Of a DNA stretch of 64,000 nucleotides, positions 1 to 64,000 are shown piece by piece. Each line of letters starts with the position of its first letter. Within the stretch, counting starts at the first letter, position 1. Position numbers and translations under genes: made by a program. The notes beneath the pieces are model-generated. The model had not been told where the DNA came from, searched no databases, and saw nothing but the letters and a program-made list of their open reading frames with translations. Source of the DNA: Candidatus Latescibacterota bacterium (lineage in GTDB: Bacteria > Latescibacterota > UBA2968 > UBA8231); NCBI GenBank assembly GCA_965248355.1, contig OZ252098.1, positions 384,001 through 448,000 of the forward strand, in the 5' to 3' direction.

Positions 1-2
1 TC

Positions 3-431
3 GGCGAGCAGGTCGTGCTGTGCGGCGGCCTCACCGAGTTGATCCGGGCCGGCTTCGATACCCTGGTGGAGGCCGGGTACCAGCCCGAGGTCGCCTATTT
101 CGAGTGCCTCCACGAGGTCAAGCTGATCGTGGATCTGGTCTACGAGGGCGGCATCGCCAACATGCGCTCCTCCATAAGCGACACGGCGGAGTTCGGCGAC
201 CTGACCCGCGGCGAGCGGGTGGTCACGGAGGAGACTCGCCGTGAGATGAAGCGAATCCTGGAGCAGGTGCAGAACGGCCAGTTCGCCAAGGAGTGGCTGC
301 TGGAGAACCAGGTGGGTCGTCCGACCTACAACGCCCGGAAGCGCCGGGACGCAGAGCACCTGATCGAGGAGGTCGGTACCCGGCTGCGCGGCATGATGAG
401 CTGGCTGGGGGAAGGCCGGAGCGGGGGCTGA
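3..431 (+). CDS. ilvC: Ketol-acid reductoisomerase, C-terminal part (5' end outside window)
   Basis: Frame is open from the window start: GEQVVLCGG...[30 protein letters not shown]...SISDTAEFG are IlvC C-terminal motifs. Confidence 0.95.
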
Positions 432-463
432 CGGGCCCTCTTTCATCGGACGGAGCGATCGCC

Positions 464-2038
464 ATGGCACCATCAGAAACCGAGGACCGCGTCATCATCT
501 TCGACACGACCCTGCGCGACGCGGAGCAATCGCCGGGAGCGTCGCTGACGTTGCGCGACAAGCTGGAGATCGCCCATCAGCTCGCCCGCCTCCGGGTCGA
601 CGTCATCGAGGCCGGTTTCCCGGTCTCCTCCAACGAGGACTTCGAGGCCGTGCAGCGTATCGGGCTGGAGGTGGAGGGGCCCACGATCTGCGCCCTGGCG
701 CGGGTGATCCCCAAGGACATCGACCGCGCCGGGGAGGCGCTGAGGGGGGCGTCCAGGCCGCGCATCCACACCTTCGTGGGCACCTCCGAGGCGCACGTGT
801 CGCGGCAGATGCGCAAGAGCCGTTCGGAGGTCTTCGACATGGCGGTGAAGGCCGTGGCCCATGCCAGGGGGTACGCCGAGGACGTGGAGTTCTCGCCCAT
901 GGACGCCACGCGCGCCGAGTTCTCCTTCCTGGCCGAGATCGTGCAGGCCGCAATCGAGGCGGGGGCGGCGACGATCAACATCCCCGACACGGTGGGCTAC
1001 TCCGTGCCGGAGCAGATGGCGGCTCTCATCGGGCGCCTGCGCGCCGAGGTGCCGAACATCGATCAGGCCGTGCTCAGCGTGCACTGCCACGACGACCTCG
1101 GCATGGCCGTCTCCAACAGCCTGGCCTCGTTGCGGGCGGGGGCGCGTCAGGTGGAGTGCACCCTCAACGGCCTCGGGGAGCGCGCCGGCAACGCCTCGCT
1201 GGAGGAGGTGGTGATGGCGCTGAAGACGCGGGGCGACTACTTCGGTCTGCGCACGGAGGTCGTGGCCAGGGAGATCCTGTCCACGAGCCGCCTGGTGAGC
1301 CGCCTCATGGGCATCGTGGTTCCGCCCAACAAGGCGATCGTCGGCGCCAACGCCTTCGCCCACAGCTCGGGCATCCACCAGGACGGCGTGCTCAAGTCGC
1401 GGGACACCTTCGAGATCATGGACCCCACCGAGGTGGGCTGGGAGGCGACCTCCATCGTGCTGACGGCGCGCTCCGGCCGGCACGCCCTGCGTCATCGGCT
1501 GGAGGAGCTGGGCTACGAGATGGACGCGGAGCGCCTCGACGAGATCTACGAGCGTTTCCTGGAGCTGGCGGAAAAGAAGAAGGAGGTCTTCGACGAGGAT
1601 CTGATGGCCATCGTCGAGGACGAGATCCGCGAGGGCGAGGGCGGCCGGTATGCGCTGGAGTACCTGCACACGGTCAGCGGCACGGGCACCGTGCCCTCGG
1701 CCACGGTGCGGATCCGCGTCGACGGCGAGGAGCGCGTGCAGCAGTCGGCCTGGGGCGACGGCCCGGTGGACGCCACGTACGAGGCCATCAACCAGGTGAC
1801 CAATACCCGGGCCAAGGTCGAGGAGTACTCCATCCAGGCGATCACCGGGGGCAGCCAGGCCATGGGCGACGTGACGGTACGCGTCAGTGACGGCGACCTG
1901 AAGACCACGGGGCGCGGCACGTCGACGGACATCATCGAGGCCAGCGCCCGGGCCTATCTGGACGCCATCAACCGGTTGGAGCTGCGCCGGGGGCGGCAGG
2001 TGCGACTGGACCAGAAGGCCCCGGACCGCGCCCTCTGA
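464..2038 (+). CDS. leuA: 2-isopropylmalate synthase
   Basis: [39 protein letters not shown] and a C-terminal regulatory domain (GDGPVDA...[12 protein letters not shown]). ATG at 464 follows a GGAG. Confidence 0.95.
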
Positions 2039-2079
2039 GGCCGCCCGCCGCCATCCTCTCAGGGGGAGATCGAAAGCAG

Positions 2080-3480
2080 ATGGGGAAGAACCTGTTCGAG
2101 AAAGTCTGGGAAGCCCACACCGTGCGCGAGCTGTCCTCCGGACAGACGCAGCTGTTCGTCGGACTGCACCTGATCCACGAGGTCACCAGCCCCCAGGCTT
2201 TCCAGATGCTGCGGGAGCGCGGACTGAGGGTGATGCACCCCGAGCGCACCTGGGCCACGGTGGACCACATCATACCCACCGACATGCGCGGCCGGCCCTT
2301 CCTCGACGATCTCGCCGAGAGGATGATGGTGGCCATCGAGGAGAATGCCGCCGAGTTCGAGATCCCCCTCTTCGGCATGGACGATCCGCGCCGGGGGATC
2401 GTCCACGTCATCGGTCCCGAGCTCGGGCTGACCCAGCCCGGGATGACGATCGCCTGCGGCGACAGCCACACCTCCACCCACGGCGCCTTCGGGGCCGTCG
2501 CCTTCGGCATCGGCACCAGCCAGGTGCGGGACGTGCTCGCCTCCCAGTGCCTGGCCATGTCGCGTCCCAAGGTGCGCCGCGTGTCCGTCGACGGGACCCT
2601 CGGCCAGGGGGTGTACGCCAAGGACCTGACGCTCCACGTCATCGGCGCCCTGGGCGTGAAGGGTGGGGTGGGGTACGCCTACGAGTACGCCGGCGAGGTC
2701 CTGGACCGCATGTCCATGGAAGAGCGGATGACGGTGTGCAACATGTCCATCGAGGGCGGAGCCCGCTGCGGCTACGTCAATCCCGACGCGACCACATTCG
2801 AGTATCTCCAGGGCCGCCCGGAGGCCCCGAGGGGCGCCGCCTTCGATGACGCCGTCGACTGGTGGCGGTCGATCGCTTCCGGACCCGACGCCGGGTACGA
2901 CGATGTCGTGGAGATCGACGCCGCCCACATCGCCCCGACCGTCACCTGGGGCATCAACCCCGGGCAGTCCTGTGGTGTGGACGGATCCCTGCCCTTCCCC
3001 GAGGAGGCAGGTGGCGACGCCGGGGGGGTCGCCGAAGCCCTCGACTACATGGGGTTCGAGGCCGGGCAGCCCATCGCCGGCACCCCGGTGGACGTGGCCT
3101 TCATCGGCTCGTGCACCAACTCGCGCATCTCCGATCTTCGGGAGGCGGCGAAAGTCGTGAAGGGTCGAAGGGCCGCCCCCGACGTGAAAGCCCTCGTCGT
3201 CCCGGGGTCGCAGAAGGTGGGTGACCAGGCCCGGCGCGAGGGTCTCGACGAGGTCTTCCGCGCCGCCGGGTTCGAATGGCGCGAGGCCGGCTGCTCCATG
3301 TGCCTGGCCATGAATCCCGACAAGCTGGAGGGGCGGCAAGTCTGCGCTTCGTCGAGCAATCGCAACTTCAAGGGCCGCCAGGGAAGTCCCACGGGGCGGA
3401 CTCTGCTCATGAGCCCGGCCATGGTCGCGGCGGCCGCGGTGAGCGGGCGGGTGACCGACGTGCGCACCATGCTGAACTGA
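2080..3480 (+). CDS. leuC: 3-isopropylmalate dehydratase large subunit
   Basis: [50 protein letters not shown]. Confidence 0.97.
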
Positions 3481-3487
3481 GGGAGAG

Positions 3488-4108
3488 ATGACACCGACGC
3501 GCGAGGCATCCTCGAGCATCCGTCACCGGATCAGCGGCCGCGCCGTACCGGTACGCGGCAACGACATCGACACCGACCGCATCATCCCGGCGCGTTACCT
3601 GCGCACCGTCACCTTCGACGGTCTCGGGGAGCACGCCTTCGAGGACGACCGCGCCGCCGCCGGACACCCCTTCAAGGATCCGCGCTTCGCCGGCGCCTCC
3701 ATCCTCGTGGCCCATGACAACTTCGGCTGCGGCTCCTCCCGGGAGCACGCCCCCCAGGCCCTGATGCGCTGGGGGATCGAGGCCTTCGTGGCCGTCTCCT
3801 TCGCCGAGATCTTCTTCGGCAACTGCGTGGCCATGGGCCTCCCCTGCCTGAAGGTGTCGGAGGGGGAGGTGGCGCGGCTGATGCAGGCCGTCGAGGAGGA
3901 TCCGGCCCTGTCGGTAGAGATCGACGTGGAGGCGCAGACAGCGTTTTTTGGCGGAGAGAGGATCGCGGCGACCATGCCGGAGGGTCCGCGAGAGCAGCTG
4001 GTGACCGGGACCTGGGACGCCCTCGGGCAGTTGCTGGAGGCCGGGGACGCGATCGAGCGAACGGCGCGGAGGCTGCCGTACTTGTCGGCCTTTGGAAGGA
4101 GGTCCTGA
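3488..4108 (+). CDS. leuD: 3-isopropylmalate dehydratase small subunit
   Basis: DIDTDRIIPARYL and NFGCGSSREHAPQAL; follows leuC. Confidence 0.97.
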   Translation: MTPTREASSSIRHRISGRAVPVRGNDIDTDRIIPARYLRTVTFDGLGEHAFEDDRAAAGHPFKDPRFAGASILVAHDNFGCGSSREHAPQALMRWGIEAFVAVSFAEIFFGNCVAMGLPCLKVSEGEVARLMQAVEEDPALSVEIDVEAQTAFFGGERIAATMPEGPREQLVTGTWDALGQLLEAGDAIERTARRLPYLSAFGRRS

Positions 4109-4131
4109 GAATGGGAGAGGAAGGGACGCAA

Positions 4132-5205
4132 GTGAGATCGTACAAGATCGCCGTCCTGCCGGGAGACGGGACCGGCCCCGAGGTGATCGTCGAGGGGATG
4201 AAGGCCCTGGCCGCCCTGGCCGACAGGACGGGATTCACCTATGAGAGCGTGGAGTTCGACTTCGGTGGCGACCGCTATCTGCGGACCGGCGAGACGCTGC
4301 CCGACTCCGCCGTGGACGAGCTGCGGCAGTTCGACGCCATCTACCTCGGCGCCATCGGCCACCCCGACGTGAGGCCGGGCGTGCTCGAGAAGGGGATCCT
4401 CCTCAGGCTCCGCTTCGAGCTGGATCAGTACATCAACCTGCGGCCGGTGAAGCTCTACCCGAACGTGCCGACTCCGCTCAAGGACAAGGGTCCGGCGGAG
4501 ATCGACTTCGTGGTGGTGCGCGAGAACACGGAGGGCATCTACACCGGCGCCGGCGGGTTCTTCAAGAAGGGGACGCCCGACGAGATCGCCGTGCAGGAGT
4601 CGATCAACACCCGCAAGGGGGTCGAGCGCTGCCTGCGTTACGCCTTCGAGTACACGCGCCGCCGCAACAAGGCCCGGACCCTCACCTTGTGCGGCAAGAC
4701 CAACGTCCTCACCTTCGCCTTCGATCTCTGGGAGCGGGCCTTCCACGAGGTGGGCGAGGCCGATTACGGCGACATCCGGCGCGACTACGCCCACGTGGAC
4801 GCCATCTGCATGTGGATGGTGAAGAACCCCGAGTGGTTCGACGTGATCGTCACCGACAACATCTTCGGCGACATCATCACCGACCTGGGGGCCATGATCC
4901 AGGGAGGCATGGGCATCGCCGCGGGGGGCAACATCCATCCCGGGGGGGTGTCGATGTTCGAGCCCATCGGCGGATCGGCGCCGAAGTACACGGGCCGGAA
5001 CGTGATCAACCCCATGGCGGCTATCGGCGCCTGCCAGCTGATGGTCGACACCCTCGGCGAGCACGAGGCCGCCGGGATCCTCGAGGACGCCGTCGTGTCG
5101 ACCCTGCAGCGGTTGAAGGGCATGGGGGCGGGGGAGATGGGCTATTCCACGAGCCAGGTGGGCGACCTGGTGGCCGAGGCCGTCGCCGCCGCGCCGTCTC
5201 CCTGA
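4132..5205 (+). CDS. leuB: 3-isopropylmalate dehydrogenase
   Basis: IAVLPGDGTGPEV, VVRENTEG, DNIFGDIITD, MFEPIGGSAPKY. Start is GTG 4132 or ATG 4111. Confidence 0.92.
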   Translation: MRSYKIAVLPGDGTGPEVIVEGMKALAALADRTGFTYESVEFDFGGDRYLRTGETLPDSAVDELRQFDAIYLGAIGHPDVRPGVLEKGILLRLRFELDQYINLRPVKLYPNVPTPLKDKGPAEIDFVVVRENTEGIYTGAGGFFKKGTPDEIAVQESINTRKGVERCLRYAFEYTRRRNKARTLTLCGKTNVLTFAFDLWERAFHEVGEADYGDIRRDYAHVDAICMWMVKNPEWFDVIVTDNIFGDIITDLGAMIQGGMGIAAGGNIHPGGVSMFEPIGGSAPKYTGRNVINPMAAIGACQLMVDTLGEHEAAGILEDAVVSTLQRLKGMGAGEMGYSTSQVGDLVAEAVAAAPSP

Positions 5206-5294
5206 CGGTGGAGACAGGGGAGGGTGTTGCTCGTGCCTCCACCCAGGTCATCTCCGCCGTCCGCCCCCGCCGCCGGAGCACCCGAGGGCCGTCC

Positions 5295-6892
<1,598 letters not shown>

Positions 6893-6896
<4 letters not shown>

Positions 6897-8107
6897 TCGA
6901 GATCGAAGGCGGGAGCGTCACCTCCTCCCGGGGTTTCCGGGCTGCCGGCGTCACCTGCGGCATCAAGCCCTCGGGGAGTCGGGATCTGTCCCTGACCGTA
7001 TCCGACGGGCCCGCCGCGGGCGCCGCCGTGTACACCACGAACCGCGTGCAGGGGGCGCCGATCCCGGTCTGCCGCGAGCATCTGGCCGACGGCCGCGCCC
7101 GGGCCGTCATCGTCAACAGCGGCATCGCCAACGTCTGCAACGGCGCCAGGGGCCGCGCCGACGCGGTGCGCATGTGCGAGGCCACGGCCCAGAGGCTCGG
7201 CCTGTCCACGTCGGAGGTCCTCGTCTGTTCCACCGGCATCATCGGCGTGCCGCTGCCGATGGGGAGGATCGAGGAAGGCATCCCGCGCGTCGTTGAGAGC
7301 CTGTCGGAGGAGGGCGGCGTCGAGGCGGCGGAGGCGATGATGACGACGGACACCGTGGCCAAGCACGCCGCCGTCCGCGTCGACCTCGACGGCATTCCGG
7401 CCACGGTGGGGGCCGTCGCCAAGGGCGCCGCCATGATCTCGCCGAACTTGGCCACCATGCTGTCCCTGGTCACCACCGACGCCGCCGTGCCCTCCGAGCG
7501 CCTGCAGCAGTTGCTGGTGCGCGCCGTTGGCCGCAGCTTCAACTGCTGCACCGTCGATGGCGACATGAGCACCAGCGACACCGTGATCGCCCTGGCCAAC
7601 GGCGCCGCCATGGGCGGGGTCGACGCCTCCCCGGGCTTGTCGGAGACGGCCTTCGAGAGCTTGGCCGCGGCCATGGAGCACGTCTGCCGCAGGATGGCGC
7701 GGGCCATCGCCGCCGACGGCGAGGGGGCGAGCAAGCTGATCGCGATTCGAGTTCTCGGAGGGCGGACGGAGGCCGAGGCTCGGAAGGTCGGTCTGGCCGT
7801 GGCCAACTCCAGCCTGGTGAAGACCGCCGCTTTCGGCAACGATCCAAACTGGGGCCGAATCCTCTGCGCCGTGGGATATGCCGGCGTCGAGCTCGATCCG
7901 GAGGCGGTGGGAGTGTCGCTCTGCGGCCGGCCGGTCTACGGCGGCGGCGCCGGGATCGACTTCGACGCCGGGGCCCTGAGCGAGGCCATGAAGTCGGAGG
8001 AGATCGACATCGAGGTCGATCTGAAGGCGGGCGCGGCGGAGGCGGAGATCTTCACCAGCGACCTGACCTACGAATACGTGCGCCTGAACGCGGAGTATAC
8101 CACATGA
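6893..8107 (+). CDS. argJ: Bifunctional ornithine acetyltransferase / N-acetylglutamate synthase
   Basis: GFRAAG, NSGIAN, STGIIG, KGAAMISPNLATML, DGDMSTSD, GNDPNWGRI, YVRLNAEYTT. ATGA overlap with cimA. Confidence 0.95.
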
Positions 8108-9306
8108 ACGAAGGGTTGTCGGCTTACATCCAGCGCGTCGCCCCATCGGCGACGATGGCCACCTCGGCCAAGGCGGCGGCCCTGCGGCGGGAGGGCGTCG
8201 ACGTGATCGCCCTGTCTGCCGGCGAGCCCGACTTCGACACGCCGGAGCACATCAAGGACGCCGCCAAGCAGGCCCTGGACGAGGGCTTCACCAAGTACAC
8301 CTCGCCGCCCTCCGGCATTCCAGAGCTGAAGGCCGCCGTCTGCGGCAAGTTCCGGAAGGACAACGGCCTGGAGTACGGTCCGGAGGAGGTGGTCGTCAAC
8401 AACGGGGCCAAGCACTCCCTGGCTCTGGCCGTGGCGGCGGTGTTGAACCCGGGCGACGAGATGGTCATCCCCACGCCTTACTGGGTGACCTTCACGGAGC
8501 AGCCCAAGCTCGTCGGCGCGAATCCCGTGATCGTGGAGACCCGGGACGAAGAGGGCCTGAAGCTGACCCCGGAGCAGTTGCGCGCCGTGCTCACCCCGCG
8601 GACCCGGATGGTCCTGATCAACAGCCCGTCCAACCCGAGCGGCGCCGTCTACTCCCGGCAGGAGCTGGCCGCCCTCGGCGAGGTCGTCCTCGAGCACGGG
8701 CTCTACGTCCTCAGCGACGAGATCTACGAGAAGCTGATCTACGACGGGGCCGAGCACGTCTCCGTGGCGCAGCTGAGCCCGGAGCTGAAGGCGCGCACCA
8801 TCATCGTCAACGGCGTCTCCAAGACCTACGCCATGACCGGCTGGCGGATCGGCTACGCCGCGGGCCCCGGCGACGTCATCGGCCTGATGGACAAGGCCCA
8901 GAGCCAGACCGTCTCCCACGCCTCTTCGATCTCGCAGAAGGCTGCGGTGGCAGCCCTTGAAGGGCCCCAGGAGATGGTGGAGGAGATGCGCCGGGAGTAC
9001 GATCGCCGGCGCCGGTTTGTCGTCGACCGCCTCAACGGACTGCAGGGCGTCATCTGTGCCCTGCCCCTCGGGGCCTTCTATGTCTATCCGGACGTGTCCG
9101 CCTGCTTCGGGCTCCGCACCGGCGAGCGGGTGATCGCCGACGGCATCGACCTTTGCGACTACCTCCTCGACGAGGCTCGGGTGGCCTGCGTGCCCGGCCG
9201 GGGGTTCGGCACGGAAGCGCACCTCCGACTGTCGTACGCCACCTCGATGGAGAACCTCCACCGCGCCATGGACCGCCTCGACGAGGCTCTGGGGAAGCTG
9301 GCGTGA
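8104..9306 (+). CDS. PLP-dependent aminotransferase class I/II (aspartate aminotransferase-like)
   Basis: GEPDFDTP, NSPSNPSG, SDEIYE, SKTYAMTGWRIGY. Confidence 0.92.
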   Translation: MNEGLSAYIQRVAPSATMATSAKAAALRREGVDVIALSAGEPDFDTPEHIKDAAKQALDEGFTKYTSPPSGIPELKAAVCGKFRKDNGLEYGPEEVVVNNGAKHSLALAVAAVLNPGDEMVIPTPYWVTFTEQPKLVGANPVIVETRDEEGLKLTPEQLRAVLTPRTRMVLINSPSNPSGAVYSRQELAALGEVVLEHGLYVLSDEIYEKLIYDGAEHVSVAQLSPELKARTIIVNGVSKTYAMTGWRIGYAAGPGDVIGLMDKAQSQTVSHASSISQKAAVAALEGPQEMVEEMRREYDRRRRFVVDRLNGLQGVICALPLGAFYVYPDVSACFGLRTGERVIADGIDLCDYLLDEARVACVPGRGFGTEAHLRLSYATSMENLHRAMDRLDEALGKLA

Positions 9307-9372
9307 AGAAGGGAGCCAGGAGTGGTGTCTTTGCCGGTGACCCGCATCCTTTCTCCGCCCCGGCGGCAGGCT

Positions 9373-10335
9373 ATGAGTGACGACACCTCCCACCTCGACT
9401 TCGAGCGCCCCATCGTGGAGCTCGAGAAACGCATCAGCGAGATGGAGGCCCAGGCCGAGACCGACGGTCTCGATCTGAGCGGCGAGATCCGTTCCCTGGA
9501 GGAGCGCGTCAAGAAGCTTCGCCGCGAGATCTACTCCCGGCTCACGCGCTGGCAGCGGGTGCAGATCTCCCGCCATCCGCAGCGTCCGTACGCCCTCGAC
9601 TACATCGAGCGGATCCTCACCGACTTCATCGAGCTCCACGGCGACCGTTATTACGGGGACGACAAGTCGATCGTCGGTGGACCCGCCCGTCTCGACGGCG
9701 AGCCCTTGGTCGTGGTGGGCATCCAGAGCGGGCGCAACTTGGACGACCGCAAGCTGCGCAATTTCGGCATGCCCCATCCCGAGGGCTACCGCAAGGCCCT
9801 GCGCCTGATGCAGATGGCGGCCAAGTTCCGGCGCCCCATCCTGACTCTTGTCGATACGTCGGGCGCCTTTCCCGGCGTCGAGGCCGAGGAGCGGGGACAG
9901 GCGGAGGCCATCGCCCGCAACCTGTTCGAGATGTCCCACCTGCCCGTGCCCATCGTCGTGGCCATCATCGGTCAGGCCTTCTCCGGTGGGGCCATCGGCA
10001 TTACCGTAGGCGACCGCATCCTGATGCTGGAGCACGCCGTCTACTCGGTGATCGTGCCCGAGAGCTGCTCCACGATCCTTTTCCGCACGCGGGACCGCAA
10101 GGAAGAAGCGGCCGAAGCGCTCAGGCTTTCGGCGGCGGACCTGATCAGGAACAAGATCGTGGACCGCGTGGTTCCCGAGCCCTTCGGCGGCGCCCACCGC
10201 GACTACGACCAGGTGGCATCGAGCCTGAAGCGTCACATCCAGGAGGCCCTGGCGGAGTTGCGTCCACTGGACCCGCAGGACCTGGTGGATCAGCGTGTCG
10301 AGAAGTTCTCTGCCATGGGGGTCTGGGAGGAGTAG
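9373..10335 (+). CDS. accA: Acetyl-CoA carboxylase carboxyltransferase alpha subunit
   Basis: [56 protein letters not shown]. Confidence 0.96.
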
Positions 10336-10370
10336 GGCCGGCTTCCCATGGGGAGCATCCGCCCCTGACG

Positions 10371-10413
10371 AAAAGAAGCGGCCCCCGTCTCGCCGGGAGG
10401 AGACGGGGGCCGC
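10371..10413 (-). terminator. Rho-independent terminator between convergent genes
   Basis: 14-bp perfect stem GCGGCCCCCGTCTC (10378-10391) / GAGACGGGGGCCGC (10400-10413). The flanking AAAAGAA reads as a U-tract on the minus strand. Confidence 0.8.
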
Positions 10414-10433
10414 ACTGGTTCTGGTCGTCGTCC

Positions 10434-11357
10434 TTAGTTGCGGCGCACGCGGTCGAAGAGCCGCTCCAGCCGGTCGAAAGCCAGGCGAATCATGTCGTCG
10501 TCCCAGTCGCCGTCGACGTTGACGCGCAGCACGGACTTGAGGGTGTCGAGGTAGGCGCGCTGGGCCTCGGTGAGAGGGCGGTTGCTCGCACCTCGTTCGC
10601 GATCCCGCTCGCCGCGGTCCCGTTCGCCGCGGTCCCGCTCCCCCCGTTCGCCGCGGTCCCGCTCCCCTCGTTCGCCGCGGTCCCGCTCTCCGCCCCGGCC
10701 CTGAGGGCGCCGGTCGGCCGCCTGAGGAGACCGGCCTTCGCCGCGACGCCCGTTGCCCGAGGCCGGCCCCGTCGTCTCCCCGCTCTCCTTGGCCTCGGAG
10801 CCGCCGTCGTCGATCTCGGCCACTTCGGCCTCGCCGGCCACTTCGGTCTCTTCAGTCTCTTCGACGGCAGGCAAAGGGCCTCCGCCTTCCGCCTCGGTCA
10901 GCAGGTACTTGAAGAACATCTTCATCTTGTTGGCCGAGTCGTTCCCCATACCTGTCTCGTGGCGGAAGTAGGCGACCATGTCCCGATCGGACATCTCGCC
11001 GCCGCTTTCCCGGTACTGCCCCAGCAGCTCCGGGTAGAGGTCGTTGAGGACCTCGTCGATGGCCTGACGCCGGTTGTCCTTGTCGACCAGGCTCATCAGC
11101 CGGTCCGTGGGCCGCTGCTCATCGTCGATCAGCCCCATGGCCTCGACGCCGCGGAGAAAGCGGTAGATCATCGAGGGCGTGCGGATGATGGCGCGTACGT
11201 AGTCGCGGTCGATCTCCTCCGGGATCTTGCCCTGCAGGCGGGAGAGGAACTTCTCGAACTGGGTCTTGGTGATGTAAGGATACCAAGGCGTGTCCTTGCC
11301 CTGCTGGCCCTCGCCCTCGCTGGCGACGACCTCCTCGTCATCCCTTGGTTCTGCCAT
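10434..11357 (-). CDS. DUF5343-like domain protein with acidic and Arg/Asp/Glu/Gly-rich low-complexity linker
   Basis: N-terminal YPYIT..FEKFL...IPEEIDRDY...GLIDDEQRPTD pattern resembles DUF5343. ATG at 11357. Confidence 0.55.
   Translation of the reverse strand: MAEPRDDEEVVASEGEGQQGKDTPWYPYITKTQFEKFLSRLQGKIPEEIDRDYVRAIIRTPSMIYRFLRGVEAMGLIDDEQRPTDRLMSLVDKDNRRQAIDEVLNDLYPELLGQYRESGGEMSDRDMVAYFRHETGMGNDSANKMKMFFKYLLTEAEGGGPLPAVEETEETEVAGEAEVAEIDDGGSEAKESGETTGPASGNGRRGEGRSPQAADRRPQGRGGERDRGERGERDRGERGERDRGERDRGERDRERGASNRPLTEAQRAYLDTLKSVLRVNVDGDWDDDMIRLAFDRLERLFDRVRRN
10592..10690 (-). repeat. In-frame tandem repeats encoding GERDR / GERGERDR
   Basis: Repeated CGCCGCGGTCCCG units on the + strand; the protein reads GERDRGERGERDRGERGERDRGERDRGERDRER. 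Confidence 0.85.
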
Positions 11358-11413
11358 GGGAATAGCTCCGATGCGATGGATGGTGAGCCGTCGCGCCTCG
11401 CGTCCCTGCCCGG

Positions 11414-11761
11414 TCAGGGATAGGCGGCCGTCACCTTTGTGGTGATACCGCCGCGGGCGCTGTAATCGCCGACCACCGTCATCCGTCTGGGCGCGCATGC
11501 GGCCACGAGATGATCGAGGATCGCGTTGGTCACGGCTTCGTAGAAGATGCCCTGCTGGCGATAGGACTGCAGGTAGAGCTTGAGAGATTTGAGCTCGATG
11601 CAGCGATCACCGGGGACATATGTGATGTGGATGGTGCCGAAGTCTGGTTGTCCGGTCCGGGGACAGACCGAGGTGAACTCGGGACACTCGATGTCGATGG
11701 TGTAATCCCGACGCGGCTCGGGATTGGGGAAGATCTCCAGAAGTTCCTCGGGAGGGGACAT
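11414..11761 (-). CDS. queF: NADPH-dependent preQ0 reductase (short type)
   Basis: [31 protein letters not shown]. Confidence 0.95.
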
Positions 11762-11806
11762 CCCCCGAGAAACTAGGCCACCATCATCGCCCGGTCAAAT
11801 GGGGGG

Positions 11807-13390
11807 TCAGGACAGGAAGCGGCTCAGCACGTTTGCCGTGATGCGGGAGACGACGTCGTCCACGAGGATCGATGACGGGTAGTTGATCGAGCCCACGGAG
11901 AACACCTCGCCGCCGCTCTCGGTGTCGAAGTGCACGATCTCACCGCCGCCGTCGTCGGGATTCATCCCCTTGGCCAGGACATGCACGTTGGCCGGCGAGC
12001 TCGGCGAGGTCTTGTCGGTCTCGTGTCCCGAGGCGCCGCCGGGGATCCTCATGTGCAGGCTGGTCCGGCCGAACCGGTCCCCATCGGACAGGCCCGTGCC
12101 GGCGAAGATCCAGTGGCCGGCATCGATGACGCGGTAGGGCGCCGCGGTCATGATCCCCGAGTCGGAGAAGACGACGCCGAGGAGGCTCGCCTCCGATTCG
12201 ACGTACAGGTGGAAGCGGCTCTCCGCCCCCCGGCGGGACAGCTCCCGCACGTTGCCGTTGAAGACCTTCATCGTTCCTTCGTCGAGCATCTCGATCTTGC
12301 AGTTGAGGCCGTTGCCGCCCAGGTACATCAGCTTGCCGCCGCGCTCGAAGACCCACGACTTCACCGCGTGGTACATCTCCTCCGACCAGTACTCGGGATG
12401 GGTGCTGATCACCAGGACTCGATAGTCGTCGAGCCGCAACTGCCCGGCGTGGAGCTGCGTCTCCGACCACAGGTCGTAGGCGAATCCCTGCCGCTCCATC
12501 CATCCGAGAAAGCGCCACTCGGCCTCGGCCAGGTGGCAGGCCGCGCGCCCCTCGATGGGATCGGTGAGCTGCACGTGGAGGGGGATGTGGTTGATCGGCT
12601 CGGGCCGGTCGAAGGAGAGGGAATCGTAGTCCTCGGTGTGGTGAGTGACGTGGTCGGGGTCCGTATAGCGATCGAGCTCGAGACGGGCGTTGACCGTCGG
12701 CGCGGGCGGGATCCGGTCGGGGTGGATGTAGTTGCTGCGCCCGCCGAAGTTGTTGTAGGCGTTCCAGGTGATGTTGCTCGCCAGGACCGCCGCCGGGGCG
12801 CCGGGGGCGGTTGGCGCCACGATCCACGGGAAGGAGAAGAACCGTCCGCTCTCGGTGGAGGCGTGGAAGTAGTAGAGCCCGGTGCGCTCCGGGGCGACCA
12901 CCTGCTGTGGATGCCGGGGGCCGGTGTAACCGTGGCGGTTCCACTGCACGCCGGTCTGCGTGTAGTCCCCGTCCGGGGTGATCTGCACCGTCGCTCGCGG
13001 ACCGTGCTCGTCGTACCAGCCGATGGTGCGCACGAACTCCTTCTCGCGGCCGTAGCGGAACAGCTCCAGCTTGTAGGCCTCGTGGCTGTGAACGCGGAAC
13101 TCGGCGCGTTCGCCGCCGCGCACCCACTTGGGCCAGGCGTAGCCCAACAGCCCGTCGACGAGCAGCCGGAAGTGGCAGGGGCGGCCCTCGACGAGGCTGA
13201 CTCTCTCGCGCTTGCTCCCGTAGCCCTGGCGGGCGAGGACGACTTCGTACGGACCTGGGGTCAGGTCCGCGTACACGGCGCCCGAGGCGCTCGATCGCGC
13301 CTCCACCACGTCTCCCGCAGGCCCGGTGAACTCGAGAAGGGTATCGGGCAGGGCCACGTAGCGCTCATCACTCACGTATCCGATCAGCAT
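11807..13390 (-). CDS. N,N-dimethylformamidase beta-subunit-like protein with N-terminal carboxypeptidase-regulatory-like domain
   Basis: TWNAYNNFGG, LSFDRP, HPEYWS, LMYLGGN, GASGHETDK, GEVFSVGSI. ATG 13390 follows GGAGAG and overlaps the end of queC. Confidence 0.7.
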   Translation of the reverse strand: MLIGYVSDERYVALPDTLLEFTGPAGDVVEARSSASGAVYADLTPGPYEVVLARQGYGSKRERVSLVEGRPCHFRLLVDGLLGYAWPKWVRGGERAEFRVHSHEAYKLELFRYGREKEFVRTIGWYDEHGPRATVQITPDGDYTQTGVQWNRHGYTGPRHPQQVVAPERTGLYYFHASTESGRFFSFPWIVAPTAPGAPAAVLASNITWNAYNNFGGRSNYIHPDRIPPAPTVNARLELDRYTDPDHVTHHTEDYDSLSFDRPEPINHIPLHVQLTDPIEGRAACHLAEAEWRFLGWMERQGFAYDLWSETQLHAGQLRLDDYRVLVISTHPEYWSEEMYHAVKSWVFERGGKLMYLGGNGLNCKIEMLDEGTMKVFNGNVRELSRRGAESRFHLYVESEASLLGVVFSDSGIMTAAPYRVIDAGHWIFAGTGLSDGDRFGRTSLHMRIPGGASGHETDKTSPSSPANVHVLAKGMNPDDGGGEIVHFDTESGGEVFSVGSINYPSSILVDDVVSRITANVLSRFLS

Positions 13391-14051
13391 GTTCTCTCCA
13401 GGGATCGGGAAGGCCCGCCGCGGCGAAGCCACGGGACCGGAGGCGGCAACTGTGGCAGTCACCGCAGGGGAAGTCGGAGCCAAGGTAGCAGGACCAGGTC
13501 AGGTGCAGGGGTGCTCCCAGCTCCACTCCGCGCCGGACGATGGCGGCCTTGTCGAGGTGGAGCAGGGGCGTGCGCACGCCGATCTCCACCGAGGCCGGGG
13601 TCGCCGCCTCGACGAGCCGGCCGAAGGCGCGGAAGAAGGCCGGTTGCGTATCCGGATAGGGCGATCCGGGAGCGTGGGCCCCGCAGAAGACCTCCGGGGC
13701 GCCGAGAACCTCGGCCCAGGCGACCGCCGCCGCCAGGAGACTGGCGTTGCGAAAGGGGACGTACGTCCCCGGCACCTCACCGCCGCCGGAGCCGTCCCCG
13801 GCGACCGGGAGAGTCCGGTCGGTCAGGCTTGAGCCGCCGAGGTCCCGCAGGTACCGGAGGTCGACCTCCCGCCGGCGCGAGAGGTTGTAGTGATCGGCGA
13901 TCTCCAGGAAGGCCCGCCGCTCCCGGCCCTCGGTTCGCTGGCCGTACCCGGCGTGCATCACCGCTACATCCTCTCCATGGCTTCGCAGGGCTTCCGCCAG
14001 GGCGACACAGCTGTCGAGACCCCCGCTCACGAGGGCGATGGCGGCGGTCAT
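13368..14051 (-). CDS. queC: 7-cyano-7-deazaguanine synthase
   Basis: SGGLDS PP-loop, YGQR, TYVPFRN, TWSCY...CGDCHSCRLR. Confidence 0.93.
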   Translation of the reverse strand: MTAAIALVSGGLDSCVALAEALRSHGEDVAVMHAGYGQRTEGRERRAFLEIADHYNLSRRREVDLRYLRDLGGSSLTDRTLPVAGDGSGGGEVPGTYVPFRNASLLAAAVAWAEVLGAPEVFCGAHAPGSPYPDTQPAFFRAFGRLVEAATPASVEIGVRTPLLHLDKAAIVRRGVELGAPLHLTWSCYLGSDFPCGDCHSCRLRSRGFAAAGLPDPWREHADRIRE

Positions 14052-14113
14052 TGCGAGTGCGGCGGCGGGAATGGAGGGAACCCGGGCAGGAGATGGGCCT
14101 CCCCAATATAAGA

Positions 14114-14141
14114 TTGACACCCCCGGGGGGGTGCATAGATT
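14114..14141 (+). promoter_or_regulatory. Putative sigma70 promoter for ispH and the BMC genes, probably leaderless
   Basis: TTGACA (14114-14119), 16-nt spacer, TAGATT (14136-14141). The ispH ATG follows 8 nt later with no Shine-Dalgarno. Confidence 0.6.
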
Positions 14142-14149
14142 CTCGCGCC

Positions 14150-15436
14150 ATGGCCTTCAAGCAGTTCGACCGGGTGCCCAATCACTACGCCGGCCCCGTC
14201 ATCCAGCGGATCAAGGACTTCCGGGAAAGCGAGGGCAAGCGCTCGCTGGCGCCGACGCGCCTGACCGTTGGCCAGCTCGAGGTGATCGTGCCCCGCCACT
14301 TCGGCTTCTGCTTCGGCGTGGAGCGCGCCATCCACATGGCCTTCTCCGCCATCGACAACCATCCCGACAAGCGGCTCAACCTCCTCAGCGAGATCATCCA
14401 CAACCCCCTGGTCAACGAGGACCTCGAGAACCGGGGGGTCCGATTCATCTACGACAGGAACGGCGAATACGACAGGAACGGCGAACGGCGCGTCGCGGAG
14501 GAGGAGATTTCTTCCGAAGACGTGGTCCTGATCCCCGCTTTCGGCACCACGCGGGAGATCGAGGACTCCCTGCAGCGCAGCGGCATCGACACCACGTCCG
14601 AGGATTTTCGCGAGAACTACGACACCACCTGTCCCTTCGTCTCCAAGGTCTGGAGTCGCGGCGAGGAGCTGGCCCGCGAAGGCTACACCATTCTCATCCA
14701 CGGCAAGTTCCGGCACGAGGAGACCCAGGCCACGCGCTCCCACACCCAGCAGTACGGCAAGACCCTGGTCGTCCTCGACCGGGAGGAAGCGCTGAAGGTG
14801 GCCCGCTTCATCGCCGGCCAGATGAGCGTCGACGAGTTCCGCGAGGGCTTCGAGGGCAAGTGGTCGGAAGGCTTCGACCCGGACCGGGACCTGGCCCGGG
14901 TGGCCGTCGTCAACCAGACGACGATGCTCGCCGAGGAGACCCAGGAGGTGACCGGCATCATCCGCGACGCCATCGCCGAGCGCTACGGCTTCGAGGTCCT
15001 CGACCACCACTTCGCCGATACCGCCGACACTCTGTGCTACGCCACCAACTGGAACCAGAACGCCACCAAGGCGCTCCTCGACGTCCAGCCGGACCTGGCC
15101 GTCATCGTCGGCGGCTACAACAGCTCCAACACCTCCCACCTGGTGGAAATCTGCGAACGCGTGATGCCGAGCTACCTGATCGGTTCGGCCGCCGACCTGC
15201 TGTCCCGGGAGCGCATCCGTCACTTCGACATCCACCGCAAGGAGATCGTCGAGACCCGGAGGTGGCTCCCGGAGGAATTGCCCGTGCGACTGGCCGTCAC
15301 CTCCGGCGCCAGCTGCCCGGACGTGCTGATGAACGACGTGGTGCAGCGCCTCTCCGCCTTCTACGGATACGGCGGCGACGACATCCAGGCCGGGCTCACG
15401 AATCTGGCTCTGCACGAGCCCGCGGTTCTGACCTGA
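14150..15436 (+). CDS. ispH: 4-hydroxy-3-methylbut-2-enyl diphosphate reductase
   Basis: FGFCFGVERA, EIIHNP, AFG, DTTCPFV, HEET, NQTTM, TLCYAT, GGYNSSNT, TSGASCP. Confidence 0.95.
   Translation: MAFKQFDRVPNHYAGPVIQRIKDFRESEGKRSLAPTRLTVGQLEVIVPRHFGFCFGVERAIHMAFSAIDNHPDKRLNLLSEIIHNPLVNEDLENRGVRFIYDRNGEYDRNGERRVAEEEISSEDVVLIPAFGTTREIEDSLQRSGIDTTSEDFRENYDTTCPFVSKVWSRGEELAREGYTILIHGKFRHEETQATRSHTQQYGKTLVVLDREEALKVARFIAGQMSVDEFREGFEGKWSEGFDPDRDLARVAVVNQTTMLAEETQEVTGIIRDAIAERYGFEVLDHHFADTADTLCYATNWNQNATKALLDVQPDLAVIVGGYNSSNTSHLVEICERVMPSYLIGSAADLLSRERIRHFDIHRKEIVETRRWLPEELPVRLAVTSGASCPDVLMNDVVQRLSAFYGYGGDDIQAGLTNLALHEPAVLT
14450..14485 (+). repeat. Perfect 18-bp tandem duplication inside ispH
   Basis: TACGACAGGAACGGCGAA twice, encoding YDRNGE YDRNGE. 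Confidence 0.9.
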
Positions 15437-15441
15437 CAGAG

Positions 15442-15744
15442 ATGGTCCTGGCGCGGGTCAAGGGGCAGGCGGTGGCCTCGGCCAAGGTCGCCGATCTCGA
15501 GGGCCGGAGACTGCTGCTCGTGGAGTTGCTCACCGTCGACGGCGACGAGGTCGTCCCCACCCGCAGGCACATGGTCTGCGTCGACTCCGTGGGCGCCGGC
15601 CAGGGCGAGGTCGTCCTTCTCGTGCAGGGCAGCTCGGCCCGTCAGAGTCCGGGGATGGGGGACCTTCCCGTGGACGCCGTTCTGGTGGGCATCGTCCAGT
15701 CGGTCAGCGCCCGGGGTCATCGACTCGTACAGGCCGCCGCATGA
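15442..15744 (+). CDS. BMC vertex protein (BMC-P, EutN/CcmL family) 1
   Basis: MVLARVKGQAVASAK...VCVDSVGAGQGEVVLLVQGSSAR...PVDAVLVGIV. Confidence 0.92.
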   Translation: MVLARVKGQAVASAKVADLEGRRLLLVELLTVDGDEVVPTRRHMVCVDSVGAGQGEVVLLVQGSSARQSPGMGDLPVDAVLVGIVQSVSARGHRLVQAAA

Positions 15745-15998
15745 GAATGGCACGGGTCATCGGCAACGTCGTCGCCGGCGAACACCATCCCGCCCTCGAT
15801 CACCGCACGATCCTGGTCGTCGACGATGGCGGGGGCACCGCCCTGCAGCTGGCGGTCGACGCCGTGGGCGCGGGCCCTGGCTGCCGGGTCCTGGTCGCGG
15901 ATTCGGGCGCCGCCGGCCGCGAGGTCACGGGTCTCGAGTTCCCGCCCGTGCGCAGCGTCGTCGTGGGTATCGTCGACGGCCCCGGCGAGGCGCCGTGA
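15741..15998 (+). CDS. BMC vertex protein (BMC-P, EutN/CcmL family) 2
   Basis: MRMARVIGNVVA...LAVDAVGAGPG..VLV..SG.A.R...PVRSVVVGIVD. Confidence 0.9.
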   Translation: MRMARVIGNVVAGEHHPALDHRTILVVDDGGGTALQLAVDAVGAGPGCRVLVADSGAAGREVTGLEFPPVRSVVVGIVDGPGEAP

Positions 15999-16267
15999 AG
16001 CTGGCCCGCGTTCTCGGTCAGGTCGTTCTGTCGCCGAAGATCGAGCCGTACCGGGACAGGAGCCTGCACCTGATTCAGGACGTGAACCGCGAGCTGCAGG
16101 GCGTGGGCGATCCCGAGGTGGCCGTCACCTGGCAGGCCATGGCCGAGGGAGACCTGGTCGTCGTCGAGGTCGCCCGGGAGGCGTGCAACGCCTTCGACAA
16201 CACGATCCCGGCCGACGCCGTCATCATCGGCCGCGCCGACCGGGTTCACATCGATACCGCTTCCTGA
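15995..16267 (+). CDS. BMC vertex protein (BMC-P, EutN/CcmL family) 3, divergent
   Basis: MKLARVLGQVVLSPK...GDLVVVEVAREA...PADAVIIGRAD; lacks the usual DxxGAG motif. Confidence 0.85.
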   Translation: MKLARVLGQVVLSPKIEPYRDRSLHLIQDVNRELQGVGDPEVAVTWQAMAEGDLVVVEVAREACNAFDNTIPADAVIIGRADRVHIDTAS

Positions 16268-16285
16268 GGGGCAGGCAGGAGAGAT

Positions 16286-16843
16286 ATGACAGAGGCTCTG
16301 GGCATGTTGGAGACGGTGGGGCTCACGGGCGCGATCGCCGGCGGAGATGCGATTTCGAAGGCGGCGAAGGTGGAGCTCCTGGGCTGGGACCGGGTGGGCT
16401 CGGGGATGGCGACCGTGTTCTGCGGCGGCGACGTGGCGGCGGTGAAGTCGGCGGTCGACGCCGGTGCGCAGGCGGCGTCGAAGGTGGGAGAGGTGCGCGC
16501 CGTGCACGTGATTCCGCGGCCCCATGCCGACCTGGGGCCGATCCTGCCTTCGAACGGGGGGGGGGAGGTGAGCGGGGTCCGCGCCCTGGGGATGGTGGAG
16601 ACCCGCGGCTCGACGGGGGTCATCGAGGCCGCGGACGCCATGGAGAAGGCGGCGGAGGTGGAGGTGGTCCGCGTCCAGGAGATCGGGGGCGGCTACATCA
16701 CGGTGCTGGTCACCGGGGACGTGGGCAGCGTGCAGTCGGCGGTCACGGCGGGAGCGGAGGCGGCGGAGCGCGTGGGCGAACTGCTCGCACGCCACGTCAT
16801 CGCCCGTCCGTCGGAGGCCGTGCTCTCATTGTATCTGGGATGA
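16286..16843 (+). CDS. BMC shell protein with two tandem Pfam00936-type domains
   Basis: Two ALGM(L/V)ET.G...D.xxKAA.V...GDV..V.SAV.AG...HVI(P/A)RP units. Confidence 0.92.
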
Positions 16844-16856
16844 AAGGGAGAAGGTC

Positions 16857-17123
16857 ATGAGTGCCTTGGGCATGGTGGAGACGCGGGGTCTGGCGGCGGC
16901 TGTGGAGGCCCTGGACGCGATGCTGAAGACGGCGGACGTGAGGTACACGGGCCAGAAGCGTGTGGGCGGGGGCCTGGTGTCGGTCCTGGTGGAGGGGGAC
17001 GTGGCCTCGGTGAAGTCGGCGGTCGACGCCGGCGCCCAGGCGGCCCAGGGCGTGGGGGAGCTGCGCAGCGTGCACGTGATCCCCCGGCCGATCGACAAGC
17101 TCAAGAGCGCCGCCGGCATCTGA
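16857..17123 (+). CDS. BMC-H hexamer shell protein (PduA/EutM-like)
   Basis: [26 protein letters not shown]...[23 protein letters not shown]...HVIPRP. Confidence 0.96.
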
Positions 17124-17133
17124 CGGGACCGTC

Positions 17134-18558
17134 GTGGCCAAGGTGAGCGAAGACGGGGTCCGCCGCATCGTCGAGGAGGTTGTGGAGCAGGCCCTCGGTT
17201 CAGGGGCCGGATCCGGGGCCCCGGCTGCGGGCGGGTCCGGGGCGGGTCTGTTCCGTTCCGCCGACGAGGCCGTGGCCGCAGCCGGCCGGGCGCAGAGGTC
17301 CCTCGTCGAGCAGAGCCTGGAGCTGAGGCGCAAGATCGTCGAGGCGATCCGGCAGACGACCCGCGACCACGCCGAGACGTTCTCGCGCATGGCCCTCGAA
17401 GAGACGGGCATGGGCCGCTTCGAGGACAAGGTGCAGAAGCACCATCTGGCGGCCGATCTGACCCCCGGCGTCGAGGACCTCGAGTCGGTCTCGTGGACCG
17501 GGGACCACGGCCTGACCGTGGAGGAGATGGCGCCGTATGGCGTCATCTGCGCCGTCACGCCCTCCACCCACCCCGTACCGACCCTGGTGAACAACGCCAT
17601 CGGCATCATCGCCGCGGGCAACTCCGTCGTCTTCAATCCTCACCCCGGCGCCAAGGGAGTCTCCGCCCACTCGGTGCAGCTGCTGAACGACGCCATCGTC
17701 GCCGCCGGCGGGCCCGGGAACCTGATCGCCTGCATCGCCGAGCCGACGATCGAGAGCGCCGGCCAACTGTTCAACCACCGGGGGGTCGGGGTCATACTCG
17801 TCACGGGGGGGGCCGCAGTGGCCCGGGCGGCCCTCGCAAGTCCGAAGAAGTCCATCGTCGCCGGACCGGGGAATCCCCCGGTCGTCGTCGACGAGACCGC
17901 GGACCTCCGCAAGGCCGCGCGGGACATCGTCGACGGGGCCGCCTTCGACAACAACATCCTGTGCATCGGCGAGAAGCAGTGCTTCGTGGTCGACGCCGTG
18001 GCCGACGACCTCAAGGCGGAGATGGTCGCCTACAGCGCGGTCGAGCTCGACCCGGGTCAGGTCGACGCCCTGACCCGCGCGGTCCTGCCCCGGGGCGGGG
18101 ACGGCGAGCATCACCCGAGCCGCGACTTCATCGGCCGCAACGCCAACGTCCTGGGCCGGAGCATCGGCCTGGACCTCGACGACCGGCTGCGGCTGCTGAT
18201 CGGCGAGACCGGCGCCGACCATCCCTTCGTCACGGTGGAGCAGATGATGACCTTCCTGCCCATCGTCCGGGTGCGCGACGTGAGCGAGGGCATCCGCGCC
18301 GCCGTCGAGTCGGAGCACGGCTTCCGCCACACGGCGGTCATCCATTCCCGGAACGTGGAGAACATGCACAACATGGCGCGCGCCGTGGACACCACCGTGT
18401 TCGTCAAGAACGGACCTTCCTACGCCGGTCTCGGCGTCGGCGGCGAAGGGTTCTCCACGTACTCCATCGCCGGCCCCACCGGCGAAGGGCTGACCACGGC
18501 CCGCACTTTTACCCGCCGGCGTCGCTGCGCCCTGGTGGACTACTTCCGCATCACCTGA
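17134..18558 (+). CDS. CoA-acylating aldehyde dehydrogenase (EutE/PduP-type) with N-terminal encapsulation peptide
   Basis: EETGMG, PYGVI..VTPSTHP, VTGG, AGPGNPP, FDNNILCIGEK (catalytic Cys), EHGFRHTA, GPTGEG. The N-terminal helix SEDGVRRIVEEVVEQAL is followed by a Gly/Ala linker. Confidence 0.93.
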   Translation: MAKVSEDGVRRIVEEVVEQALGSGAGSGAPAAGGSGAGLFRSADEAVAAAGRAQRSLVEQSLELRRKIVEAIRQTTRDHAETFSRMALEETGMGRFEDKVQKHHLAADLTPGVEDLESVSWTGDHGLTVEEMAPYGVICAVTPSTHPVPTLVNNAIGIIAAGNSVVFNPHPGAKGVSAHSVQLLNDAIVAAGGPGNLIACIAEPTIESAGQLFNHRGVGVILVTGGAAVARAALASPKKSIVAGPGNPPVVVDETADLRKAARDIVDGAAFDNNILCIGEKQCFVVDAVADDLKAEMVAYSAVELDPGQVDALTRAVLPRGGDGEHHPSRDFIGRNANVLGRSIGLDLDDRLRLLIGETGADHPFVTVEQMMTFLPIVRVRDVSEGIRAAVESEHGFRHTAVIHSRNVENMHNMARAVDTTVFVKNGPSYAGLGVGGEGFSTYSIAGPTGEGLTTARTFTRRRRCALVDYFRIT

Positions 18559-18561
18559 CCC

Positions 18562-18879
18562 ATGCTCCTCGCCCAGGTGAAGGGTCAAGTCGTGGCCAGC
18601 GCCAAGCTCGACAACCTGTCGGGCCGCAAGCTGCTGCTCGCCGAGGTCCTCACCGTTCGTCCCGACGGGCTGCACGCCACCGGCCGTGAGGTGGTCTGCG
18701 TCGACGCCGTGAGCGCCGGCAGGGGCGACATCGTCCTCGTCGTCATGGGCAGCTCGGCGCGCACGGCCCCGGAGCTGGGCACGGTCCCCACCGACGCCGC
18801 CATCGTCGCCATCCTCGAGGGTCTGACCGCCGACGGCCGGAGGCTCGATCTGGGTCGCGTCGTCGAAGGGGCCGGGTGA
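18562..18879 (+). CDS. BMC vertex protein (BMC-P, EutN/CcmL family) 4
   Basis: MLLAQVKGQVVASAK...VCVDAVSAGRGDIVLVVMGSSAR...TDAAIVAIL; close paralog of 15442-15744. Confidence 0.92.
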   Translation: MLLAQVKGQVVASAKLDNLSGRKLLLAEVLTVRPDGLHATGREVVCVDAVSAGRGDIVLVVMGSSARTAPELGTVPTDAAIVAILEGLTADGRRLDLGRVVEGAG

Positions 18880-19586
18880 AGGGCGAAGTGGTCGCCGCCG
18901 TCGACAGGGCCCGGGTGGAGGCGCTGGTCCGCCAGGCCCTGAAGCACCGACTCCCGAATCACCCGGTGGACGCCAGGCCTTCGAGTCCGGCGCCCCGCCT
19001 GGTCGCCAACATCTCGGCCAGGCACTGTCACCTCGACGCGGGATCCCTGGAGACGCTCTTCGGCAAGGGCGCGGAGCTGAAGGTGCTCAAACCTCTCTAC
19101 CAGGCCGGCGCCTTCGCCGCCGAAGAGACGGTGACCATCTTCGGACCGCGCAAGCAGATGATCTCCAACCTGCGCGTCCTCGGACCGCTGCGCGAGGCCT
19201 GCCAGGTGGAGCTCGCCTTCTCCGACGCGCGCTTTCTCGGCATCGACGCCCCGGTGCGGCTCAGCGGACACATCGACGGTTCCCCCGGATGCTACCTGGT
19301 GGGGCCCGCCGGCGGCCAGGAGATGGGCCAGGGCGTGATCCGCGCGGCCCGCCACGTGCACATGAACCCCGAGGAGGCGGCGTTCTACGGCGTCGCCGGC
19401 GGCGACCGAATGCGCCTGGTCGTCCGCAGCGATCAGCCGGGAGCCCTCGAGGACGTGATCGTGCGAGTCGATGCCGGCTCGAAGCTCGAGGTCCACGTCG
19501 ATACCGACGAGGGTAACGCCGTGGATCTCGTCAGCGCCGCAAAGGTCGTTCTCGAGAAGCAACAGCCGGGCGAGGGCAGGCCATGA
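18876..19586 (+). CDS. pduL: PduL-type phosphate acyltransferase with N-terminal encapsulation peptide
   Basis: SARHCHL, LYQAGAFAA.E.V, RVLGPLR..QVE, RHVHM, HVDTDEGNA. N-terminal helix VDRARVEALVRQALKHRL. Confidence 0.92.
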   Translation: MKGEVVAAVDRARVEALVRQALKHRLPNHPVDARPSSPAPRLVANISARHCHLDAGSLETLFGKGAELKVLKPLYQAGAFAAEETVTIFGPRKQMISNLRVLGPLREACQVELAFSDARFLGIDAPVRLSGHIDGSPGCYLVGPAGGQEMGQGVIRAARHVHMNPEEAAFYGVAGGDRMRLVVRSDQPGALEDVIVRVDAGSKLEVHVDTDEGNAVDLVSAAKVVLEKQQPGEGRP

Positions 19587-19668
19587 GCGCCTTGGGCATG
19601 GTGGAGACGCGGGGCCTGGCGGCCGCGGTAGAGGCGACGTGGCCTCGGTGAAGTCGGCGGGCATCTGA
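19583..19668 (+). pseudogene. Internally deleted remnant of a second BMC-H gene
   Basis: These 86 nt match the start ([17 protein letters not shown]), middle (GDVASVKSA) and end (GI-stop plus downstream CGGG) of 16857-17123, with two deletions and a frameshift. Confidence 0.85.
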
Positions 19669-19671
19669 CGG

Positions 19672-20151
19672 GTGACGGGCCGACTGCACATCTCCGAGGC
19701 CGTTGTCACCGAGGAGGTCCTGCGCGCCCGTCACGCCGGACAGGAGGAGGTATCGGTGAACGCCGGGGCGGTGGTGACGCCCACCGGGTGGGACTACCTG
19801 CGGCGCCACCGGATGCGGCTGACCCGGGGCCAGGCGGCAGAGCCGGGCGGTTCCCAGCCGGCGTCCGGCGAGGTCCCGGAGGTGCTGCCGCCGGGCGCCG
19901 AGGGCGGGCTGCTGAGCCGCGGACGCTGCGACCACCCCGACCGCCCGTACGGCTGCAAGACCGAGGAATTCGGCTCCGGATTCGTGGAGCCTTCCTCCTG
20001 CTCCCGGTGCGCGGTGTACCAGGCGGAGCTGGCGGGCCGGCCGAGTTGCGGCTGTGGCGGCTGCAACCGCCGGGTCGCGGCCGAGGAGGAGGAGGAGGCC
20101 CTGGTGCAGCGTCTCACCGACGAGATCATGCGCAGGCTGAAGGAGGAGTGA
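19672..20151 (+). CDS. BMC-associated hypothetical protein: small N-terminal domain, 7-Cys region, C-terminal encapsulation peptide
   Basis: VVTEEVL...AVVTPTGWDYLR; C-x8-C...CxxC...CGCGGC; C-terminus EEALVQRLTDEIMRRLKEE. Confidence 0.75.
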   Translation: MTGRLHISEAVVTEEVLRARHAGQEEVSVNAGAVVTPTGWDYLRRHRMRLTRGQAAEPGGSQPASGEVPEVLPPGAEGGLLSRGRCDHPDRPYGCKTEEFGSGFVEPSSCSRCAVYQAELAGRPSCGCGGCNRRVAAEEEEEALVQRLTDEIMRRLKEE

Positions 20152-20156
20152 GGGGC

Positions 20157-20735
20157 GTGTCCGAGGCCATCGGGATGATCGAGGTGGAGGGAGTGGCGGG
20201 CATCGTCGTCGGCGCCGACGCGGCCTGCAAGGCGGCCCAGGTCGAGCTCATGGGCTGGGAGTCGATCGGCGGTTTCACGACCCTCTTCCTGCGCGGCCCT
20301 CTCGGTGACGTGAGCGCCGCCCTTCGCGAAGGCGAAGCGGCGGCCGGGACCGTGACCGGCCACGTGGTCAGCGCCTGCCTGGATCAGCCGCAGCCCGAGT
20401 GCGCCGGCTTCGTCGGTTGTCCCCGGTCGCCGGGCGAGGTGGAGGCGGCCGCCCTGGGCCTGATCGAGACCCGGGGGTACGGCGTCCACGTGGAGGTGAA
20501 CGACGCCATGGTCAAGGCCGCCGGCGTGGCGGTGGCCAACGTGCTCACCGTGCACAACCGCGTCGTGTGCAGCCTGATCACCGGTCCCGTGGACGCCGTG
20601 GAGCAGGCCATCGGCCGCGGCCGGGAGCGGTTGGCCGGCGACGAGTGGTTCATGGCCTCGGCCGTGATCCCACAGCCCCTCCCGTCGGTGCTGAGCGCCT
20701 TCGTCCTCTTCCGTCCCACCGCCGGGACGAGCTGA
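20157..20735 (+). CDS. Divergent BMC shell protein with two tandem domains
   Basis: AIGMIEVEG...DAACKAAQV and ALGLIETRG...DAMVKAAGV...GPVDAVEQAI. GTG 20157 follows GGAGGAG. Confidence 0.88.
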   Translation: MSEAIGMIEVEGVAGIVVGADAACKAAQVELMGWESIGGFTTLFLRGPLGDVSAALREGEAAAGTVTGHVVSACLDQPQPECAGFVGCPRSPGEVEAAALGLIETRGYGVHVEVNDAMVKAAGVAVANVLTVHNRVVCSLITGPVDAVEQAIGRGRERLAGDEWFMASAVIPQPLPSVLSAFVLFRPTAGTS

Positions 20736-21886
20736 TGGAGCGCGCCCTGGGCATCCTGGAGGTCAGGGGCATGACGGCCCTGGCGGCGGCCCTCGACTCG
20801 ATGCACAAGGCGGCCTCCGTGCGGCTGGCCGGACGCCACGGGGTCGGCTCCGGCTGGTTGACGGCGATCGTCGAGGGCGCCACGGCGGACGCGCGCACCG
20901 CCCTCGACGCGGGTCGCGAGGCGGCCGCCGCCCACGGCGACGTGATCACCGCCGTCGTCGTTCCGGGAGCCGAGCCCGCGGCCCTCGAGCCGATGCCCCA
21001 CTCCGGCGTCTCCCTCGAGGCCGGGACCGGTCTCCAGGCCCTCGGCCTTCTCGAGACCCGGGGCCTCGTCCCCCTGGCCGCCGGCGCCGACGCCATGGTC
21101 AAGGCGGCCGACGTGGAGCTCCACGGCTGGTCCTTCATCGGCGGCGCCTTGATGCACGCCGCGGTCACCGGCTCCGTGGGGGCCGTGGAGGCCGCCGTGC
21201 AGGCCGGGGAGCGGTCCGCCCGGAGGGCGGGCGAGTTCCATGGCGCCCTGGTGCTTCCCCAACCGGAGCCCCAGGTGGGAGTCCTGCTGCCCTCCGGGCC
21301 GGCGGGAACTCCGCCGCCCGCCGGCGCCCTCGGGATCGTCGAGGCCACGGGGTACGTGGCCTCGGTGGCCGCCGGCGACGGCATGGTGAAGGGAGCACGC
21401 GTCGACCTGGCGCGGCTGACCATCGGCAGCGGGGGCCGGGTGGCGGCCGTCGCCACCGGAGCCCTGGACGAAGTCGGCGCCGCCGTCGCGGAGGGGGCCC
21501 GCCGGGTCGAGGAGACGGCGGAGCTCGAGGGGCAGGTGGTGATCAGCGGTCCCGACCCCCGAGTCCTGGCCTGCTTCGCCCAGGCCGCCGGGTCCCCCGG
21601 CGAGCGCCCTCTCGCGGGCCGGGCCATGGGCCTGGTGGAGACGCGCACCACCATCGGTCTCGCAAAGGCCCTCGACGAGATGCTCAAGAACGCCGACGTG
21701 ACCTACGAGGGCCGGTACAAGGCGGGCTACTTCCTCACGGCCTGTGTCGTGCGCGGAGAGACGGGGGCCGTCGACACCGCTCTCGACGTGGCGCGGCGCA
21801 CCGCCGGTCGCTACGGGGAGCTGGTGGCCGCCCGCGCCATCCCCTTACCCTATGACGAGATGGAGGTGCGCCTGCCTCACGGGTAG
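20735..21886 (+). CDS. BMC shell protein with four tandem domains (383 aa)
   Basis: Four units begin ALGILEVRG, ALGLLETRG, ALGIVEATG and AMGLVETRT, each with D-x-M-x-K. TGATG overlap with the upstream gene. Confidence 0.9.
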   Translation: MERALGILEVRGMTALAAALDSMHKAASVRLAGRHGVGSGWLTAIVEGATADARTALDAGREAAAAHGDVITAVVVPGAEPAALEPMPHSGVSLEAGTGLQALGLLETRGLVPLAAGADAMVKAADVELHGWSFIGGALMHAAVTGSVGAVEAAVQAGERSARRAGEFHGALVLPQPEPQVGVLLPSGPAGTPPPAGALGIVEATGYVASVAAGDGMVKGARVDLARLTIGSGGRVAAVATGALDEVGAAVAEGARRVEETAELEGQVVISGPDPRVLACFAQAAGSPGERPLAGRAMGLVETRTTIGLAKALDEMLKNADVTYEGRYKAGYFLTACVVRGETGAVDTALDVARRTAGRYGELVAARAIPLPYDEMEVRLPHG

Positions 21887-23098
21887 GTGTCCCAGGACAT
21901 GGTCCGTATCGACGATCCCGTAGTCACCGCCCAACTGCTCGAGGGCCGTCTCGGGCAGGACGACCGGCAGGTCGAGATCTCACCGCGTTCGACGGTCACC
22001 CCCTCCGCCAAGGATCTCCTGCGGGCCCGGGGGATCGAAGTCGTGCCGCCGTCGCAGGGCGCGTCCAGCCCCGCGCTCCCGCCCGCCGGCGTGCCCGCGC
22101 CTCCGGGAGGAACCGAGCGGAGCCGCCGGTTCAGCGGCATCTTCACGCCCAACATCGTGATCTACGACGAGCAGGGGCGGATCGCCTACGGCGAGATGGA
22201 GCGCTACATCGCGTGGCTCATCGACGCCGGCATCCACGGACTCTACCCGAACGGCAGCACGGGGGAGTTCGTGCGCCTCTCCAGCGAGGAACGGCGCGAC
22301 GTGGTGCGGCTCATCGCCGAGGTCAACCAGGGCCGGGTGCCGATCCTGGCCGGCGCCAGCGAGGCCAACATCCGCGACGTGCTGCAGATGGCCGAGTACT
22401 ACGCCGACCTCGGCGCCGACGCCATCTCCCTCGTGCCGCCCTACTACTACAAGATCTCCGACACGAGCCTGTACGAGTACTTCGCCGAGATCGCCCGCCA
22501 CTCCCCCCTCGACATCCTGCTCTACAACATCCCGCAGTTCACCCAGGAGCTGCCCCTGGACACGATGGAGCAGCTCCTCGCCTACGAACGCATCTTCGGC
22601 ACCAAGGATTCCAGCCGCGACCTGCCGCGCATCGTCAACACCATGGATCGCCTGCGCCGGCACCGGCCCGACTACGTCGTGCTCAACGGCTGCGAGGAGA
22701 TCCTGCTGCCGTCGATCGTCATGGGGGCCAACGGCGGCACCATCGCCACCTCCGGCATCGTTCCCGAGATCATCGTCGAGCTCTACGACCGCACCGTCGC
22801 CGGGGATCTCCAGCGGGCGAAGGAGCTTCAGTACCGTCTCCTGCCCCTGATCAACCTCATGCTGCTGGGGGTGAATTTCCCCGAGGGATTCAAGACCGGC
22901 GTGGCCGTGCGCGGCTTCGAGGTCGGTCCGCCGCGGACCGTGCTGAGCGCCGAGGAGCGCGACTACCTGCTGCGCCTGGAGTCCGAGATCGGCTGCGTCC
23001 TTGGCGACATGGGTTATTCCGTCCGCGGTGCCCGGGGTTGCCCGGTGACCCATCTGCCGCCCATCGTGGCCGGCCGGAAGCCCCCGCCCGGGGGCTGA
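21887..23098 (+). CDS. DHDPS/N-acetylneuraminate lyase family class I aldolase with extra N-terminal domain
   Basis: YPNGSTGEF, PPYYY, LYNIPQFT, GTKDSS (Schiff-base Lys); about 80-aa N-terminal extension. Confidence 0.88.
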   Translation: MSQDMVRIDDPVVTAQLLEGRLGQDDRQVEISPRSTVTPSAKDLLRARGIEVVPPSQGASSPALPPAGVPAPPGGTERSRRFSGIFTPNIVIYDEQGRIAYGEMERYIAWLIDAGIHGLYPNGSTGEFVRLSSEERRDVVRLIAEVNQGRVPILAGASEANIRDVLQMAEYYADLGADAISLVPPYYYKISDTSLYEYFAEIARHSPLDILLYNIPQFTQELPLDTMEQLLAYERIFGTKDSSRDLPRIVNTMDRLRRHRPDYVVLNGCEEILLPSIVMGANGGTIATSGIVPEIIVELYDRTVAGDLQRAKELQYRLLPLINLMLLGVNFPEGFKTGVAVRGFEVGPPRTVLSAEERDYLLRLESEIGCVLGDMGYSVRGARGCPVTHLPPIVAGRKPPPGG

Positions 23099-23120
23099 GG
23101 CCGCCCGGCAGGCCTCGATC

Positions 23121-24221
23121 GTGAGCGCCGGGGACCGCGCCCGGGTCCTGGTGGCCGGCGCCGGCATCGTCGGACGTTCCGTCGCCTACTACCTCTCCCG
23201 GTCGGGTGTCTCCGTGGTAGTCGCCGACCGGGATCCGTCGCCTTCCGCCACCACCCGGGCCTCCCTCGGCGTCCTCACCCGGCCCACCGGAGGGGAGGAT
23301 CCGTTCTCCTCCTTCCACCGGGACGGCCATGCCCTGCACGAGGAGCTGAGCGTCCGGCTGCGCGAGGAGACCGGCCGTGACGCGGGCTGGCGGCCCCTCG
23401 GAGGACTGGACCTGGCCTTCGGCGAGGAGGAGGCCGAGGGGCTACGCTCCCTCGTCGATGAGAGCCGGTCTCGTGGAGTCCGGGCCGAGTGGCTCGAGCC
23501 GCGCCAGGTGCGGGAGGCGGAGCCGGCCCTGTCGGAGGCCGTGTGCGGGGCTTCCTTCTACCCCCAGGACAGCCGCGTCGACCCGCCGAGCCTGGCGTCG
23601 GTGCTGCAACGGGCGGCCGAGGCCCGGGGCGCCGAGTTCCGCTTCCAGGCCACGGTGGCGGCTTTGCGTACCACGTCCGGAGGAGTGGAGTGCGATCTGC
23701 GCGACGGCGCCGGATCCCGGCGAGCCGTCTTCGATGCGGCCGTGATCGCCGCCGGATCCTGGTCGGGGGAGATCGCCGGTCCGGCGGCCGGGAGGCTGCA
23801 GGTGCGCCCGGTACGTGGCCAGAGCGGTCTGTTCTCCGGCGACCCCGTACACCACCTGGTGCGCTGGTCCGGGATGCACGTGCTGCCGGTCCCAGGGGGC
23901 CTCCTCGCAGGGGGAACGGTGGAGGAGGCCGGGTTCAGCGCCGGGACCACGCCAGCGGCGGGGCGGAAGCTGACCGCCTGGTGCGAGCGCGTCCTGGCCC
24001 GCAAGCCGATCCTGCGCCGGCAGCGCGCCGGGCTGCGTCCCAAGCCGCGGCAGGGCCGCCCCCTCGTCGGCCCCCTGCCCGGTGCCGCGAACCTGTGGGC
24101 GGCCACCGGGCACTACAGGAACGGCGTGCTGTTGGCTCCGATCACGGGCCAGGTCCTGGCCCGGTGGCTGACAGGGGGCGAGCCCGGCCGGGACATGTCC
24201 CGCTTTGCCGTCGATCGTTGA
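23121..24221 (+). CDS. FAD-dependent oxidoreductase (glycine oxidase ThiO/DadA-like)
   Basis: GAGIVG, AAGSWS, PVRGQ, AGLRP, ATGHYRNGVLLAPITG. Confidence 0.85.
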   Translation: MSAGDRARVLVAGAGIVGRSVAYYLSRSGVSVVVADRDPSPSATTRASLGVLTRPTGGEDPFSSFHRDGHALHEELSVRLREETGRDAGWRPLGGLDLAFGEEEAEGLRSLVDESRSRGVRAEWLEPRQVREAEPALSEAVCGASFYPQDSRVDPPSLASVLQRAAEARGAEFRFQATVAALRTTSGGVECDLRDGAGSRRAVFDAAVIAAGSWSGEIAGPAAGRLQVRPVRGQSGLFSGDPVHHLVRWSGMHVLPVPGGLLAGGTVEEAGFSAGTTPAAGRKLTAWCERVLARKPILRRQRAGLRPKPRQGRPLVGPLPGAANLWAATGHYRNGVLLAPITGQVLARWLTGGEPGRDMSRFAVDR

Positions 24222-24296
24222 CGGCCGTCGAGGGGCCTCCGTACTCTCTACGGCCTCTGCCGACCGTCGCCCTTACCCAACCGACCGGAGCCCTGC

Positions 24297-25238
24297 ATGC
24301 CCTACAGCACCGAAGATCTGCTCGACGCCCTGGACACGGTCATCTCGATCCCCATCGTCCCCTTCCGCGCAGGCCGGATCGACTACGAAGCCCACGGAAA
24401 GAACATCGACTACCTCCTGGGCACGAAGGCGCTGGAGGGGGACCGCGAGCGCGTGATCTCCATCGCCGGCACGAGCCTCGTGCACCATATCGATACGGAC
24501 GAGCAGCTGAACCTGATGGAGTACACGGCGGCCCGGGTGGCGGGCAGGGGCATCTTCATCTCCGGCGTGGCACCCAACCCCCTGGCCGACGCCGAGCGGC
24601 TGATCGCGGCCCAGTGCCGCCTGGCGAATCCGCCCGACGCCTTTCTGCTCATGCCGCTGACGGGGGTGGCCGATCCGCAGGGCATCTACCACGGGTACAT
24701 GGCCCTGGCGGAGAGGCTCGGAGGGGACCACGGCGCTCGCTTCCTCTACTACCTGCGACAGTCCAACCAGGCGCCGGCCGCCGTGCGGCTGGTGAACGAT
24801 TCGCCCCACTTTCTCGGGGTCAAGATCGGCACCCGCCCCGAGGACGTGAAGCCCATGGTGGAGGGCGTCCGGAAGGGCGCCGGCATCGTCATCTGGGGGA
24901 TCGGCGACCGCAGCACGGGACCGGCCCGGGAGGGCGCCAGAGGCCACACCTCGGGGATCAACGTGGTCTTCGCCAAGGCCTCCGACGAGATCAACAACGC
25001 CCAGCGCCGCGGAGACTACGAGCGCGCCGGGCAGGTCGAGGAGGAGCTGACGGCCCTGGAGGAGATCCGCTTCCGCGACGATCGCCGCTACAACTACTCC
25101 GCTGTGGTCGAGGCCATGCACCTGAGCGGGTTCGACGATATCGAGGGCGGCGAGGGCGGTCCCTTCAACCCGCGGGTGCCCTCCGAAGTGGCCGGCGAGG
25201 TGGAGGCCGCCATCCGGCCGATCCTGCACTACCACTGA
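24297..25238 (+). CDS. Divergent DHDPS-family TIM-barrel protein (possible keto-deoxy sugar acid aldolase/dehydratase)
   Basis: IPIVPF..GRIDY, FLYYLR, FLGVKIG, GARGHTSG; the usual GTTGE is replaced by AGTS. Confidence 0.7.
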   Translation: MPYSTEDLLDALDTVISIPIVPFRAGRIDYEAHGKNIDYLLGTKALEGDRERVISIAGTSLVHHIDTDEQLNLMEYTAARVAGRGIFISGVAPNPLADAERLIAAQCRLANPPDAFLLMPLTGVADPQGIYHGYMALAERLGGDHGARFLYYLRQSNQAPAAVRLVNDSPHFLGVKIGTRPEDVKPMVEGVRKGAGIVIWGIGDRSTGPAREGARGHTSGINVVFAKASDEINNAQRRGDYERAGQVEEELTALEEIRFRDDRRYNYSAVVEAMHLSGFDDIEGGEGGPFNPRVPSEVAGEVEAAIRPILHYH

Positions 25239-25266
25239 GCCCCGCCGCCCGGGGGGAGGAGGGTAC

Positions 25267-25566
25267 CTACCCCGGCCCTCGGAGCCGCTGGAGGTAGTCC
25301 TCCCATTCGAGGGGCAGCAGGTCCTTCTTGCGGGTGTTGCAGTCCTTGCAGCAGGGCACGACGTTGCCCCTCTCGCTGCAACCGCCGCGCACGATGGGCA
25401 CGACGTGGTCCATGGTGAGCTCTCGCGGCGGCGTCGGGCAGCCGCAGTAGTGGCACCTGCCGAGGCCGAGCCGGCGTTTCCACCACTGGCTGTCCCGGAG
25501 ATCCCGGGCCTTGCGCTTCTCCCGGACGATGTGCTCCTGGGAAGCCGGTGTGAACCAGGGTTCCAC
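25267..25566 (-). CDS. Small HNH endonuclease family protein
   Basis: CHYCG...LTMDHVVPIVRGG...NVVPCCKDCNTRKK. GTG start at 25566. Confidence 0.85.
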   Translation of the reverse strand: MEPWFTPASQEHIVREKRKARDLRDSQWWKRRLGLGRCHYCGCPTPPRELTMDHVVPIVRGGCSERGNVVPCCKDCNTRKKDLLPLEWEDYLQRLRGPG

Positions 25567-25580
25567 GAGGCGAGACTCGT

Positions 25581-26246
25581 CTACAGCACGTCCACGTAGA
25601 TCGCCTCGGCCACGTCGAGACCGATGTGCTGCTCTCCGGAGTGGCCCACGTCGAGGCGCAGGGGGCCGCGGAAGGGAGCCCGGTCCCGCACTCGGACCTC
25701 GGTGCCGAGGACGAGCCCGCTGCGGTCGAGGTATCGCAGAAGCTCCGGGTCGCGGTCGCTCACCTGCCGGATGCGTCCCCGCTGCCCCGTGCTCAACTCG
25801 GACAGCCGCGCGTAGTCGTGCTCGGCGATGACCCCGTCCTTGGTGGGGATCGGCTCGCCGTGGGCGCCCACCGTGGGGTGCCCCAGGGCCTTGTCGATGC
25901 GGTCCTCGAAGTCCTCCGAGATCACGTGTTCGAGGCGGTCGGCCTCGGCGTCGACCTGGTCCCACTCGTAGCCCAGAGCCTCGCGGAGATAGAGCTCGAG
26001 CAAGCGGTGATGGCGCACGATCTCCAGGGCGATCTTCTCACCCGAGGGGGTCAGCTCCACCCCCTGGTACGGATGGTGGTCGAGGAGCCGCATCTCGGCC
26101 AGTTTCTTGATCATGTTCGTGGCCGACGCCGCCGAGACGTGCAGGCGCCCGGCGATATGCGAAGTCGTCACCATACCGCCGGCTTCCCGGGCCCGCGAGA
26201 GCTTGAAGATCGCCTTCAGGTAGTCCTGTATCGCATCGCTGAGCAT
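25581..26246 (-). CDS. mntR: DtxR/MntR family metal-dependent repressor with C-terminal FeoA-like domain
   Basis: QDYLKAIF, SATNMIKKL, RHHRLLELYL, EADRLEHVIS, HGEPIP. Confidence 0.9.
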   Translation of the reverse strand: MLSDAIQDYLKAIFKLSRAREAGGMVTTSHIAGRLHVSAASATNMIKKLAEMRLLDHHPYQGVELTPSGEKIALEIVRHHRLLELYLREALGYEWDQVDAEADRLEHVISEDFEDRIDKALGHPTVGAHGEPIPTKDGVIAEHDYARLSELSTGQRGRIRQVSDRDPELLRYLDRSGLVLGTEVRVRDRAPFRGPLRLDVGHSGEQHIGLDVAEAIYVDVL

Positions 26247-26291
26247 CGTTCCTCCAACCTAATGAGCCCGTCCGTCCGTCCGCCAGCGGTC

Positions 26292-26320
26292 TTGACGGGC
26301 CACGGGGACCGAGGTATTCT
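26292..26320 (+). promoter_or_regulatory. sigma70 promoter of the DtxR-FeoA / split feoB operon
   Basis: TTGACG (26292-26297), 17-nt spacer, TATTCT (26315-26320). Confidence 0.75.
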
Positions 26321-26330
26321 ATCGGACAAT

Positions 26331-26344
26331 CTAGTCTCGCCTAA
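26331..26344. promoter_or_regulatory. Putative DtxR/MntR operator
   Basis: CTAGTCTCGCCTAA matches the palindrome TTAGGCTAGCCTAA at 11/14 and lies just downstream of the -10 box. Confidence 0.55.
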
Positions 26345-26355
26345 AAATAAAGTTA

Positions 26356-27417
26356 ATGCCCATGGATTCCTCCACTTTCCTCTATTGGGGAGCCGGCTTG
26401 GTGGCCGCTCTGGCCCTGCTCCTGTGGCCCGGGCGCGGTTGCCTGCGCCGATGGCGCCGGCTGGAGGGGCTGCGGGAGCGAATCCTGCTGGAGGACGGGC
26501 TCAAGCACCTCTACGACTGCGAGTACCAGGAGCGTACCGCCAGCGTCGAGAGCCTCGCAGGGGCCATCGAGGTCCCGAAGAGCCGCGCCGCAACCGTCCT
26601 CATCCGGCTGGAGTCCCTGGGGCTCGTCTCCACACTGGAGCACGGCATGGCCCTGACCGGCTATGGCCGGGACGAGGCCCTCCGGATCGTGCGTATCCAC
26701 CGACTCTGGGAACGCTACCTGGCCGAGCGCACCGGCGTCAGCCGGTCCCGCTGGCACGAGGAAGCGGAGCGCCGGGAGCACCACCTCTCGGCTGAGGAGA
26801 TGGAGAAGCTGTCCCGGGAGATGGGCCACCCGACCTACGATCCCCACGGCGATCCGATCCCCACGGCGGAAGGGGAGGTGCCCCCGCCCAGGACGGTCCG
26901 CCTGCCGGCCCTCGAGGAGGGCGAGCTGGCCCGGATCGAGCACGTCGAGGACGAGCCCGAGGAGGTCTACCGCCAGCTGACGGAAGCCGGCCTGCATCCG
27001 GGCACCCGGGTGCAGCTGGTGAGCGCCGGCGAAGAGGAGATCCGGCTGGTCGCCGACGGCCGGTCTCACAGCCTGCCGCCGGTGGTGGCCGGCAACGTCT
27101 TCGTGCACCCGGTGGACGGAGAGATGCCGGGGCCGTACGACAGCCTGGACGAGCTGGCCCGGGGAGAGCGGGCCCGCGTGGTGGGCATCTCGCCCGCCTG
27201 CCGGGGCCTGGAGCGCCGCCGGCTGCTGGACCTGGGCCTGCTGCCGGGGACCGAGGTCCGCGTCGAGATGGTGAGCCCCACCGGCGATCCGGTGGCCTAC
27301 CAGGTGCGCGGGGCGACGGTCGCTCTGCGGCGTCAGCAGGCCGGGCAGATCCAGGTCGAGCGCGACCTGCCGGAGGCGCCCCCGGCCGCCGCTCTGCAAG
27401 GAAAGGGATCGAGATGA
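26356..27417 (+). CDS. Fusion: N-terminal TM helix + DtxR-like domain + two FeoA domains
   Basis: [26 protein letters not shown]...[10 protein letters not shown]...HEEAERREH...[29 protein letters not shown]...[16 protein letters not shown]. Confidence 0.85.
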
Positions 27418-28244
27418 CCGGCGAACCCACCGCCGCCAGCTCCTGCGAGGCTTGTCCGGCCCATCACGCCGCCAATCTGATCCGCCTCGGCGTGAACATG
27501 GCCAACTGGGACTTCGTGGTCGCCCTCGCGGGAAACCCGAACACCGGAAAGACCACGGTCTTCAACGCCCTGACGGGGTTGCGGCAGCACACCGGCAACT
27601 GGCCCGGCAAGACCGTGGTGCGCGCCGAAGGCGGCTTCGCCTATGCGGGGGCCCGCTACAAGCTGGTCGACCTGCCCGGAACATACTCCCTGCTCTCCAC
27701 CAGCGATGACGAGGAGGTGGCGCGGGACTTCCTCCTCTTCGGCAGTCCCGACGTGACCGTGATCGTCGTCGATGGGACCCTGCTGGAGCGCAATCTCAAC
27801 CTCGCGCTGCAGGTCCTCGAGATCACCGACCGCGCCGTCGTCTGTCTGAATCTGATGGACGAGGCCGAACGCCGGGGCATGGAGGTGGACGACCGGCGCC
27901 TGGCCCGTGACCTCGGCGTCCCGGTGGTGCCCGCCGTGGCGCGCCGGAGCCAGGGCATCCCGGAGCTGCTGCAGGCGGTGGCCGAGGTGGCCACGGGACG
28001 GGCCTCCTGCAAACCGCACCGGATCGAGCCGCCCCCGGGGTTGAAGGTTGCCGTGGAGGAGCTCATGGCCGAGGTGTCGGCCGCCTTTCCCGGGCTGCCC
28101 AATGCGCGCTGGGTGGCCCTGAGGCTGCTGGAAGGTGATCCGCGCATCGTCGAGGCCGTGCGCTCCGGAGAGATCGCCGATCTCGGGCGTCACCTGGCGA
28201 GGGCCGCCTCGGAGGCCGAACAGGCCCGGCTGGAGGTGAGCTGA
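27414..28244 (+). CDS. feoB: FeoB N-terminal GTPase domain (split FeoB)
   Basis: [29 protein letters not shown]; ends with no transmembrane region. Confidence 0.9.
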
Positions 28245-29668
28245 TGGAGCAGCGCCTTCACCCGGAGACGATCCTTTCCCGGGCCGGCTCCCTGCGCTGG
28301 GAGGCGGGCCGCAACTTCCACGACGAGCTCGTGGAGTCCATCTACACCGATGCGGTCCGCATCGCCGACCGCGCCGTGACCCGCCAGGGAGAGCGCGGGC
28401 GTTTCGACCTGGACCGCACGGTCGACCGCTTCGTTACCAGCCGCTGGCTCGGCTTCCCGCTGATGCTCCTGATGCTGACCGTGGTGTTCTGGCTGACCAT
28501 CGAGGGCGCCAACTACCCCTCGGCCATGCTCGCGACGCTGCTCGTCGATTCCATCCACCCCGCTCTCAAGAGCGGGGCCGCCGCCATCGGCGTGCCGTGG
28601 TGGCTCGATGGTCTGCTGATCGATGGCATGTACCTGGCCATGGCCTGGGTGATCAGCGTCATGCTGCCGCCCATGGCGATCTTCTTCCCGCTCTTCACCC
28701 TGCTCGAGGACTTCGGCTACCTGCCGAGGGTGGCCTTCAACCTCGACGGCCTGTTCCGGCGCGCCGGCGCCCACGGGAAGCAGGCCCTGACCATGGCCAT
28801 GGGATTCGGCTGCAACGCCGCGGCCATCGTCGCCACGCGCGTCATCGACAGCCCCCGGGAACGCCTGATCGCCATCATCACCAACAACTTCTCCCTCTGC
28901 AACGGCCGCTGGCCGACGCAGATCCTGGTGGCCACCATCTTCATCGGCGGTCTCGTGCCCGCGCACTTGGCGGGCCTGGTTTCGGCAGCGGCCGTGGTGA
29001 CCGTGGCCGTGGCCGGAATCCTGCTGACCTTCGCCGTCTCCTGGGGCCTGTCCCGAACCGTGCTCAGGGGCGAGGCCTCCGCTTTCAGCCTGGAGTTGCC
29101 TCCCTATCGACCGCCCCAGATCCTGCGCACGATCTACACCTCGGTGATCGACCGCACCCTCATCGTCCTGTGGCGGGCCGTGGTCTTCGCCATTCCCGCC
29201 GGGGCCCTGATCTGGCTGTCCTCCAACATCACCATCGGGCAGGCCAGCCTGGCCGAGCACTTCATCGACTTCACCGGACCCTTCGGCGCCCTCGTCGGCC
29301 TCAACGGGGTGATCCTGCTGGCCTACGTGATCGCCATCCCGGCCAACGAGATCATCATTCCCACGATCCTCATGCTCACGGTCATGAGCGCCGGCTCGCC
29401 GGAGCTCGGGGCGGGGGTGGGGGTGATGTTCGAGCTCGACTCGGAGACGGATACCGCCCGGATCCTGGCCTCCGGCGGCTGGACCCTGCTGACGGCGGTG
29501 AACCTGATGCTCTTCAGCCTGGTCCACAATCCGTGCTCGACGACGATCTACACGATCTACAAGGAGACCCGGAGCGCCAGGTGGACCACGGTTTCGGCGC
29601 TGCTGCCGGTGGTGATGGGCTTCGTCCTCTGCTTCCTCGTCGCTCTCGTCTGGCGCACCCTGGGCTGA
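28244..29668 (+). CDS. feoB: FeoB membrane (gate) domain (split FeoB)
   Basis: [41 protein letters not shown] overlap with the GTPase gene. Confidence 0.9.
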
Positions 29669-29691
29669 CGCGCGGGACTGGAACCCGATAC

Positions 29692-29730
29692 CAATAAGAA
29701 AGGCCCTGGAAAGCGATCATCCAGGGCCTT
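29692..29730 (-). terminator. Intrinsic terminator downstream of tRNA-Asp (possibly bidirectional)
   Basis: Stem AAGGCCCTGGA (29700-29710) / TCCAGGGCCTT (29720-29730), with a U-rich tail on the minus strand. Confidence 0.75.
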
Positions 29731-29735
29731 CGATC

Positions 29736-29813
29736 TGGCGGGACCGACGGGACTCGAACCCGCGACCTCCGGCGTGACAGGCCGGCGTTCTAAACCAACT
29801 GAACTACGATCCC
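29736..29813 (-). tRNA. tRNA-Asp (GTC)
   Basis: Minus strand GGGATCGTAGTTCAGTTGGTTTAGAACGCCGGCCT-GTC-ACGCCGGAGGTCGCGGGTTCGAGTCCCGTCGGTCCCGCCA: acceptor stem, T-loop and encoded CCA. Confidence 0.97.
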
Positions 29814-29871
29814 GTGCCGCAGAACAAGTGCTGAAAGCTAACGGCGGGCCCTGCCCCTGTCAACGCAGCGG

Positions 29872-30405
29872 TCAGATCGCGAGGTGCCGCCTGTCCCACA
29901 GCTCGCCCTCCTTCCGGATGCGCTTGAGGGCGCCTCGCAGCAGCTGGCGCTGGAGGGGGGGCAGGTGGTCGATGAACAGCCGGCCGTCCAGATGATCGAT
30001 CTCGTGCTGCAGCACCCGGGCGAAGAATCCCTCGGCCGGGAACTCCACGGGACATCCCTCGTGGTCCAGGGCGGAGATGGTGACCTCGGTGGGCCGGGAC
30101 ACCTCTCCGTAGACCTCGGGGATGCTCAGGCAGCCTTCTTCGGCAATGGCCGTGCCAGGACCCGCCTCGACCACGGGATTGATCAGAGCCACGGGCGGCT
30201 GCAAGGCCTCGGCTCCGGAGATGTCGACGACGATGACGCGCCGGGAGACGCCGATCTGAGGCGCGGCCAGCCCGACACCATCGGCCTCCGCCAGGGTGTC
30301 GAAGAGGTCTTCCACCAGACCGTTCACCTCGGCGTCGACCGAGGTCACCGGGAGGGCCTTGCGGCGCAGGACCTTCGATCCGTACTGGAGGATCTCGCGG
30401 ATCAA
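29872..30405 (-). CDS. def: Peptide deformylase
   Basis: GVGLAAPQIG, EGCLSIP, QHEIDHL. TTG start overlaps the larE stop. Confidence 0.95.
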   Translation of the reverse strand: MIREILQYGSKVLRRKALPVTSVDAEVNGLVEDLFDTLAEADGVGLAAPQIGVSRRVIVVDISGAEALQPPVALINPVVEAGPGTAIAEEGCLSIPEVYGEVSRPTEVTISALDHEGCPVEFPAEGFFARVLQHEIDHLDGRLFIDHLPPLQRQLLRGALKRIRKEGELWDRRHLAI

Positions 30406-31487
30406 GAGGCCGGCGTCAGGTCGAGGGCGATGTAACGGGCTCCGGCGCGTTCCCCCGCCGTGACCAGTGCGGTGCGGAGGGAGTCCTGGGCGAGACGGCC
30501 TGCGGCCTCGCCTGAGAGACGCATCCAAAGTATCTGGCGGGTCTCCCCGGACTCGCACGGATCCAGGCCCAGGCCGGAGGCCGCCTGACGCACGGCTGCC
30601 GCCGGATCGCCGGAGCCGCCTTCGGACCTCCCCAGCACCTCGTTCAGGCTGCCGGAGCGGAACCCGCGCAGATCGGCCGTCACCCTGGCGTAGCCGAGAT
30701 CGAGCAGGGCCGCGCACAGCCGGTCCCGCAGAGAGCGGTCGGCCAGGAGCCGCGCGAGGTCTTCGGCCGGCAGCTCGATGCGCGCCACCTCGTCGTGGTG
30801 GCGCACGCGGACGTGGGAGCCGAACCCCTGGGCCCGCACCCGCTTCTCGGCCGCGTCCACGCGGCGCAGCCCCTCGCGCGTGACCGGCGTGCCGTAGGGG
30901 AACCGGGAGGACAGGCACGCCAGGGCCGGCCGGTCCCACACCGGGATCTCCAGGCGCCGGGCCAGCTCGCGCACGTCCTGCTTCGTCAGGCCCGCCTCCT
31001 GCAACGGGGCCCGCACGCCGAACTCACGGGCGGCGGCGGCTCCCGGCCGGTAGTCGCCCCGGTCGTCGGCGTTGTGGCCGAAGAGGAGGTTGTCCACCTG
31101 CAATTTCTCCGCCAGCCCGGCCATGTGGGAGAAGAGCTCGCTCTTGCAGTAGTAGCACCGGTTGACGGGGTTGCCGGCGTAGTCCGGGTTGTCGAGCTCT
31201 CGGGTGCGCACCACCTCGTGGCGGATGCCGAAGGGCCGCACCACCTCGGCGGCCAGCTCCAGCTCGCCCTCGGCGTAGCTCTCGGAGTCGGCGGTGACGG
31301 CGATGGCGTCTTCGCCCAGGACGCGGTGGGCGGCGACGACGAGCAGGGCGCTGTCGACCCCCCCGGAGTAGCCGATCAGGACGCGTCCCAACGGCCGCAG
31401 GAGGGTCTCCAGATCGGCGAGCTTGTCGTCGAGACTGCGAGCATCGGCTTCGGCGGGGGCGCCGTCGATCCGGATCGGGCCGCTCAC
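30402..31487 (-). CDS. larE: LarE-family ATP-dependent sulfur transferase with C-terminal extension
   Basis: YSGGVDS, NRCYYCK, DYRPG, ACLSSRFPYG, RVRHH, GFRSGSLN. Confidence 0.88.
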   Translation of the reverse strand: MSGPIRIDGAPAEADARSLDDKLADLETLLRPLGRVLIGYSGGVDSALLVVAAHRVLGEDAIAVTADSESYAEGELELAAEVVRPFGIRHEVVRTRELDNPDYAGNPVNRCYYCKSELFSHMAGLAEKLQVDNLLFGHNADDRGDYRPGAAAAREFGVRAPLQEAGLTKQDVRELARRLEIPVWDRPALACLSSRFPYGTPVTREGLRRVDAAEKRVRAQGFGSHVRVRHHDEVARIELPAEDLARLLADRSLRDRLCAALLDLGYARVTADLRGFRSGSLNEVLGRSEGGSGDPAAAVRQAASGLGLDPCESGETRQILWMRLSGEAAGRLAQDSLRTALVTAGERAGARYIALDLTPAS

Positions 31488-32947
31488 GGGGCCCCGTGAG
31501 CGGGGGCAGGGGCGCTGCTCCCGGCCACGGCGGCGGGCGTCAGCACCGCCTCGGTCATGCCGTGGAGGACTTTCTTGTCGGAGGGACAGACCAGGCACTG
31601 CACGCCGGCGAGCCGCACCTCCCCGCCGACGACGTAGTAGTAGGGCCGCAGCAGGACGCGGCCGTGCATGCTCTCGATGGCATCGGCCTCGAAGTCGTAG
31701 TAGCGGGCCGGCAGGCGGGCGCCCTTGTGGAAATGCTGCAGCACGTAGGGCGAGGAATCGAAGGACCGCAGGGCCTCGTCGAGGCTGGCCCTCCACTCCT
31801 CCTCGGGCACGTCGTGGCCGACGGTGACGCCTCGGCTCTGCTGGGCCTTCTCGGAAAACCCCGAGGGCTTGATGACGAGCTCGCGCTCCTTCTTGCTAAG
31901 ATGGCGCAACTGCTCCCAGCCGCTGACCGGGCGCCCGCCGATCCGCAGGTCGGGCACGACCAGGTGGGGCGGCGACGGCGCCGGGTCGAGGACCCAGGTG
32001 TGGGGAAAGATGTCCCGCAGCAGGTCGCAGGCATCGCCGGGAAGCTCCCGTTCCCAGAAGTCCGCCAGCCGCGGATTGTGGAACAGGGCCAGCCACATCT
32101 TCTCCTCGAGAAAAGCCTTCATGGGCGGCGTCACCCGCACCGCGTTCTTCTTGGCGTGATAGGAGACCAGCTCGACCTTCGGGATGTTGGGCAGGTCGAA
32201 GAGCTCGAAGAAGCGGTAGACGACGTCGACCCGGAGTCGCGCTTCGCCGTCGTCGATGAGCACGCCGTCGTCGTCGACGTGCAGGTCGCGGGGATGCCGG
32301 CAGTGGACGGGGCGGCCTCGCTCCCGCAGGCTCCCGGCCAGCCACTCCATCTCGTCCCGGTAGGGCTCGGCTTCGTCGGAGACGAGGAGGCAGACCACGG
32401 GCACCTCCACCTCCTTTGCGGTCCCCGCCACCGCCTCCCAGAATCCCTCCACCAAGCCGTGGGCGCCGCCCACCAGCTCGTAGCCCAGGTCGGCATAGGC
32501 GGAGGTGAGCTGGGCGGTGAAACCGATGCCGCCGGGAACCGAGTCGAGCTCGGCGACGCGCACGCCGTCGGCGGTGACGATCAGATCGGGGCGGATCACC
32601 ACGGGCAGGTGGGACTTGACGCGGTTCAGGCGGCCCAGATCGACGGCCCGCTCCGGCTTGCCGGCGTCGAGGTAGCCGCGCACCCAGTCCGGCTGCAGGC
32701 CCTTGAGGCTCTGGTGGTACAGGAGATTGGCCGCCCGGTTGAAGGCGTGCAGAGCCGGGCCCAGCCGCACCAGGAACTCGTGCTGATCGGCCGTCAGCCA
32801 GAACGGCTCCGGCGAGATGCGCCAGGGGAGCCGGCTGTCGGGATGCAACCGCGAGCGGTCGCCCTTGAACAGGGGGTCGGCGGGAGCGCTCTCGTTGATG
32901 CGGCGGCAGATCGCGCGCGCGTCGGCCGGGGTCGTGCAGAGAGACAT
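31484..32947 (-). CDS. ATP-grasp-like ligase (glutathionylspermidine synthase / circularly permuted ATP-grasp-like), hypothetical
   Basis: IRPDL, ELDSVPGG, VYRFFELFD, EEK, LVIKPSGFSE, SRGV, YVLQ pattern. Confidence 0.55.
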   Translation of the reverse strand: MSLCTTPADARAICRRINESAPADPLFKGDRSRLHPDSRLPWRISPEPFWLTADQHEFLVRLGPALHAFNRAANLLYHQSLKGLQPDWVRGYLDAGKPERAVDLGRLNRVKSHLPVVIRPDLIVTADGVRVAELDSVPGGIGFTAQLTSAYADLGYELVGGAHGLVEGFWEAVAGTAKEVEVPVVCLLVSDEAEPYRDEMEWLAGSLRERGRPVHCRHPRDLHVDDDGVLIDDGEARLRVDVVYRFFELFDLPNIPKVELVSYHAKKNAVRVTPPMKAFLEEKMWLALFHNPRLADFWERELPGDACDLLRDIFPHTWVLDPAPSPPHLVVPDLRIGGRPVSGWEQLRHLSKKERELVIKPSGFSEKAQQSRGVTVGHDVPEEEWRASLDEALRSFDSSPYVLQHFHKGARLPARYYDFEADAIESMHGRVLLRPYYYVVGGEVRLAGVQCLVCPSDKKVLHGMTEAVLTPAAVAGSSAPAPAHGAP

Positions 32948-33065
32948 GAAGGCTGATCCAGTGGCGGGCTGAGTGGTTCGAAGTGGTTGTAAATGTAACG
33001 GATGGGAGCACACAGGCAACGCGGCGCCTTTTCCGTCCAGGCGGTCGCGCCTACCTTGCCGACCC

Positions 33066-33893
33066 ATGAGAGAAGAGGGAGAGCTGAAGGGCCGGAACGC
33101 GTTGGTCACCGGCGGCGGACGGGGGATCGGGCGGTCCATCGCCAGGACCCTGGCCGCCGCCGGCGCCCGCGTGGCCGTGCTGGCCAGGACCGGTGGGCAG
33201 GTGGAGGCGGTTGCAGCGGAGCTGTCGGGGGCGGGCCCTCCCGCCCTCGCCCTGACCGCCGATGTGTCCGTGGCCGGGCAAGTCGCCGCCGCCGTGGAAG
33301 AGGTGGAACGGGTCTGGGGAGGAATCGATATCCTGGTCAACAACGCCGGCCTCCTGGGACCGGTCGGACCGGCTCACGAAGCCGATCCGGAGGCCTGGCT
33401 GCAGGCGGTGCGCGTCAACCTCGGGGGCTGCTTTCTCTGCTGCCAGGCCGTGTTGCCCGGCATGATCGCGCGCCGGCGGGGTGAGATCGTCAACCTCTCC
33501 GGCGGGGGCGCCGTGGGTCCCCGTCCGTGGTTAAGCGCCTACGGCGCGGCCAAGGCCGGCGTCGTGCGCTTCACCGAGACCCTGGCGGCGGAGGTGGCGC
33601 CCCACGGCGTACGGGTCAACGCCGTGGCCCCGGGGGCGGTCCGGACCGACATGGCGCGGGAGGCCGCCGCCGCCCTCCGGGGTACCGGCCGGGCCGAGGC
33701 GGTCCTGGTTCCTCCCGGCCAGGGCGGCGCGACTCCCGAACGGGCGGCGGAGCTGGTCCTCTTCCTGGTCTCGCCGCGCTCGGCGGGCCTGAGCGGCCGT
33801 CTGCTGTCGGCCGTGTGGGACGACTGGGAGCACCTCGACGTGGAGGCGGTGATGGCCGGCGAGGGCGGCGCCGTGCGGCGAGTGAGACCGTGA
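33066..33893 (+). CDS. SDR family NAD(P)-dependent oxidoreductase
   Basis: TGGGRGIG, NNAG, YGAAK, NAVAPG. Confidence 0.92.
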   Translation: MREEGELKGRNALVTGGGRGIGRSIARTLAAAGARVAVLARTGGQVEAVAAELSGAGPPALALTADVSVAGQVAAAVEEVERVWGGIDILVNNAGLLGPVGPAHEADPEAWLQAVRVNLGGCFLCCQAVLPGMIARRRGEIVNLSGGGAVGPRPWLSAYGAAKAGVVRFTETLAAEVAPHGVRVNAVAPGAVRTDMAREAAAALRGTGRAEAVLVPPGQGGATPERAAELVLFLVSPRSAGLSGRLLSAVWDDWEHLDVEAVMAGEGGAVRRVRP

Positions 33894-34924
33894 CCTACGG
33901 GGTCGCCGTGATCGGGGCGGGGCGGGCCGGCCGCCGCAGGGCTGAGGCGGTCGCCGCTGACGAAGGCACCCGGCTGGTGGCCGTCTGCGACGTCGACAGG
34001 CAGGCGGCTCGGCGTCTGGCCGCCGAGCACGGGGCGGAGGAGCACACCGACTGGGAGCCCCTGGTCGCCGGCGACGGCGTCGATCTGGTCGTGGTCTCCA
34101 CTACTCACGACCGGCTCGCGAAGATCGCCGTGGCGGCCCTGGAGGCCGGCCGGCACGTGCTCTGCGAGAAGCCCCTGGGCCGGAGCCCGGACGAGGTCGA
34201 AGGAGTCGTCGCCGCCGCCCGCCGCCGGGGCCGGATCCTCAGGGCCGGGTACAACCATCGTTTCCACCCGGCCGTGCGGGGTGTCCGGCAGGCGGCGGAC
34301 GAGGGGGACCTGGGCCCGCTGATGTTCGTGCGCGGCCGCTACGGGCACGGGGGAAGACCCGGGTACGACCGGGAATGGCGATCCGATCCGGCCGTCTCGG
34401 GCGGCGGCGAGCTGCTCGATCAGGGGGCCCACCTCGTGGACCTGTTTCTGTGGATCCTCGGCGGCGACTTCGAGGCCGTCAGCGCCGAGACGGTCACCGC
34501 TTTCTGGGACATGCCGGTGGAGGACAACGCCTTCGCCCTGATGCGCACCGCCGCCGGCCAGGTCGCCTCCCTGCACGTGAGCTGGACGCAGTGGAGGAAC
34601 CTGTTCAGCCTCGAGGTCTTCGGGCGGGATGGATACGCCATCGCCGAGGGTCTCGGCGGATCCTACGGAGAGGAGCGGCTCGTCATCGGTCTCCGGCGGG
34701 CGGAGGGAGGGGCTCCCCGGGAGCGTCTCCTGCGATTCCCGGAGCCCGACCGGTCATGGTCCCGCGAGTGGAAGGCCTTCGTGGACGCCGTCGAAGGCCG
34801 CCCCTCCCCCGGCGCCGACGGGGAGGCGGCCCTGCGCACGATGCGCCACCTCCAGCGGATCTACGACGAAGCTCCCGCGCAGGGACGGGTGAATCTACAC
34901 AAGTCACATAAGAACAATTTCTAA
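33890..34924 (+). CDS. Gfo/Idh/MocA family oxidoreductase
   Basis: IGAGRAG, HVLCEKP, GYNHRFHP, GGGELLDQGAH, VEDNA. Confidence 0.92.
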   Translation: MTYGVAVIGAGRAGRRRAEAVAADEGTRLVAVCDVDRQAARRLAAEHGAEEHTDWEPLVAGDGVDLVVVSTTHDRLAKIAVAALEAGRHVLCEKPLGRSPDEVEGVVAAARRRGRILRAGYNHRFHPAVRGVRQAADEGDLGPLMFVRGRYGHGGRPGYDREWRSDPAVSGGGELLDQGAHLVDLFLWILGGDFEAVSAETVTAFWDMPVEDNAFALMRTAAGQVASLHVSWTQWRNLFSLEVFGRDGYAIAEGLGGSYGEERLVIGLRRAEGGAPRERLLRFPEPDRSWSREWKAFVDAVEGRPSPGADGEAALRTMRHLQRIYDEAPAQGRVNLHKSHKNNF

Positions 34925-35077
34925 GGCATACTTCCGGAGCTCCCGGGCGGGCTTTTTCGAGGCGGGGATCAACTTTTTCCCGATCTCGGCTCGATTATTC
35001 CGTACATTGTGTACAAAGCGCCCGATTGCGGGTAAGTATACCAGATCATGTCCACTTTAACCCACGGGATTGTCGCC

Positions 35078-35326
35078 ATGCGTACGGATCAGGACGCTGC
35101 CCAGGTAGAACGCGTGTCCCTGGCCTATCGTCGGTTGGCCAACGCCATGATTCTCAGCACGTTGCGGGAAATCTCGAAGACCGAGGAGCTAGCCGAGGAG
35201 GTGATGGAGGTGGACTTCGTCGAGAGCCCTCGAATCGATCCCTGGTGCGAGCTGGCCGGCCTCGAGCCCGAGGTCGTGCGGCGCGCGGCCAGGCGCCTTC
35301 TCGGCGTGCGGGTGGTTACCGCCTGA
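35078..35326 (+). CDS. Small hypothetical protein (82 aa)
   Basis: Stand-alone ORF between an AT-rich upstream region and a terminator; AYRRLANAMIL...WCELAGLEPEVVRR. Confidence 0.6.
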   Translation: MRTDQDAAQVERVSLAYRRLANAMILSTLREISKTEELAEEVMEVDFVESPRIDPWCELAGLEPEVVRRAARRLLGVRVVTA

Positions 35327-35345
35327 AGCCCGCTCGGAGTTCATG

Positions 35346-35379
35346 GGCCCCGGGGAGCTGCCTCCCCGGGGCCTTTCTT
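35346..35379 (+). terminator. Rho-independent terminator
   Basis: 12-bp stem GGCCCCGGGGAG / CTCCCCGGGGCC, 4-nt loop, then TTTCTT. Confidence 0.85.
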
Positions 35380-35400
35380 CGTTCTGGGATCAACCTGGGA

Positions 35401-37338
35401 TCAACGTTTCGCCAGCCGCTTGCGGCGCACGTAGTCCAGCACCCCGCGCACTACCTTCTCCGCTTCCCGTTGCCGGTGCTGCTCGAAGCGCAGGGCCCAG
35501 GCGTGATCCACATAGGCGAGATTGCACACCTCCACCAGGACCTTCACCGAGGCGGGATTGTGGCGCAGGACCGCCAGGGACTGACCCCGGGACCGAGCGC
35601 CGGCCCCCAGGGACGGCAGCAGGGCCCGGGCAAAGCTGCGGGAGGCGTTGTCGCGTTGGCCGCGCCGCTCGTAATAGAGGACCAGGGGCGCCTGCGGGGA
35701 GTTGGGATCGATATCGGCGTGGAAGGAGAGGAAGATGCTGCGGCCGCCAGGAGCCTTGCGCAGCGCTTCGCGGGCGATCTGGACCCGGGCCTTGAGGCCT
35801 CTGGAGTTGCCTGTGGGCCACTGCCGGGGGCTGTTGGGCCGGTTGATGGCAAAGCTGTTGAATACCTCGTTCTGCTGGTGCACGAAGGTCTGCGTCGCCG
35901 GCTCGGTCCCCCTGATGAGATGGTTGGGGCTCAGGAGCGTGATGTCGACACTTGCGCCGTGCAGGCGCAGCAGCACGTAGGCTCGCAGGGTGATGTCGTA
36001 GACGTACTCGTCCTCGACCACGTAGAGCCGGCTGCCGTCGCCGGCGATGGTGGGCACGATCGCCCCCGGATCGATGCCGCCGTGGCCGGGATCGAGGACG
36101 ACGTGCCAGCCGGCCAGGTCGTTGCCGAGGCGACCGAGGCGGCCGACCTCGCGCTCGAACCGGCTCCAGAGCTTCCTCGCCTGACGGTAGGTTCGCAGCG
36201 GCGAAGGCGGGTGCTTCTCGGTGTACCTTCTGCCCGGCTGCCGGGGCGCGCGGGGGCGCTGGCCGTAGTACGGGCCGTTGTCGATGGCGATGCGCGAGAG
36301 GCCGGGCACGTCGACGAGCAGCCGCTCCCAGGGAATCTGGGCCGGGTCGAGGCGCGCCGGCTGTCCCAGCAGCGGCCGGACTCTCAGTTTCTGGCCGGGG
36401 TGAATGACCATTCCGGAGAGACTGTTGAGCCGCCGCAGCTCGGCGACGCTCATCTGGTGCAGCTGGGCGATCTCGGACAGGTTGTCGCCGCGGATGACGG
36501 TGTAGCTGGCCAGCCGGGGCCTGCGGTCCTCCCCCAGCCGAAGTCGTTGGCCGGGGTAGATACTGTCCCCCTGCAGACGGTTGAGGGCCTTCAGGTCCGC
36601 CACCGACATGCCGTAGGCGCGGGCGATCTCCCACAACGCGTCACCGCGCTCGACGACGTGCACGGTGGAGGGGGTCGGCCGCAGGCGGAGCTTCTGGCCC
36701 GGGCGGATCAGGTCGCCCTCGAGACCGTTCAGATGCCGCAGATGGTCGAGGGCGATCTCGTAGAGGGCGGCGATCTGGTACAGCGTCTGGCCGGGCAGTA
36801 CGACATGGATGCTGGCCTGGTCGCGGGAGGGCCGCAGCCGCAACCTCTGGCCGGGACGAATACGATCTCCCTCCAGGTCGTTGAGCCGGCGCAGCAGGGC
36901 CAGCTCAACGTCGAAGCGGAGGGCGATCTCCGAGAGGGTATCGCCGTGGCGGACCAGATAGTGTTCCGGAGACTCCGAGTCCTTCGGGGCCTCCCCCTGC
37001 AGGCGGAGAGACTGGCCGACCCGGATGGCGTCTCCGCCGATCTGGTTCAGCCGGCGCAGCTGGTCGGTGGTGGTGCCTTGGGCGAGGGCGATCTCGGAGA
37101 GGGTGTCTCCCGGCCGCACGGTGTAGGTCCCGGAGGGGGCGGAGACCTCCAGCCGCTGACCCACGGCGAGGGCATCGGAGGACAGCCGGTTCCAGCGCCG
37201 CAATTCTTCGAGGGCGACGCCGTAGCGCTGGGCGATGTGCGACAGGGTGTCTCCCGGCCGCACCGTGTGTACCGCCGACTCCCCGGAGGCCGGGGCGACG
37301 AGGAGGCACACCAATGCGAACCGAAGGCACAGGTGCAA
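35401..37338 (-). CDS. Secreted N-acetylmuramoyl-L-alanine amidase (Amidase_3) with six LysM domains
   Basis: Signal peptide; six (H/Y)xVxxG(D/Q)xLxxIA repeats; LDPGHGGIDPG, E, FLSFHAD, VLVE. Start codon uncertain. Confidence 0.88.
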   Translation of the reverse strand: MHLCLRFALVCLLVAPASGESAVHTVRPGDTLSHIAQRYGVALEELRRWNRLSSDALAVGQRLEVSAPSGTYTVRPGDTLSEIALAQGTTTDQLRRLNQIGGDAIRVGQSLRLQGEAPKDSESPEHYLVRHGDTLSEIALRFDVELALLRRLNDLEGDRIRPGQRLRLRPSRDQASIHVVLPGQTLYQIAALYEIALDHLRHLNGLEGDLIRPGQKLRLRPTPSTVHVVERGDALWEIARAYGMSVADLKALNRLQGDSIYPGQRLRLGEDRRPRLASYTVIRGDNLSEIAQLHQMSVAELRRLNSLSGMVIHPGQKLRVRPLLGQPARLDPAQIPWERLLVDVPGLSRIAIDNGPYYGQRPRAPRQPGRRYTEKHPPSPLRTYRQARKLWSRFEREVGRLGRLGNDLAGWHVVLDPGHGGIDPGAIVPTIAGDGSRLYVVEDEYVYDITLRAYVLLRLHGASVDITLLSPNHLIRGTEPATQTFVHQQNEVFNSFAINRPNSPRQWPTGNSRGLKARVQIAREALRKAPGGRSIFLSFHADIDPNSPQAPLVLYYERRGQRDNASRSFARALLPSLGAGARSRGQSLAVLRHNPASVKVLVEVCNLAYVDHAWALRFEQHRQREAEKVVRGVLDYVRRKRLAKR

Positions 37339-37442
37339 GATCGAAGGTCCGTTTTGAAGCGGACGGGGAGAACAGTAGTGGGGCGGGCGGAATGGGGGTA
37401 AGGGCAAGTATAACACCCACTTGGGCCAGACGCAATCAGGCC

Positions 37443-37889
37443 GTGCGCCGGTTGGTTCGTCCCTTGCGGTTATCCCTGGGGCCGGCGGGGGCCGCCCTGG
37501 CGATGATCGCCTGCGGGGGCAACGGGGGGACGGATGTCGTCGATCCGGGCAACGGCGGCGCTACGGCGGGCGGTTCGGTCTTCGTCGACAACCGCACGTC
37601 CTTTGGTGTGGAGGTCGCCTACCTGCAACCGGGAGAGGGGGGCGAGGCGGCCGTTGTCCGGGCCCTCGTCGGCGCCGGAGAGAGGCAGGACGTGGGCGGG
37701 GGAACCCTGCCCGCCGGCACCGAGCTGAAGCTCGATCTGGTGCTGATGGTCCCGGTGGAGCAGGGCCTCCGGGTACGTCGCAAGGCCTCCGTGACCGTCG
37801 ACGGCGACATCGATGTGATCCTGGCCCTGGAGGACGAAGCGGAGCCTTTCAGTCTTCAGGTCACCGTGCAGGCGGCCCGAGGGGACTGA
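37443..37889 (+). CDS. Putative lipoprotein
   Basis: Basic N-terminus, hydrophobic stretch and lipobox-like MIA-C followed by a Gly-rich linker. Start uncertain. Confidence 0.55.
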   Translation: MRRLVRPLRLSLGPAGAALAMIACGGNGGTDVVDPGNGGATAGGSVFVDNRTSFGVEVAYLQPGEGGEAAVVRALVGAGERQDVGGGTLPAGTELKLDLVLMVPVEQGLRVRRKASVTVDGDIDVILALEDEAEPFSLQVTVQAARGD

Positions 37890-38061
37890 CCCCCAGAGAG
37901 AGGCGTCCACTCCCTGGCCGGGCCGCTTGCCGGATGAGGAACGGACCCGTTATATTGAAAGTCCCCCCCTGATCGAGCAGTTTGTTCCGCCCCTCCCTGG
38001 GTATCCACCACGGCCGCCGGTTCCCTCCTTGTCGGGCCGGCCACTAGGCAGCGGACGGATC

Positions 38062-38907
38062 ATGTACGACTGGGACCTGCAGGTGGTTCCCGGGCCACCG
38101 AAGGCGGATCTCAAGCGCAGGATGCTTGAGGAGTGGTTGCGCAATCCCTTCCTCGACGACGACGTAAAGGCCCTCTGCGCCCGCCTGGGCGCTCCCGAGA
38201 CCGAGGTGGCCGAAGCCCTGACCGGTCTCTGCGAAGCGGGTTTCCTGAGGGCTGCCGGCACCGGCTATGCCCTGAGCCTGGACCAGGCTGACAGCCCCCT
38301 CCATGAGGCCCCCGCCCTCGAGGCCCCCGCCCTCGGGGCGCCGGGGGCGGGCGAGCCGACCCTCGCTGACCGGGTCCCGAACGAGCTCCTCGACGACGCC
38401 GGCCTCGTCGACGCCTTGCCCTTCGGCCTCCTCGTGCTGGGTCCCGCCGGCACCGCCGACTTGGCCAACGACAAGGCGGCGGCCATGCTCGGGGTACCCC
38501 TGGCCGACCTCGATGGCAAGGCCTTCGAGAGGGTCACCGGCGTGGATCCCCTCATCGCCCTGGACCACGCCGAGCCCCTCTCCTTCTCCCTCATCGACCC
38601 TCCGGCGCTGGAGGTCACCCTCCAGGGCCGCCGGCTGCCATCGGGCCCCGCGATCCTCATCATGGTCCGCGACGTGTCCCTGCTGGAGGAGGTCTCCCAC
38701 ATCCAGGCGGAGGCCCAGGAGGAGCTCTACGACCGTCTGAAGGAGGAGCTGGTGCAGCCGTTTGGCGCGATCGAGAAGTTCCTCGAGGATCCCGGTCGGG
38801 ACGGTCTGGCGCGCGCACGCCTGGCCATGGAGCAGATCAACGGGTTCCTGCAGGAGTTCTTCCTCCAGGGCGGCTGCGATGACCGCCCGGCCCCCATGGA
38901 CAGCTGA
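38062..38907 (+). CDS. Hypothetical protein: wHTH-like N-terminus, PAS-like domain, degenerate DHp-like helices
   Basis: LVDALPFGLLVL...ANDKAAAMLG...ILIMVRDVS (PAS); EVAEALTGLCEAGFL (wHTH-like). Confidence 0.55.
   Translation: MYDWDLQVVPGPPKADLKRRMLEEWLRNPFLDDDVKALCARLGAPETEVAEALTGLCEAGFLRAAGTGYALSLDQADSPLHEAPALEAPALGAPGAGEPTLADRVPNELLDDAGLVDALPFGLLVLGPAGTADLANDKAAAMLGVPLADLDGKAFERVTGVDPLIALDHAEPLSFSLIDPPALEVTLQGRRLPSGPAILIMVRDVSLLEEVSHIQAEAQEELYDRLKEELVQPFGAIEKFLEDPGRDGLARARLAMEQINGFLQEFFLQGGCDDRPAPMDS
38305..38334 (+). repeat. Perfect 15-bp tandem duplication (EAPAL x2)
   Basis: GAGGCCCCCGCCCTC twice. Confidence 0.85.
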
Positions 38908-38910
38908 GGC

Positions 38911-40014
38911 ATGGTTCTCGACATCCGTCACCTGCGCCAGGGCGACCCCGACGAGGCGCAGCGTGCGAAGGAGTCCTCCCAGGCCGGAGAAGGTTCCCAC
39001 GACCCCGACCTGGAGGCCCTGGTGACCTCCGCCAGCGCCGGGGATCCGGCCGAGCGCGCGCAGGCCGTGGCCCGCCTGCGCGTGCTGGTGCCCACGGAGG
39101 AGGGCTTCGAACGCCTGAGCCGGGTCGTCGAGGCCCTGGCCGATCCCCGCCGCGTGGTGGCCATCCAGGTCCTCGGCTTCCACCGCCAGTGGCTGTTCAG
39201 CCGTTCGGCCGTGCAGCGCGTCCTGGGATGGGCTCGCGGGGAAGCCGACCCGGTAACGGTCACTTCCCTGGTCTGGGTGCTGCGGCAACGCGAGGCGGTG
39301 CAGGAGTTCCTGCTGCATCCGGACGCGGCCGTGGCGCGCGAGGCCGCCCTCGGTCTGCCGGTGAATCCGGAGACCATCGAGAGCCTGCTCAACGCGCTCC
39401 TGGCGGGTGTCGATTCCGAGGCGGGCCACGTCCTGGCCGAAAAGCTCGCGGGCCTGCACCCCAACCTGGCGGAGCGCTCGGTGGAGCACCTGTTGAGGGT
39501 ATCGGGCCCGGTCGACGACGAGGCCCTGCGGCAGGTGCTCTCCCATCTTCCTCAGCCCCCGGTCTTCGAGCTGCTGGTCGAGGGGCGCAGCCAGCCAGCC
39601 TGGACGATGGACCCGACGCCCCAGGAGACGGAGCGCCAGCAGGAGTGGCGCCGGATGGCCCGTCTGGCGGCCCAGTTGCTGCAGACCCATCCGGCGGCGC
39701 CACTGATCCGCTTCCTCGTCAATCGCAGCGTTGCCGACGAGGCCTTCGGCCGCCGTCACGCGGCTTTCCTGCAGAGGGCGATGGACAGCACCCGCGAGCA
39801 GATCGGCCCCGACGTTCTGGACGATCTGGAGCGCCTCACCGTTGGGGCCTCGGAGGATCGCGTCGAGCTGATGGCCAGGCTGCTCATGAGTCTCGGCGAC
39901 AAGATCGCGGGGAAGGGCAGCCGTTCCCAGGCCTCCGATCTCCTGGAGAAGTGGAAGGGCATGTCCCCCGCCCTCAAGCTGAAGATCTTCCACCTTCAGC
40001 AGGGCCTGAAATAG
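38911..40014 (+). CDS. Alpha-helical (HEAT-repeat-like) hypothetical protein
   Basis: DPAERAQAVARL, LLHPDAAVAREAAL; 3 nt after the upstream gene. Confidence 0.5.
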   Translation: MVLDIRHLRQGDPDEAQRAKESSQAGEGSHDPDLEALVTSASAGDPAERAQAVARLRVLVPTEEGFERLSRVVEALADPRRVVAIQVLGFHRQWLFSRSAVQRVLGWARGEADPVTVTSLVWVLRQREAVQEFLLHPDAAVAREAALGLPVNPETIESLLNALLAGVDSEAGHVLAEKLAGLHPNLAERSVEHLLRVSGPVDDEALRQVLSHLPQPPVFELLVEGRSQPAWTMDPTPQETERQQEWRRMARLAAQLLQTHPAAPLIRFLVNRSVADEAFGRRHAAFLQRAMDSTREQIGPDVLDDLERLTVGASEDRVELMARLLMSLGDKIAGKGSRSQASDLLEKWKGMSPALKLKIFHLQQGLK

Positions 40015-40072
40015 AGAGGGCCGCAGGCTGCCGCGGGCCCCGGCGCCGGACGGCGTTCGGTGCTTCGGTTCC

Positions 40073-41149
40073 TCAGGTGTGGGCCCTGCGCAGCAGCAGG
40101 ATGGCCAGCGTCCCATAGACCAGGTTGGCCAGCCAGGCCCCGAGCCAGGGCGCCAGAATCTCGTTCCAGCCCAAGGCTTGGCCTGCCTTCACCGATCCGT
40201 AAAAGGCGAAGCAGATCAGCACGCCGAGCCCGAAGTGCCGGCCCCTGCCGCTACGGCGGGCGCCGGACCCCAGGGGGGCTGCGAGGAGGAGGATGACGAG
40301 GCAGGTGAAGGGGAATGAGATCTTGAGGTGAAGGTCGACGAGGAGCCGGGTCACGTCCTCGCCGTTGGCCCGGGCCCTGCGCACATACCTGGCCAGCTCG
40401 GCGAAATCCATCTCCTCCGGTTCCTTCTGCTGACGGGCGAGATCCTCCGGCGACAGGGTCAGCCGGGTCAGGGCCAGGCTGTCGAAGGGAGTCGACACGG
40501 GGCCGGCTCCGGCGAAGGTGTGGTGCCGGCCCTCCTTCAACATCCAGCGACCGGCGCCGGGGCGCCACCAGGCCTCGCGGGCCTCGGCGCGCTCGAGGGT
40601 GCGGCTTCCCCGAGTGCGTTCCCAGGTCACGTCGTGGGCTCTCAGGCGGCCGTGATCGTAGGAGCGGGCGAACAGGAACTGGCCGTCCACGTCCTGCAGC
40701 AGGACCTGGCGGCGGGAGCCGTCGGAGCGTCGGTAGGAGCGGATGTCGTCGCGGGTGCTGTTGTAGCGCCAGGTGGCCGGCGGGACGACGAGATCGGTGA
40801 ACAGCAGCGTCGCCCCTACCATGACGGCCGAGAAGGCGTAGAGGGGGGTGAGGAAGCGGTGCAGACCGATGCCGGCGGCCTTCACGGCGACGATCTCGGA
40901 GCGCCGGGCGAGCCCGGACAGGCAGAACAGGGTGGCGAGAAGGGTGGTGACGGGAAGGGTCAGCAGGATCCAGTAGGGCGAGCGGTAGAGGTAGTAGCGG
41001 GCGATCTGGGGGAGCGAGGCCTGGTGGTCGATGAAGGTGTCGATGTTCTCGGTGAGGTCGACGACCGCGGCCAACCCCCACATGCCCGCGGCGCTCAGGC
41101 CCAGACAGGTGAGGAAGCGGCGCAGGAGGTAGCGGTCGAGGAGGGTCAC
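40073..41149 (-). CDS. lptG: LPS export ABC transporter permease LptG
   Basis: LLDRYLLRRF, SEIVAVKAAGI, PEEM, KISFPF, LGAWLANL. GTGA overlap with lptF. Confidence 0.85.
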   Translation of the reverse strand: MTLLDRYLLRRFLTCLGLSAAGMWGLAAVVDLTENIDTFIDHQASLPQIARYYLYRSPYWILLTLPVTTLLATLFCLSGLARRSEIVAVKAAGIGLHRFLTPLYAFSAVMVGATLLFTDLVVPPATWRYNSTRDDIRSYRRSDGSRRQVLLQDVDGQFLFARSYDHGRLRAHDVTWERTRGSRTLERAEAREAWWRPGAGRWMLKEGRHHTFAGAGPVSTPFDSLALTRLTLSPEDLARQQKEPEEMDFAELARYVRRARANGEDVTRLLVDLHLKISFPFTCLVILLLAAPLGSGARRSGRGRHFGLGVLICFAFYGSVKAGQALGWNEILAPWLGAWLANLVYGTLAILLLRRAHT

Positions 41150-42459
41150 CGGACCCCCCTGGGCCGCCGCAGCCGCTCGCGCAGCCCGAGCAGGGAGCGG
41201 TCGAGGAAATGGGCGCGCACCAGCAGCAGCCCCAGCAGGCCGAAGAAGAGGTTCGGCGCCCACATGGCCACGCCCGGAGAGACGAAGCCGCGGTCGGCCA
41301 GGCGCTCGCCGCCGATGAGGAAGATCCAGTAGGCGAAGAAGAACAGCAGGCTCATCGATATGGAGGTGGTGGCCCCGCGGGCCCGGACGAGGGCCCCCAG
41401 GGGAGCGCCCACGAGGACGAAGACGACGCAGGCGAAGGGGATGGAGAACTTCTTGTGGACCTCCACGAGGTAGGCGTCGGCCCGCCGCTGGCGGCTGGCG
41501 TGCAGCCGCCAGTGCTTGTCGATCGAGGCGGCCACCCGCCGGGCGCGCTCCCGGAGACCGGTCGCCGCCGTGGAGTCGTCCCGAGCCTGCGCCAGGAAGG
41601 CTTCCACCGTGGAGTCGATGGCGGCGCGGGCGCGGGTGTTCTCGCGGCGGGCCCGGCCGGCGGCGTCGAGCATGGCGGCCACTCCCATCTCGCGGTCGGA
41701 GCGGTACGGGGAGCGGAAGGTGGACAGCTCCCGATCCCGGTCGCGGATGTGGACCACCTGGCGCCGGAAGCGGCCCCGGGTCAGACGGGCGGGGTCGCCG
41801 GCGTCGGCGCTGTGGACCTCGCCGTCCTCGAGGGTGAGGCGCACGTACCCGCCGTCGGCGAAGATCTCCAGGCGTCCCGAGTCGGCGCGCAGCGTCGTCG
41901 GGGGCCCGCTCTGTCCGGCGTCGTAGAGGGTGATGCCGTGCAGGCGGTTGGCGCCCTCGTCGACGCGGCCGATCAACAGGCTGTAGGGGCCGAGATCGCG
42001 GATGAAGACCCCCTCCTTCTCCTTGAGGACGAGGGCCGCCTTGCGGCGTTGCAGGCTGGTGGTCAGCTCCCGTGTCCGGTGGTTCGAGTCGGGCAGCACC
42101 TGGTCGTTGAACCACACCATGGTCAGGGTGAGCACCCCCGCGGCGGCCAGAACGGGGGCGAGGAGATGTCCGAAGCTGACCCCGGCGGCCTTCCACGCCA
42201 GGATCTCGTTGTCCGCGGCGAGCCGGCCGAAGACCATGAGCACGGAGATCAGCACCGCCATGGGGACCGCCAGGGCGACGATCCAGGCGAGGTTGCGGAG
42301 GAACAGTTCCACGGCGACGGCGCCGCCGATGCCCTTGCTCAGCAGCTGATCCAGCAGTTGCAGCATGACGTCGATCTCGAGGACGAACACGATCAGTCCG
42401 AAACCGAGAAGGAAGGCGTCCAGGTGCTGGCGCAGAAGATAGCGGGAGAGGGAAACCAA
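41146..42459 (-). CDS. lptF: LPS export ABC transporter permease LptF
   Basis: LSRYLL, ALAVPMA, GRLAADNEILAWKAAGVS, EVHKKFSIPFAC, AMWAPN. Confidence 0.88.
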   Translation of the reverse strand: MVSLSRYLLRQHLDAFLLGFGLIVFVLEIDVMLQLLDQLLSKGIGGAVAVELFLRNLAWIVALAVPMAVLISVLMVFGRLAADNEILAWKAAGVSFGHLLAPVLAAAGVLTLTMVWFNDQVLPDSNHRTRELTTSLQRRKAALVLKEKEGVFIRDLGPYSLLIGRVDEGANRLHGITLYDAGQSGPPTTLRADSGRLEIFADGGYVRLTLEDGEVHSADAGDPARLTRGRFRRQVVHIRDRDRELSTFRSPYRSDREMGVAAMLDAAGRARRENTRARAAIDSTVEAFLAQARDDSTAATGLRERARRVAASIDKHWRLHASRQRRADAYLVEVHKKFSIPFACVVFVLVGAPLGALVRARGATTSISMSLLFFFAYWIFLIGGERLADRGFVSPGVAMWAPNLFFGLLGLLLVRAHFLDRSLLGLRERLRRPRGVR

Positions 42460-42937
42460 GGAGCCGTATGATGGGTCTGTCTAGGAACCCGCCGGTGCCC
42501 GTCGGGGCCGCGGCCTGCGAAGAGGCTCCTGCGAAGGGCGCAGGGCCGGCGCAGGAGGGCGGTCCCGGGTGCCGTGGGTATCGTCGATGTGTGCGCGGGT
42601 TGCCACGCGGCTCATCCAATATACCACCGAGCCGCCGGCCGCATGGGAGGAACGGTTTTCGCTTGCCCCGACGGGCGGCGCCCCCCACCGGCAAGGCGGC
42701 CTCTCCGATTGCTGGATCACGCTCCCTCCCGTAGGTTCACAGAGGGTCATGGCGTCATTCGCCGTCCCATCCCCCGAGTCCCAGATCAGCCTCCTGGCCG
42801 GCCCACCGGATGCCTCGACGGCCGTCGACGCTCCGGGGTACGTCTCCGCGCCCTGCCGGGGACCCGCCAGCCGGGCGATCCACCCGCCGAAGGCCGGCGG
42901 CGCCCGCCGCCGGCTCTAGGGGAACCGACGCCCGCCC

Positions 42938-45900
42938 GTGCCCGCAAGCGACGCTACCATCCCGAACCTGGTCCCGGGTGGCCCCCCGAGGATCGGGCTC
43001 TCCCTGGGCGGCGCTCTCCTCGGCCTTCTCGCTCTCGCCCCCCTGCCCGCCTGGTCCGGCCTCGGCCTCGAGCCGCCTCCGTACGGCCCCGTCCAGGGGA
43101 TCTTCCGCGATCCGGCGCCCTACGGCGACTTCCGGCGGGGGGCGCCCATGCTGCGCCTGAGGCCCCCGGCGGAGCCGCTGGTGGAATCGAGCACCGGCTT
43201 CACCAGCAAGCAGGTGACCGTCGACTCCTCCGGGGCCCACTGGCAGCCCCGGACGGCCGGATTCGACCACGGCGTCCCGATCACGCTTTCCCTGGGCCGT
43301 TACCTCGAGCTGGGGAACCGCCACCTCTACCGGACGAAGTGGCGGCAGAGGGTCCGCGACGACATGCGCCGGGAGACCCGCATGGGGGAAGGGCGGCGGG
43401 GACGCCTGGAGTGGCGGGTGCCGATCCCGGCGCCGCCGGTCGTGAGGCGGTTCATAGGAGATGAGGGCTCGCTGCGCATCAACGGCTCTCACACCGCCTC
43501 GATCGGCGGCAAGAGCAGCTGGACGGCGGACGACGTGCAGACCCTGGCGGGCGGATCGTCGAAGTTCCCGGCCCTGAGCATGGACCAGGAATCGGACTTC
43601 TCCGTGGAAGGCAAGGTGGGGGAGGCGATCAACATCCGCATCAACCAGGACACCAAGGGCCTGGCCAGTTCCTTCGGCCAGAACCTGCAGGATCAACTCA
43701 ACCAGATCAAGCTCGACTACCAGGGCGACGAGGACGACATCTTCCAGGAGGTGCAGGCGGGCAACACCACCTTGTCGCTGCCGAACACGCGGTTCGTCGG
43801 CTTCAACCAGCAGCACAAGGGCCTGTTCGGAATCCGGGCCAAGGGGAGCCTCGGGCCCCTGCGCTTCACCACCATCGCCAGCCACGAGAAGAGCGAGTCC
43901 AACCGCCAGAGCTTTCGCGGCGGCGCCCAGGTCGACACCACGGAGATCCGCGACTACGAGTACGTGCGCAACCAGTTCTTCTATCTCGACGCGGTCTACA
44001 AGGAGGGCCTGCAGGACTACGCCGAGGTCTCCACCTCCGACTTCCAACCCGAGGACCCGGTGGACGAGCGCACCCTGCAGGTCTACGTGAACGACTTCAA
44101 CGTCAACAACGACGCCGTGCAGCTGGCGCGGCCCGGCCGCGCCCAGACCGACCTGGCCGACGCCGGCAACGACTCGACGGGCCACCGCGAGGTCGGCACC
44201 TGGCACCGCCTCGACCCGGACGACGACTACATCCTGGACGGCGTCCTGGGCTCCATCACCTTGCGCTCACCGGTGCAGGAGCGTCACGCTCTCGCCGTGA
44301 CCTACCGCACCCTCGGGGGCCGCGAGGTGGGCACCGCCGGCGCCGACCGCGACTCCGTGCAGCTCAAGCTCATAAAGGCCCGCGACGCCCGGCCCGGTTT
44401 TCCCACGTGGGACCTGGAGTGGAAGAACGTGTACCGCATCGTGCGAGGGTTCGCCCGGGGGCGGCAGTTCGACCGCCAGCGGATCCGCGTGGAGATCCTG
44501 CGCGAGGTGCCGGGACGGGAACCGGAGACCACCCAGGGCGGGCGCTCCTTCCTGCGGCTCATGGGGCTCGACACCCACGGGCAGGACGCGGGCACCCCGC
44601 CGGACCAGATCGTCGACGCCGACTACGACGGCCTCCGCGAAGACCTGGGGGTGCTGATCTTTCCCGACCAGCGCCCCTTCGATCCCCAGCTCTCGAGGTA
44701 CGACCTGGAGACGAAGGTCCCGGAGATCTACGACACCGAGCAGCACCGCGACCACGTCGAGGCGAGCCGCTACATCATCCAGGTGATCAACAGCTCCTCG
44801 GAGCAGCGCATCAACCTGACCCAGGGCCGGCTGACGACGATCGACGTGGAGTCCGTCCAGGTCCGCCTCGACGGCCGCCAGTTGAAGCCGAACGTGGACT
44901 ACAGCGTGACCTACACCGGGGAGGTGCAGTTCCTCGGCGCCGCGGCCGACCAGGTCGCCGATCCCGCCGCCGACCTGGAGATCACCTTCGAGAGCCAGGA
45001 CCTCATCGGCCTCGGACGCCAGCAGAAGACCCTGCTCGGCACCCGGGGGGAGTACGAGTTCCTCGGCGGCGACGGCGTCGTCGGCGGGACCCTCATCTAC
45101 AACAACCAGAGCGGCGACAGGCGGGTCCGCGTCGGCTCCGAGCCGGCCCGCACCGTGCTCTGGGACATGGACGTGCGGGCCACCTTCGGGGCGCCCCTGC
45201 TGACGCGCGCCGTCGACGCCCTGCCCCTGCTCAAGACGGCCGAGGCCTCGAAGGTGACCGTGCAGGCCGAGATCGCCCAGAGCCGGCCGAACCTCAACAC
45301 CCGGGGCAAGGCCTTCATCGACGACTTCGAGGGCTCCGAGCGCTCCACGGTCCTGCCCGTGTTCTACTCCCGCTGGACGCCGGCCAGCGTCCCCACGGAG
45401 GGGGAGCTGGACTCGGCCAACCGCGGCCCGACGCTCTGGTACAACCCCTACGACCGCGTGCAGCGGACCTCCATCTGGCCAGGCCAGCGGGACCAGATCG
45501 AGGCCAGGAATGAGCAGACCGACGTGCTCACCCTGAAGGTCACGCCTCCGCAGGACGCGGGGCTGACGACCTGGGGCGGGGTGATGACGGTCTTCACAGG
45601 CGTGCGCGACTTCTCCCAGTCGAAGTTCGTCGGCATCTGGCTGCGCGGGCAGAGCGGCTCCGTGCACCTCGATCTCGGCGACCTCAGCGAGGACTGGATC
45701 GCCAACGGCCGCATCGACACCGAGGACGTTCCCCTGCGCGGCCGCTCCATCGGGGACGGGACGCTCTCGACGGAGGAGGACATCGGCGTCGACGGCCGCA
45801 CCGACGAGGAGGAGCTCGACCACTACCTGACGCGGGAAACGGAGGTGACCGCCGAGGAGCTGGAGGGGCTGAGCCTGACCGAGAAACGCAACCGCTTCGG

Positions 45901-48900
45901 CGATCTCATCCGCGCCCTCGACCGGGACCCGTCCGACCCGGAGGGGGACAACTGGGACTACGACCCGACCCGGGACCGCTACAACTACACCCGCTACAAC
46001 GGCACCCAGGGCAACCAGCGCGTGCGCGAGCAGCCGGACACGGAGGACCTGAACGGCGACGGCAACCTCAACCAGCGCAACGACTACTATCACTACGAGA
46101 TCGACCTGGCCGGGGATCCCCACGAGCCGGGCACCTGCAGCGAGCCGGAGATCGGCGGCGAGTGCCGCGGCTGGCGCCTCTTCCGCCTGCGCCTCTTCGA
46201 CGAGTCGGTGCGGCGGGTGGGCTCGCCCGACTCGAGCCGCATCGAGTACGCCCGCTTCCTCTTTCTCACCGAGAACCAGCCGGGCTCGGCCGACAGCGTC
46301 GTCATCGCGCGGGTGGAGATCGCCGTCAACGAGTGGCTGGGGGAGGGCGTCTCCAGGCACGATCCGGACGCCTTCGAGGTCTCCGAGGAGGAGCTCTTCG
46401 AGGTCGACGTGATCGGCACCGACGAGAACCTGAGCTACAAGCCGCCGCCGGGCGTCAAGGGCCAGCGCTCCACGACCTCCCGGGTGCGCGAGCCCGAGCA
46501 GTCCCTGGTTCTCGACTACGCGCGGCTCGGGGCCGGCCACGAGGCGTCGGCCACGCGGGTGCTGACGAGGAACTCGGACTACACCAAGTACCACCGGCTG
46601 CGCATGTTCGCCCACGGCGACTCGACCGCCGCCTACGTGGTCACTCCCGACTCCAGCGACCTGGAGCTGTTCCTGAGGTTCGGGCGCGACGATCTCAACT
46701 ACTACGAGTACGTGACGCCTCTGTTCCCCGGCTGGGACGAACGCAACGAGGTGGAGATCGACCTGCGGCTCATGGCGCGGCTGAAGGCGGAGCTGGAGGG
46801 GCGCGTCGACACCACCACCGGCCTGGAGCTCACCGAGCTGGACACGGTGGTCGCCGATCCCGCCGTGCGCGACGGAGCCGCGGCCGTCTACCGGGTCAGT
46901 GGGACGCCCTCCATGCAGCAGGTGCGCCAGTTGCGCCTGGGTCTGCGCAACCGCAGCGACCGCGGCTCCTTCACCGGCTCCGCGTACGTGGACGAGCTGC
47001 GCCTCGACAAGGCTCGCAACGACCCCGGCGCGGCCGCCTACGCGCGGATCAACACCCAGCTGGCCGACTTCATGGACGTGGACGCCGCCGTCGACTGGCG
47101 GGCGGAGAACTACCGCACCATCACGAACACGGGGCGAAAGAGCGCCGACCTGAGGACGACCCTGTCGACGACGACGCACCTCAACAAGGTTCTGCCGGGG
47201 AGCTGGGGCTTCTCGGTGCCCGTGAAGTTCACCCTGAGCCGCAGCCTGAGCCTGCCGCGCTTCGCGCCGAACTCCGACGTGGAGCTCACTCCCGCCGAGA
47301 AGGACTCCATGCGCTCCGAGCAGCTGAAGCGCTTCGTCGAGGTCTCGGTGAGCAAGCGGGCCGGCAAGCACTGGGCGGCGAGGTGGACGATCGACCAGAT
47401 GAACCTGCGCTGGTCCAGCTCCGTCGACGATCGGCTCTCGCCGGTGACCCCTCTCGACTCCCGGGAGGGGCAGACCGCCTCCTTCCGGTACAAGATGCCT
47501 CTGCCCAAGCCGAAGTGGAAGTACCTGGACTGGCTGCCCGAATACATGCCCAAGTCCCTGCGCACCTCGGAGCTGATGCCCCTGCCGGCGACGGCGAGCT
47601 ACTCGGTGAACGTCAACCGCCAGGAGAGCACGACCTGGAGGACGACGCAGCTCGACACGACCTTCAACGAGGTCTTCACCCTGAAGGAGAGCTACGCCAC
47701 GAAGGTCAATCCCCTGCGCTCGCTCACCTCCGACTACAGCCTGCAGGTCAACCGCGACCTGCGAAAGAAGTACGAGCCCCGGTCCCTGGCCTTCGGCCGC
47801 GAGGTGGGCCGCAACCAGAAGGCCGACGTGCGGCTGCAGCTGCGCTGGGTGCGGTGGCTGGATCCGACCGTCAACTTCCAGGCCAACTACCAGGAGGACA
47901 GCGATCCCCGCCGCAGCCGGCAGACCGCCTTCACCGACACCGTGGACGGTCAGCTCCGGGTGGTCAAGACCCTGGACATCACCTCCAGGAACACCTTCTC
48001 CACCCGGGTCAACGTGCGTCTGCCGGACCTGCTCAAGGCCGTCGGCGCCCAAGGACGGAAGGGGCGCCCCAGGGGCGGACCCGCCCGCCGCGGGTCGGCG
48101 GAGAACCAGGAAGAGAAGGAGAAGGAGAAGGAGAAGGAGCCGGGGCAGCCGTTCTTCCTGCGCCGGTTCCTGCACTTCTCGGCCGGGTACGTCGAGCCCT
48201 TCAGCTACACCTGGCGGCGCAAAACCGACGCCCGGAACTACAACCTGATCGAGCGTCCGCCCCTGCCCTACCAGCTCGGCTTCGGGGACAGTCTGCAGGT
48301 CGAGCAGCGCAGCGCCGGACTGACCCGGCGGGATACCTGGAGCCGCTCCGCGAACACCGACCTGAGCTCCGGGCTGCGGCTGCCCCTCGGCTTCAGCCTC
48401 AAGCCGACCTACAAGGAGCAGGTGTCGTGGCGTTCGGGCAGCACCCAGAACCGGCTTCGGGTCGAGCGCTCGCTGACCTATCCGGGCATCACCGTGGCCT
48501 GGTCGAGGGCGGACCGGGTCCCGGTGCTGCGGCGCTACCTCAACAGCGCCCAGGTGAACCTGCGCATGCAGTCGACCCGCTCCCAGCAAGCCGAAGGCAG
48601 CCTGCGGCCGGCGAACCTGATCGAGGAGAGCACGAAGCAGGAGTGGACGGCCTCGTGGACGGGACAGTGGCGGATCGGCCCGACCACCCGGCTGGAGATG
48701 CGCCGGACCCGGGACGAGTCCGTCAACTACGAGCTGGTCGACCTCTCCAGCGGCGAGGTCTCCCTCGAGCAGCGGCCGCCGCTGCGCGGCAAGGGGCTGA
48801 ACGAGCGGAGCTCCGCGAGTCTCGAGACCCGCTACAAGCTGCGGCCTCGCAAGCTGCCCCTCATCGGCCGGCTGAAGAGCAACCTGGACCTCAAGCTCTC

Positions 48901-49123
48901 CCTCACCCTGGAGAACCGGTCCCGGGAGAACGCCACGGGCGAGCAGGAACTGGTGCTCTTCGACTCCAGCGGGCGCTGGGAGGCCCGCCTCGACGGCAGC
49001 TACAACTTCAGCGACAGCTTCCGGGGCAGCGGCGTGATCCGCCTCGAGAACCGCACCCCCCAAAATGGCCGCACGCGCAAGGTTCGCGAGGTGCGGTTCG
49101 GGGGGACCCTGTTCTTCAAGTAG
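42938..49123 (+). CDS. sprA: SprA-like large outer-membrane protein (about 2060 aa)
   Basis: KLDYQGDEDDIFQEVQAGNTTLSLP, GLFGI, WDLEWKNVY, AFIDDFEGS, DLGDLSED, PDTEDLNGDG; beta-rich C-terminus ending FFK. Confidence 0.8.
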   Translation: MPASDATIPNLVPGGPPRIGLSLGGALLGLLALAPLPAWSGLGLEPPPYGPVQGIFRDPAPYGDFRRGAPMLRLRPPAEPLVESSTGFTSKQVTVDSSGAHWQPRTAGFDHGVPITLSLGRYLELGNRHLYRTKWRQRVRDDMRRETRMGEGRRGRLEWRVPIPAPPVVRRFIGDEGSLRINGSHTASIGGKSSWTADDVQTLAGGSSKFPALSMDQESDFSVEGKVGEAINIRINQDTKGLASSFGQNLQDQLNQIKLDYQGDEDDIFQEVQAGNTTLSLPNTRFVGFNQQHKGLFGIRAKGSLGPLRFTTIASHEKSESNRQSFRGGAQVDTTEIRDYEYVRNQFFYLDAVYKEGLQDYAEVSTSDFQPEDPVDERTLQVYVNDFNVNNDAVQLARPGRAQTDLADAGNDSTGHREVGTWHRLDPDDDYILDGVLGSITLRSPVQERHALAVTYRTLGGREVGTAGADRDSVQLKLIKARDARPGFPTWDLEWKNVYRIVRGFARGRQFDRQRIRVEILREVPGREPETTQGGRSFLRLMGLDTHGQDAGTPPDQIVDADYDGLREDLGVLIFPDQRPFDPQLSRYDLETKVPEIYDTEQHRDHVEASRYIIQVINSSSEQRINLTQGRLTTIDVESVQVRLDGRQLKPNVDYSVTYTGEVQFLGAAADQVADPAADLEITFESQDLIGLGRQQKTLLGTRGEYEFLGGDGVVGGTLIYNNQSGDRRVRVGSEPARTVLWDMDVRATFGAPLLTRAVDALPLLKTAEASKVTVQAEIAQSRPNLNTRGKAFIDDFEGSERSTVLPVFYSRWTPASVPTEGELDSANRGPTLWYNPYDRVQRTSIWPGQRDQIEARNEQTDVLTLKVTPPQDAGLTTWGGVMTVFTGVRDFSQSKFVGIWLRGQSGSVHLDLGDLSEDWIANGRIDTEDVPLRGRSIGDGTLSTEEDIGVDGRTDEEELDHYLTRETEVTAEELEGLSLTEKRNRFGDLIRALDRDPSDPEGDNWDYDPTRDRYNYTRYNGTQGNQRVREQPDTEDLNGDGNLNQRNDYYHYEIDLAGDPHEPGTCSEPEIGGECRGWRLFRLRLFDESVRRVGSPDSSRIEYARFLFLTENQPGSADSVVIARVEIAVNEWLGEGVSRHDPDAFEVSEEELFEVDVIGTDENLSYKPPPGVKGQRSTTSRVREPEQSLVLDYARLGAGHEASATRVLTRNSDYTKYHRLRMFAHGDSTAAYVVTPDSSDLELFLRFGRDDLNYYEYVTPLFPGWDERNEVEIDLRLMARLKAELEGRVDTTTGLELTELDTVVADPAVRDGAAAVYRVSGTPSMQQVRQLRLGLRNRSDRGSFTGSAYVDELRLDKARNDPGAAAYARINTQLADFMDVDAAVDWRAENYRTITNTGRKSADLRTTLSTTTHLNKVLPGSWGFSVPVKFTLSRSLSLPRFAPNSDVELTPAEKDSMRSEQLKRFVEVSVSKRAGKHWAARWTIDQMNLRWSSSVDDRLSPVTPLDSREGQTASFRYKMPLPKPKWKYLDWLPEYMPKSLRTSELMPLPATASYSVNVNRQESTTWRTTQLDTTFNEVFTLKESYATKVNPLRSLTSDYSLQVNRDLRKKYEPRSLAFGREVGRNQKADVRLQLRWVRWLDPTVNFQANYQEDSDPRRSRQTAFTDTVDGQLRVVKTLDITSRNTFSTRVNVRLPDLLKAVGAQGRKGRPRGGPARRGSAENQEEKEKEKEKEPGQPFFLRRFLHFSAGYVEPFSYTWRRKTDARNYNLIERPPLPYQLGFGDSLQVEQRSAGLTRRDTWSRSANTDLSSGLRLPLGFSLKPTYKEQVSWRSGSTQNRLRVERSLTYPGITVAWSRADRVPVLRRYLNSAQVNLRMQSTRSQQAEGSLRPANLIEESTKQEWTASWTGQWRIGPTTRLEMRRTRDESVNYELVDLSSGEVSLEQRPPLRGKGLNERSSASLETRYKLRPRKLPLIGRLKSNLDLKLSLTLENRSRENATGEQELVLFDSSGRWEARLDGSYNFSDSFRGSGVIRLENRTPQNGRTRKVREVRFGGTLFFK

Positions 49124-49146
49124 CCGCCGCCGGGAGGGGGACTATC

Positions 49147-49524
49147 TTGATACACCTGAATCGCCAGGAGCAGGCGGCCGTGTTGTTCCTCAGCGGCGCC
49201 CTGCTGGTCGGGTCGGCGGTGGCCGTCGTCGATCACTACCGCCCCGACCGGCTCGAGAACTTCCACGTCGTCCGGGAGGCCGTCGAGGTGCCGCCTCCGG
49301 CGCCCGAGGCGATCGTCCACCTCCCTCCGAGAATCGTCTCCATCAACCACGCCACGCCAGCCGAGTTGGAGAGCCTGCCCCACATCGGGCCGAAGACGGC
49401 GGCGGCCATCATCGGCCACCGCGAGGCGAAGGGCCCCTTCGCCTCCGTGGACGACCTGACCGCCGTCAAGGGGATCGGACCGCGCACCGTGGAGCGGCTG
49501 CGCCCCCTGGTCACGGCGGACTGA
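49147..49524 (+). CDS. comEA: ComEA-like helix-hairpin-helix DNA-binding protein
   Basis: TM anchor, then INHAT..ELESLPHIGPKTA..II..R...GPF.SVDDL..VKGIGP. Confidence 0.85.
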   Translation: MIHLNRQEQAAVLFLSGALLVGSAVAVVDHYRPDRLENFHVVREAVEVPPPAPEAIVHLPPRIVSINHATPAELESLPHIGPKTAAAIIGHREAKGPFASVDDLTAVKGIGPRTVERLRPLVTAD

Positions 49525-49533
49525 GCGGATCTC

Positions 49534-50442
49534 GTGCCAGGCTGGCGCGCTACGACCCACACCGGGATCCACATCGGCGCCCATGCCGTGTACGCCGTCG
49601 GGCTCACCCGCCGGCGGGGCCGGCTGTCGCTCACCCACTGTGCGGCCGTCGATCTCGAGCGCGCGCCGCGTCTCCCGGAGCAGCTGGCCGACGAGGGCGG
49701 CCGACGCCCGCTCGCCGGCGCCCTGCGCGAGCTGAGGTCCGGTGGCCTGCCGCGGGGACGCCCCTATCTCGCCCTGACGGGACCGGCCGTCCTTGTCAAG
49801 CGCCGCCCGGCCCTGCCGGGGGCCGTGGCCGGGAGCCGCGACCACCTGCGCTGGGAGGCGGGCCAGCTGCTGGGCGACGACCTGAAGGACTACGTGGTCG
49901 ACTTCCTCGTGACCCGCCGCCACGGGTTCGTGGTCGCCGCCCGCCGGCAGCTTCTGGACCGGTGGCGGGCCCTCTGCGAGGAGTCCGGCGTCGGCGCTCC
50001 CGGGTTCGACATGGCCTCGCTGGCCCTGTGCAAGGCCCTGGAGGCCAGCGGCGCGGCCTCGGGCCAAGGCGACGAGCTGATCGTCCACGGCGAAGCCTGC
50101 GGAGCCCGCGCGGTGCTGCTGCGAGAAGGGGAGTACGAGGCCGAGAGGGTATGGTCCGGCGGCGGGCAAGGCGGCGACGGCCTGGCCGGCTGCCTGGCGA
50201 GGATGTGCGAGGAAGAGCTCGGGCCAGGGAAGGGGCCCGAGGCCCTGTGGCTCAGCGGACCCGAGGCGCCCGGCCACGCCAGGGTGCTGGCCGGTCTCGC
50301 CGGGAAAGTGGCCGTCCTCGATCCCTTCGGCGGTCTGAAGCCGTCGCCCGGGGCCTCCCTGGCATTGTCGCCCGGCGGACGCCCGTCGTGCGCCTTCGCC
50401 GTGGCCGCCGGACTCGCGTACCGCTCCGCCTCCGAGGACTAG
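49534..50442 (+). CDS. PilM-like actin-fold pilus assembly protein, divergent
   Basis: GIHIG..AVYAV, LRWEA, DY..DF, VVAARR, LWLSG, VLDPF, FAVAAGLA.R. Confidence 0.55.
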   Translation: MPGWRATTHTGIHIGAHAVYAVGLTRRRGRLSLTHCAAVDLERAPRLPEQLADEGGRRPLAGALRELRSGGLPRGRPYLALTGPAVLVKRRPALPGAVAGSRDHLRWEAGQLLGDDLKDYVVDFLVTRRHGFVVAARRQLLDRWRALCEESGVGAPGFDMASLALCKALEASGAASGQGDELIVHGEACGARAVLLREGEYEAERVWSGGGQGGDGLAGCLARMCEEELGPGKGPEALWLSGPEAPGHARVLAGLAGKVAVLDPFGGLKPSPGASLALSPGGRPSCAFAVAAGLAYRSASED

Positions 50443-50481
50443 AACCCTGATCTCCACTGCGGAATCCGCCGAGGAGGAACC

Positions 50482-50964
50482 ATGAGCCGCGCCGTCTATC
50501 CGGGCAGCTTCGACCCGATCACCCGGGGTCACCTGAACATCATCGAGCGCGCGCTGGACATGTACGACGGCCTCGTCGTGCTGCTGGCCGTGAACCCCGA
50601 CAAGAGGTCGACCTTCACCGACGAGGAGAACCTGACCATGATCCGCGAGGCCACCGCCCACTGGCCCCAGGTCGAGGTGGACGCCACCGACGGCCTGCTC
50701 GTCCACTACGCGCGCGCCCACGGCATCCGCCAGGCCGTGCGCGGACTGCGGGCGGTGACCGACTTCGAGGCCGAGTTCTCCATGGCCCTGATGAACCGCA
50801 GTCTGTGGGAGGTGTTCGATACCGTCTACCTGATGACGAGCGCCGAGTACATGTACCTGCGGTCGTCCACGGTGAAGCAGGTGGCCGAGCACGGCGGCGA
50901 CGTGAGCCGCTTCGTGCCGCCGGGCGTGGTGAGGCGCCTCAAGGAGAGGTTCGGCCACCGCTAG
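50482..50964 (+). CDS. coaD: Phosphopantetheine adenylyltransferase
   Basis: YPGSFDPITRGH, VRGLRAVTDFE.E. Confidence 0.96.
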   Translation: MSRAVYPGSFDPITRGHLNIIERALDMYDGLVVLLAVNPDKRSTFTDEENLTMIREATAHWPQVEVDATDGLLVHYARAHGIRQAVRGLRAVTDFEAEFSMALMNRSLWEVFDTVYLMTSAEYMYLRSSTVKQVAEHGGDVSRFVPPGVVRRLKERFGHR

Positions 50965-53087
<2,123 letters not shown>

Positions 53088-53126
53088 CCGGGTCCACTGT
53101 CGGCGAAAGACGCTCGGAACCCTCGC

Positions 53127-53366
53127 TCAGGGAATCCTGCGCGAAGGCCCGCCCTTGCCGGGCCCCTCGGCGTCGTCGGCGTCGATCTGCAGGAGCCCGG
53201 GCTCCCCGTGGTTCTCCCCTTCGTCTCCGGGACCGCAACTGGGGCAGGCGCCGCAGGCGCCGGCAACCCGGGAGAAGAAGGGGCGCAGCCAGCCAAACAG
53301 GAGGAATACCGCGCAGGCGCCGGCGAGGAGGATGGTCAGGGGGGTCTGCCAGTCCACGGGAGTCAC
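53127..53366 (-). CDS. FeoB-associated Cys-rich small membrane protein
   Basis: One TM helix then ACGACPSC; GTGA overlap with the feoB stop. Confidence 0.7.
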   Translation of the reverse strand: MTPVDWQTPLTILLAGACAVFLLFGWLRPFFSRVAGACGACPSCGPGDEGENHGEPGLLQIDADDAEGPGKGGPSRRIP

Positions 53367-55525
53367 CAGCCCAGCCACACGCCCAGGCGGTAGGTTCCGA
53401 GGGCCCCCACGTAGGCCAGGACGGTCATGTAGACGAAGGCGAAGACCGGCCACCCCCAGCTGGCGGTCTCGCGCTGGATGACGGCGAGGGTGGACATGCA
53501 CTGGGCGCAGAGGGCGAAGAACACCATGACCGACAGGGCCACGGGCACGTCGATGGCGGGGCTGCCGTCGGGCCGCGTGGCGTTGCGCAGACCGCTGCGC
53601 AGGTCGGGGGAGGTCTCGTCCACGTCGGCGCCGAGGCTGTAGATCGTTCCCAGGGCGGAGATGACGACCTCCCGGGCCGGGAAGGAGGCGAGGGCGGCCA
53701 TGCCGATGCGCCAGTCCCAGCCCAGGGGCTCGAAGACGGGCTCGATGGTCTGGCCGGCGCGGCCGAGATAGCTGGACCGCAGGTAGTCGGAGGCTTCGGC
53801 CCGGTCGATACCGTCGAGCCGCGCCTCCCGGTTCTCTCCCTGGAGCGCGGCGGCGGCCGTCCGCTCGACCTCGTAGCGGGCGGCGACCTCCGAGGACCGC
53901 GGATAGTAGGCCAGGGCCCACATGACGATGGTGGCGGCGAGGATGACGCTGCCGGCGCGCACGACGAAGGCGCGGCTGGCCTGGTAGACGCGCAGCAGCA
54001 CGGTGCGCGGCGTGGGCCAGTTGTAGGCCGGCAGCTCCAGCAGAAAGGGACTCGACTCGCCGCGCAGGAGGGTTCTTCGCAGGGTCCAGGCGACGGGCAC
54101 GGCCACGACGGCGCCGAGGCAGTACATGGCCAGCAGGGTCAGCCCCTGAAGCCCGAGCCAGCCGCCGAGGAGGGCGCGCTCCGGGATGAAGGCGGCGATG
54201 AACAGGGCGTACACCGGCAGGCGGGCCGAGCAGCTCATGAGCGGCGCCACGAGGACGGTGACGAAGCGGTCGCGCCGGTCGGCGATGGTGCGGGCCGCCA
54301 TCACCCCCGGCACGGCGCAGGCGAAGCTGGAGAGCAGGGGGATGAAAGAGCGGCCGGACAGGCCGAGCCTGCCGAGGAGGCGGTCCATGAGCAGGGCGGC
54401 GCGGGCCATGTAGCCGCAGTCCTCCAGGATCCCGATCAGCAGGAAGAGCAGGGCGATCTGGGGCAGGAAGACCAGCACGCCGCCGACGCCGGCCACGACC
54501 CCGTCGACGAGCAGGCTCCGCAGCGGTCCCCCGGGCAGGGCGGAGGCGAGGGCGGCGCCCAGGGCCGCGATGCCGCTCTCGACGACCTCCATGACCGGCG
54601 CCGACCAGGCGTAGATGCCCTGGAACAGGACCGCGCTGACCCCGAGGAAGAAGGCCAGTCCGAAGGCGCGGTGGGTGAGGACGCGGTCGATGCGGTCGGA
54701 GTGGCTCCGGCCCAGGGGGTCCGCCTCCTGGACGCAGCCGTCGAGGACCCGCCCGATCCAGGCGTAACGGGCCTCGGACTCGATGGCGGACAGAGGCGCG
54801 GAGACGCCGGCGCCGTTGCGCAGGTCGAAGAGCAGGCGCCGGAACCCGTCGCTCCGGGCCTCGATCAGCCGCTGCTCGGAGGGGCCGCCCTCGTCGACGA
54901 GGGCGCGCAGCGCCTGCTGCCGCGTCGAGGCCCCGCCGCCTTCCCCGGAGGCGGCCAGCAGGCGCTCCACGGGGCCGGCGAGCTCCGGGGGCAGGGGCGG
55001 CGGCCTCCGCGGCGGCCGGTCTTCTCTCAGGGTCTCGGCCAGCCGGCGGAGCAGCTCATCGATGCCCCGCCCCCGTTGGGCGACCATGGGCACCACCGGC
55101 GTCTCCAGGATTCTCTCGAGGCCGGCGGCGTCGATCCGCACCCCCCGGGCCTCGGCGATGTCGCACATGTTCAGAGCGACGACGACGGGGACCTCCCCCT
55201 CAAGGAGCTGGGAGACCAGGTAGAGGTTGCGCCGCAGGTTGCCGGCGTCGACGATGGCGATCACGGCGTCGACCTCGTCGCGGCGTCCTTCGAGGAGGAC
55301 CTCGGCGGCGATCCTCTCGTCGGGAGCGTCGGCGGACAGGCTGTAGACGCCGGGAAGGTCGATCAACTCCGCCTCGGAGCCGTCGGGCAGGCGCAGGGAG
55401 CCGCTCTTGCGCTCGACGGTCACCCCCGGGTAGTTGCCCACCCGCTGGGAGAGGCCGGTGAGGGAGTTGAAGAGGGTGGACTTGCCCGTGTTCGGGTTGC
55501 CGACCAGGCCGATCGAAGCCGTCAC
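53363..55525 (-). CDS. feoB: Ferrous iron transporter FeoB (full length)
   Basis: GNPNTGKS, GNYPGVTVE, DLPG, NMCD, EDCGYMAR, FACAVP, SCSARLP, ELP.Y, AREVV. Confidence 0.95.
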   Translation of the reverse strand: MTASIGLVGNPNTGKSTLFNSLTGLSQRVGNYPGVTVERKSGSLRLPDGSEAELIDLPGVYSLSADAPDERIAAEVLLEGRRDEVDAVIAIVDAGNLRRNLYLVSQLLEGEVPVVVALNMCDIAEARGVRIDAAGLERILETPVVPMVAQRGRGIDELLRRLAETLREDRPPRRPPPLPPELAGPVERLLAASGEGGGASTRQQALRALVDEGGPSEQRLIEARSDGFRRLLFDLRNGAGVSAPLSAIESEARYAWIGRVLDGCVQEADPLGRSHSDRIDRVLTHRAFGLAFFLGVSAVLFQGIYAWSAPVMEVVESGIAALGAALASALPGGPLRSLLVDGVVAGVGGVLVFLPQIALLFLLIGILEDCGYMARAALLMDRLLGRLGLSGRSFIPLLSSFACAVPGVMAARTIADRRDRFVTVLVAPLMSCSARLPVYALFIAAFIPERALLGGWLGLQGLTLLAMYCLGAVVAVPVAWTLRRTLLRGESSPFLLELPAYNWPTPRTVLLRVYQASRAFVVRAGSVILAATIVMWALAYYPRSSEVAARYEVERTAAAALQGENREARLDGIDRAEASDYLRSSYLGRAGQTIEPVFEPLGWDWRIGMAALASFPAREVVISALGTIYSLGADVDETSPDLRSGLRNATRPDGSPAIDVPVALSVMVFFALCAQCMSTLAVIQRETASWGWPVFAFVYMTVLAYVGALGTYRLGVWLGW

Positions 55526-55809
55526 GCCGTCGCGGATCCGGCGGCGCACACGAGGATGGCCGCGGCGTCGGCGCGTCTCAGGGCGAGACGGTCTTCGCCG
55601 ATCTGGACCACCAGGCGGCTGCCGGTGCGCAGGACCCGGAGCCGGACGCCCGGAAGGATCCCCAGCTCGCGCAGGCGGACGGAAAGGCGGTCTGTCCCGG
55701 GCAGGTCGACGACGACGGCTTCGGCGTCGCGCCGCCACTCGGAGAGCCGGCCTTTGTCGGGGAGGGCTTCCTCCGCGCTGGTCTGGAACCACCCGAGAAA
55801 GGCTTTCAT
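55522..55809 (-). CDS. feoA: FeoA
   Basis: RLRELGILPG..LRV...LALRR; directly upstream of feoB. Confidence 0.88.
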   Translation of the reverse strand: MKAFLGWFQTSAEEALPDKGRLSEWRRDAEAVVVDLPGTDRLSVRLRELGILPGVRLRVLRTGSRLVVQIGEDRLALRRADAAAILVCAAGSATA

Positions 55810-55843
55810 GACGCCTCCTGCCGTTTGGACTGCCGAAGCAGTG

Positions 55844-55857
55844 TATGGCATGCCTAA
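55844..55857. promoter_or_regulatory. Putative DtxR/MntR operator upstream of feoAB
   Basis: TATGGCATGCCTAA matches TTAGGCATGCCTAA at 12/14. It lies downstream of a minus-strand TTGCAT-16-TATATT (55904-55877). Confidence 0.55.
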
Positions 55858-56245
55858 CAGATGATCGGTTCGCCCAAATATAGCCAGGTCAGGCCACAAT
55901 GCAACCGTCAAATTCTCACGTAACTGACAGAAATATCCTGCGCTTATTGAATCTCAGACCCGGGCCCTCCCCGAACGAGGTTCAGGTTGGGCACCGTTTG
56001 TTGGTCATGTAAAACAGATGATTGCCGCACAGATCAACGCGGGTGCGAGGGGCCGGAGAATCACCACCCCCCGGCGCGGGCCCTGTCCGGGGGGCCTTTG
56101 CCCCGTTGCGGGCGGCACCTACATTGCGCCAACTCTCCGGGCGACGCGGCCTCGATGGCGCCCGGCCCGGTGTCACCTGGCCGTGCACCCGCCCGGGGGC
56201 CGCGACGGGCGGCGGGGGCCACGGCCCGCTCCACGGAGGCCTTTC

Positions 56246-57136
56246 TTGAGACGAACCATCCTGCTTCTTGGCCTGCTGGCGGCGGTGGCGCCGGCCCGGG
56301 CCCAGGACTTCTACGGGCACTGGGCCGATGGCCGCGCCGAGCTGTCCGGGTACCGCGTCGTGCAGCCGCGCTACGGCGAGCCCCGCGAGGGCCACGCCGT
56401 CCTCATCTTCGTCACCGAGGACGTGCACGCGAAAACCCTCATCAAGGTGGAGAGTCCGGACACCCCGAAGGCGGACCGCATCTACGTTCTCAAGCTCAAC
56501 CAGATGCTGAGATTCACCACCGGCATCTACGACTACTCGGTGATGACCTCCGTCTTCAGCGCCGTGGAGCCGCGGGCGGGAAGCCAGCCCTTCGCGCCCC
56601 TGCGCATCACCCTCACCGCCCAGGAGTGGTGCGGCCACGTCTTCGAGGAGGTGCAGGTGCGGGACGGCGCCGTCCTTGGGGAGCTGTTCAGCTACTTCGA
56701 GCGCGTGGGGCGCCAGTCCTGGCGCCTCGACAATCCGACGGGATTCGTCAGCGAGGACAACCTGCTGATCCGGATCCGAGAACTGCGGGGACCGCTGATG
56801 GAGGAGGGGGAGAGCCGCAGCGTGATGCTGCTGCCGGGCCTGTGGGAGCTGCGCCTCCGTCACCGGCCCCGGGAGCTGGTCGAGGCGGTGCTGAGCAAGG
56901 GACGGCCCGAGCAGGTGGACGTGCAGGGCCGGATCTTCGAGGCCGTGCCCTGGACCTGGAGCTACGGCCCACGGGAGCGGACGGTGTGGGTCGACACGGA
57001 GTACCCCCACCGGATCCTGCGGTGGAGGGACGCCTCCGGCGCCAGCGGCGAGCTGCTGGCCTCGGTGCGGCGGCCCTACTGGAGTCTGCAGTCCCTGGAG
57101 GACGAGGGCTTCCGCGCCGAGCTGGGGATCCCCTAG
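56246..57136 (+). CDS. Secreted hypothetical protein
   Basis: TTG start and signal peptide (RRTILLLGLLAAVAPARA-Q); W.DG.AEL..Y...Q.RYGE, FVTED, KLN...F.TGIY.YS.M.S.F, QEWCG. Confidence 0.7.
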   Translation: MRRTILLLGLLAAVAPARAQDFYGHWADGRAELSGYRVVQPRYGEPREGHAVLIFVTEDVHAKTLIKVESPDTPKADRIYVLKLNQMLRFTTGIYDYSVMTSVFSAVEPRAGSQPFAPLRITLTAQEWCGHVFEEVQVRDGAVLGELFSYFERVGRQSWRLDNPTGFVSEDNLLIRIRELRGPLMEEGESRSVMLLPGLWELRLRHRPRELVEAVLSKGRPEQVDVQGRIFEAVPWTWSYGPRERTVWVDTEYPHRILRWRDASGASGELLASVRRPYWSLQSLEDEGFRAELGIP

Positions 57137-57349
57137 GGCCCGAAATCCTGAGGCCCTGGGCGTGGCGGCCAGGCTGCCGCGGCTGAGCGCCCGTGGAGGG
57201 GTTCTACTCGACGGGCCTGCGGAGCCGGCCCGCGAGCCTTCCGACCCTGTCGCTGCCGCGGTTGTGCGCCACTGGCAGAGGAGCTTTACTCGGCGGCCCC
57301 TGCGGGGCTCCCCCGCGAGCCAATCACCCTGTCACAGGACCGGCCGGCC

Positions 57350-58546
57350 ATGAGCGATCTCCGGGCCCAGTTGCTGGACACCGGCTTCTGCATCATCCGC
57401 AACGCCGTCCCGCCGACGGAGCTGGAGCGCCAGCGCGGCGTCTTCGAGGGCCTCCTCGACCGCCAGCGGGAGATCTGGCGCCGCGAGCGGGGCCCGGAGG
57501 ATCCGCCGGGCGGCGTCTGGGAGACGGCGGCCCAGCCGCGGCTGAGCGGCTACGACGGTCTCGTGGAAGACTTCGAGTCGGCGGCGGCGGTGGAGCTGCT
57601 CCTCGGCCGTCCCCTGGAGGCGAGCCGCGAGATCATGGGCGCCGAGGCGGCGCCGACCCAGTTCATGCTGATGTGCAACCCGGTGCGGGACCACGGGCCG
57701 GCGGCCTGGCACCGGGACATCCACCCCATCGATCAGGCGCCGGTCACGGGCCTGCAGCGGGACCTGCTGGCCAACGGACCCGGCTACCTGCAGTGGAACC
57801 TGCCCCTCTACGACGACGGGGTCCTGTGGGTCGTGCCCGGCAGCCACCGGCGGCCGAACACCGGGGCCGAGAACGAGGCTCTCGCCGAGGATCCGCGGCG
57901 GCCGCTGCCGGGCGGCCTCCGGGTGGAGCTGGCCGCCGGCGACGGGGTCGTCTACACGAACCTGATCCTGCACTGGGGCAGCGACTACAGCGCCCGGCTG
58001 CGGCGCACCGTCCACTTCGGGCACCGCAGCCTCGGGGGGGACCTGCTGCCCTACGTGGCCGGCCTGCACCGCCGCGGCGACCCTTCCCCCTACCTCGGGC
58101 CCACCGCCCGCGAGGCCTGGCGCCGCCACCGCGAGCTCTACGAGGCCGAGTGCGATCTCATGGAGGCCGCCTTCCGGGCCGCCATCGCCGCCGATGGACC
58201 GGCCTTTCTCGGGGCCGTGGCGCGGCTGCACCCCGGGGAGTCGATGCGCGAGGTCTGCGTGATCCTGCTCTCGAAGGTGGCCCGCAAGCTGGCCCGCGGC
58301 AGCCACCCTGAGCGCCCGGGCTACGGCGGCGACTTCACCCAGGAGCGGGAGCTGGGCCCGCGCTTCACGGACGAGGACCTTGAAACCCTGTGGCGGCGGT
58401 TCGAGCCCCTCGACGCCATGCTCAAGGCGCCGGGAGGCCAGGAGTACGTGCCCGGGTACCAGTCCGGCCCCATGAGCTACCGCTTCGAGAGCTTGCCCGG
58501 GGAACTGACCCTGGAGGGCTTCGTCGAGGGCTGGGAGAGCGCCTGA
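57350..58546 (+). CDS. Phytanoyl-CoA dioxygenase (PhyH)-family Fe(II)/2OG oxygenase
   Basis: GFCIIRNA, WHRD, LWVVPGSH, L.AGDGV.Y...ILH.G...R. Confidence 0.85.
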   Translation: MSDLRAQLLDTGFCIIRNAVPPTELERQRGVFEGLLDRQREIWRRERGPEDPPGGVWETAAQPRLSGYDGLVEDFESAAAVELLLGRPLEASREIMGAEAAPTQFMLMCNPVRDHGPAAWHRDIHPIDQAPVTGLQRDLLANGPGYLQWNLPLYDDGVLWVVPGSHRRPNTGAENEALAEDPRRPLPGGLRVELAAGDGVVYTNLILHWGSDYSARLRRTVHFGHRSLGGDLLPYVAGLHRRGDPSPYLGPTAREAWRRHRELYEAECDLMEAAFRAAIAADGPAFLGAVARLHPGESMREVCVILLSKVARKLARGSHPERPGYGGDFTQERELGPRFTDEDLETLWRRFEPLDAMLKAPGGQEYVPGYQSGPMSYRFESLPGELTLEGFVEGWESA

Positions 58547-58549
58547 GCC

Positions 58550-59380
58550 TCAGGCGCTCATCACGCCGCGCAGATAGGCGACGGCCTTGGGCACCGCCGT
58601 GGCCTCCGCCTCCACGTCCTGGCCCTCGTAGACGATGGAGCACCAGCCGTTGAAGTCGACGCCGCGCAGGATCTCGAAGATGCGGGGATAGTTGAGCCAC
58701 TCTTCGGTCCCCGACTGGATCCGGTAGATCTTGCAGCGCACGTGCACGGCCAGGGGCGCCGTCTCGGCGATGGAGCCGTAGAAGTCGAGGGACGGATCCT
58801 CCTTGCCCCGCTGGCCGGAGGCGCCCGGCGAGCCCACGTACTGCCCCGTGTCGAGGATGTGCGAGAAGTACGGGTCGTCGACCTCCTCGATGATGCGGCG
58901 CACGTCCCGGCCGGTGCGGGTGACGCACCCGTGGTTGTGGTTGTGCAGGCCCACGACGACGCCCTTCTCCCGGCCGTGGGCGGCCACCTCCTTCAGGCAC
59001 GGGATCATGCGCGCCCACACGGCCTCCTCGGTCTCGCCCTCGGGGATCCAGGCGGCGAAGACGCGCACCAGGGGGATGCCCATGAAGGCGGCCACGTCGA
59101 TCCAGTGTTTGGCGCCGCTCACCTGCCCATCGAGCTGCTCCCCGGCGGGCACGCCGAAGTTGGAGCTGACGCCGATGTAGGAGAGGGCGAGGCCCCGCTT
59201 GAGGGCCTGCATGCGGATATCGCGGAGGTACTCGGAGCTCTCGGAGGCGAAGGCGCGGGTGTGGAGGTCGACGCCATCGAGGCGCAACTCGTGGGCGCGG
59301 TCGATGAATCCCTCCAGGTCGAGGCGTCCGGCGGTGAACTCGTCCTTGTAGCTCAGGGACATGCAGCCAAGCTTCATCAT
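58550..59380 (-). CDS. Sugar phosphate isomerase/epimerase (xylose isomerase-like TIM barrel)
   Basis: LDGVDL, VRVF, GLHNHNH, LDTGQ, FNGWCSIVYEG. Confidence 0.8.
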   Translation of the reverse strand: MMKLGCMSLSYKDEFTAGRLDLEGFIDRAHELRLDGVDLHTRAFASESSEYLRDIRMQALKRGLALSYIGVSSNFGVPAGEQLDGQVSGAKHWIDVAAFMGIPLVRVFAAWIPEGETEEAVWARMIPCLKEVAAHGREKGVVVGLHNHNHGCVTRTGRDVRRIIEEVDDPYFSHILDTGQYVGSPGASGQRGKEDPSLDFYGSIAETAPLAVHVRCKIYRIQSGTEEWLNYPRIFEILRGVDFNGWCSIVYEGQDVEAEATAVPKAVAYLRGVMSA

Positions 59381-59514
59381 TCCGGTGAGGTCTCCTGTCT
59401 GGGGTACGGGAGCCGCGCAATGTAGTCACGGCGTCCGGCTCCGGCGAGGCGGGAGCGCCTTGCGTACCTTCGACCGCCGTGGCCCATCCGACACCGACGA
59501 GACGAGGGGAGAGC

Positions 59515-59934
59515 ATGGCGAAGATCAACGAGTTCAAGGGATACGACGGCCCGCAGACGGGACCGCCGCGGCCGGAGCGGTCGCCGGACCCGATGATCGT
59601 GAACGTCGCCGACGGCGTGCCCGTGGTCTACCCCGGGTGCCACGGCGTGGGCGTGCGCGTCGTCCACCCGGCCAACGACAAGGCCCCGGCCCGCAACCTG
59701 GGGCTCGTCCTGTTCTACGTGCCGCCCCACGTCGTGCTCGAGCCGGGATCGCACCCGACGGAGGAGACCTACGTGGTCCTCGAGGGCGAGGGGCTGATGA
59801 CCTTTGCCGGCTCGCAGCGGCCGGTGAGCAAGGGCGACTTCATCTACCTGCCTCCCTGGTGCGAGCACGGGGTCGAGAACACGGGGCGCGAGACTCTGGT
59901 GATCCTCATCTGCACCTCGCCGCCCAATCCCTGA
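59515..59934 (+). CDS. Cupin domain protein
   Basis: SHPTEETYVVLEGEG...GDFIYLPP..EH...NTG. Confidence 0.85.
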   Translation: MAKINEFKGYDGPQTGPPRPERSPDPMIVNVADGVPVVYPGCHGVGVRVVHPANDKAPARNLGLVLFYVPPHVVLEPGSHPTEETYVVLEGEGLMTFAGSQRPVSKGDFIYLPPWCEHGVENTGRETLVILICTSPPNP

Positions 59935-60174
59935 GAGATCGGCTTCGCCATGGAGGAGCGGGCCATCGGGGTCCTGGCCGGCTTCGTCGGCATGGGCTAC
60001 TGGTTCGGCCGGCGCCCCTGGGGCCGGGGCTACGCCACCGAGGCGGGGCTCGCCGTCGTCGCCTTCGGCTTCGAGGAGCTGGGCCTGGAGAGCATCGAGG
60101 CCTCCCACCTGAGCCACAACCCGCGCTGCGCAAGCGTGCTGCGCAAGCCGGGCATGCGCCACCAGGCCCGGTGA
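59935..60174 (+). pseudogene. Truncated RimJ/RimL-type GNAT acetyltransferase fragment
   Basis: GYWFG...WGRGYATEA...FGFEELGL..I.A.H...NP....VL.K.GM. The N-terminal half is missing and there is an apparent deletion before GYW. Confidence 0.7.
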
Positions 60175-60199
60175 CGGGCCTTCACTTCCGGCCGCGGAC

Positions 60200-61576
60200 G
60201 TGACCCGCCCGGGGGCTGGACCCGACCGGGTCGCCGAGGTCCTGGCCGACCCGCGCCGGGCGGTTTGGCGGCTGGCCCTGCCGATCCTGGCCGGGATCGG
60301 CGTGCAGACCCTGTACAACCTCACGGACATGGCCTTCGTCGGCCGCCTCGGAGGCGCCTCGGTGACGGCCCTCACCTTCAGCATGCCCCTGATCTTCCTC
60401 GCCACCGGCGTCGCCTTCGGCCTCGGCGCGGGGGCGACCAGCGCCGTGGCGCGGCACCTCGGGGCCGCCGACCGGGCGGGGGCCGGCCACGCCGCCGAGC
60501 ACGCCATCCTCCTGGCCCTGGCCGTCGGCCTCGGCACGGCGGCGGCGGCCATCGCCTTCCAGGTCGACCTGTTCCGCGCTCTCGGCGCCCGGGACGAGCC
60601 CCTGCACCTGGCCACCCGCTATTTCGGGATTCTGGCCCCCGGCTTCGTCATCGTCCTGCTCAACGGGACCTTCCACGCCATCCTCGCCGGAGAGGGAGAC
60701 ACGCGCACGCCCGTGGCCCTGCAGGGGAGCGGCACGTTGCTCAACGTCGGCCTCGACCCCGTCTTCATCTTCGCCGCCGGCATGGGGATCCGGGGCGCCG
60801 CCGTGGCCACCGTGGTCAGCCAGGCCCTGGTCTGCTGCGCCTTCCTCATCCACCTCTTCGTGCGCCGCGGCAGCTACGTGGAGTTCCGCTTCCGGCAGTT
60901 CCGGCCCTCGGCCGCCACCGCCGCCGGCCTGCTGCGCGTCGGCCTGCCGTCGTCGGCGTCGATGGTGCTCATGGCGGCGGGCGGCATGTTCTACAACCGC
61001 ATCGTCTCCGCCTTCGGCCCCGACGCCGTGGCCGGTCTCGGCGTCGGGGGCCGCCTCGACGCCGTGTTCTTCCTCCCCGTCATCGCCCTGGCCACGAGCA
61101 TGGTCACGGTGGTGGGCATGTTCCTCGGCGCCGGCCGCGTCGACCTGATCCGCTCCACCGTCCGCTACGCCCTCACCCGCAGCGTCGCCTTCGCCGTGGT
61201 CATCGGCGTCCTGTTCTGGATCTTCGCGCCGCGGCTGGCCGGCCTCTTCACCACGGAGCCCGTCATCGTCGATGTCGCCGTCGGCTACATCCGCGTCCTC
61301 ACCTGGGCCTTCCCCTTCATCGCCGTGGGCATCGTCTCGGGCAGCGTCTTCCGGGGGCTGGGCAGCGGCCTGCCCGGCCTGGTGCTGACCTCGCTCCGCG
61401 TGCTGCTGATCTCGGTGCCCCTGGCCTGGACCCTGACGCGGGTCTTCCACCTCGGACTGGAGACGGTGTGGCTCTCCTTCGCCGCCTCGGGGCTGCTCAC
61501 CTCCTTCGTCGCCCTGGCGTGGATGCATCGGCGACTGCGGGCGGAGGAGAGGAGGGAGAGGAGGCGACATGGGTAG
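60200..61576 (+). CDS. MATE family efflux transporter
   Basis: LALP, YNLTDMAFVGRLG, GEGDTRTP, LNVGLDPVFIF, GIRGAAVAT; many TM helices. Confidence 0.93.
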   Translation: MTRPGAGPDRVAEVLADPRRAVWRLALPILAGIGVQTLYNLTDMAFVGRLGGASVTALTFSMPLIFLATGVAFGLGAGATSAVARHLGAADRAGAGHAAEHAILLALAVGLGTAAAAIAFQVDLFRALGARDEPLHLATRYFGILAPGFVIVLLNGTFHAILAGEGDTRTPVALQGSGTLLNVGLDPVFIFAAGMGIRGAAVATVVSQALVCCAFLIHLFVRRGSYVEFRFRQFRPSAATAAGLLRVGLPSSASMVLMAAGGMFYNRIVSAFGPDAVAGLGVGGRLDAVFFLPVIALATSMVTVVGMFLGAGRVDLIRSTVRYALTRSVAFAVVIGVLFWIFAPRLAGLFTTEPVIVDVAVGYIRVLTWAFPFIAVGIVSGSVFRGLGSGLPGLVLTSLRVLLISVPLAWTLTRVFHLGLETVWLSFAASGLLTSFVALAWMHRRLRAEERRERRRHG

Positions 61577-62500
61577 GACCCGGATCGGTCGCGGGCTGCT
61601 TCCCGTGCTTTGGGTGGTGAGCCCTGTGTGTGCGGAGTTGGCGTCCGCCGAGGCCGAAACGCCAGAAGCGGAGGTGGTCTGGAAGCGGGTGAGATCAGCA
61701 GCCGCACGGTGGCGGCGGGCGCCCGGGTGATGGTGGTCCATGGCCGGGGAGAGCGGCATCCGGCCTCGGGGGAGTGGGCCCGGCTGGACACGTCGGCGGG
61801 TTACGTGCAGGCGGTCGATGCCGGGACGCTTGTTCTGGCGCGGGAAGGGGATCTGCGGCAGCAGCGGATCTCGCTGGACCGCATTCAGAGGCTGGTCATG
61901 GGAGGGACAATTTTGCCTGAAGCGGCGTTCGACCGTGTGAGACCGCAGCTGTGGAGACCGCCGGGGTCGGGGAGGGCGGGCGGTGGCCAGGGAGTCGTTG
62001 GTCAATCGGAGAGTAGGGAGGGAGAGAGGAGCCATCGGATTGCCCGCAAGCTGGGGGCAGGTGCGTTGGGAGGCTGCCTCGTGGGCTCCCTTGTGGGCGT
62101 CGTGGCAGGCTCCGTTGCCGCTGATGAAGGTGAAGGTGACGACGGGATTCTTGAGATGGATGCCCTAACGACTCTGTTCTTTGGGACGATGGGCTATACG
62201 GTTGGAGCCGCGGTTGGGGTGAGTTGGCGGGATCCACAAGATGGGTTCGTTCCTACCATGGCTGGGAGTGGTGCGGGATTGGTAGCGGGTGCCGTGATGA
62301 TCGGCCGTATCAACCTGAACGCGTATGCCTCGTTGAACGAGAGTCTTCGGGAGTTGTGGACTCTCTATGCGCTTCCGGTCGTATTCGCCACGTTTGCCTC
62401 CGAGTGGTCCCGTGACCTTCCCGAGGATCGGCGCCTCTCCTTAGGTCTTTCGCCAACTCCCGGAAGGGGATGGTCAGCCGCCGCCGCGCTGCGGTTCTGA
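61569..62500 (+). pseudogene. Probably frameshifted secreted/membrane hypothetical gene
   Basis: ATG 61569 (after GGAGG) encodes a signal-peptide-like MGRTRIGRGLLPVLWVVSPVCA and stops after about 54 codons. A long frame (61610-62500) takes over near 61680, with Gly-zipper helices and C-terminal AAALRF. Confidence 0.5.
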
Positions 62501-62546
62501 AACCGCCGGGGTAGGCCGGATCAGCACCCAGAGAGGTGGGCAGCGC

Positions 62547-64000
62547 ATGCTTCGATCAGGAAAGCGGAAGCCCCCGTTCACCGTTACCCTCGCCGGGCTC
62601 TGTCTCCTGCTGGCCCGGGGCGGCCTCGCCGAGGAGGGACCCCCGCTGCCCGAAGGCAGCATCGCCCGCCTGGGCCGGGGGGAGATATGGGTGAAGTCCG
62701 CCCTCTCGGCCGACGGCGCGCGCCTGGCCGTGGCCAGCAGGTACGGCGTCTGGCTCCGCGACGGGCACACCGGTGCCGAAATCGCCCGGCTGGAAGGGAG
62801 CGCGGACGGGATCCGGAGGACTCTGGCCTTCTCCCCGGACGGGTCCATTCTGGCTGGCGGCGGCGACGACGGTTCGCTCCGGTTGTGGGACGTGGCCAGC
62901 GGCGGCTACAAGGACACCCCTGAGAAGCACAGGGGGAGGGTGCTCGCCATGGCCTTCTCCCCGGACGGAGCCACCCTGGCCACCACCGGCGGCGAGGACA
63001 AGCGGATCCGGCTGTGGTCGGTCGACTCGGGCCAGCCCCAGGCCACCCTCGCGGGGCACTTGTGGGATGTGGTCTCCGTGGCCTTCTCGCCGGACGGAGC
63101 GACCCTGGCCAGCGGCAGCGGCGACGGCACGGTCAGGCTGTGGTCGGTCGACAATGGTCTCCACACCGCCACGCTGGAAGGACATGGAGCCTGGGTCCAT
63201 GCCGTGGCCTTCTCTCCGGACGGCTCGCTCCTGGCCAGCGGCGTCCGGGACGGCGAGATCCGGCTGTGGGATACAGCTACCGGCGGGCACAGGACCACCC
63301 TGCCTCGCCGGGGCGGGGTCTACTTCCTGGCCTTCTCTCCGGACGGGGCGACCCTGGTCGGCGGCGGCGGCAGGGAGGTGCGGTTGTGGGACGTGGCCAG
63401 CGGCCAGTCCGGGGCCTCGCTGCCGATGGGTAACTTCAGGATCCTCTCCGTGACCTTCTCGCCCGAAGGCAGGGTCGTCGTCAGCGGCGGTCAGGGCCAT
63501 ACGGTCGGCCGGTGGGACCTGGCCAGCGGCCAGCTCGAGGCCTCGCTGAGCTTCGGCGAAGAGCATATGAGGTACGTGGCATCGGTGGCCTTCTCGCCCG
63601 ACGGGAAGAGCCTGGCCAGTGCCGGGGACGACAATGCCGTCCGCCTGTGGGACGTGGACGGCCGCCGCTTCAGGGCAATCCTCCACGGCCACCGGCGCCC
63701 GGTCAGCGCGGTGGCCTTCTCGCCCGATGGCTCGCTCCTGGCCAGCGGCAGCGCGGACTTGACGGTGCGTTTGTGGGCCTCCGGCAGCGGCCGGCACACG
63801 GCCACCCTTCGCGGCCCCTCGGGCAGGGTCACGGCGGTGGCCTTCTCGCCGGACGGTCAGACTCTGGCCAGCGGCGATGGACACGGCACGATCCTGCTGC
63901 GGAGGGTGGAGGACGGCCGCCTCGAGGCCACGCTGGATGCCTATCCGGAGGTGGTCCGGGCGGTGGCCTTCTCGCCCGACGGCAGAACGCTTGCCAGCGG
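62547..64000 (+). CDS. Secreted WD40-repeat protein (3' end outside window; absent from the ORF track)
   Basis: MLRSGKRK...LAGLCLLLARGGLA signal peptide, LPEGSIARLGRG motif, then ten FSP(D/E)G..LA.G..D..VRLW-type repeats about 42 aa apart. Confidence 0.92.
   Translation, partial: MLRSGKRKPPFTVTLAGLCLLLARGGLAEEGPPLPEGSIARLGRGEIWVKSALSADGARLAVASRYGVWLRDGHTGAEIARLEGSADGIRRTLAFSPDGSILAGGGDDGSLRLWDVASGGYKDTPEKHRGRVLAMAFSPDGATLATTGGEDKRIRLWSVDSGQPQATLAGHLWDVVSVAFSPDGATLASGSGDGTVRLWSVDNGLHTATLEGHGAWVHAVAFSPDGSLLASGVRDGEIRLWDTATGGHRTTLPRRGGVYFLAFSPDGATLVGGGGREVRLWDVASGQSGASLPMGNFRILSVTFSPEGRVVVSGGQGHTVGRWDLASGQLEASLSFGEEHMRYVASVAFSPDGKSLASAGDDNAVRLWDVDGRRFRAILHGHRRPVSAVAFSPDGSLLASGSADLTVRLWASGSGRHTATLRGPSGRVTAVAFSPDGQTLASGDGHGTILLRRVEDGRLEATLDAYPEVVRAVAFSPDGRTLAS

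Follow-up and report, generated by a model that had tools for sequence, protein, structure and literature searches.

Which enzyme supplies the aldehyde to the metabolosome encoded at positions 15442-23098 of the 64,000-nucleotide stretch of Candidatus Latescibacterota DNA analysed here (the window)? A preliminary description of the locus named a class I aldolase of the DHDPS/NAL family as the probable signature enzyme of an organelle that degrades keto-deoxy sugar acids and differs from the established types. Our analysis, extended to 168 genomes of the phylum, inclines us towards a metabolosome of the class II aldolase lineage, similar to the fucose/rhamnose organelles of Planctomycetes and Verrucomicrobia (PVM), that has gained a class I aldolase module presumed to feed the same path through aldehyde dehydrogenase (AldDH) and PduL. 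On balance, the compartment appears to be a variant, with two aldolases, of a sugar-degrading type already known, not a wholly new kind.

Genes of the locus

Pfam and NCBIfam searches bore out the originally listed genes one for one, all on the + strand. The locus opens with three BMC-P (pentamer/vertex) genes of family PF03319, P1 (15442-15744, E 4e-23), P2 (15741-15998, E 4e-18) and P3 (15995-16267, E 4e-11), a triplet (15442..16267) that is kept in related loci. They are followed by a tandem two-domain BMC gene, T1 (16286-16843, two PF00936 domains), whose product has a BMC-H tandem fusion as its top PDB sequence match, then PduA/EutM; by a PduA/EutM-like BMC-H hexamer gene (16857-17123, PF00936, E 3e-27); and by genes for a CoA-acylating AldDH (17134-18558, PF00171), a fourth BMC-P (18562-18879, PF03319, E 6e-22) and the phosphotransacylase PduL (18876-19586, PF06130 at residues 45-217). 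The remaining genes encode a Cys-rich protein (19672-20151), a second tandem two-domain shell protein, T2 (20148-20735, PF00936 twice), a four-domain shell protein of 383 aa, Q4 (20735-21886, PF00936 four times), and the DHDPS/NAL-family class I aldolase/lyase of 403 aa (21887-23098, PF00701 at residues 82-359). T1, T2 and Q4 are all built of canonical, non-permuted BMC domains. In 51 related loci Q4 is encoded by one ORF, of 379-394 aa, and T2 always accompanies Q4 and the aldolase.

Spacing is tight throughout: neighbouring genes overlap or are separated by no more than about 85 bp. The same-strand run extends beyond the locus as first delimited: ispH (14150-15436) lies upstream, 5 bp from P1, and genes for a glycine-oxidase-like FAD oxidoreductase (23121-24221, PF01266) and a second, divergent DHDPS-family protein, DHDPS2 (24297-25238, PF00701, E 4e-10), lie downstream. 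As already stated for the locus, no diol dehydratase, ethanolamine ammonia-lyase, glycyl-radical enzyme, class II aldolase, DeoC, alcohol dehydrogenase, kinase or regulator was found among the genes annotated in 14150-25238.

AldDH scores 643 bits against NCBIfam PRK15398 (cut-off 403), and its N-terminus forms an amphipathic helix followed by a Gly-rich linker, resembling an encapsulation peptide (EP). PduL scores 217 bits against PRK15070 (cut-off 209) and has an N-terminal extension of about 40 residues; inspection of both N-termini agreed with the helices described earlier. The Cys-rich protein has no match in Pfam or NCBIfam. An alignment of 26 orthologues divides it into an N-domain of about 50 residues, a part in which six Cys are conserved and an EP-like amphipathic helix at the C-terminus, and its AF2 model reaches pLDDT 96-98 at residues 11-50 and about 90 in the C-terminal helix. 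The N-domain has a beta-alpha-beta-alpha-beta order and is homologous to the N-domain of the aldolase (BLASTP against the aldolase N-terminus, E 7e-5).

The class I aldolase and its linkage to shell genes

From its sequence, the protein encoded at 21887-23098 is predicted to be a Schiff-base class I pyruvate aldolase/lyase of the DHDPS/NAL family: it keeps the Schiff-base lysine K161, Y133, Y107 and the GSTGE motif. The E. coli enzymes YagE/YjhH and NanA have in common with it the fold family PF00701, the Schiff-base Lys, Tyr133, a GSxGE motif and a residue other than Arg at 138, and YagE is among its better PDB sequence matches (122 bits). It differs from them in sequence (identity about 30%, an estimate and not a computed value), in an N-terminal domain of about 53 residues followed in the AF2 model by a disordered linker, in a conserved Cys-containing C-terminal segment, and in its linkage to shell genes; moreover, it falls below all NCBIfam equivalog cut-offs. 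KdgD models score weakly in the NCBIfam search. The N-domain gave no fold match, has no targeting role known for it and is not an amphipathic EP of the canonical kind. Members of the family share at least 68% identity across 97% of the length.

An identity as true DapA was rejected, since the DapA-specific Arg138 is replaced by Phe; the DapA equivalog cut-off is not reached either. A separate paralogue (C1:80203-81096) has GTTGE and Arg138.

The aldolase is very probably organelle cargo, because it is kept linked to shell genes and because relatives about 50% identical to it, encoded beside a shell gene, carry EPs. In 52 of 56 related loci the genes for T2, Q4 and the aldolase lie side by side; the remaining four are cut at the locus edge (two show Q4-aldolase, two start at the aldolase). 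Linkage to shell genes holds in all 54 loci with upstream sequence. Much of this linkage is inherited, not independently maintained, because the whole neighbourhood, including a formamidase-like gene, queC, ispH, HNH and dtxR, is syntenic throughout family f1. Homologues in other families of the phylum (f13 and f14; 47-52% identity) do not have the N-domain and match the aldolase at every active-site residue compared. In 4/4 loci examined they adjoin a two-domain BMC gene and end in a linker and an amphipathic helix, a canonical EP. Because such distant homologues carry an EP, the enzyme is a credible aldehyde-forming cargo. Across the phylum, the aldolase with the N-domain was found in 79/168 genomes and Q4 in 83/168, 77 of the 79 aldolase-bearing genomes having both.

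The class II aldolase and known organelle types

Exactly one class II aldolase gene (PF00596) is present in the genome. Its product of 255 aa (Pfam domain 17-192) passes no NCBIfam equivalog and ends in an EP-like helix, conserved in 6/7 sequences compared; the gene lies two genes from a satellite BMC-H. Of three further satellite loci inspected, two have this arrangement and the third is not long enough to reveal it. An enzyme of signature type with an EP-like helix thus exists elsewhere in the genome, a finding that counts against the original proposal. Outside the main locus the genome has two satellite BMC-H genes and an acetate kinase gene. Its four Fe-ADH homologues have no extensions, and an alcohol dehydrogenase carrying an EP was not found. 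In the related genomes G001 and G003 the main locus itself encodes the class II aldolase, together with AldDH, BMC-P, PduL and acetate kinase, and T2-Q4-aldolase forms a separate satellite.

In the survey, AldDH was found in 142/168 genomes and the class II aldolase in 145/168. As many as 130 of the 142 AldDH-bearing genomes have the class II enzyme, versus 76 with the class I enzyme; among the 79 genomes with the latter, 72 also carry the class II aldolase. Families f2, f4, f9 and f10 contain AldDH-bearing genomes in which the class II aldolase occurs but the class I enzyme does not.

In view of these distributions, of the EP-like helix near the satellite BMC-H and of the loci in G001 and G003, we consider it unlikely that the DHDPS-fold aldolase alone is the signature enzyme of a separate, keto-deoxy-sugar-acid type of organelle, to which the class II aldolase is unrelated. 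Part of that original proposal stood: the enzyme is not DapA, its linkage to shell genes is invariant, its homologues carry EPs, and MR_MLE genes lie nearby, one of them adjoining a homologue together with an SDR gene (locus L090). Genus g5 (G105 and G106, 91-93% complete) also speaks for it: a BMC locus and the class I aldolase are present, and a class II orthologue is missing (the top match in G106 is only 33% identical and has no extension); therefore, the class I enzyme can be the sole aldolase. The part that found no support is its place as the signature enzyme of a non-PVM organelle; in most of the phylum the class II aldolase is encoded next to AldDH.

According to the reading that we prefer, with two aldolases, the window would contain the main one of several loci that encode a metabolosome. 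The core conserved across the phylum would be the class II aldolase with a C-terminal EP, the acylating AldDH and PduL, which is also the architecture seen in fucose/rhamnose-type PVM, PVM-like and 'SPU-like' organelles; in the window genome, this aldolase would have been relocated to a satellite beside BMC-H. The Cys-rich protein, T2, Q4 and the class I aldolase would form a module added in roughly half of the phylum, the window genome being one of the carriers. The N-domain may target the class I aldolase to the lumen or shell, as the C-terminal EP may do in other families. Its substrate would be a 4-hydroxy-2-oxo acid, with a 2-keto-3-deoxy sugar acid as the likeliest candidate, which it would cleave to pyruvate and an aldehyde; AldDH would oxidise the aldehydes from both aldolases to acyl-CoA, and PduL would convert this to acyl-phosphate, on which the unlinked acetate kinase would act. 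Probably, the aldehyde belongs to the 2-hydroxy-aldehydes (lactaldehyde or glycolaldehyde); this is the weakest step of the scheme. From gene identities, linkage, catalytic residues, EP-like helices and phyletic distribution, all observed, we infer encapsulation, reaction direction and substrate.

The passages of Axen et al. (2014; PMC4207490) that deal with Latescibacteria describe 'SPU-like' loci encoding AldDH, PduL, a class II aldolase and acetate kinase. The likeness to these and to the PVM and PVM-like types, as described there, lies in the use of a class II aldolase (PF00596) to form the aldehyde and in the acylating AldDH, PduL and acetate kinase; it extends to the one-locus arrangement of these genes in G001 and G003 and to the EP-like C-terminal helix of the class II aldolase of the window genome. 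The differences are that in the window genome neither the class II aldolase nor the acetate kinase is linked to the main locus, that this locus has the extra module of the Cys-rich protein, T2, Q4 and class I aldolase, and that no alcohol dehydrogenase of lactate/malate-dehydrogenase type, DeoR regulator, PduS or RpiB was seen in it. The core of AldDH and PduL also fits MUF2, described in the main text of Sutter et al. (2021; PMC8217296) as a metabolosome that lacks an obvious signature enzyme and has no known function; however, that main text names no DHDPS-family enzyme, four-domain shell protein or class II aldolase satellite. The HO type, likewise of unknown function, has a BMC-P triplet, AldDH and an associated aldolase, the family of which is not named in the main text. 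It differs in its BMC-T proteins, described as of the double-stacking type in contrast to the canonical domains of T1, T2 and Q4, and the window BMC-H matches HO-5815 at 80 bits versus about 96 bits for PduA/EutM.

Alternative roles and substrate

The genes directly downstream suggest another chemistry, in which the FAD oxidase would convert an amino or imino acid to a 2-oxo or cyclic imino acid, and a DHDPS-family lyase, deaminase or dehydratase would release the confined aldehyde (e.g., glyoxylate or 2-oxoglutarate semialdehyde). KdgD-type dehydratases and deaminases of hydroxyproline pathways do belong to the DHDPS superfamily. The oxidase gene, which in family f1 follows the shell/aldolase genes directly, stands immediately after the aldolase in 39/56 loci and after Q4 where the aldolase is missing; Q4 and the oxidase are kept without the class I aldolase in G107 and G109. 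Its product, whose top PDB sequence matches are glycine oxidases, is not a housekeeping ThiO: it scores 202 bits against the ThiO model (cut-off 250.8), both ThiO-like genes of the genome are below this cut-off, and no real ThiG was found there. At three sites in the genome, oxidase genes and genes of the DHDPS family are close neighbours. Moreover, AldDH, PduL, the Cys-rich protein, T2 and Q4 occur in genus g11 (G114 and G115, single contigs, 91-93% complete), with the oxidase directly after Q4 and neither aldolase at the thresholds used; therefore, neither aldolase is indispensable, and a third aldehyde source may exist.

We nevertheless regard this chemistry as improbable. Neither the oxidase nor DHDPS2 (encoded in 33/56 loci, with the Lys and Tyr133 equivalents kept and the GxTGE motif lost) has a terminal extension or EP-like helix, both are absent from satellite-type loci and from the f13/f14 aldolase loci, and the proline-racemase family was not found in the genome. 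The housekeeping gene ispH is as tightly joined to the operon as the oxidase gene, therefore adjacency alone is weak evidence for a role of the latter. No microcompartment is known to carry out acyl-CoA/acyl-phosphate chemistry on products of this kind. Less probable still is a class I aldolase that is cytosolic or condensing (e.g., joining pyruvate and escaping aldehyde) and merely co-regulated with T2 and Q4: DHDPS/NAL aldolases are reversible and the N-domain is not a canonical EP, but the f13/f14 homologues beside a shell gene have one, the N-domain recurs in the Cys-rich protein with its own EP-like helix, and co-occurrence with Q4 is strict (77/79).

As to the substrate of the class I enzyme in the two-aldolase reading, MR_MLE genes of the sugar-acid dehydratase type occur near the aldolase in two independent contexts. 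In L090, such a gene, passing no NCBIfam equivalog, and the SDR gene directly precede the aldolase homologue, which in L090 and L093 is flanked by GlcD/GlcF-like 2-hydroxy-acid oxidase genes. In L035, two MR_MLE genes lie near the satellite, one above the galactonate dehydratase cut-off; this context carries little weight, because the satellite-type loci with MR_MLE neighbours form one close clade (80-97% identity) and also contain a true DapF. The xylonate-dehydratase orthologue does not track the aldolase (0/8 in genus g12, 0/5 in family f14). Queries with E. coli RhaA and FucI had no match in the window genome, where a rhamnulokinase-like gene (42% identity) and a rhamnose mutarotase gene are present and the sole class II aldolase is the EP-bearing one.

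Organization of the microcompartment locus

The genome (G000) is a single contig of 5.5 Mb with about 70% G+C. Gene annotation of 15442-23098, with Pfam and NCBIfam models, confirmed the preliminary description in every element; all of the genes lie on the plus strand. The run starts with three genes of BMC-P shell proteins (P1, 15442-15744; P2, 15741-15998; P3, 15995-16267; PF03319), followed by a tandem two-domain BMC gene (T1, 16286-16843) and a BMC-H gene (16857-17123), both PF00936, a CoA-acylating aldehyde dehydrogenase gene (AldDH, 17134-18558; PRK15398), the fourth BMC-P gene (18562-18879; PF03319) and pduL (18876-19586; PF06130, PRK15070), which provides a phosphotransacylase for CoA recycling. 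Further downstream are genes for a Cys-rich protein that belongs to no Pfam or NCBIfam family (19672-20151), the second tandem BMC protein (T2, 20148-20735; PF00936), a 383-aa protein with four BMC domains (Q4, 20735-21886; PF00936), and a DHDPS-family protein of 403 residues (21887-23098; PF00701), hereafter the class I aldolase. AldDH scored 643 bits with PRK15398 (cut-off 403), and its N-terminus, an amphipathic helix and then a Gly-rich linker, resembles an encapsulation peptide (EP). No alcohol dehydrogenase gene was found in the locus; in a search for the Fe-ADH class, four homologues were found elsewhere in the genome, all without a terminal extension.

The same-strand run extends past these limits, with ispH upstream (14150-15436, plus strand; PF02401) and genes for a glycine-oxidase-like FAD enzyme (23121-24221, plus strand; hereafter FAD oxidase) and a second, divergent DHDPS-family protein (DHDPS2, 24297-25238, plus strand) downstream of the class I aldolase. 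In a scan of 13500-26500, the only sigma-70-like site upstream of the run was at 14114-14141. Only 5 bp separate the end of ispH from the first BMC-P gene, so that the organelle operon appears to be led by an essential gene of the isoprenoid pathway. At 428 aa, IspH is a long form, and the LYTB model, of 267 positions, is stretched across its residues 45-401. Past the run, an HNH ORF (25267-25965, minus strand), listed as 232 aa, overlaps a dtxR gene (25581-26246, minus strand); its counterparts in relatives measure only about 100 aa, and the true gene in the window is probably the 3' third of the ORF, roughly 25267-25570.

Profile searches yielded 11 PF00936 domains and four PF03319 genes in the whole genome. 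The prevalence of BMC-P over BMC-H (four vs. one in the locus, with three BMC-H genes genome-wide) agrees with the PVM/PVM-like criterion of Axen et al. (2014; PMC4207490). Q4 is a single ORF of 379-394 aa retained in 51 related loci, all four of its BMC domains being canonical; a Q4 trimer would comprise twelve domains, that is, two pseudohexamers. It was found in 83 of the 168 genomes of the phylum, a distribution nearly matching that of the class I aldolase. No mention of a four-domain BMC protein was found in the searchable literature, while catalogue supplements may contain one.

Two aldolases and their linkage to shell genes

The class I aldolase was compared with E. coli DapA, NanA and YagE (from NC_000913.3). 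The Schiff-base Lys161, Tyr133 and Tyr106/107 are all retained within its PF00701 domain, and the enzyme looks CATALYTICALLY intact, judging from this alignment, and unlike DapA. It scores under the DapA cut-off (TIGR00674, 155.4 bits vs. 206.15), has Phe in place of Arg138, and carries GSTGE, a NanA-like motif, rather than GTTGE. These features bear out the expectation that it is not a true DapA. N-acetylneuraminate lyase was rejected by NF003164 (160.6 vs. 281) and TIGR00683 (135 vs. 382); in the profile search the protein stayed under every NCBIfam equivalog cut-off. Twelve PF00701 matches are present in the genome, of which eleven exceed the Pfam cut-off; the paralogue at C1:80203-81096, with GTTGE and Arg138, is likely the true DapA. 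Since the best solved relatives of the class I aldolase are a mixture of DHDPS, KDG aldolase and YagE (about 120-130 bits), no specificity can be read from them. The full-length model was of moderate quality (mean pLDDT 64) and was left out of the fold searches.

Close homologues are numerous (about 390-400 aa, 68-100% identity over 97% of the length), the named sources being assemblies labelled as Latescibacterota and Gemmatimonadota; at 50% clustering the family forms approximately one cluster, followed by a steep drop. The linkage to shell genes anticipated by the preliminary description holds in relatives: the order T2-Q4-aldolase was observed in 52 of 56 related loci, and in the remaining four the genes are at a locus edge, with Q4-aldolase and the locus end just upstream (2/56) or with the locus starting at the aldolase (2/56). 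Of the other genes, AldDH is present in 33/56 loci, the FAD oxidase directly downstream in 39/56, and DHDPS2 in 33/56. From 15 to 16 of the 56 are satellite-type loci that consist of T2-Q4-aldolase only, in foreign surroundings. Among 168 genomes of the phylum, 85 had a match to the class I aldolase, 79 of these with the N-terminal extension and at least 63% identity (59/75 genomes of family f1, 17/22 of f3 and 2/31 of f4); Q4 is present in 77 of the 79. The other six genomes, from families f13 and f14, encode homologues of about 50% identity that lack the N-terminal extension.

The preliminary description regarded the class I aldolase as the probable signature enzyme of the organelle. This was not supported: a second candidate with an EP-like tail, a finding that the description itself had counted against its reading, is encoded elsewhere in the genome and recurs across the phylum. 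G000 has two satellite BMC-H genes, and two genes away from one of them lies the sole PF00596 gene of the genome, that of a class II aldolase (255 aa, Pfam domain at 17-192) whose tail consists of a linker and an amphipathic helix. The helix is retained in six of seven compared sequences; the seventh, a paralogue of 33% identity, lacks the extension. The gene order BMC-H, membrane protein, class II aldolase recurs in two relatives (G004 and G005). In two others (G001 and G003) the class II aldolase gene is within the main locus together with genes for PduL, BMC-H, AldDH, BMC-P proteins and acetate kinase, and it is the T2-Q4-aldolase genes that form satellites. The single acetate kinase gene of G000 is unlinked to the main locus. 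Of the 168 genomes, 142 encode AldDH and 145 encode the class II aldolase; 130 of the former have both. In the compared genomes of families f2, f3, f4, f10 and f14 the two genes are neighbours; they are about 6 kb apart in one genome of f9 (G016) and far apart in the compared f1 genomes.

At G000:C1:3004837-3005706 (locus L080, 9837-10706), the second satellite BMC-H gene, for a 154-aa protein with a C-terminal extension, is followed by a gene for a 130-aa protein that has no Pfam family and looks helical by eye. The same pair comes after a BMC-H gene in G003 (locus L078, 15549-16445).

Predicted encapsulation peptides and a shared N-terminal domain

All compared active-site residues are common to the f13/f14 homologues and the window enzyme. 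In all four f13/f14 loci examined (from six genomes), the homologue gene adjoins a two-domain BMC gene, either before or after it, and each protein ends with a Gly/Pro/Ser-rich linker and an amphipathic helix of the classical EP kind. Because of the BMC neighbour, the EP and the common active site, the class I aldolase clade is predicted to be microcompartment cargo in this lineage, with a canonical EP. The lineage of the window appears to have an N-terminal domain in place of the C-terminal peptide. No mention of a DHDPS-family enzyme as microcompartment cargo was found in the searchable literature; supplements of the 2021 catalogue may have it.

In the window enzyme, a variable linker comes after the strongly conserved residues from about 5 to 53. 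The Cys-rich protein opens with the same domain (BLASTP E-value 7e-5), and in loci without the Cys-rich gene the tblastn match to this query falls on the aldolase N-terminus instead. An AlphaFold2 model of the Cys-rich protein gave a beta-alpha-beta-alpha-beta fold for the domain (pLDDT 96-98), and the same elements are present in the aldolase model. Foldseek, run with the Cys-rich model, retrieved nothing from PDB at E ≤ 0.001, and the wide VIA-align search gave generic folds with a best Z of 5.1; thus, there was no clear match among solved folds. A complex prediction for T2, Q4 and the aldolase N-terminal domain (residues 1-58) scored 0.00 and has no bearing either way. The rest of the Cys-rich protein contains six conserved cysteines (C-x8-C-x14-C-x2-C-x14-C-x2-C), which lie in a region that models poorly (pLDDT <50) and which we suspect to be ligands of a metal or Fe-S cluster. 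The protein ends with an EP-like helix resembling that of the class II aldolase.

Our tentative proposal, somewhat improbable as a whole, is an organelle family that took up the class I aldolase as cargo in two ways: one lineage would target it by a new N-terminal domain (about 50 residues, beta-alpha-beta-alpha-beta), another by a classical C-terminal peptide, and dedicated shell proteins, including the four-domain BMC protein, would always accompany the enzyme. Phosphorylated and non-phosphorylated deoxy-sugar routes would enter one aldehyde pool, and the N-terminal domain, which the aldolase has in common with the Cys-rich protein (a probable metal binder), would represent a novel module for encapsulation or shell docking.

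Aldehyde supply, substrates and relation to known organelles

The organelle would work like those of the PVM/PVM-like family, by analogy of gene content, and judging from its class II aldolase, AldDH, PduL and acetate kinase it probably descends from that family. The layout differs, however, as in G000 the class II aldolase and acetate kinase genes are outside the main locus, whereas in G001 and G003 they are inside. Two single-cell Latescibacteria genomes with AldDH, PduL, class II aldolase and acetate kinase were described by Axen et al. (2014; PMC4207490), and the Latescibacteria organelle was assigned to fucose/rhamnose catabolism (Youssef et al., 2015). New here are the class II aldolase satellite, the phylum-wide pattern of two aldolases, the EP on distant class I homologues, the shared N-terminal domain and the strict T2-Q4-aldolase module. 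The aldehyde source is not known for many catalogued microcompartment types; the 2021 catalogue (Sutter, 2021; PMC8217296) counts among them MUF2, of unknown function and without an obvious signature enzyme. For the HO type, also considered for comparison, no family of the associated aldolase is named in the main text. For one widespread type, in Latescibacterota- and Gemmatimonadota-labelled genomes, the picture of two aldolases would offer an answer that is concrete and can be tested. Organelle genes are scattered over several loci, the class II aldolase being in a satellite and the class I module added with its own shell proteins, and a signature enzyme called from the main locus alone can mislead. 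The small, confidently folded N-terminal domain common to two organelle proteins, the four-domain shell protein and the Cys-rich EP-bearing protein are parts for engineering and structural work.

Neither aldolase is universal. Genomes of genus g5 (G105 and G106) carry the complete locus, class I aldolase included, and no class II orthologue, and here the former would be the only aldolase rather than a mere passenger; G107 and G109 have an f1-type locus (L088 and L087) with Q4 directly followed by the FAD oxidase gene and no class I aldolase; and in G114 and G115 neither aldolase was found at the thresholds used, Q4 again directly preceding the FAD oxidase gene in G114 (L086). The aldehyde supply of the organelle thus seems to be modular, and there may be a third source. 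In G114, genes for a dimethylglycine-dehydrogenase-like protein (DAO and GCV_T domains) and a homocysteine S-methyltransferase are located between queC and ispH.

Given this modularity and the possible third source, we keep alive the alternative that the FAD oxidase, encoded near DHDPS-family genes, matters for the aldehyde supply. DAO-family oxidase and DHDPS-family genes are close together at three places of the genome (about 407 kb, 4757 kb and 4856-4859 kb), and a housekeeping role as true ThiO is rejected by a score below the ThiO cut-off and by the failure to find ThiG in the genome. However, the FAD oxidase and DHDPS2 have no terminal extension and are absent from the satellite-type and f13/f14 loci; moreover, the adjacency is weak evidence, as ispH, queC, the HNH gene and dtxR are equally syntenic in the same neighbourhood. 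For ThiG, G000 gave only a partial match of 26 bits, although it encodes two ThiO-like oxidases. As no member of the proline-racemase family was found in G000, the canonical trans-4-hydroxyproline pathway is less likely.

Returning to the two aldolases, we infer from sequence that the class I enzyme would act on a 2-keto-3-deoxy sugar acid, as the preliminary description suggested. In locus L090, genes for an SDR, an MR_MLE dehydratase-type protein and GlcD/GlcF-like oxidase subunits precede the aldolase homologue on the same strand, and a GlcD/GlcF pair is near the homologue in L093. A 2-hydroxy-acid oxidase beside the module agrees with a pathway that ends in lactate or glycolate, and therefore with lactaldehyde or glycolaldehyde as the aldehyde. 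Two MR_MLE genes, one above the galactonate dehydratase cut-off, were found in the vicinity of the L035 satellite; the clade of this satellite is narrow, and the stretch also contains a true dapF. None of the equivalog models was passed by the class I aldolase, the L090 dehydratase or the class II aldolase. G000 encodes a rhamnulokinase-like protein and a rhamnose mutarotase, and the only class II aldolase it has bears the EP; no RhaA or FucI of the E. coli type was found there. A pentonate route via xylonate dehydratase was rejected as the universal upstream step, its orthologue being found in 0/8 genomes of g12 and 0/5 of f14, both with the aldolase, and being present in genera without the class I aldolase. 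No pathway cluster was seen around the rhamnulokinase-like, mutarotase and xylonate-dehydratase genes of G000.

A fumarylacetoacetate-hydrolase-family gene was observed inside BMC loci on the opposite strand (L087, 5729-6631, minus strand, in G109; L088, 15479-16285, plus strand, in G107); among NCBIfam models it matches 2,4-didehydro-3-deoxy-L-rhamnonate hydrolase best (212 bits vs. a cut-off of 500), and G000 has two homologues elsewhere. The gene content of G000 points to a very broad catabolism of sugar acids and amino acids; tblastn gave 27-46 matches to MR_MLE (enolase-superfamily) queries and eight to an HpcH/HpaI aldolase query.

What the first reader, a model, noticed from the sequence alone, without database searches (positions are those of the whole stretch)
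20157..21886. Four-domain BMC shell protein coupled to a two-domain one: possible 4+2 hetero-pseudohexamer
Seen: 20735-21886 encodes four consecutive non-permuted BMC domains, and its ATG overlaps the stop of a divergent 2-domain gene (TGATG). All six domains keep the edge motif D-x-x-x-K (DAACK, DAMVK, DSMHK, DAMVK, DGMVK, DEMLK). All six lack the Arg of the C-terminal PRP motif (LDQPQ, IPQPL, VPGAE, LPQPE, ISGPD, IPLPY), while the other shell proteins here keep it (IPRPH, IARPS, IPRPI). The six pore loops all differ (SIGG, TVHN, GVGSG, FIGGA, IGSGG, KAGYF). Known: shell tiles have six domains (6x1 or 3x2), so four domains cannot close one ring alone. Inference: a 1:1 complex would form a fully asymmetric tile with a custom pore. 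An alternative is a 3x4 double-ring assembly.
Basis: partly seen in the sequence, partly recalled or inferred. Interest (0 to 1): 0.9.

Follow-up and report, generated by a model that had tools for sequence, protein, structure and literature searches.

The report
Four-plus-two-domain microcompartment shell tile
Two neighbouring genes encode a four-domain and a two-domain microcompartment shell protein that always occur together and most likely join into one six-part shell tile with no internal symmetry, a building block not described so far.

Summary
Window 20157-20735 encodes a two-domain BMC protein (T). Window 20735-21886 encodes a four-domain, non-permuted BMC protein (Q). T's stop and Q's start overlap in TGATG.

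Q belongs to a tight family of about 383 aa. In the window's phylum Q occurs in 83 of 168 genomes. All 83 also have T, and in 81 of them T lies directly upstream. In 19 of 19 loci examined, Q's start lies within -8 to +10 nt of T's stop. No fused or split forms were found.

Each of the six domain positions is its own orthologous group with its own conserved pore loop, and all six keep the edge lysine.

A 1:1 model closes a ring, with T-D2 on Q-D1 and Q-D4 on T-D1 (ipSAE 0.87, best control 0.01). The controls were unrelated proteins, and BMC hexamers are well represented among solved structures, so the pass may come from likeness.

The missing PRP arginine is not a family trait.

I read this as a 4+2 asymmetric pseudohexamer (confidence about 0.65). 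It has not been shown experimentally. Five literature searches found no natural four-domain shell protein. The paper's supplements were closed.

The parts
20157..20735 (+). T: two-domain BMC shell protein gene (192 aa, GTG start). Domains T-D1 20166-20369 and T-D2 20451-20678.
   Evidence: Translation. Two PF00936 stretches. Domain coordinates (genome coordinate minus 384000). 121-row orthologue alignment A2. AF2 model pLDDT 93.7, pTM 0.91.
20733..20737 (+). TGATG: T's stop codon and Q's start codon share one base.
   Evidence: Sequence. In 19 of 19 loci examined the likely Q start lies -8 to +10 nt from the end of T's stop codon.
20735..21886 (+). Q: four-domain BMC shell protein gene (383 aa). 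Domains Q-D1 20744-20965, Q-D2 21038-21265, Q-D3 21326-21553 and Q-D4 21623-21847.
   Evidence: Translation. Four PF00936 stretches. for domain coordinates. 112-row alignment A1. AF2 model pLDDT 93.1, pTM 0.91.
19672..20151 (+). Gene for a 159-aa protein of no known family, directly upstream of T (5-nt gap). It has an N-terminal module of about 52 aa shared with the aldolase, an eight-Cys stretch and a C-terminal amphipathic helix.
   Evidence: Translation. No Pfam or NCBIfam hit. Module homology by hhalign: probability 99.5%, E 3.4e-23. Present in 17 of 23 loci.
21899..23098 (+). DHDPS/NAL-family class I aldolase gene directly downstream of Q. It carries an N-terminal extension of about 80 aa whose first 52 aa or so are the shared module. 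The ATG at 21899 fits the orthologues' start; the ORF list starts at GTG 21887.
   Evidence: PF00701 at residues 82-359. No NCBIfam equivalog reaches its cut-off. Translation. Orthologue starts. Present in 19 of 23 loci.
15442..19586 (+). Rest of the shell and core genes of the locus: BMC-P (about 15442-15744), BMC-P 15741-15998, BMC-P 15995-16267, ordinary two-domain BMC-T 16286-16843, BMC-H 16857-17123, acylating aldehyde dehydrogenase 17134-18558, BMC-P 18562-18879, PduL phosphotransacylase 18876-19586.
   Evidence: Pfam hits. AldDH matches NF011927 at 643 bits.
23121..25238 (+). FAD oxidoreductase of the DAO/ThiO-like family (23121-24221) and a second, divergent DHDPS-like gene (24297-25238).

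Best explanation
T (two BMC domains) and Q (four BMC domains) are obligate partners. They assemble 1:1 into one hexagonal shell tile in the cyclic order T-D1, T-D2, Q-D1, Q-D2, Q-D3, Q-D4.

Shown here:
- Both are BMC shell proteins of a metabolosome locus.
- They are co-inherited, adjacent and tightly coupled at the stop/start junction.
- Each of the six domains is a separate conserved position with its own pore loop.
- All six keep the edge lysine used for tile-to-tile contact.

Inferred:
- Four ring-neighbour domains leave a gap of exactly two domains, and both edges of that gap belong to the same Q chain. T fills it and closes the ring.
- The tile then has no rotational symmetry. It has one unique pore, with small Gly-rich loops from T-D1, Q-D1, Q-D2 and Q-D3, and bulky loops from T-D2 (H-N-R) and Q-D4 (G-Y-F) on either side of T-D1. 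It also has one unique pair of faces.
- Its likely job is to act as a dedicated gate, a single-copy docking site, or both, for the cargo encoded beside it. That cargo is the DHDPS-family aldolase and/or the Cys-rich 159-aa protein, which share an N-terminal module.

Which of gate or dock applies is open.
For: 1. Domains: two and four non-permuted PF00936 domains.

2. Locus: four BMC-P, one BMC-T, one BMC-H, an acylating AldDH and PduL.

3. Family: 120 relatives are listed, down to 44% identity. The full-length ones are 365-393 aa. No form of about 575 aa appears in the searched range of 210-671 aa.

4. Phyletic pattern in 168 genomes of the phylum: Q in 83, T in 84. All 83 Q-bearing genomes have T. 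T lies directly upstream on the same strand in 81 of 83. The two exceptions, G044 and G124, are 80% and 77% complete, in 820 and 660 contigs.

5. Public species genomes: 12 of the 12 orthologous loci have T directly upstream of Q. These 12 were taken from 80 loci kept by the search; the other 68 were ordinary BMC genes and were not examined.

6. Coupling: Q's start lies -8 to +10 nt from T's stop in 19 of 19 loci.

7. Six positions: on a quick tree of 105 domain rows, each position is one group, with 5 label changes, the minimum possible. The rows were 17 of 112 Q sequences, 17 of 121 T sequences and 3 local domains. Pore loops are conserved position by position, and D and K of D-x-x-x-K are invariant or nearly so in all six.

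8. Complex model: ipSAE 0.87, 0.88 and 0.87 in three runs, against a best control of 0.01. The tool's mark was reached by 58 of 80 solved complexes and by 2 of 110 mismatched pairs. The runs agree in at least 91% of contacts and the partner's pLDDT is 91. Low-error contacts join T residues 107-109 to Q residues 9, 41 and 43, and T residues 5, 7 and 42 to Q residues 306-310. Both ends of Q therefore touch T.

9. Geometry: Q residues 197-383 superpose on the solved synthetic tandem BMC-H chain 6NER_X at Z 20.5, rmsd 1.3 A, over 177 of 184 residues. T residues 2-186 superpose on 6NER_b at Z 24.6, rmsd 2.0 A, over 176 of 182 residues.

10. Invariant M87-P88-H89 of Q, and Y108 (invariant) and H111 (nearly invariant) of T, lie in the predicted inter-chain interface.

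11. Contigs from RNA libraries of two studies cross the T-Q junction in 3 of 4 runs laid.
Against: No experiment supports the assembly.

- The complex predictor can pass any set of BMC domains from likeness to solved hexamers. Its three controls were unrelated proteins, not BMC paralogues. Specificity of T against the locus's ordinary BMC-T or BMC-H was therefore not tested.
- The alignments were my own, so the tool's calibration counts hold only roughly.
- Conserved residues are only weakly enriched at the predicted interface. For Q, 21 of 48 interface residues are conserved against 27% elsewhere (p 0.026). For T, 20 of 45 against 29% (p 0.07). BMC interfaces are conserved in any case.
- No covariation test was possible, because the contact residues hardly vary.
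- No natural six-domain fusion exists to serve as a Rosetta stone.
- Natural BMC-T structures (PduT, HO BMC-T1) superpose on the models over one domain only, which I cannot explain.
- RNA-library contigs do not prove transcription or a single transcript.
- The gate or dock function is inference from gene neighbourhood alone.
Confidence: 0.65

Rival explanations
1. Q is a staple. Its four domains are shared between two neighbouring tiles (for example D1-D2 in one and D3-D4 in the next). T and other two-domain units fill the rest, giving covalently cross-linked facets rather than a closed 4+2 tile.
For: Each two-domain unit of Q aligns to tandem-domain BMC-T families such as CcmO, so Q can be read as two BMC-T units in one chain. 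All six edges keep the tiling lysine. Nothing computed here measures where the D2-D3 linker goes in an assembled shell.
Against: The single-chain AF2 model is confident about the relative placement of all four domains (pTM 0.91). The 1:1 model has both ends of Q on the same T. The D2-D3 linker is about as long as the D1-D2 and D3-D4 linkers, about 20 residues each. Six distinct conserved pore loops fit one fixed pore better than mixed tiles.
Confidence: 0.12
2. T and Q assemble separately. T forms an ordinary BMC-T homotrimer. Three Q chains form a 12-domain body (two rings, stacked or side by side), as in the reader's 3x4 alternative.
For: T alone has the architecture of a tandem-domain BMC-T. 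3x4 = 12 domains is arithmetically two rings.
Against: This does not explain why T and Q are never found apart (83 of 83 genomes) or why the junction is coupled in 19 of 19 loci. Known stacked trimers use permuted domains according to Sutter 2021 (passage seen), and these domains are not permuted.
Confidence: 0.08
3. Q closes its ring with some other partner (the locus's ordinary BMC-T, or two BMC-H subunits). T is a separate tile that is merely co-regulated with it.
For: BMC domains are structurally interchangeable, and mixed hexamers of paralogues are discussed in the literature (search listing). The model's controls did not include BMC paralogues.
Against: In 6 of 22 related loci, T, Q and the aldolase stand alone with no other BMC gene within about 8 kb. 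T is therefore the only shell partner that always travels with Q. Residues specific to T and invariant or nearly invariant (Y108, H111) sit at the predicted contact with Q.
Confidence: 0.08
4. The four-domain gene is an assembly or gene-calling artefact, or a decaying fusion.
For: One related locus (L011) shows the Q match split over two frames.
Against: The same 383-aa architecture occurs in 83 genomes, many of them single-contig, with no stops inside the matches. It also occurs in more than 100 protein clusters. Forty columns of the family alignment are invariant.
Confidence: 0.01

Closest known systems
BMC-T(s), the standard tandem-domain shell trimer (PduT, CcmO, HO BMC-T1)
   Same: Non-permuted PF00936 domains fused in one chain that build a pseudohexagonal tile. 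T and each half of Q align to CcmO-type models over two domains.
   Different: BMC-T(s) has two domains per chain and three identical chains with three-fold symmetry (Sutter 2021, passages seen). Here one chain has four domains and needs a different two-domain chain, so no symmetry remains. PduT and HO BMC-T1 structures fit the models over one domain only.
Synthetic tandem BMC-H fusion of the Haliangium ochraceum shell (PDB 6NER)
   Same: Best structural match to both models over two domains: Z 20.5 and 24.6, rmsd 1.3 and 2.0 A. It is also the best sequence match in the PDB (E 1.8e-35).
   Different: It is engineered and has two identical domains. From recall, not from a call, it assembles as a homotrimer. 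The proteins here are natural, with six different domains in two chains.
Mixed hexamers of BMC-H paralogues (CcmK3/CcmK4)
   Same: A tile made from more than one gene product encoded side by side.
   Different: From recall, supported only by the search listing: those are single-domain subunits with variable stoichiometry. Here covalent fusion would fix the composition and the order of all six positions.
Satellite 'EUT modules' (EutA/B/C plus a EutL-type shell protein) of Sutter et al. 2021
   Same: An enzyme travels with its own shell tile. T, Q and the aldolase form a stand-alone trio in 6 of 22 related loci (passage on EUT modules seen).
   Different: The tile here is made of two genes, and the enzyme is a DHDPS-family aldolase. 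In 4 of 22 loci the aldolase is missing while T-Q stays.
MUF2 locus type (metabolosome of unknown function) of the 2021 BMC catalogue
   Different: Not checked here, because the type is defined in Supplementary Data 2, which was closed. The main text names MUF2 only as a type of unknown function and lists six shell protein classes with at most two domains.

Membership tests
BMC shell protein (PF00936 superfamily) | PF00936 domain above Pfam's gathering score | tested here: met
   T scores 113 bits and Q 203 bits against a cut-off of 24.5. All six domains are individually over the cut-off.
BMC shell protein (PF00936 superfamily) | Conserved edge lysine (D-x-x-x-K) used in tile-to-tile contact | tested here: met
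   D and K are invariant or at least 90% conserved in all six domains across 112 and 121 orthologues.
BMC shell protein (PF00936 superfamily) | Encoded in a locus with vertex (PF03319) genes and metabolosome core enzymes | tested here: met
   Four PF03319 genes, an acylating AldDH and PduL within 5 kb.
BMC-T(s) standard trimer | Exactly two non-permuted PF00936 domains per chain | tested here: not met
   Met for T (two domains). Not met for Q (four domains).
BMC-T(s) standard trimer | Homotrimer with three-fold symmetry | not testable with these tools
BMC-T(dp) stacked trimer | Circularly permuted domains | tested here: not met
   Each domain matches the Pfam profile from position 1 to 71-75 in order.
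Proposed 4+2 pseudohexamer (this report) | The two chains co-occur and are adjacent in relatives | tested here: met
   All 83 Q-bearing genomes have T, and 81 of 83 have it adjacent. 12 of 12 species loci.
Proposed 4+2 pseudohexamer (this report) | Physical 1:1 complex that closes one ring | tested here: inconclusive
   The model closes the ring with ipSAE 0.87 against a best control of 0.01 (58 of 80 solved complexes and 2 of 110 mismatched pairs reach the mark). The pass may come from likeness to solved hexamers. There is no experiment.
MUF2 locus type (Sutter 2021) | Gene content as listed in Supplementary Data 2 of the catalogue | not testable with these tools
Supplements were closed.

The most novel reading that the evidence does not exclude
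A third way to build the hexagonal tile of a bacterial microcompartment, beside six single-domain chains or three two-domain chains: one four-domain chain plus one two-domain chain. This would give a tile with six different edges, one symmetry-free pore and one unique face. It would serve as the private gate and single-copy docking site for cargo that carries a module of about 52 aa. That module is found here on both the aldolase and the Cys-rich protein flanking the pair.
Probability: 0.3. Interest if true: 0.85.

Novelty: new variant of a known kind. Interest (0 to 1): 0.72.

Why it matters
Microcompartment shells are described as built from three parts: hexamers of one-domain chains, trimers of two-domain chains, and pentamers. 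Symmetry limits what such tiles can do. Every pore residue appears six or three times, and every cargo-binding site is repeated.

A natural 4+2 tile would remove that limit:
- one pore shaped by six different loops;
- six different edges that could fix the tile's orientation in a facet;
- one docking site per tile.

This bears on how shells select metabolites and place cargo. It would also give synthetic biology a natural template for addressable, single-site shell tiles.

The family is common enough to study. It occurs in 83 of 168 genomes of its phylum, and near-identical sequence is present in RNA libraries of two studies.

Tried and rejected
**Fused six-domain or longer forms**
- None appear among 120 listed relatives of 210-671 aa.
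- None appear among proteins of 672-2000 aa, which the tool itself calls weak evidence.
- Long open frames reported for some genomes (792-1007 aa) were checked in three loci. Stop codons separate T, Q and the aldolase in all three.

**Split forms (three two-domain genes)**
- All 8 shorter hits examined lie on contigs of 782-11648 bp; two of them also cluster with full-length members.

**Odd/even duplication pattern inside Q**
- Pairwise identities of the six domains are 26-45% with no pairing. The deep forks of the tree are unresolved. The origin from three BMC-T units stays a guess.

**Interface conservation**
- The enrichment is weak.

**The shared N-terminal module**
- Pfam: 0 of 24 members match any family at a meaningful E-value.
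- ESM Atlas: only leads at score 0.84 or below.

**Literature**
- Searches for natural three-, four- or six-domain BMC proteins returned nothing relevant.
- The heterohexamer search listing and passages of Sutter 2021, Axen 2014 and the 2015 Latescibacteria paper mention none.
- The paper on the synthetic tandem protein is not in the library.

**RNA-library contigs**
- A joint that skips 20183-21088 in two RNA runs, with 32 other letters between, comes from another organism's BMC gene and is not a splice.
- Parts of the stretch had no cover in some RNA runs; nothing is concluded from that.

**Not modelled**
- (Q)3, (T)3, Q with the ordinary BMC-T, and Q with BMC-H were not modelled. Only one complex job was allowed, and (Q)3 exceeds the size limit.
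Full report
**1. What is in the sequence**

Window 20157-20735 (+, GTG start) translates to a 192-aa protein, here called T. Window 20735-21886 (+) translates to a 383-aa protein, here called Q.

- Pfam finds two BMC (PF00936) stretches in T (E 6e-33) and four in Q (E 5e-61).
- A scan of the whole genome scores each of the six domains above the family's cut-off. Each matches the profile from position 1 to 71-75, so none is circularly permuted.
- T's stop (TGA, 20733-20735) and Q's start (ATG, 20735-20737) share one base.

**2. The locus**

The pair sits in a metabolosome operon. The gene order is:

- three BMC-P genes;
- an ordinary two-domain BMC-T;
- a BMC-H;
- an acylating aldehyde dehydrogenase (NF011927, 643 bits);
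- a fourth BMC-P;
- PduL;
- a 159-aa protein of no known family;
- T and Q;
- a DHDPS/NAL-family aldolase with an N-terminal extension of about 80 aa;
- a DAO/ThiO-like FAD oxidoreductase;
- a second DHDPS-like gene.

The genome holds 11 BMC domains. Nine are in this locus and two are single BMC-H genes elsewhere. I could not check that, because the type is defined in a supplement that was closed.

**3. Q is a real, conserved family**

A search of 5.8 billion proteins lists 120 relatives down to 44% identity. The full-length ones are 365-393 aa. They come from metagenome-assembled genomes labelled Gemmatimonadota or Latescibacterota. None has about 575 aa, the length a six-domain fusion would have.

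In a library clustered at 50% identity there is one full-length cluster, and the other strong hits are pieces. All 8 shorter hits I looked up lie on contigs of 782-11648 bp, and two of them also cluster with full-length members. No longer form was found (weak evidence by the tool's own account).

**4. T and Q are never apart**

In 168 genomes of the window's phylum:

- Q is found in 83 (E at most 1e-50) and T in 84 (E at most 1e-30).
- All 83 Q-bearing genomes have T.
- The one T-only genome (G096, 85% complete, 980 contigs) has only a partial T match (query residues 3-160) on a contig.
- T lies directly upstream of Q on the same strand in 81 of 83.
- The two exceptions are fragmented genomes with partial Q matches: G044 (80% complete, 820 contigs) and G124 (77% complete, 660 contigs).

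Among public species genomes, the search kept 80 loci. Twelve of them hold true orthologues (48-84% identity over the full length), and all 12 have T directly upstream. The other 68 were ordinary BMC genes and I did not examine them.

In the window plus 18 loci, the likely Q start lies -8 to +10 nt from the end of T's stop codon, in 19 of 19. The two genes are in different frames or separated by a stop, and are never fused.

**5. Six different, individually conserved positions**

I built a quick maximum-likelihood tree of 105 domain sequences. These were six positions from 17 of 112 Q rows and 17 of 121 T rows, plus the three domains of the locus's ordinary BMC-T and BMC-H. The tree puts each position on one side of a branch, with five label changes for six groups, the minimum possible. 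The careful search did not finish, and the deep forks are unresolved.

| Position | Conserved pore loop |
|---|---|
| T-D1 | G-W-E-S-I-G-G-F-T |
| T-D2 | L-T-V-H-N-R-V-V-C (R135 and C138 invariant) |
| Q-D1 | G-R-H-G-(I/V)-G-S-G-W |
| Q-D2 | G-W-x-F-I-G-G-A-L |
| Q-D3 | I-G-S-G-G-R |
| Q-D4 | Y-K-(V/A)-G-Y-F-L-T |

By my own alignment to the usual G-S-G pore motif, four loops are small and Gly-rich. Two are bulky: H-N-R in T-D2 and G-Y-F in Q-D4. In the ring order given below, the two bulky loops flank T-D1.

D and K of the edge motif are invariant or at least 90% conserved in all six domains.

The Arg of the C-terminal P-R-P motif is not generally absent from the family:

| Position | Residue at the Arg site across the family |
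|---|---|
| Q-D1 | Arg 75% |
| Q-D3 | Arg 70% |
| T-D1 | Arg 26% |
| Q-D2, T-D2 | mostly Gln |
| Q-D4 | variable |

The window's Gly at Q-D1 and Q-D3 is a minority state (18-22%).

**6. Models**

- AlphaFold2 on the 112-row alignment gives Q a mean pLDDT of 93.1 and pTM 0.91.
- T on its 121-row alignment gets pLDDT 93.7 and pTM 0.91.
- Q residues 197-383 superpose on chain X of 6NER at Z 20.5, rmsd 1.3 A, over 177 of 184 residues. 6NER is the solved synthetic tandem BMC-H of the Haliangium shell.
- T residues 2-186 superpose on chain b of 6NER at Z 24.6, rmsd 2.0 A, over 176 of 182 residues.

Adjacent domains are therefore placed as ring neighbours.

- ipSAE was 0.87, 0.88 and 0.87 in three runs. 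The best of three controls was 0.01.
- The tool's mark was reached by 58 of 80 solved complexes and by 2 of 110 mismatched pairs.
- The runs agree in at least 91% of contacts, and the partner's pLDDT is 91.
- The low-error contacts join T-D2 (residues 106-120, 125-137) to Q-D1 (5-9, 35-45, 71-89). They also join T-D1 (5-9, 35-42, 71-85) to Q-D4 (305-335). Gly136 of the Q-D2 pore loop also touches T.

That is a closed ring in the order T1-T2-Q1-Q2-Q3-Q4.

Caveats: BMC hexamers are abundant among solved structures. The controls were unrelated proteins, not BMC paralogues. The alignments were mine. The pass therefore shows that the pair can be laid out like a hexamer. It does not show that T is the specific partner.

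**7. Why 4+2 is still the best reading**

Four ring-neighbour domains cover 240 degrees and leave a gap for exactly two. Both edges of that gap belong to the same chain. The only shell gene that always travels with Q is a two-domain one.

In 6 of 22 related loci (L005, L006, L007, L081, L082, L085), T, Q and the aldolase stand alone, with no other BMC gene within about 8 kb. A junction built for coupled translation fits a 1:1 product.

Residues that are invariant or nearly so and special to these proteins lie in the predicted inter-chain contact. These are M87-P88-H89 in the tail of Q-D1, and Y108 and H111 at the start of the first helix of T-D2.

The overall enrichment of conserved residues at the interface is weak:

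| Chain | Interface residues conserved at 90% or more | Conserved elsewhere | p |
|---|---|---|---|
| Q | 21 of 48 | 27% | 0.026 |
| T | 20 of 45 | 29% | 0.07 |

I put the 4+2 tile at about 0.65. The rivals are a tile-bridging staple (0.12), separate (T)3 and (Q)3 bodies (0.08) and another partner for Q (0.08). An artefact is excluded.

**8. What the tile may do (inference)**

The tile would have no symmetry: one unique pore and one unique face.

- Its neighbours suggest a link to cargo. The aldolase follows Q in 19 of 23 loci (window included). The 159-aa protein precedes T in 17 of 23. Every one of the 23 has at least one of the two.
- In the phylum scan, 76 of the 83 Q-bearing genomes have the full-length aldolase. 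In four of the seven without it (G100, G102, G107, G108), the locus was read and shows T-Q followed directly by the oxidase.
- The two flanking proteins share an N-terminal module of about 52 aa (hhalign probability 99.5%, E 3.4e-23; alignment A3). The module matches no Pfam family.

A single-copy dock for this module, or a private gate for the aldolase's acidic substrate, would both fit. Neither was tested.

**9. Expression hint**

Near-identical sequence is held by 20 public runs of 10 studies. Four of these runs are RNA libraries, from two studies. Contigs of three of the four RNA runs cross the T-Q junction with at least 40 letters on each side, and one crosses the Q-aldolase junction. Contigs from RNA libraries can contain DNA and do not prove one transcript.

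**10. Novelty**

Four full-text searches for natural BMC proteins with three, four or six domains found nothing relevant, and a fifth, on heterohexamers, did not report any either.

The passages I saw of the 2021 catalogue define six shell classes with at most two domains per chain. The passages I saw of the 2014 taxonomy and of the 2015 Latescibacteria paper do not mention such proteins.

The catalogue's supplementary trees and locus diagrams, which I could not open, may show the gene. The locus type is probably already catalogued, but the shell architecture appears undescribed. I class it as a new variant of a known kind.

Noticed in passing
proteins P0250, P0253-P0256, P0258, P0261, P0274, P0297, P0315: Natural three-domain BMC proteins of about 283-330 aa exist. 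All 10 examined have three PF00936 stretches. They are rare, metagenomic (one member is labelled Dehalococcoidia) and annotated only as CcmO or BMC domain protein. A 3+3 tile would be another unreported way to fill the hexagon.
   Followed up: partly
window 19672-19839 and 21899-22066: The 159-aa protein upstream of T and the aldolase downstream of Q begin with the same module of about 52 aa. Thr10, Leu14, Thr34, Pro35 and Asp39 are invariant in 24 sequences. Homology: hhalign 99.5%, E 3.4e-23. It matches no Pfam family. It is a possible shell-docking module.
   Followed up: partly
window 19672-20151: The 159-aa protein also has eight cysteines within about 50 residues. It ends in an acidic stretch followed by an amphipathic helix that looks like an encapsulation peptide. 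No family was found.
   Followed up: no
L005, L006, L007, L081, L082, L085: In 6 of 22 related loci the trio of T, Q and aldolase stands alone, far from the other shell genes. It looks like a satellite cassette of an enzyme with its own tile.
   Followed up: partly
L087-L090 (genomes G102, G107, G108, G100): Four loci keep the 159-aa protein, T and Q but lack the tagged aldolase. Q is followed directly by the FAD oxidoreductase.
   Followed up: partly
models mb4af668bcb35 and md7077f994847: Both models superpose over two domains on the synthetic tandem BMC-H (6NER). They superpose over only one domain on natural BMC-T structures: PduT and HO BMC-T1 give TM 0.40-0.46 and rmsd about 15-16 A in Foldseek, and the PduT-derived cage chain 3vcd aligns over one domain (92 residues) in VIA-align. 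The second domain may lie on the other side in those trimers. This is unexplained.
   Followed up: no
window 21887-25238: The enzyme set is a DHDPS/NAL-family aldolase, a ThiO/DAO-like FAD oxidoreductase and a second DHDPS-like protein, next to an acylating aldehyde dehydrogenase and PduL. It suggests a route from an amino or sugar acid to an aldehyde. No NCBIfam equivalog reaches its cut-off.
   Followed up: no
genome G000:C1:1075518-1075745 (-) and 3004848-3005075 (+), outside the window: Two single BMC-H genes lie far from the main locus.
   Followed up: no
L011:3294-4425: In one related genome the Q match is split over two frames, at about residue 288. This is either a frameshift or an assembly error.
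   Followed up: no
window 19600-23100: Near-identical DNA is held by 20 public runs of 10 studies. Two of the four RNA libraries are labelled sponge metagenome, which hints at a sponge-associated habitat.
   Followed up: partly
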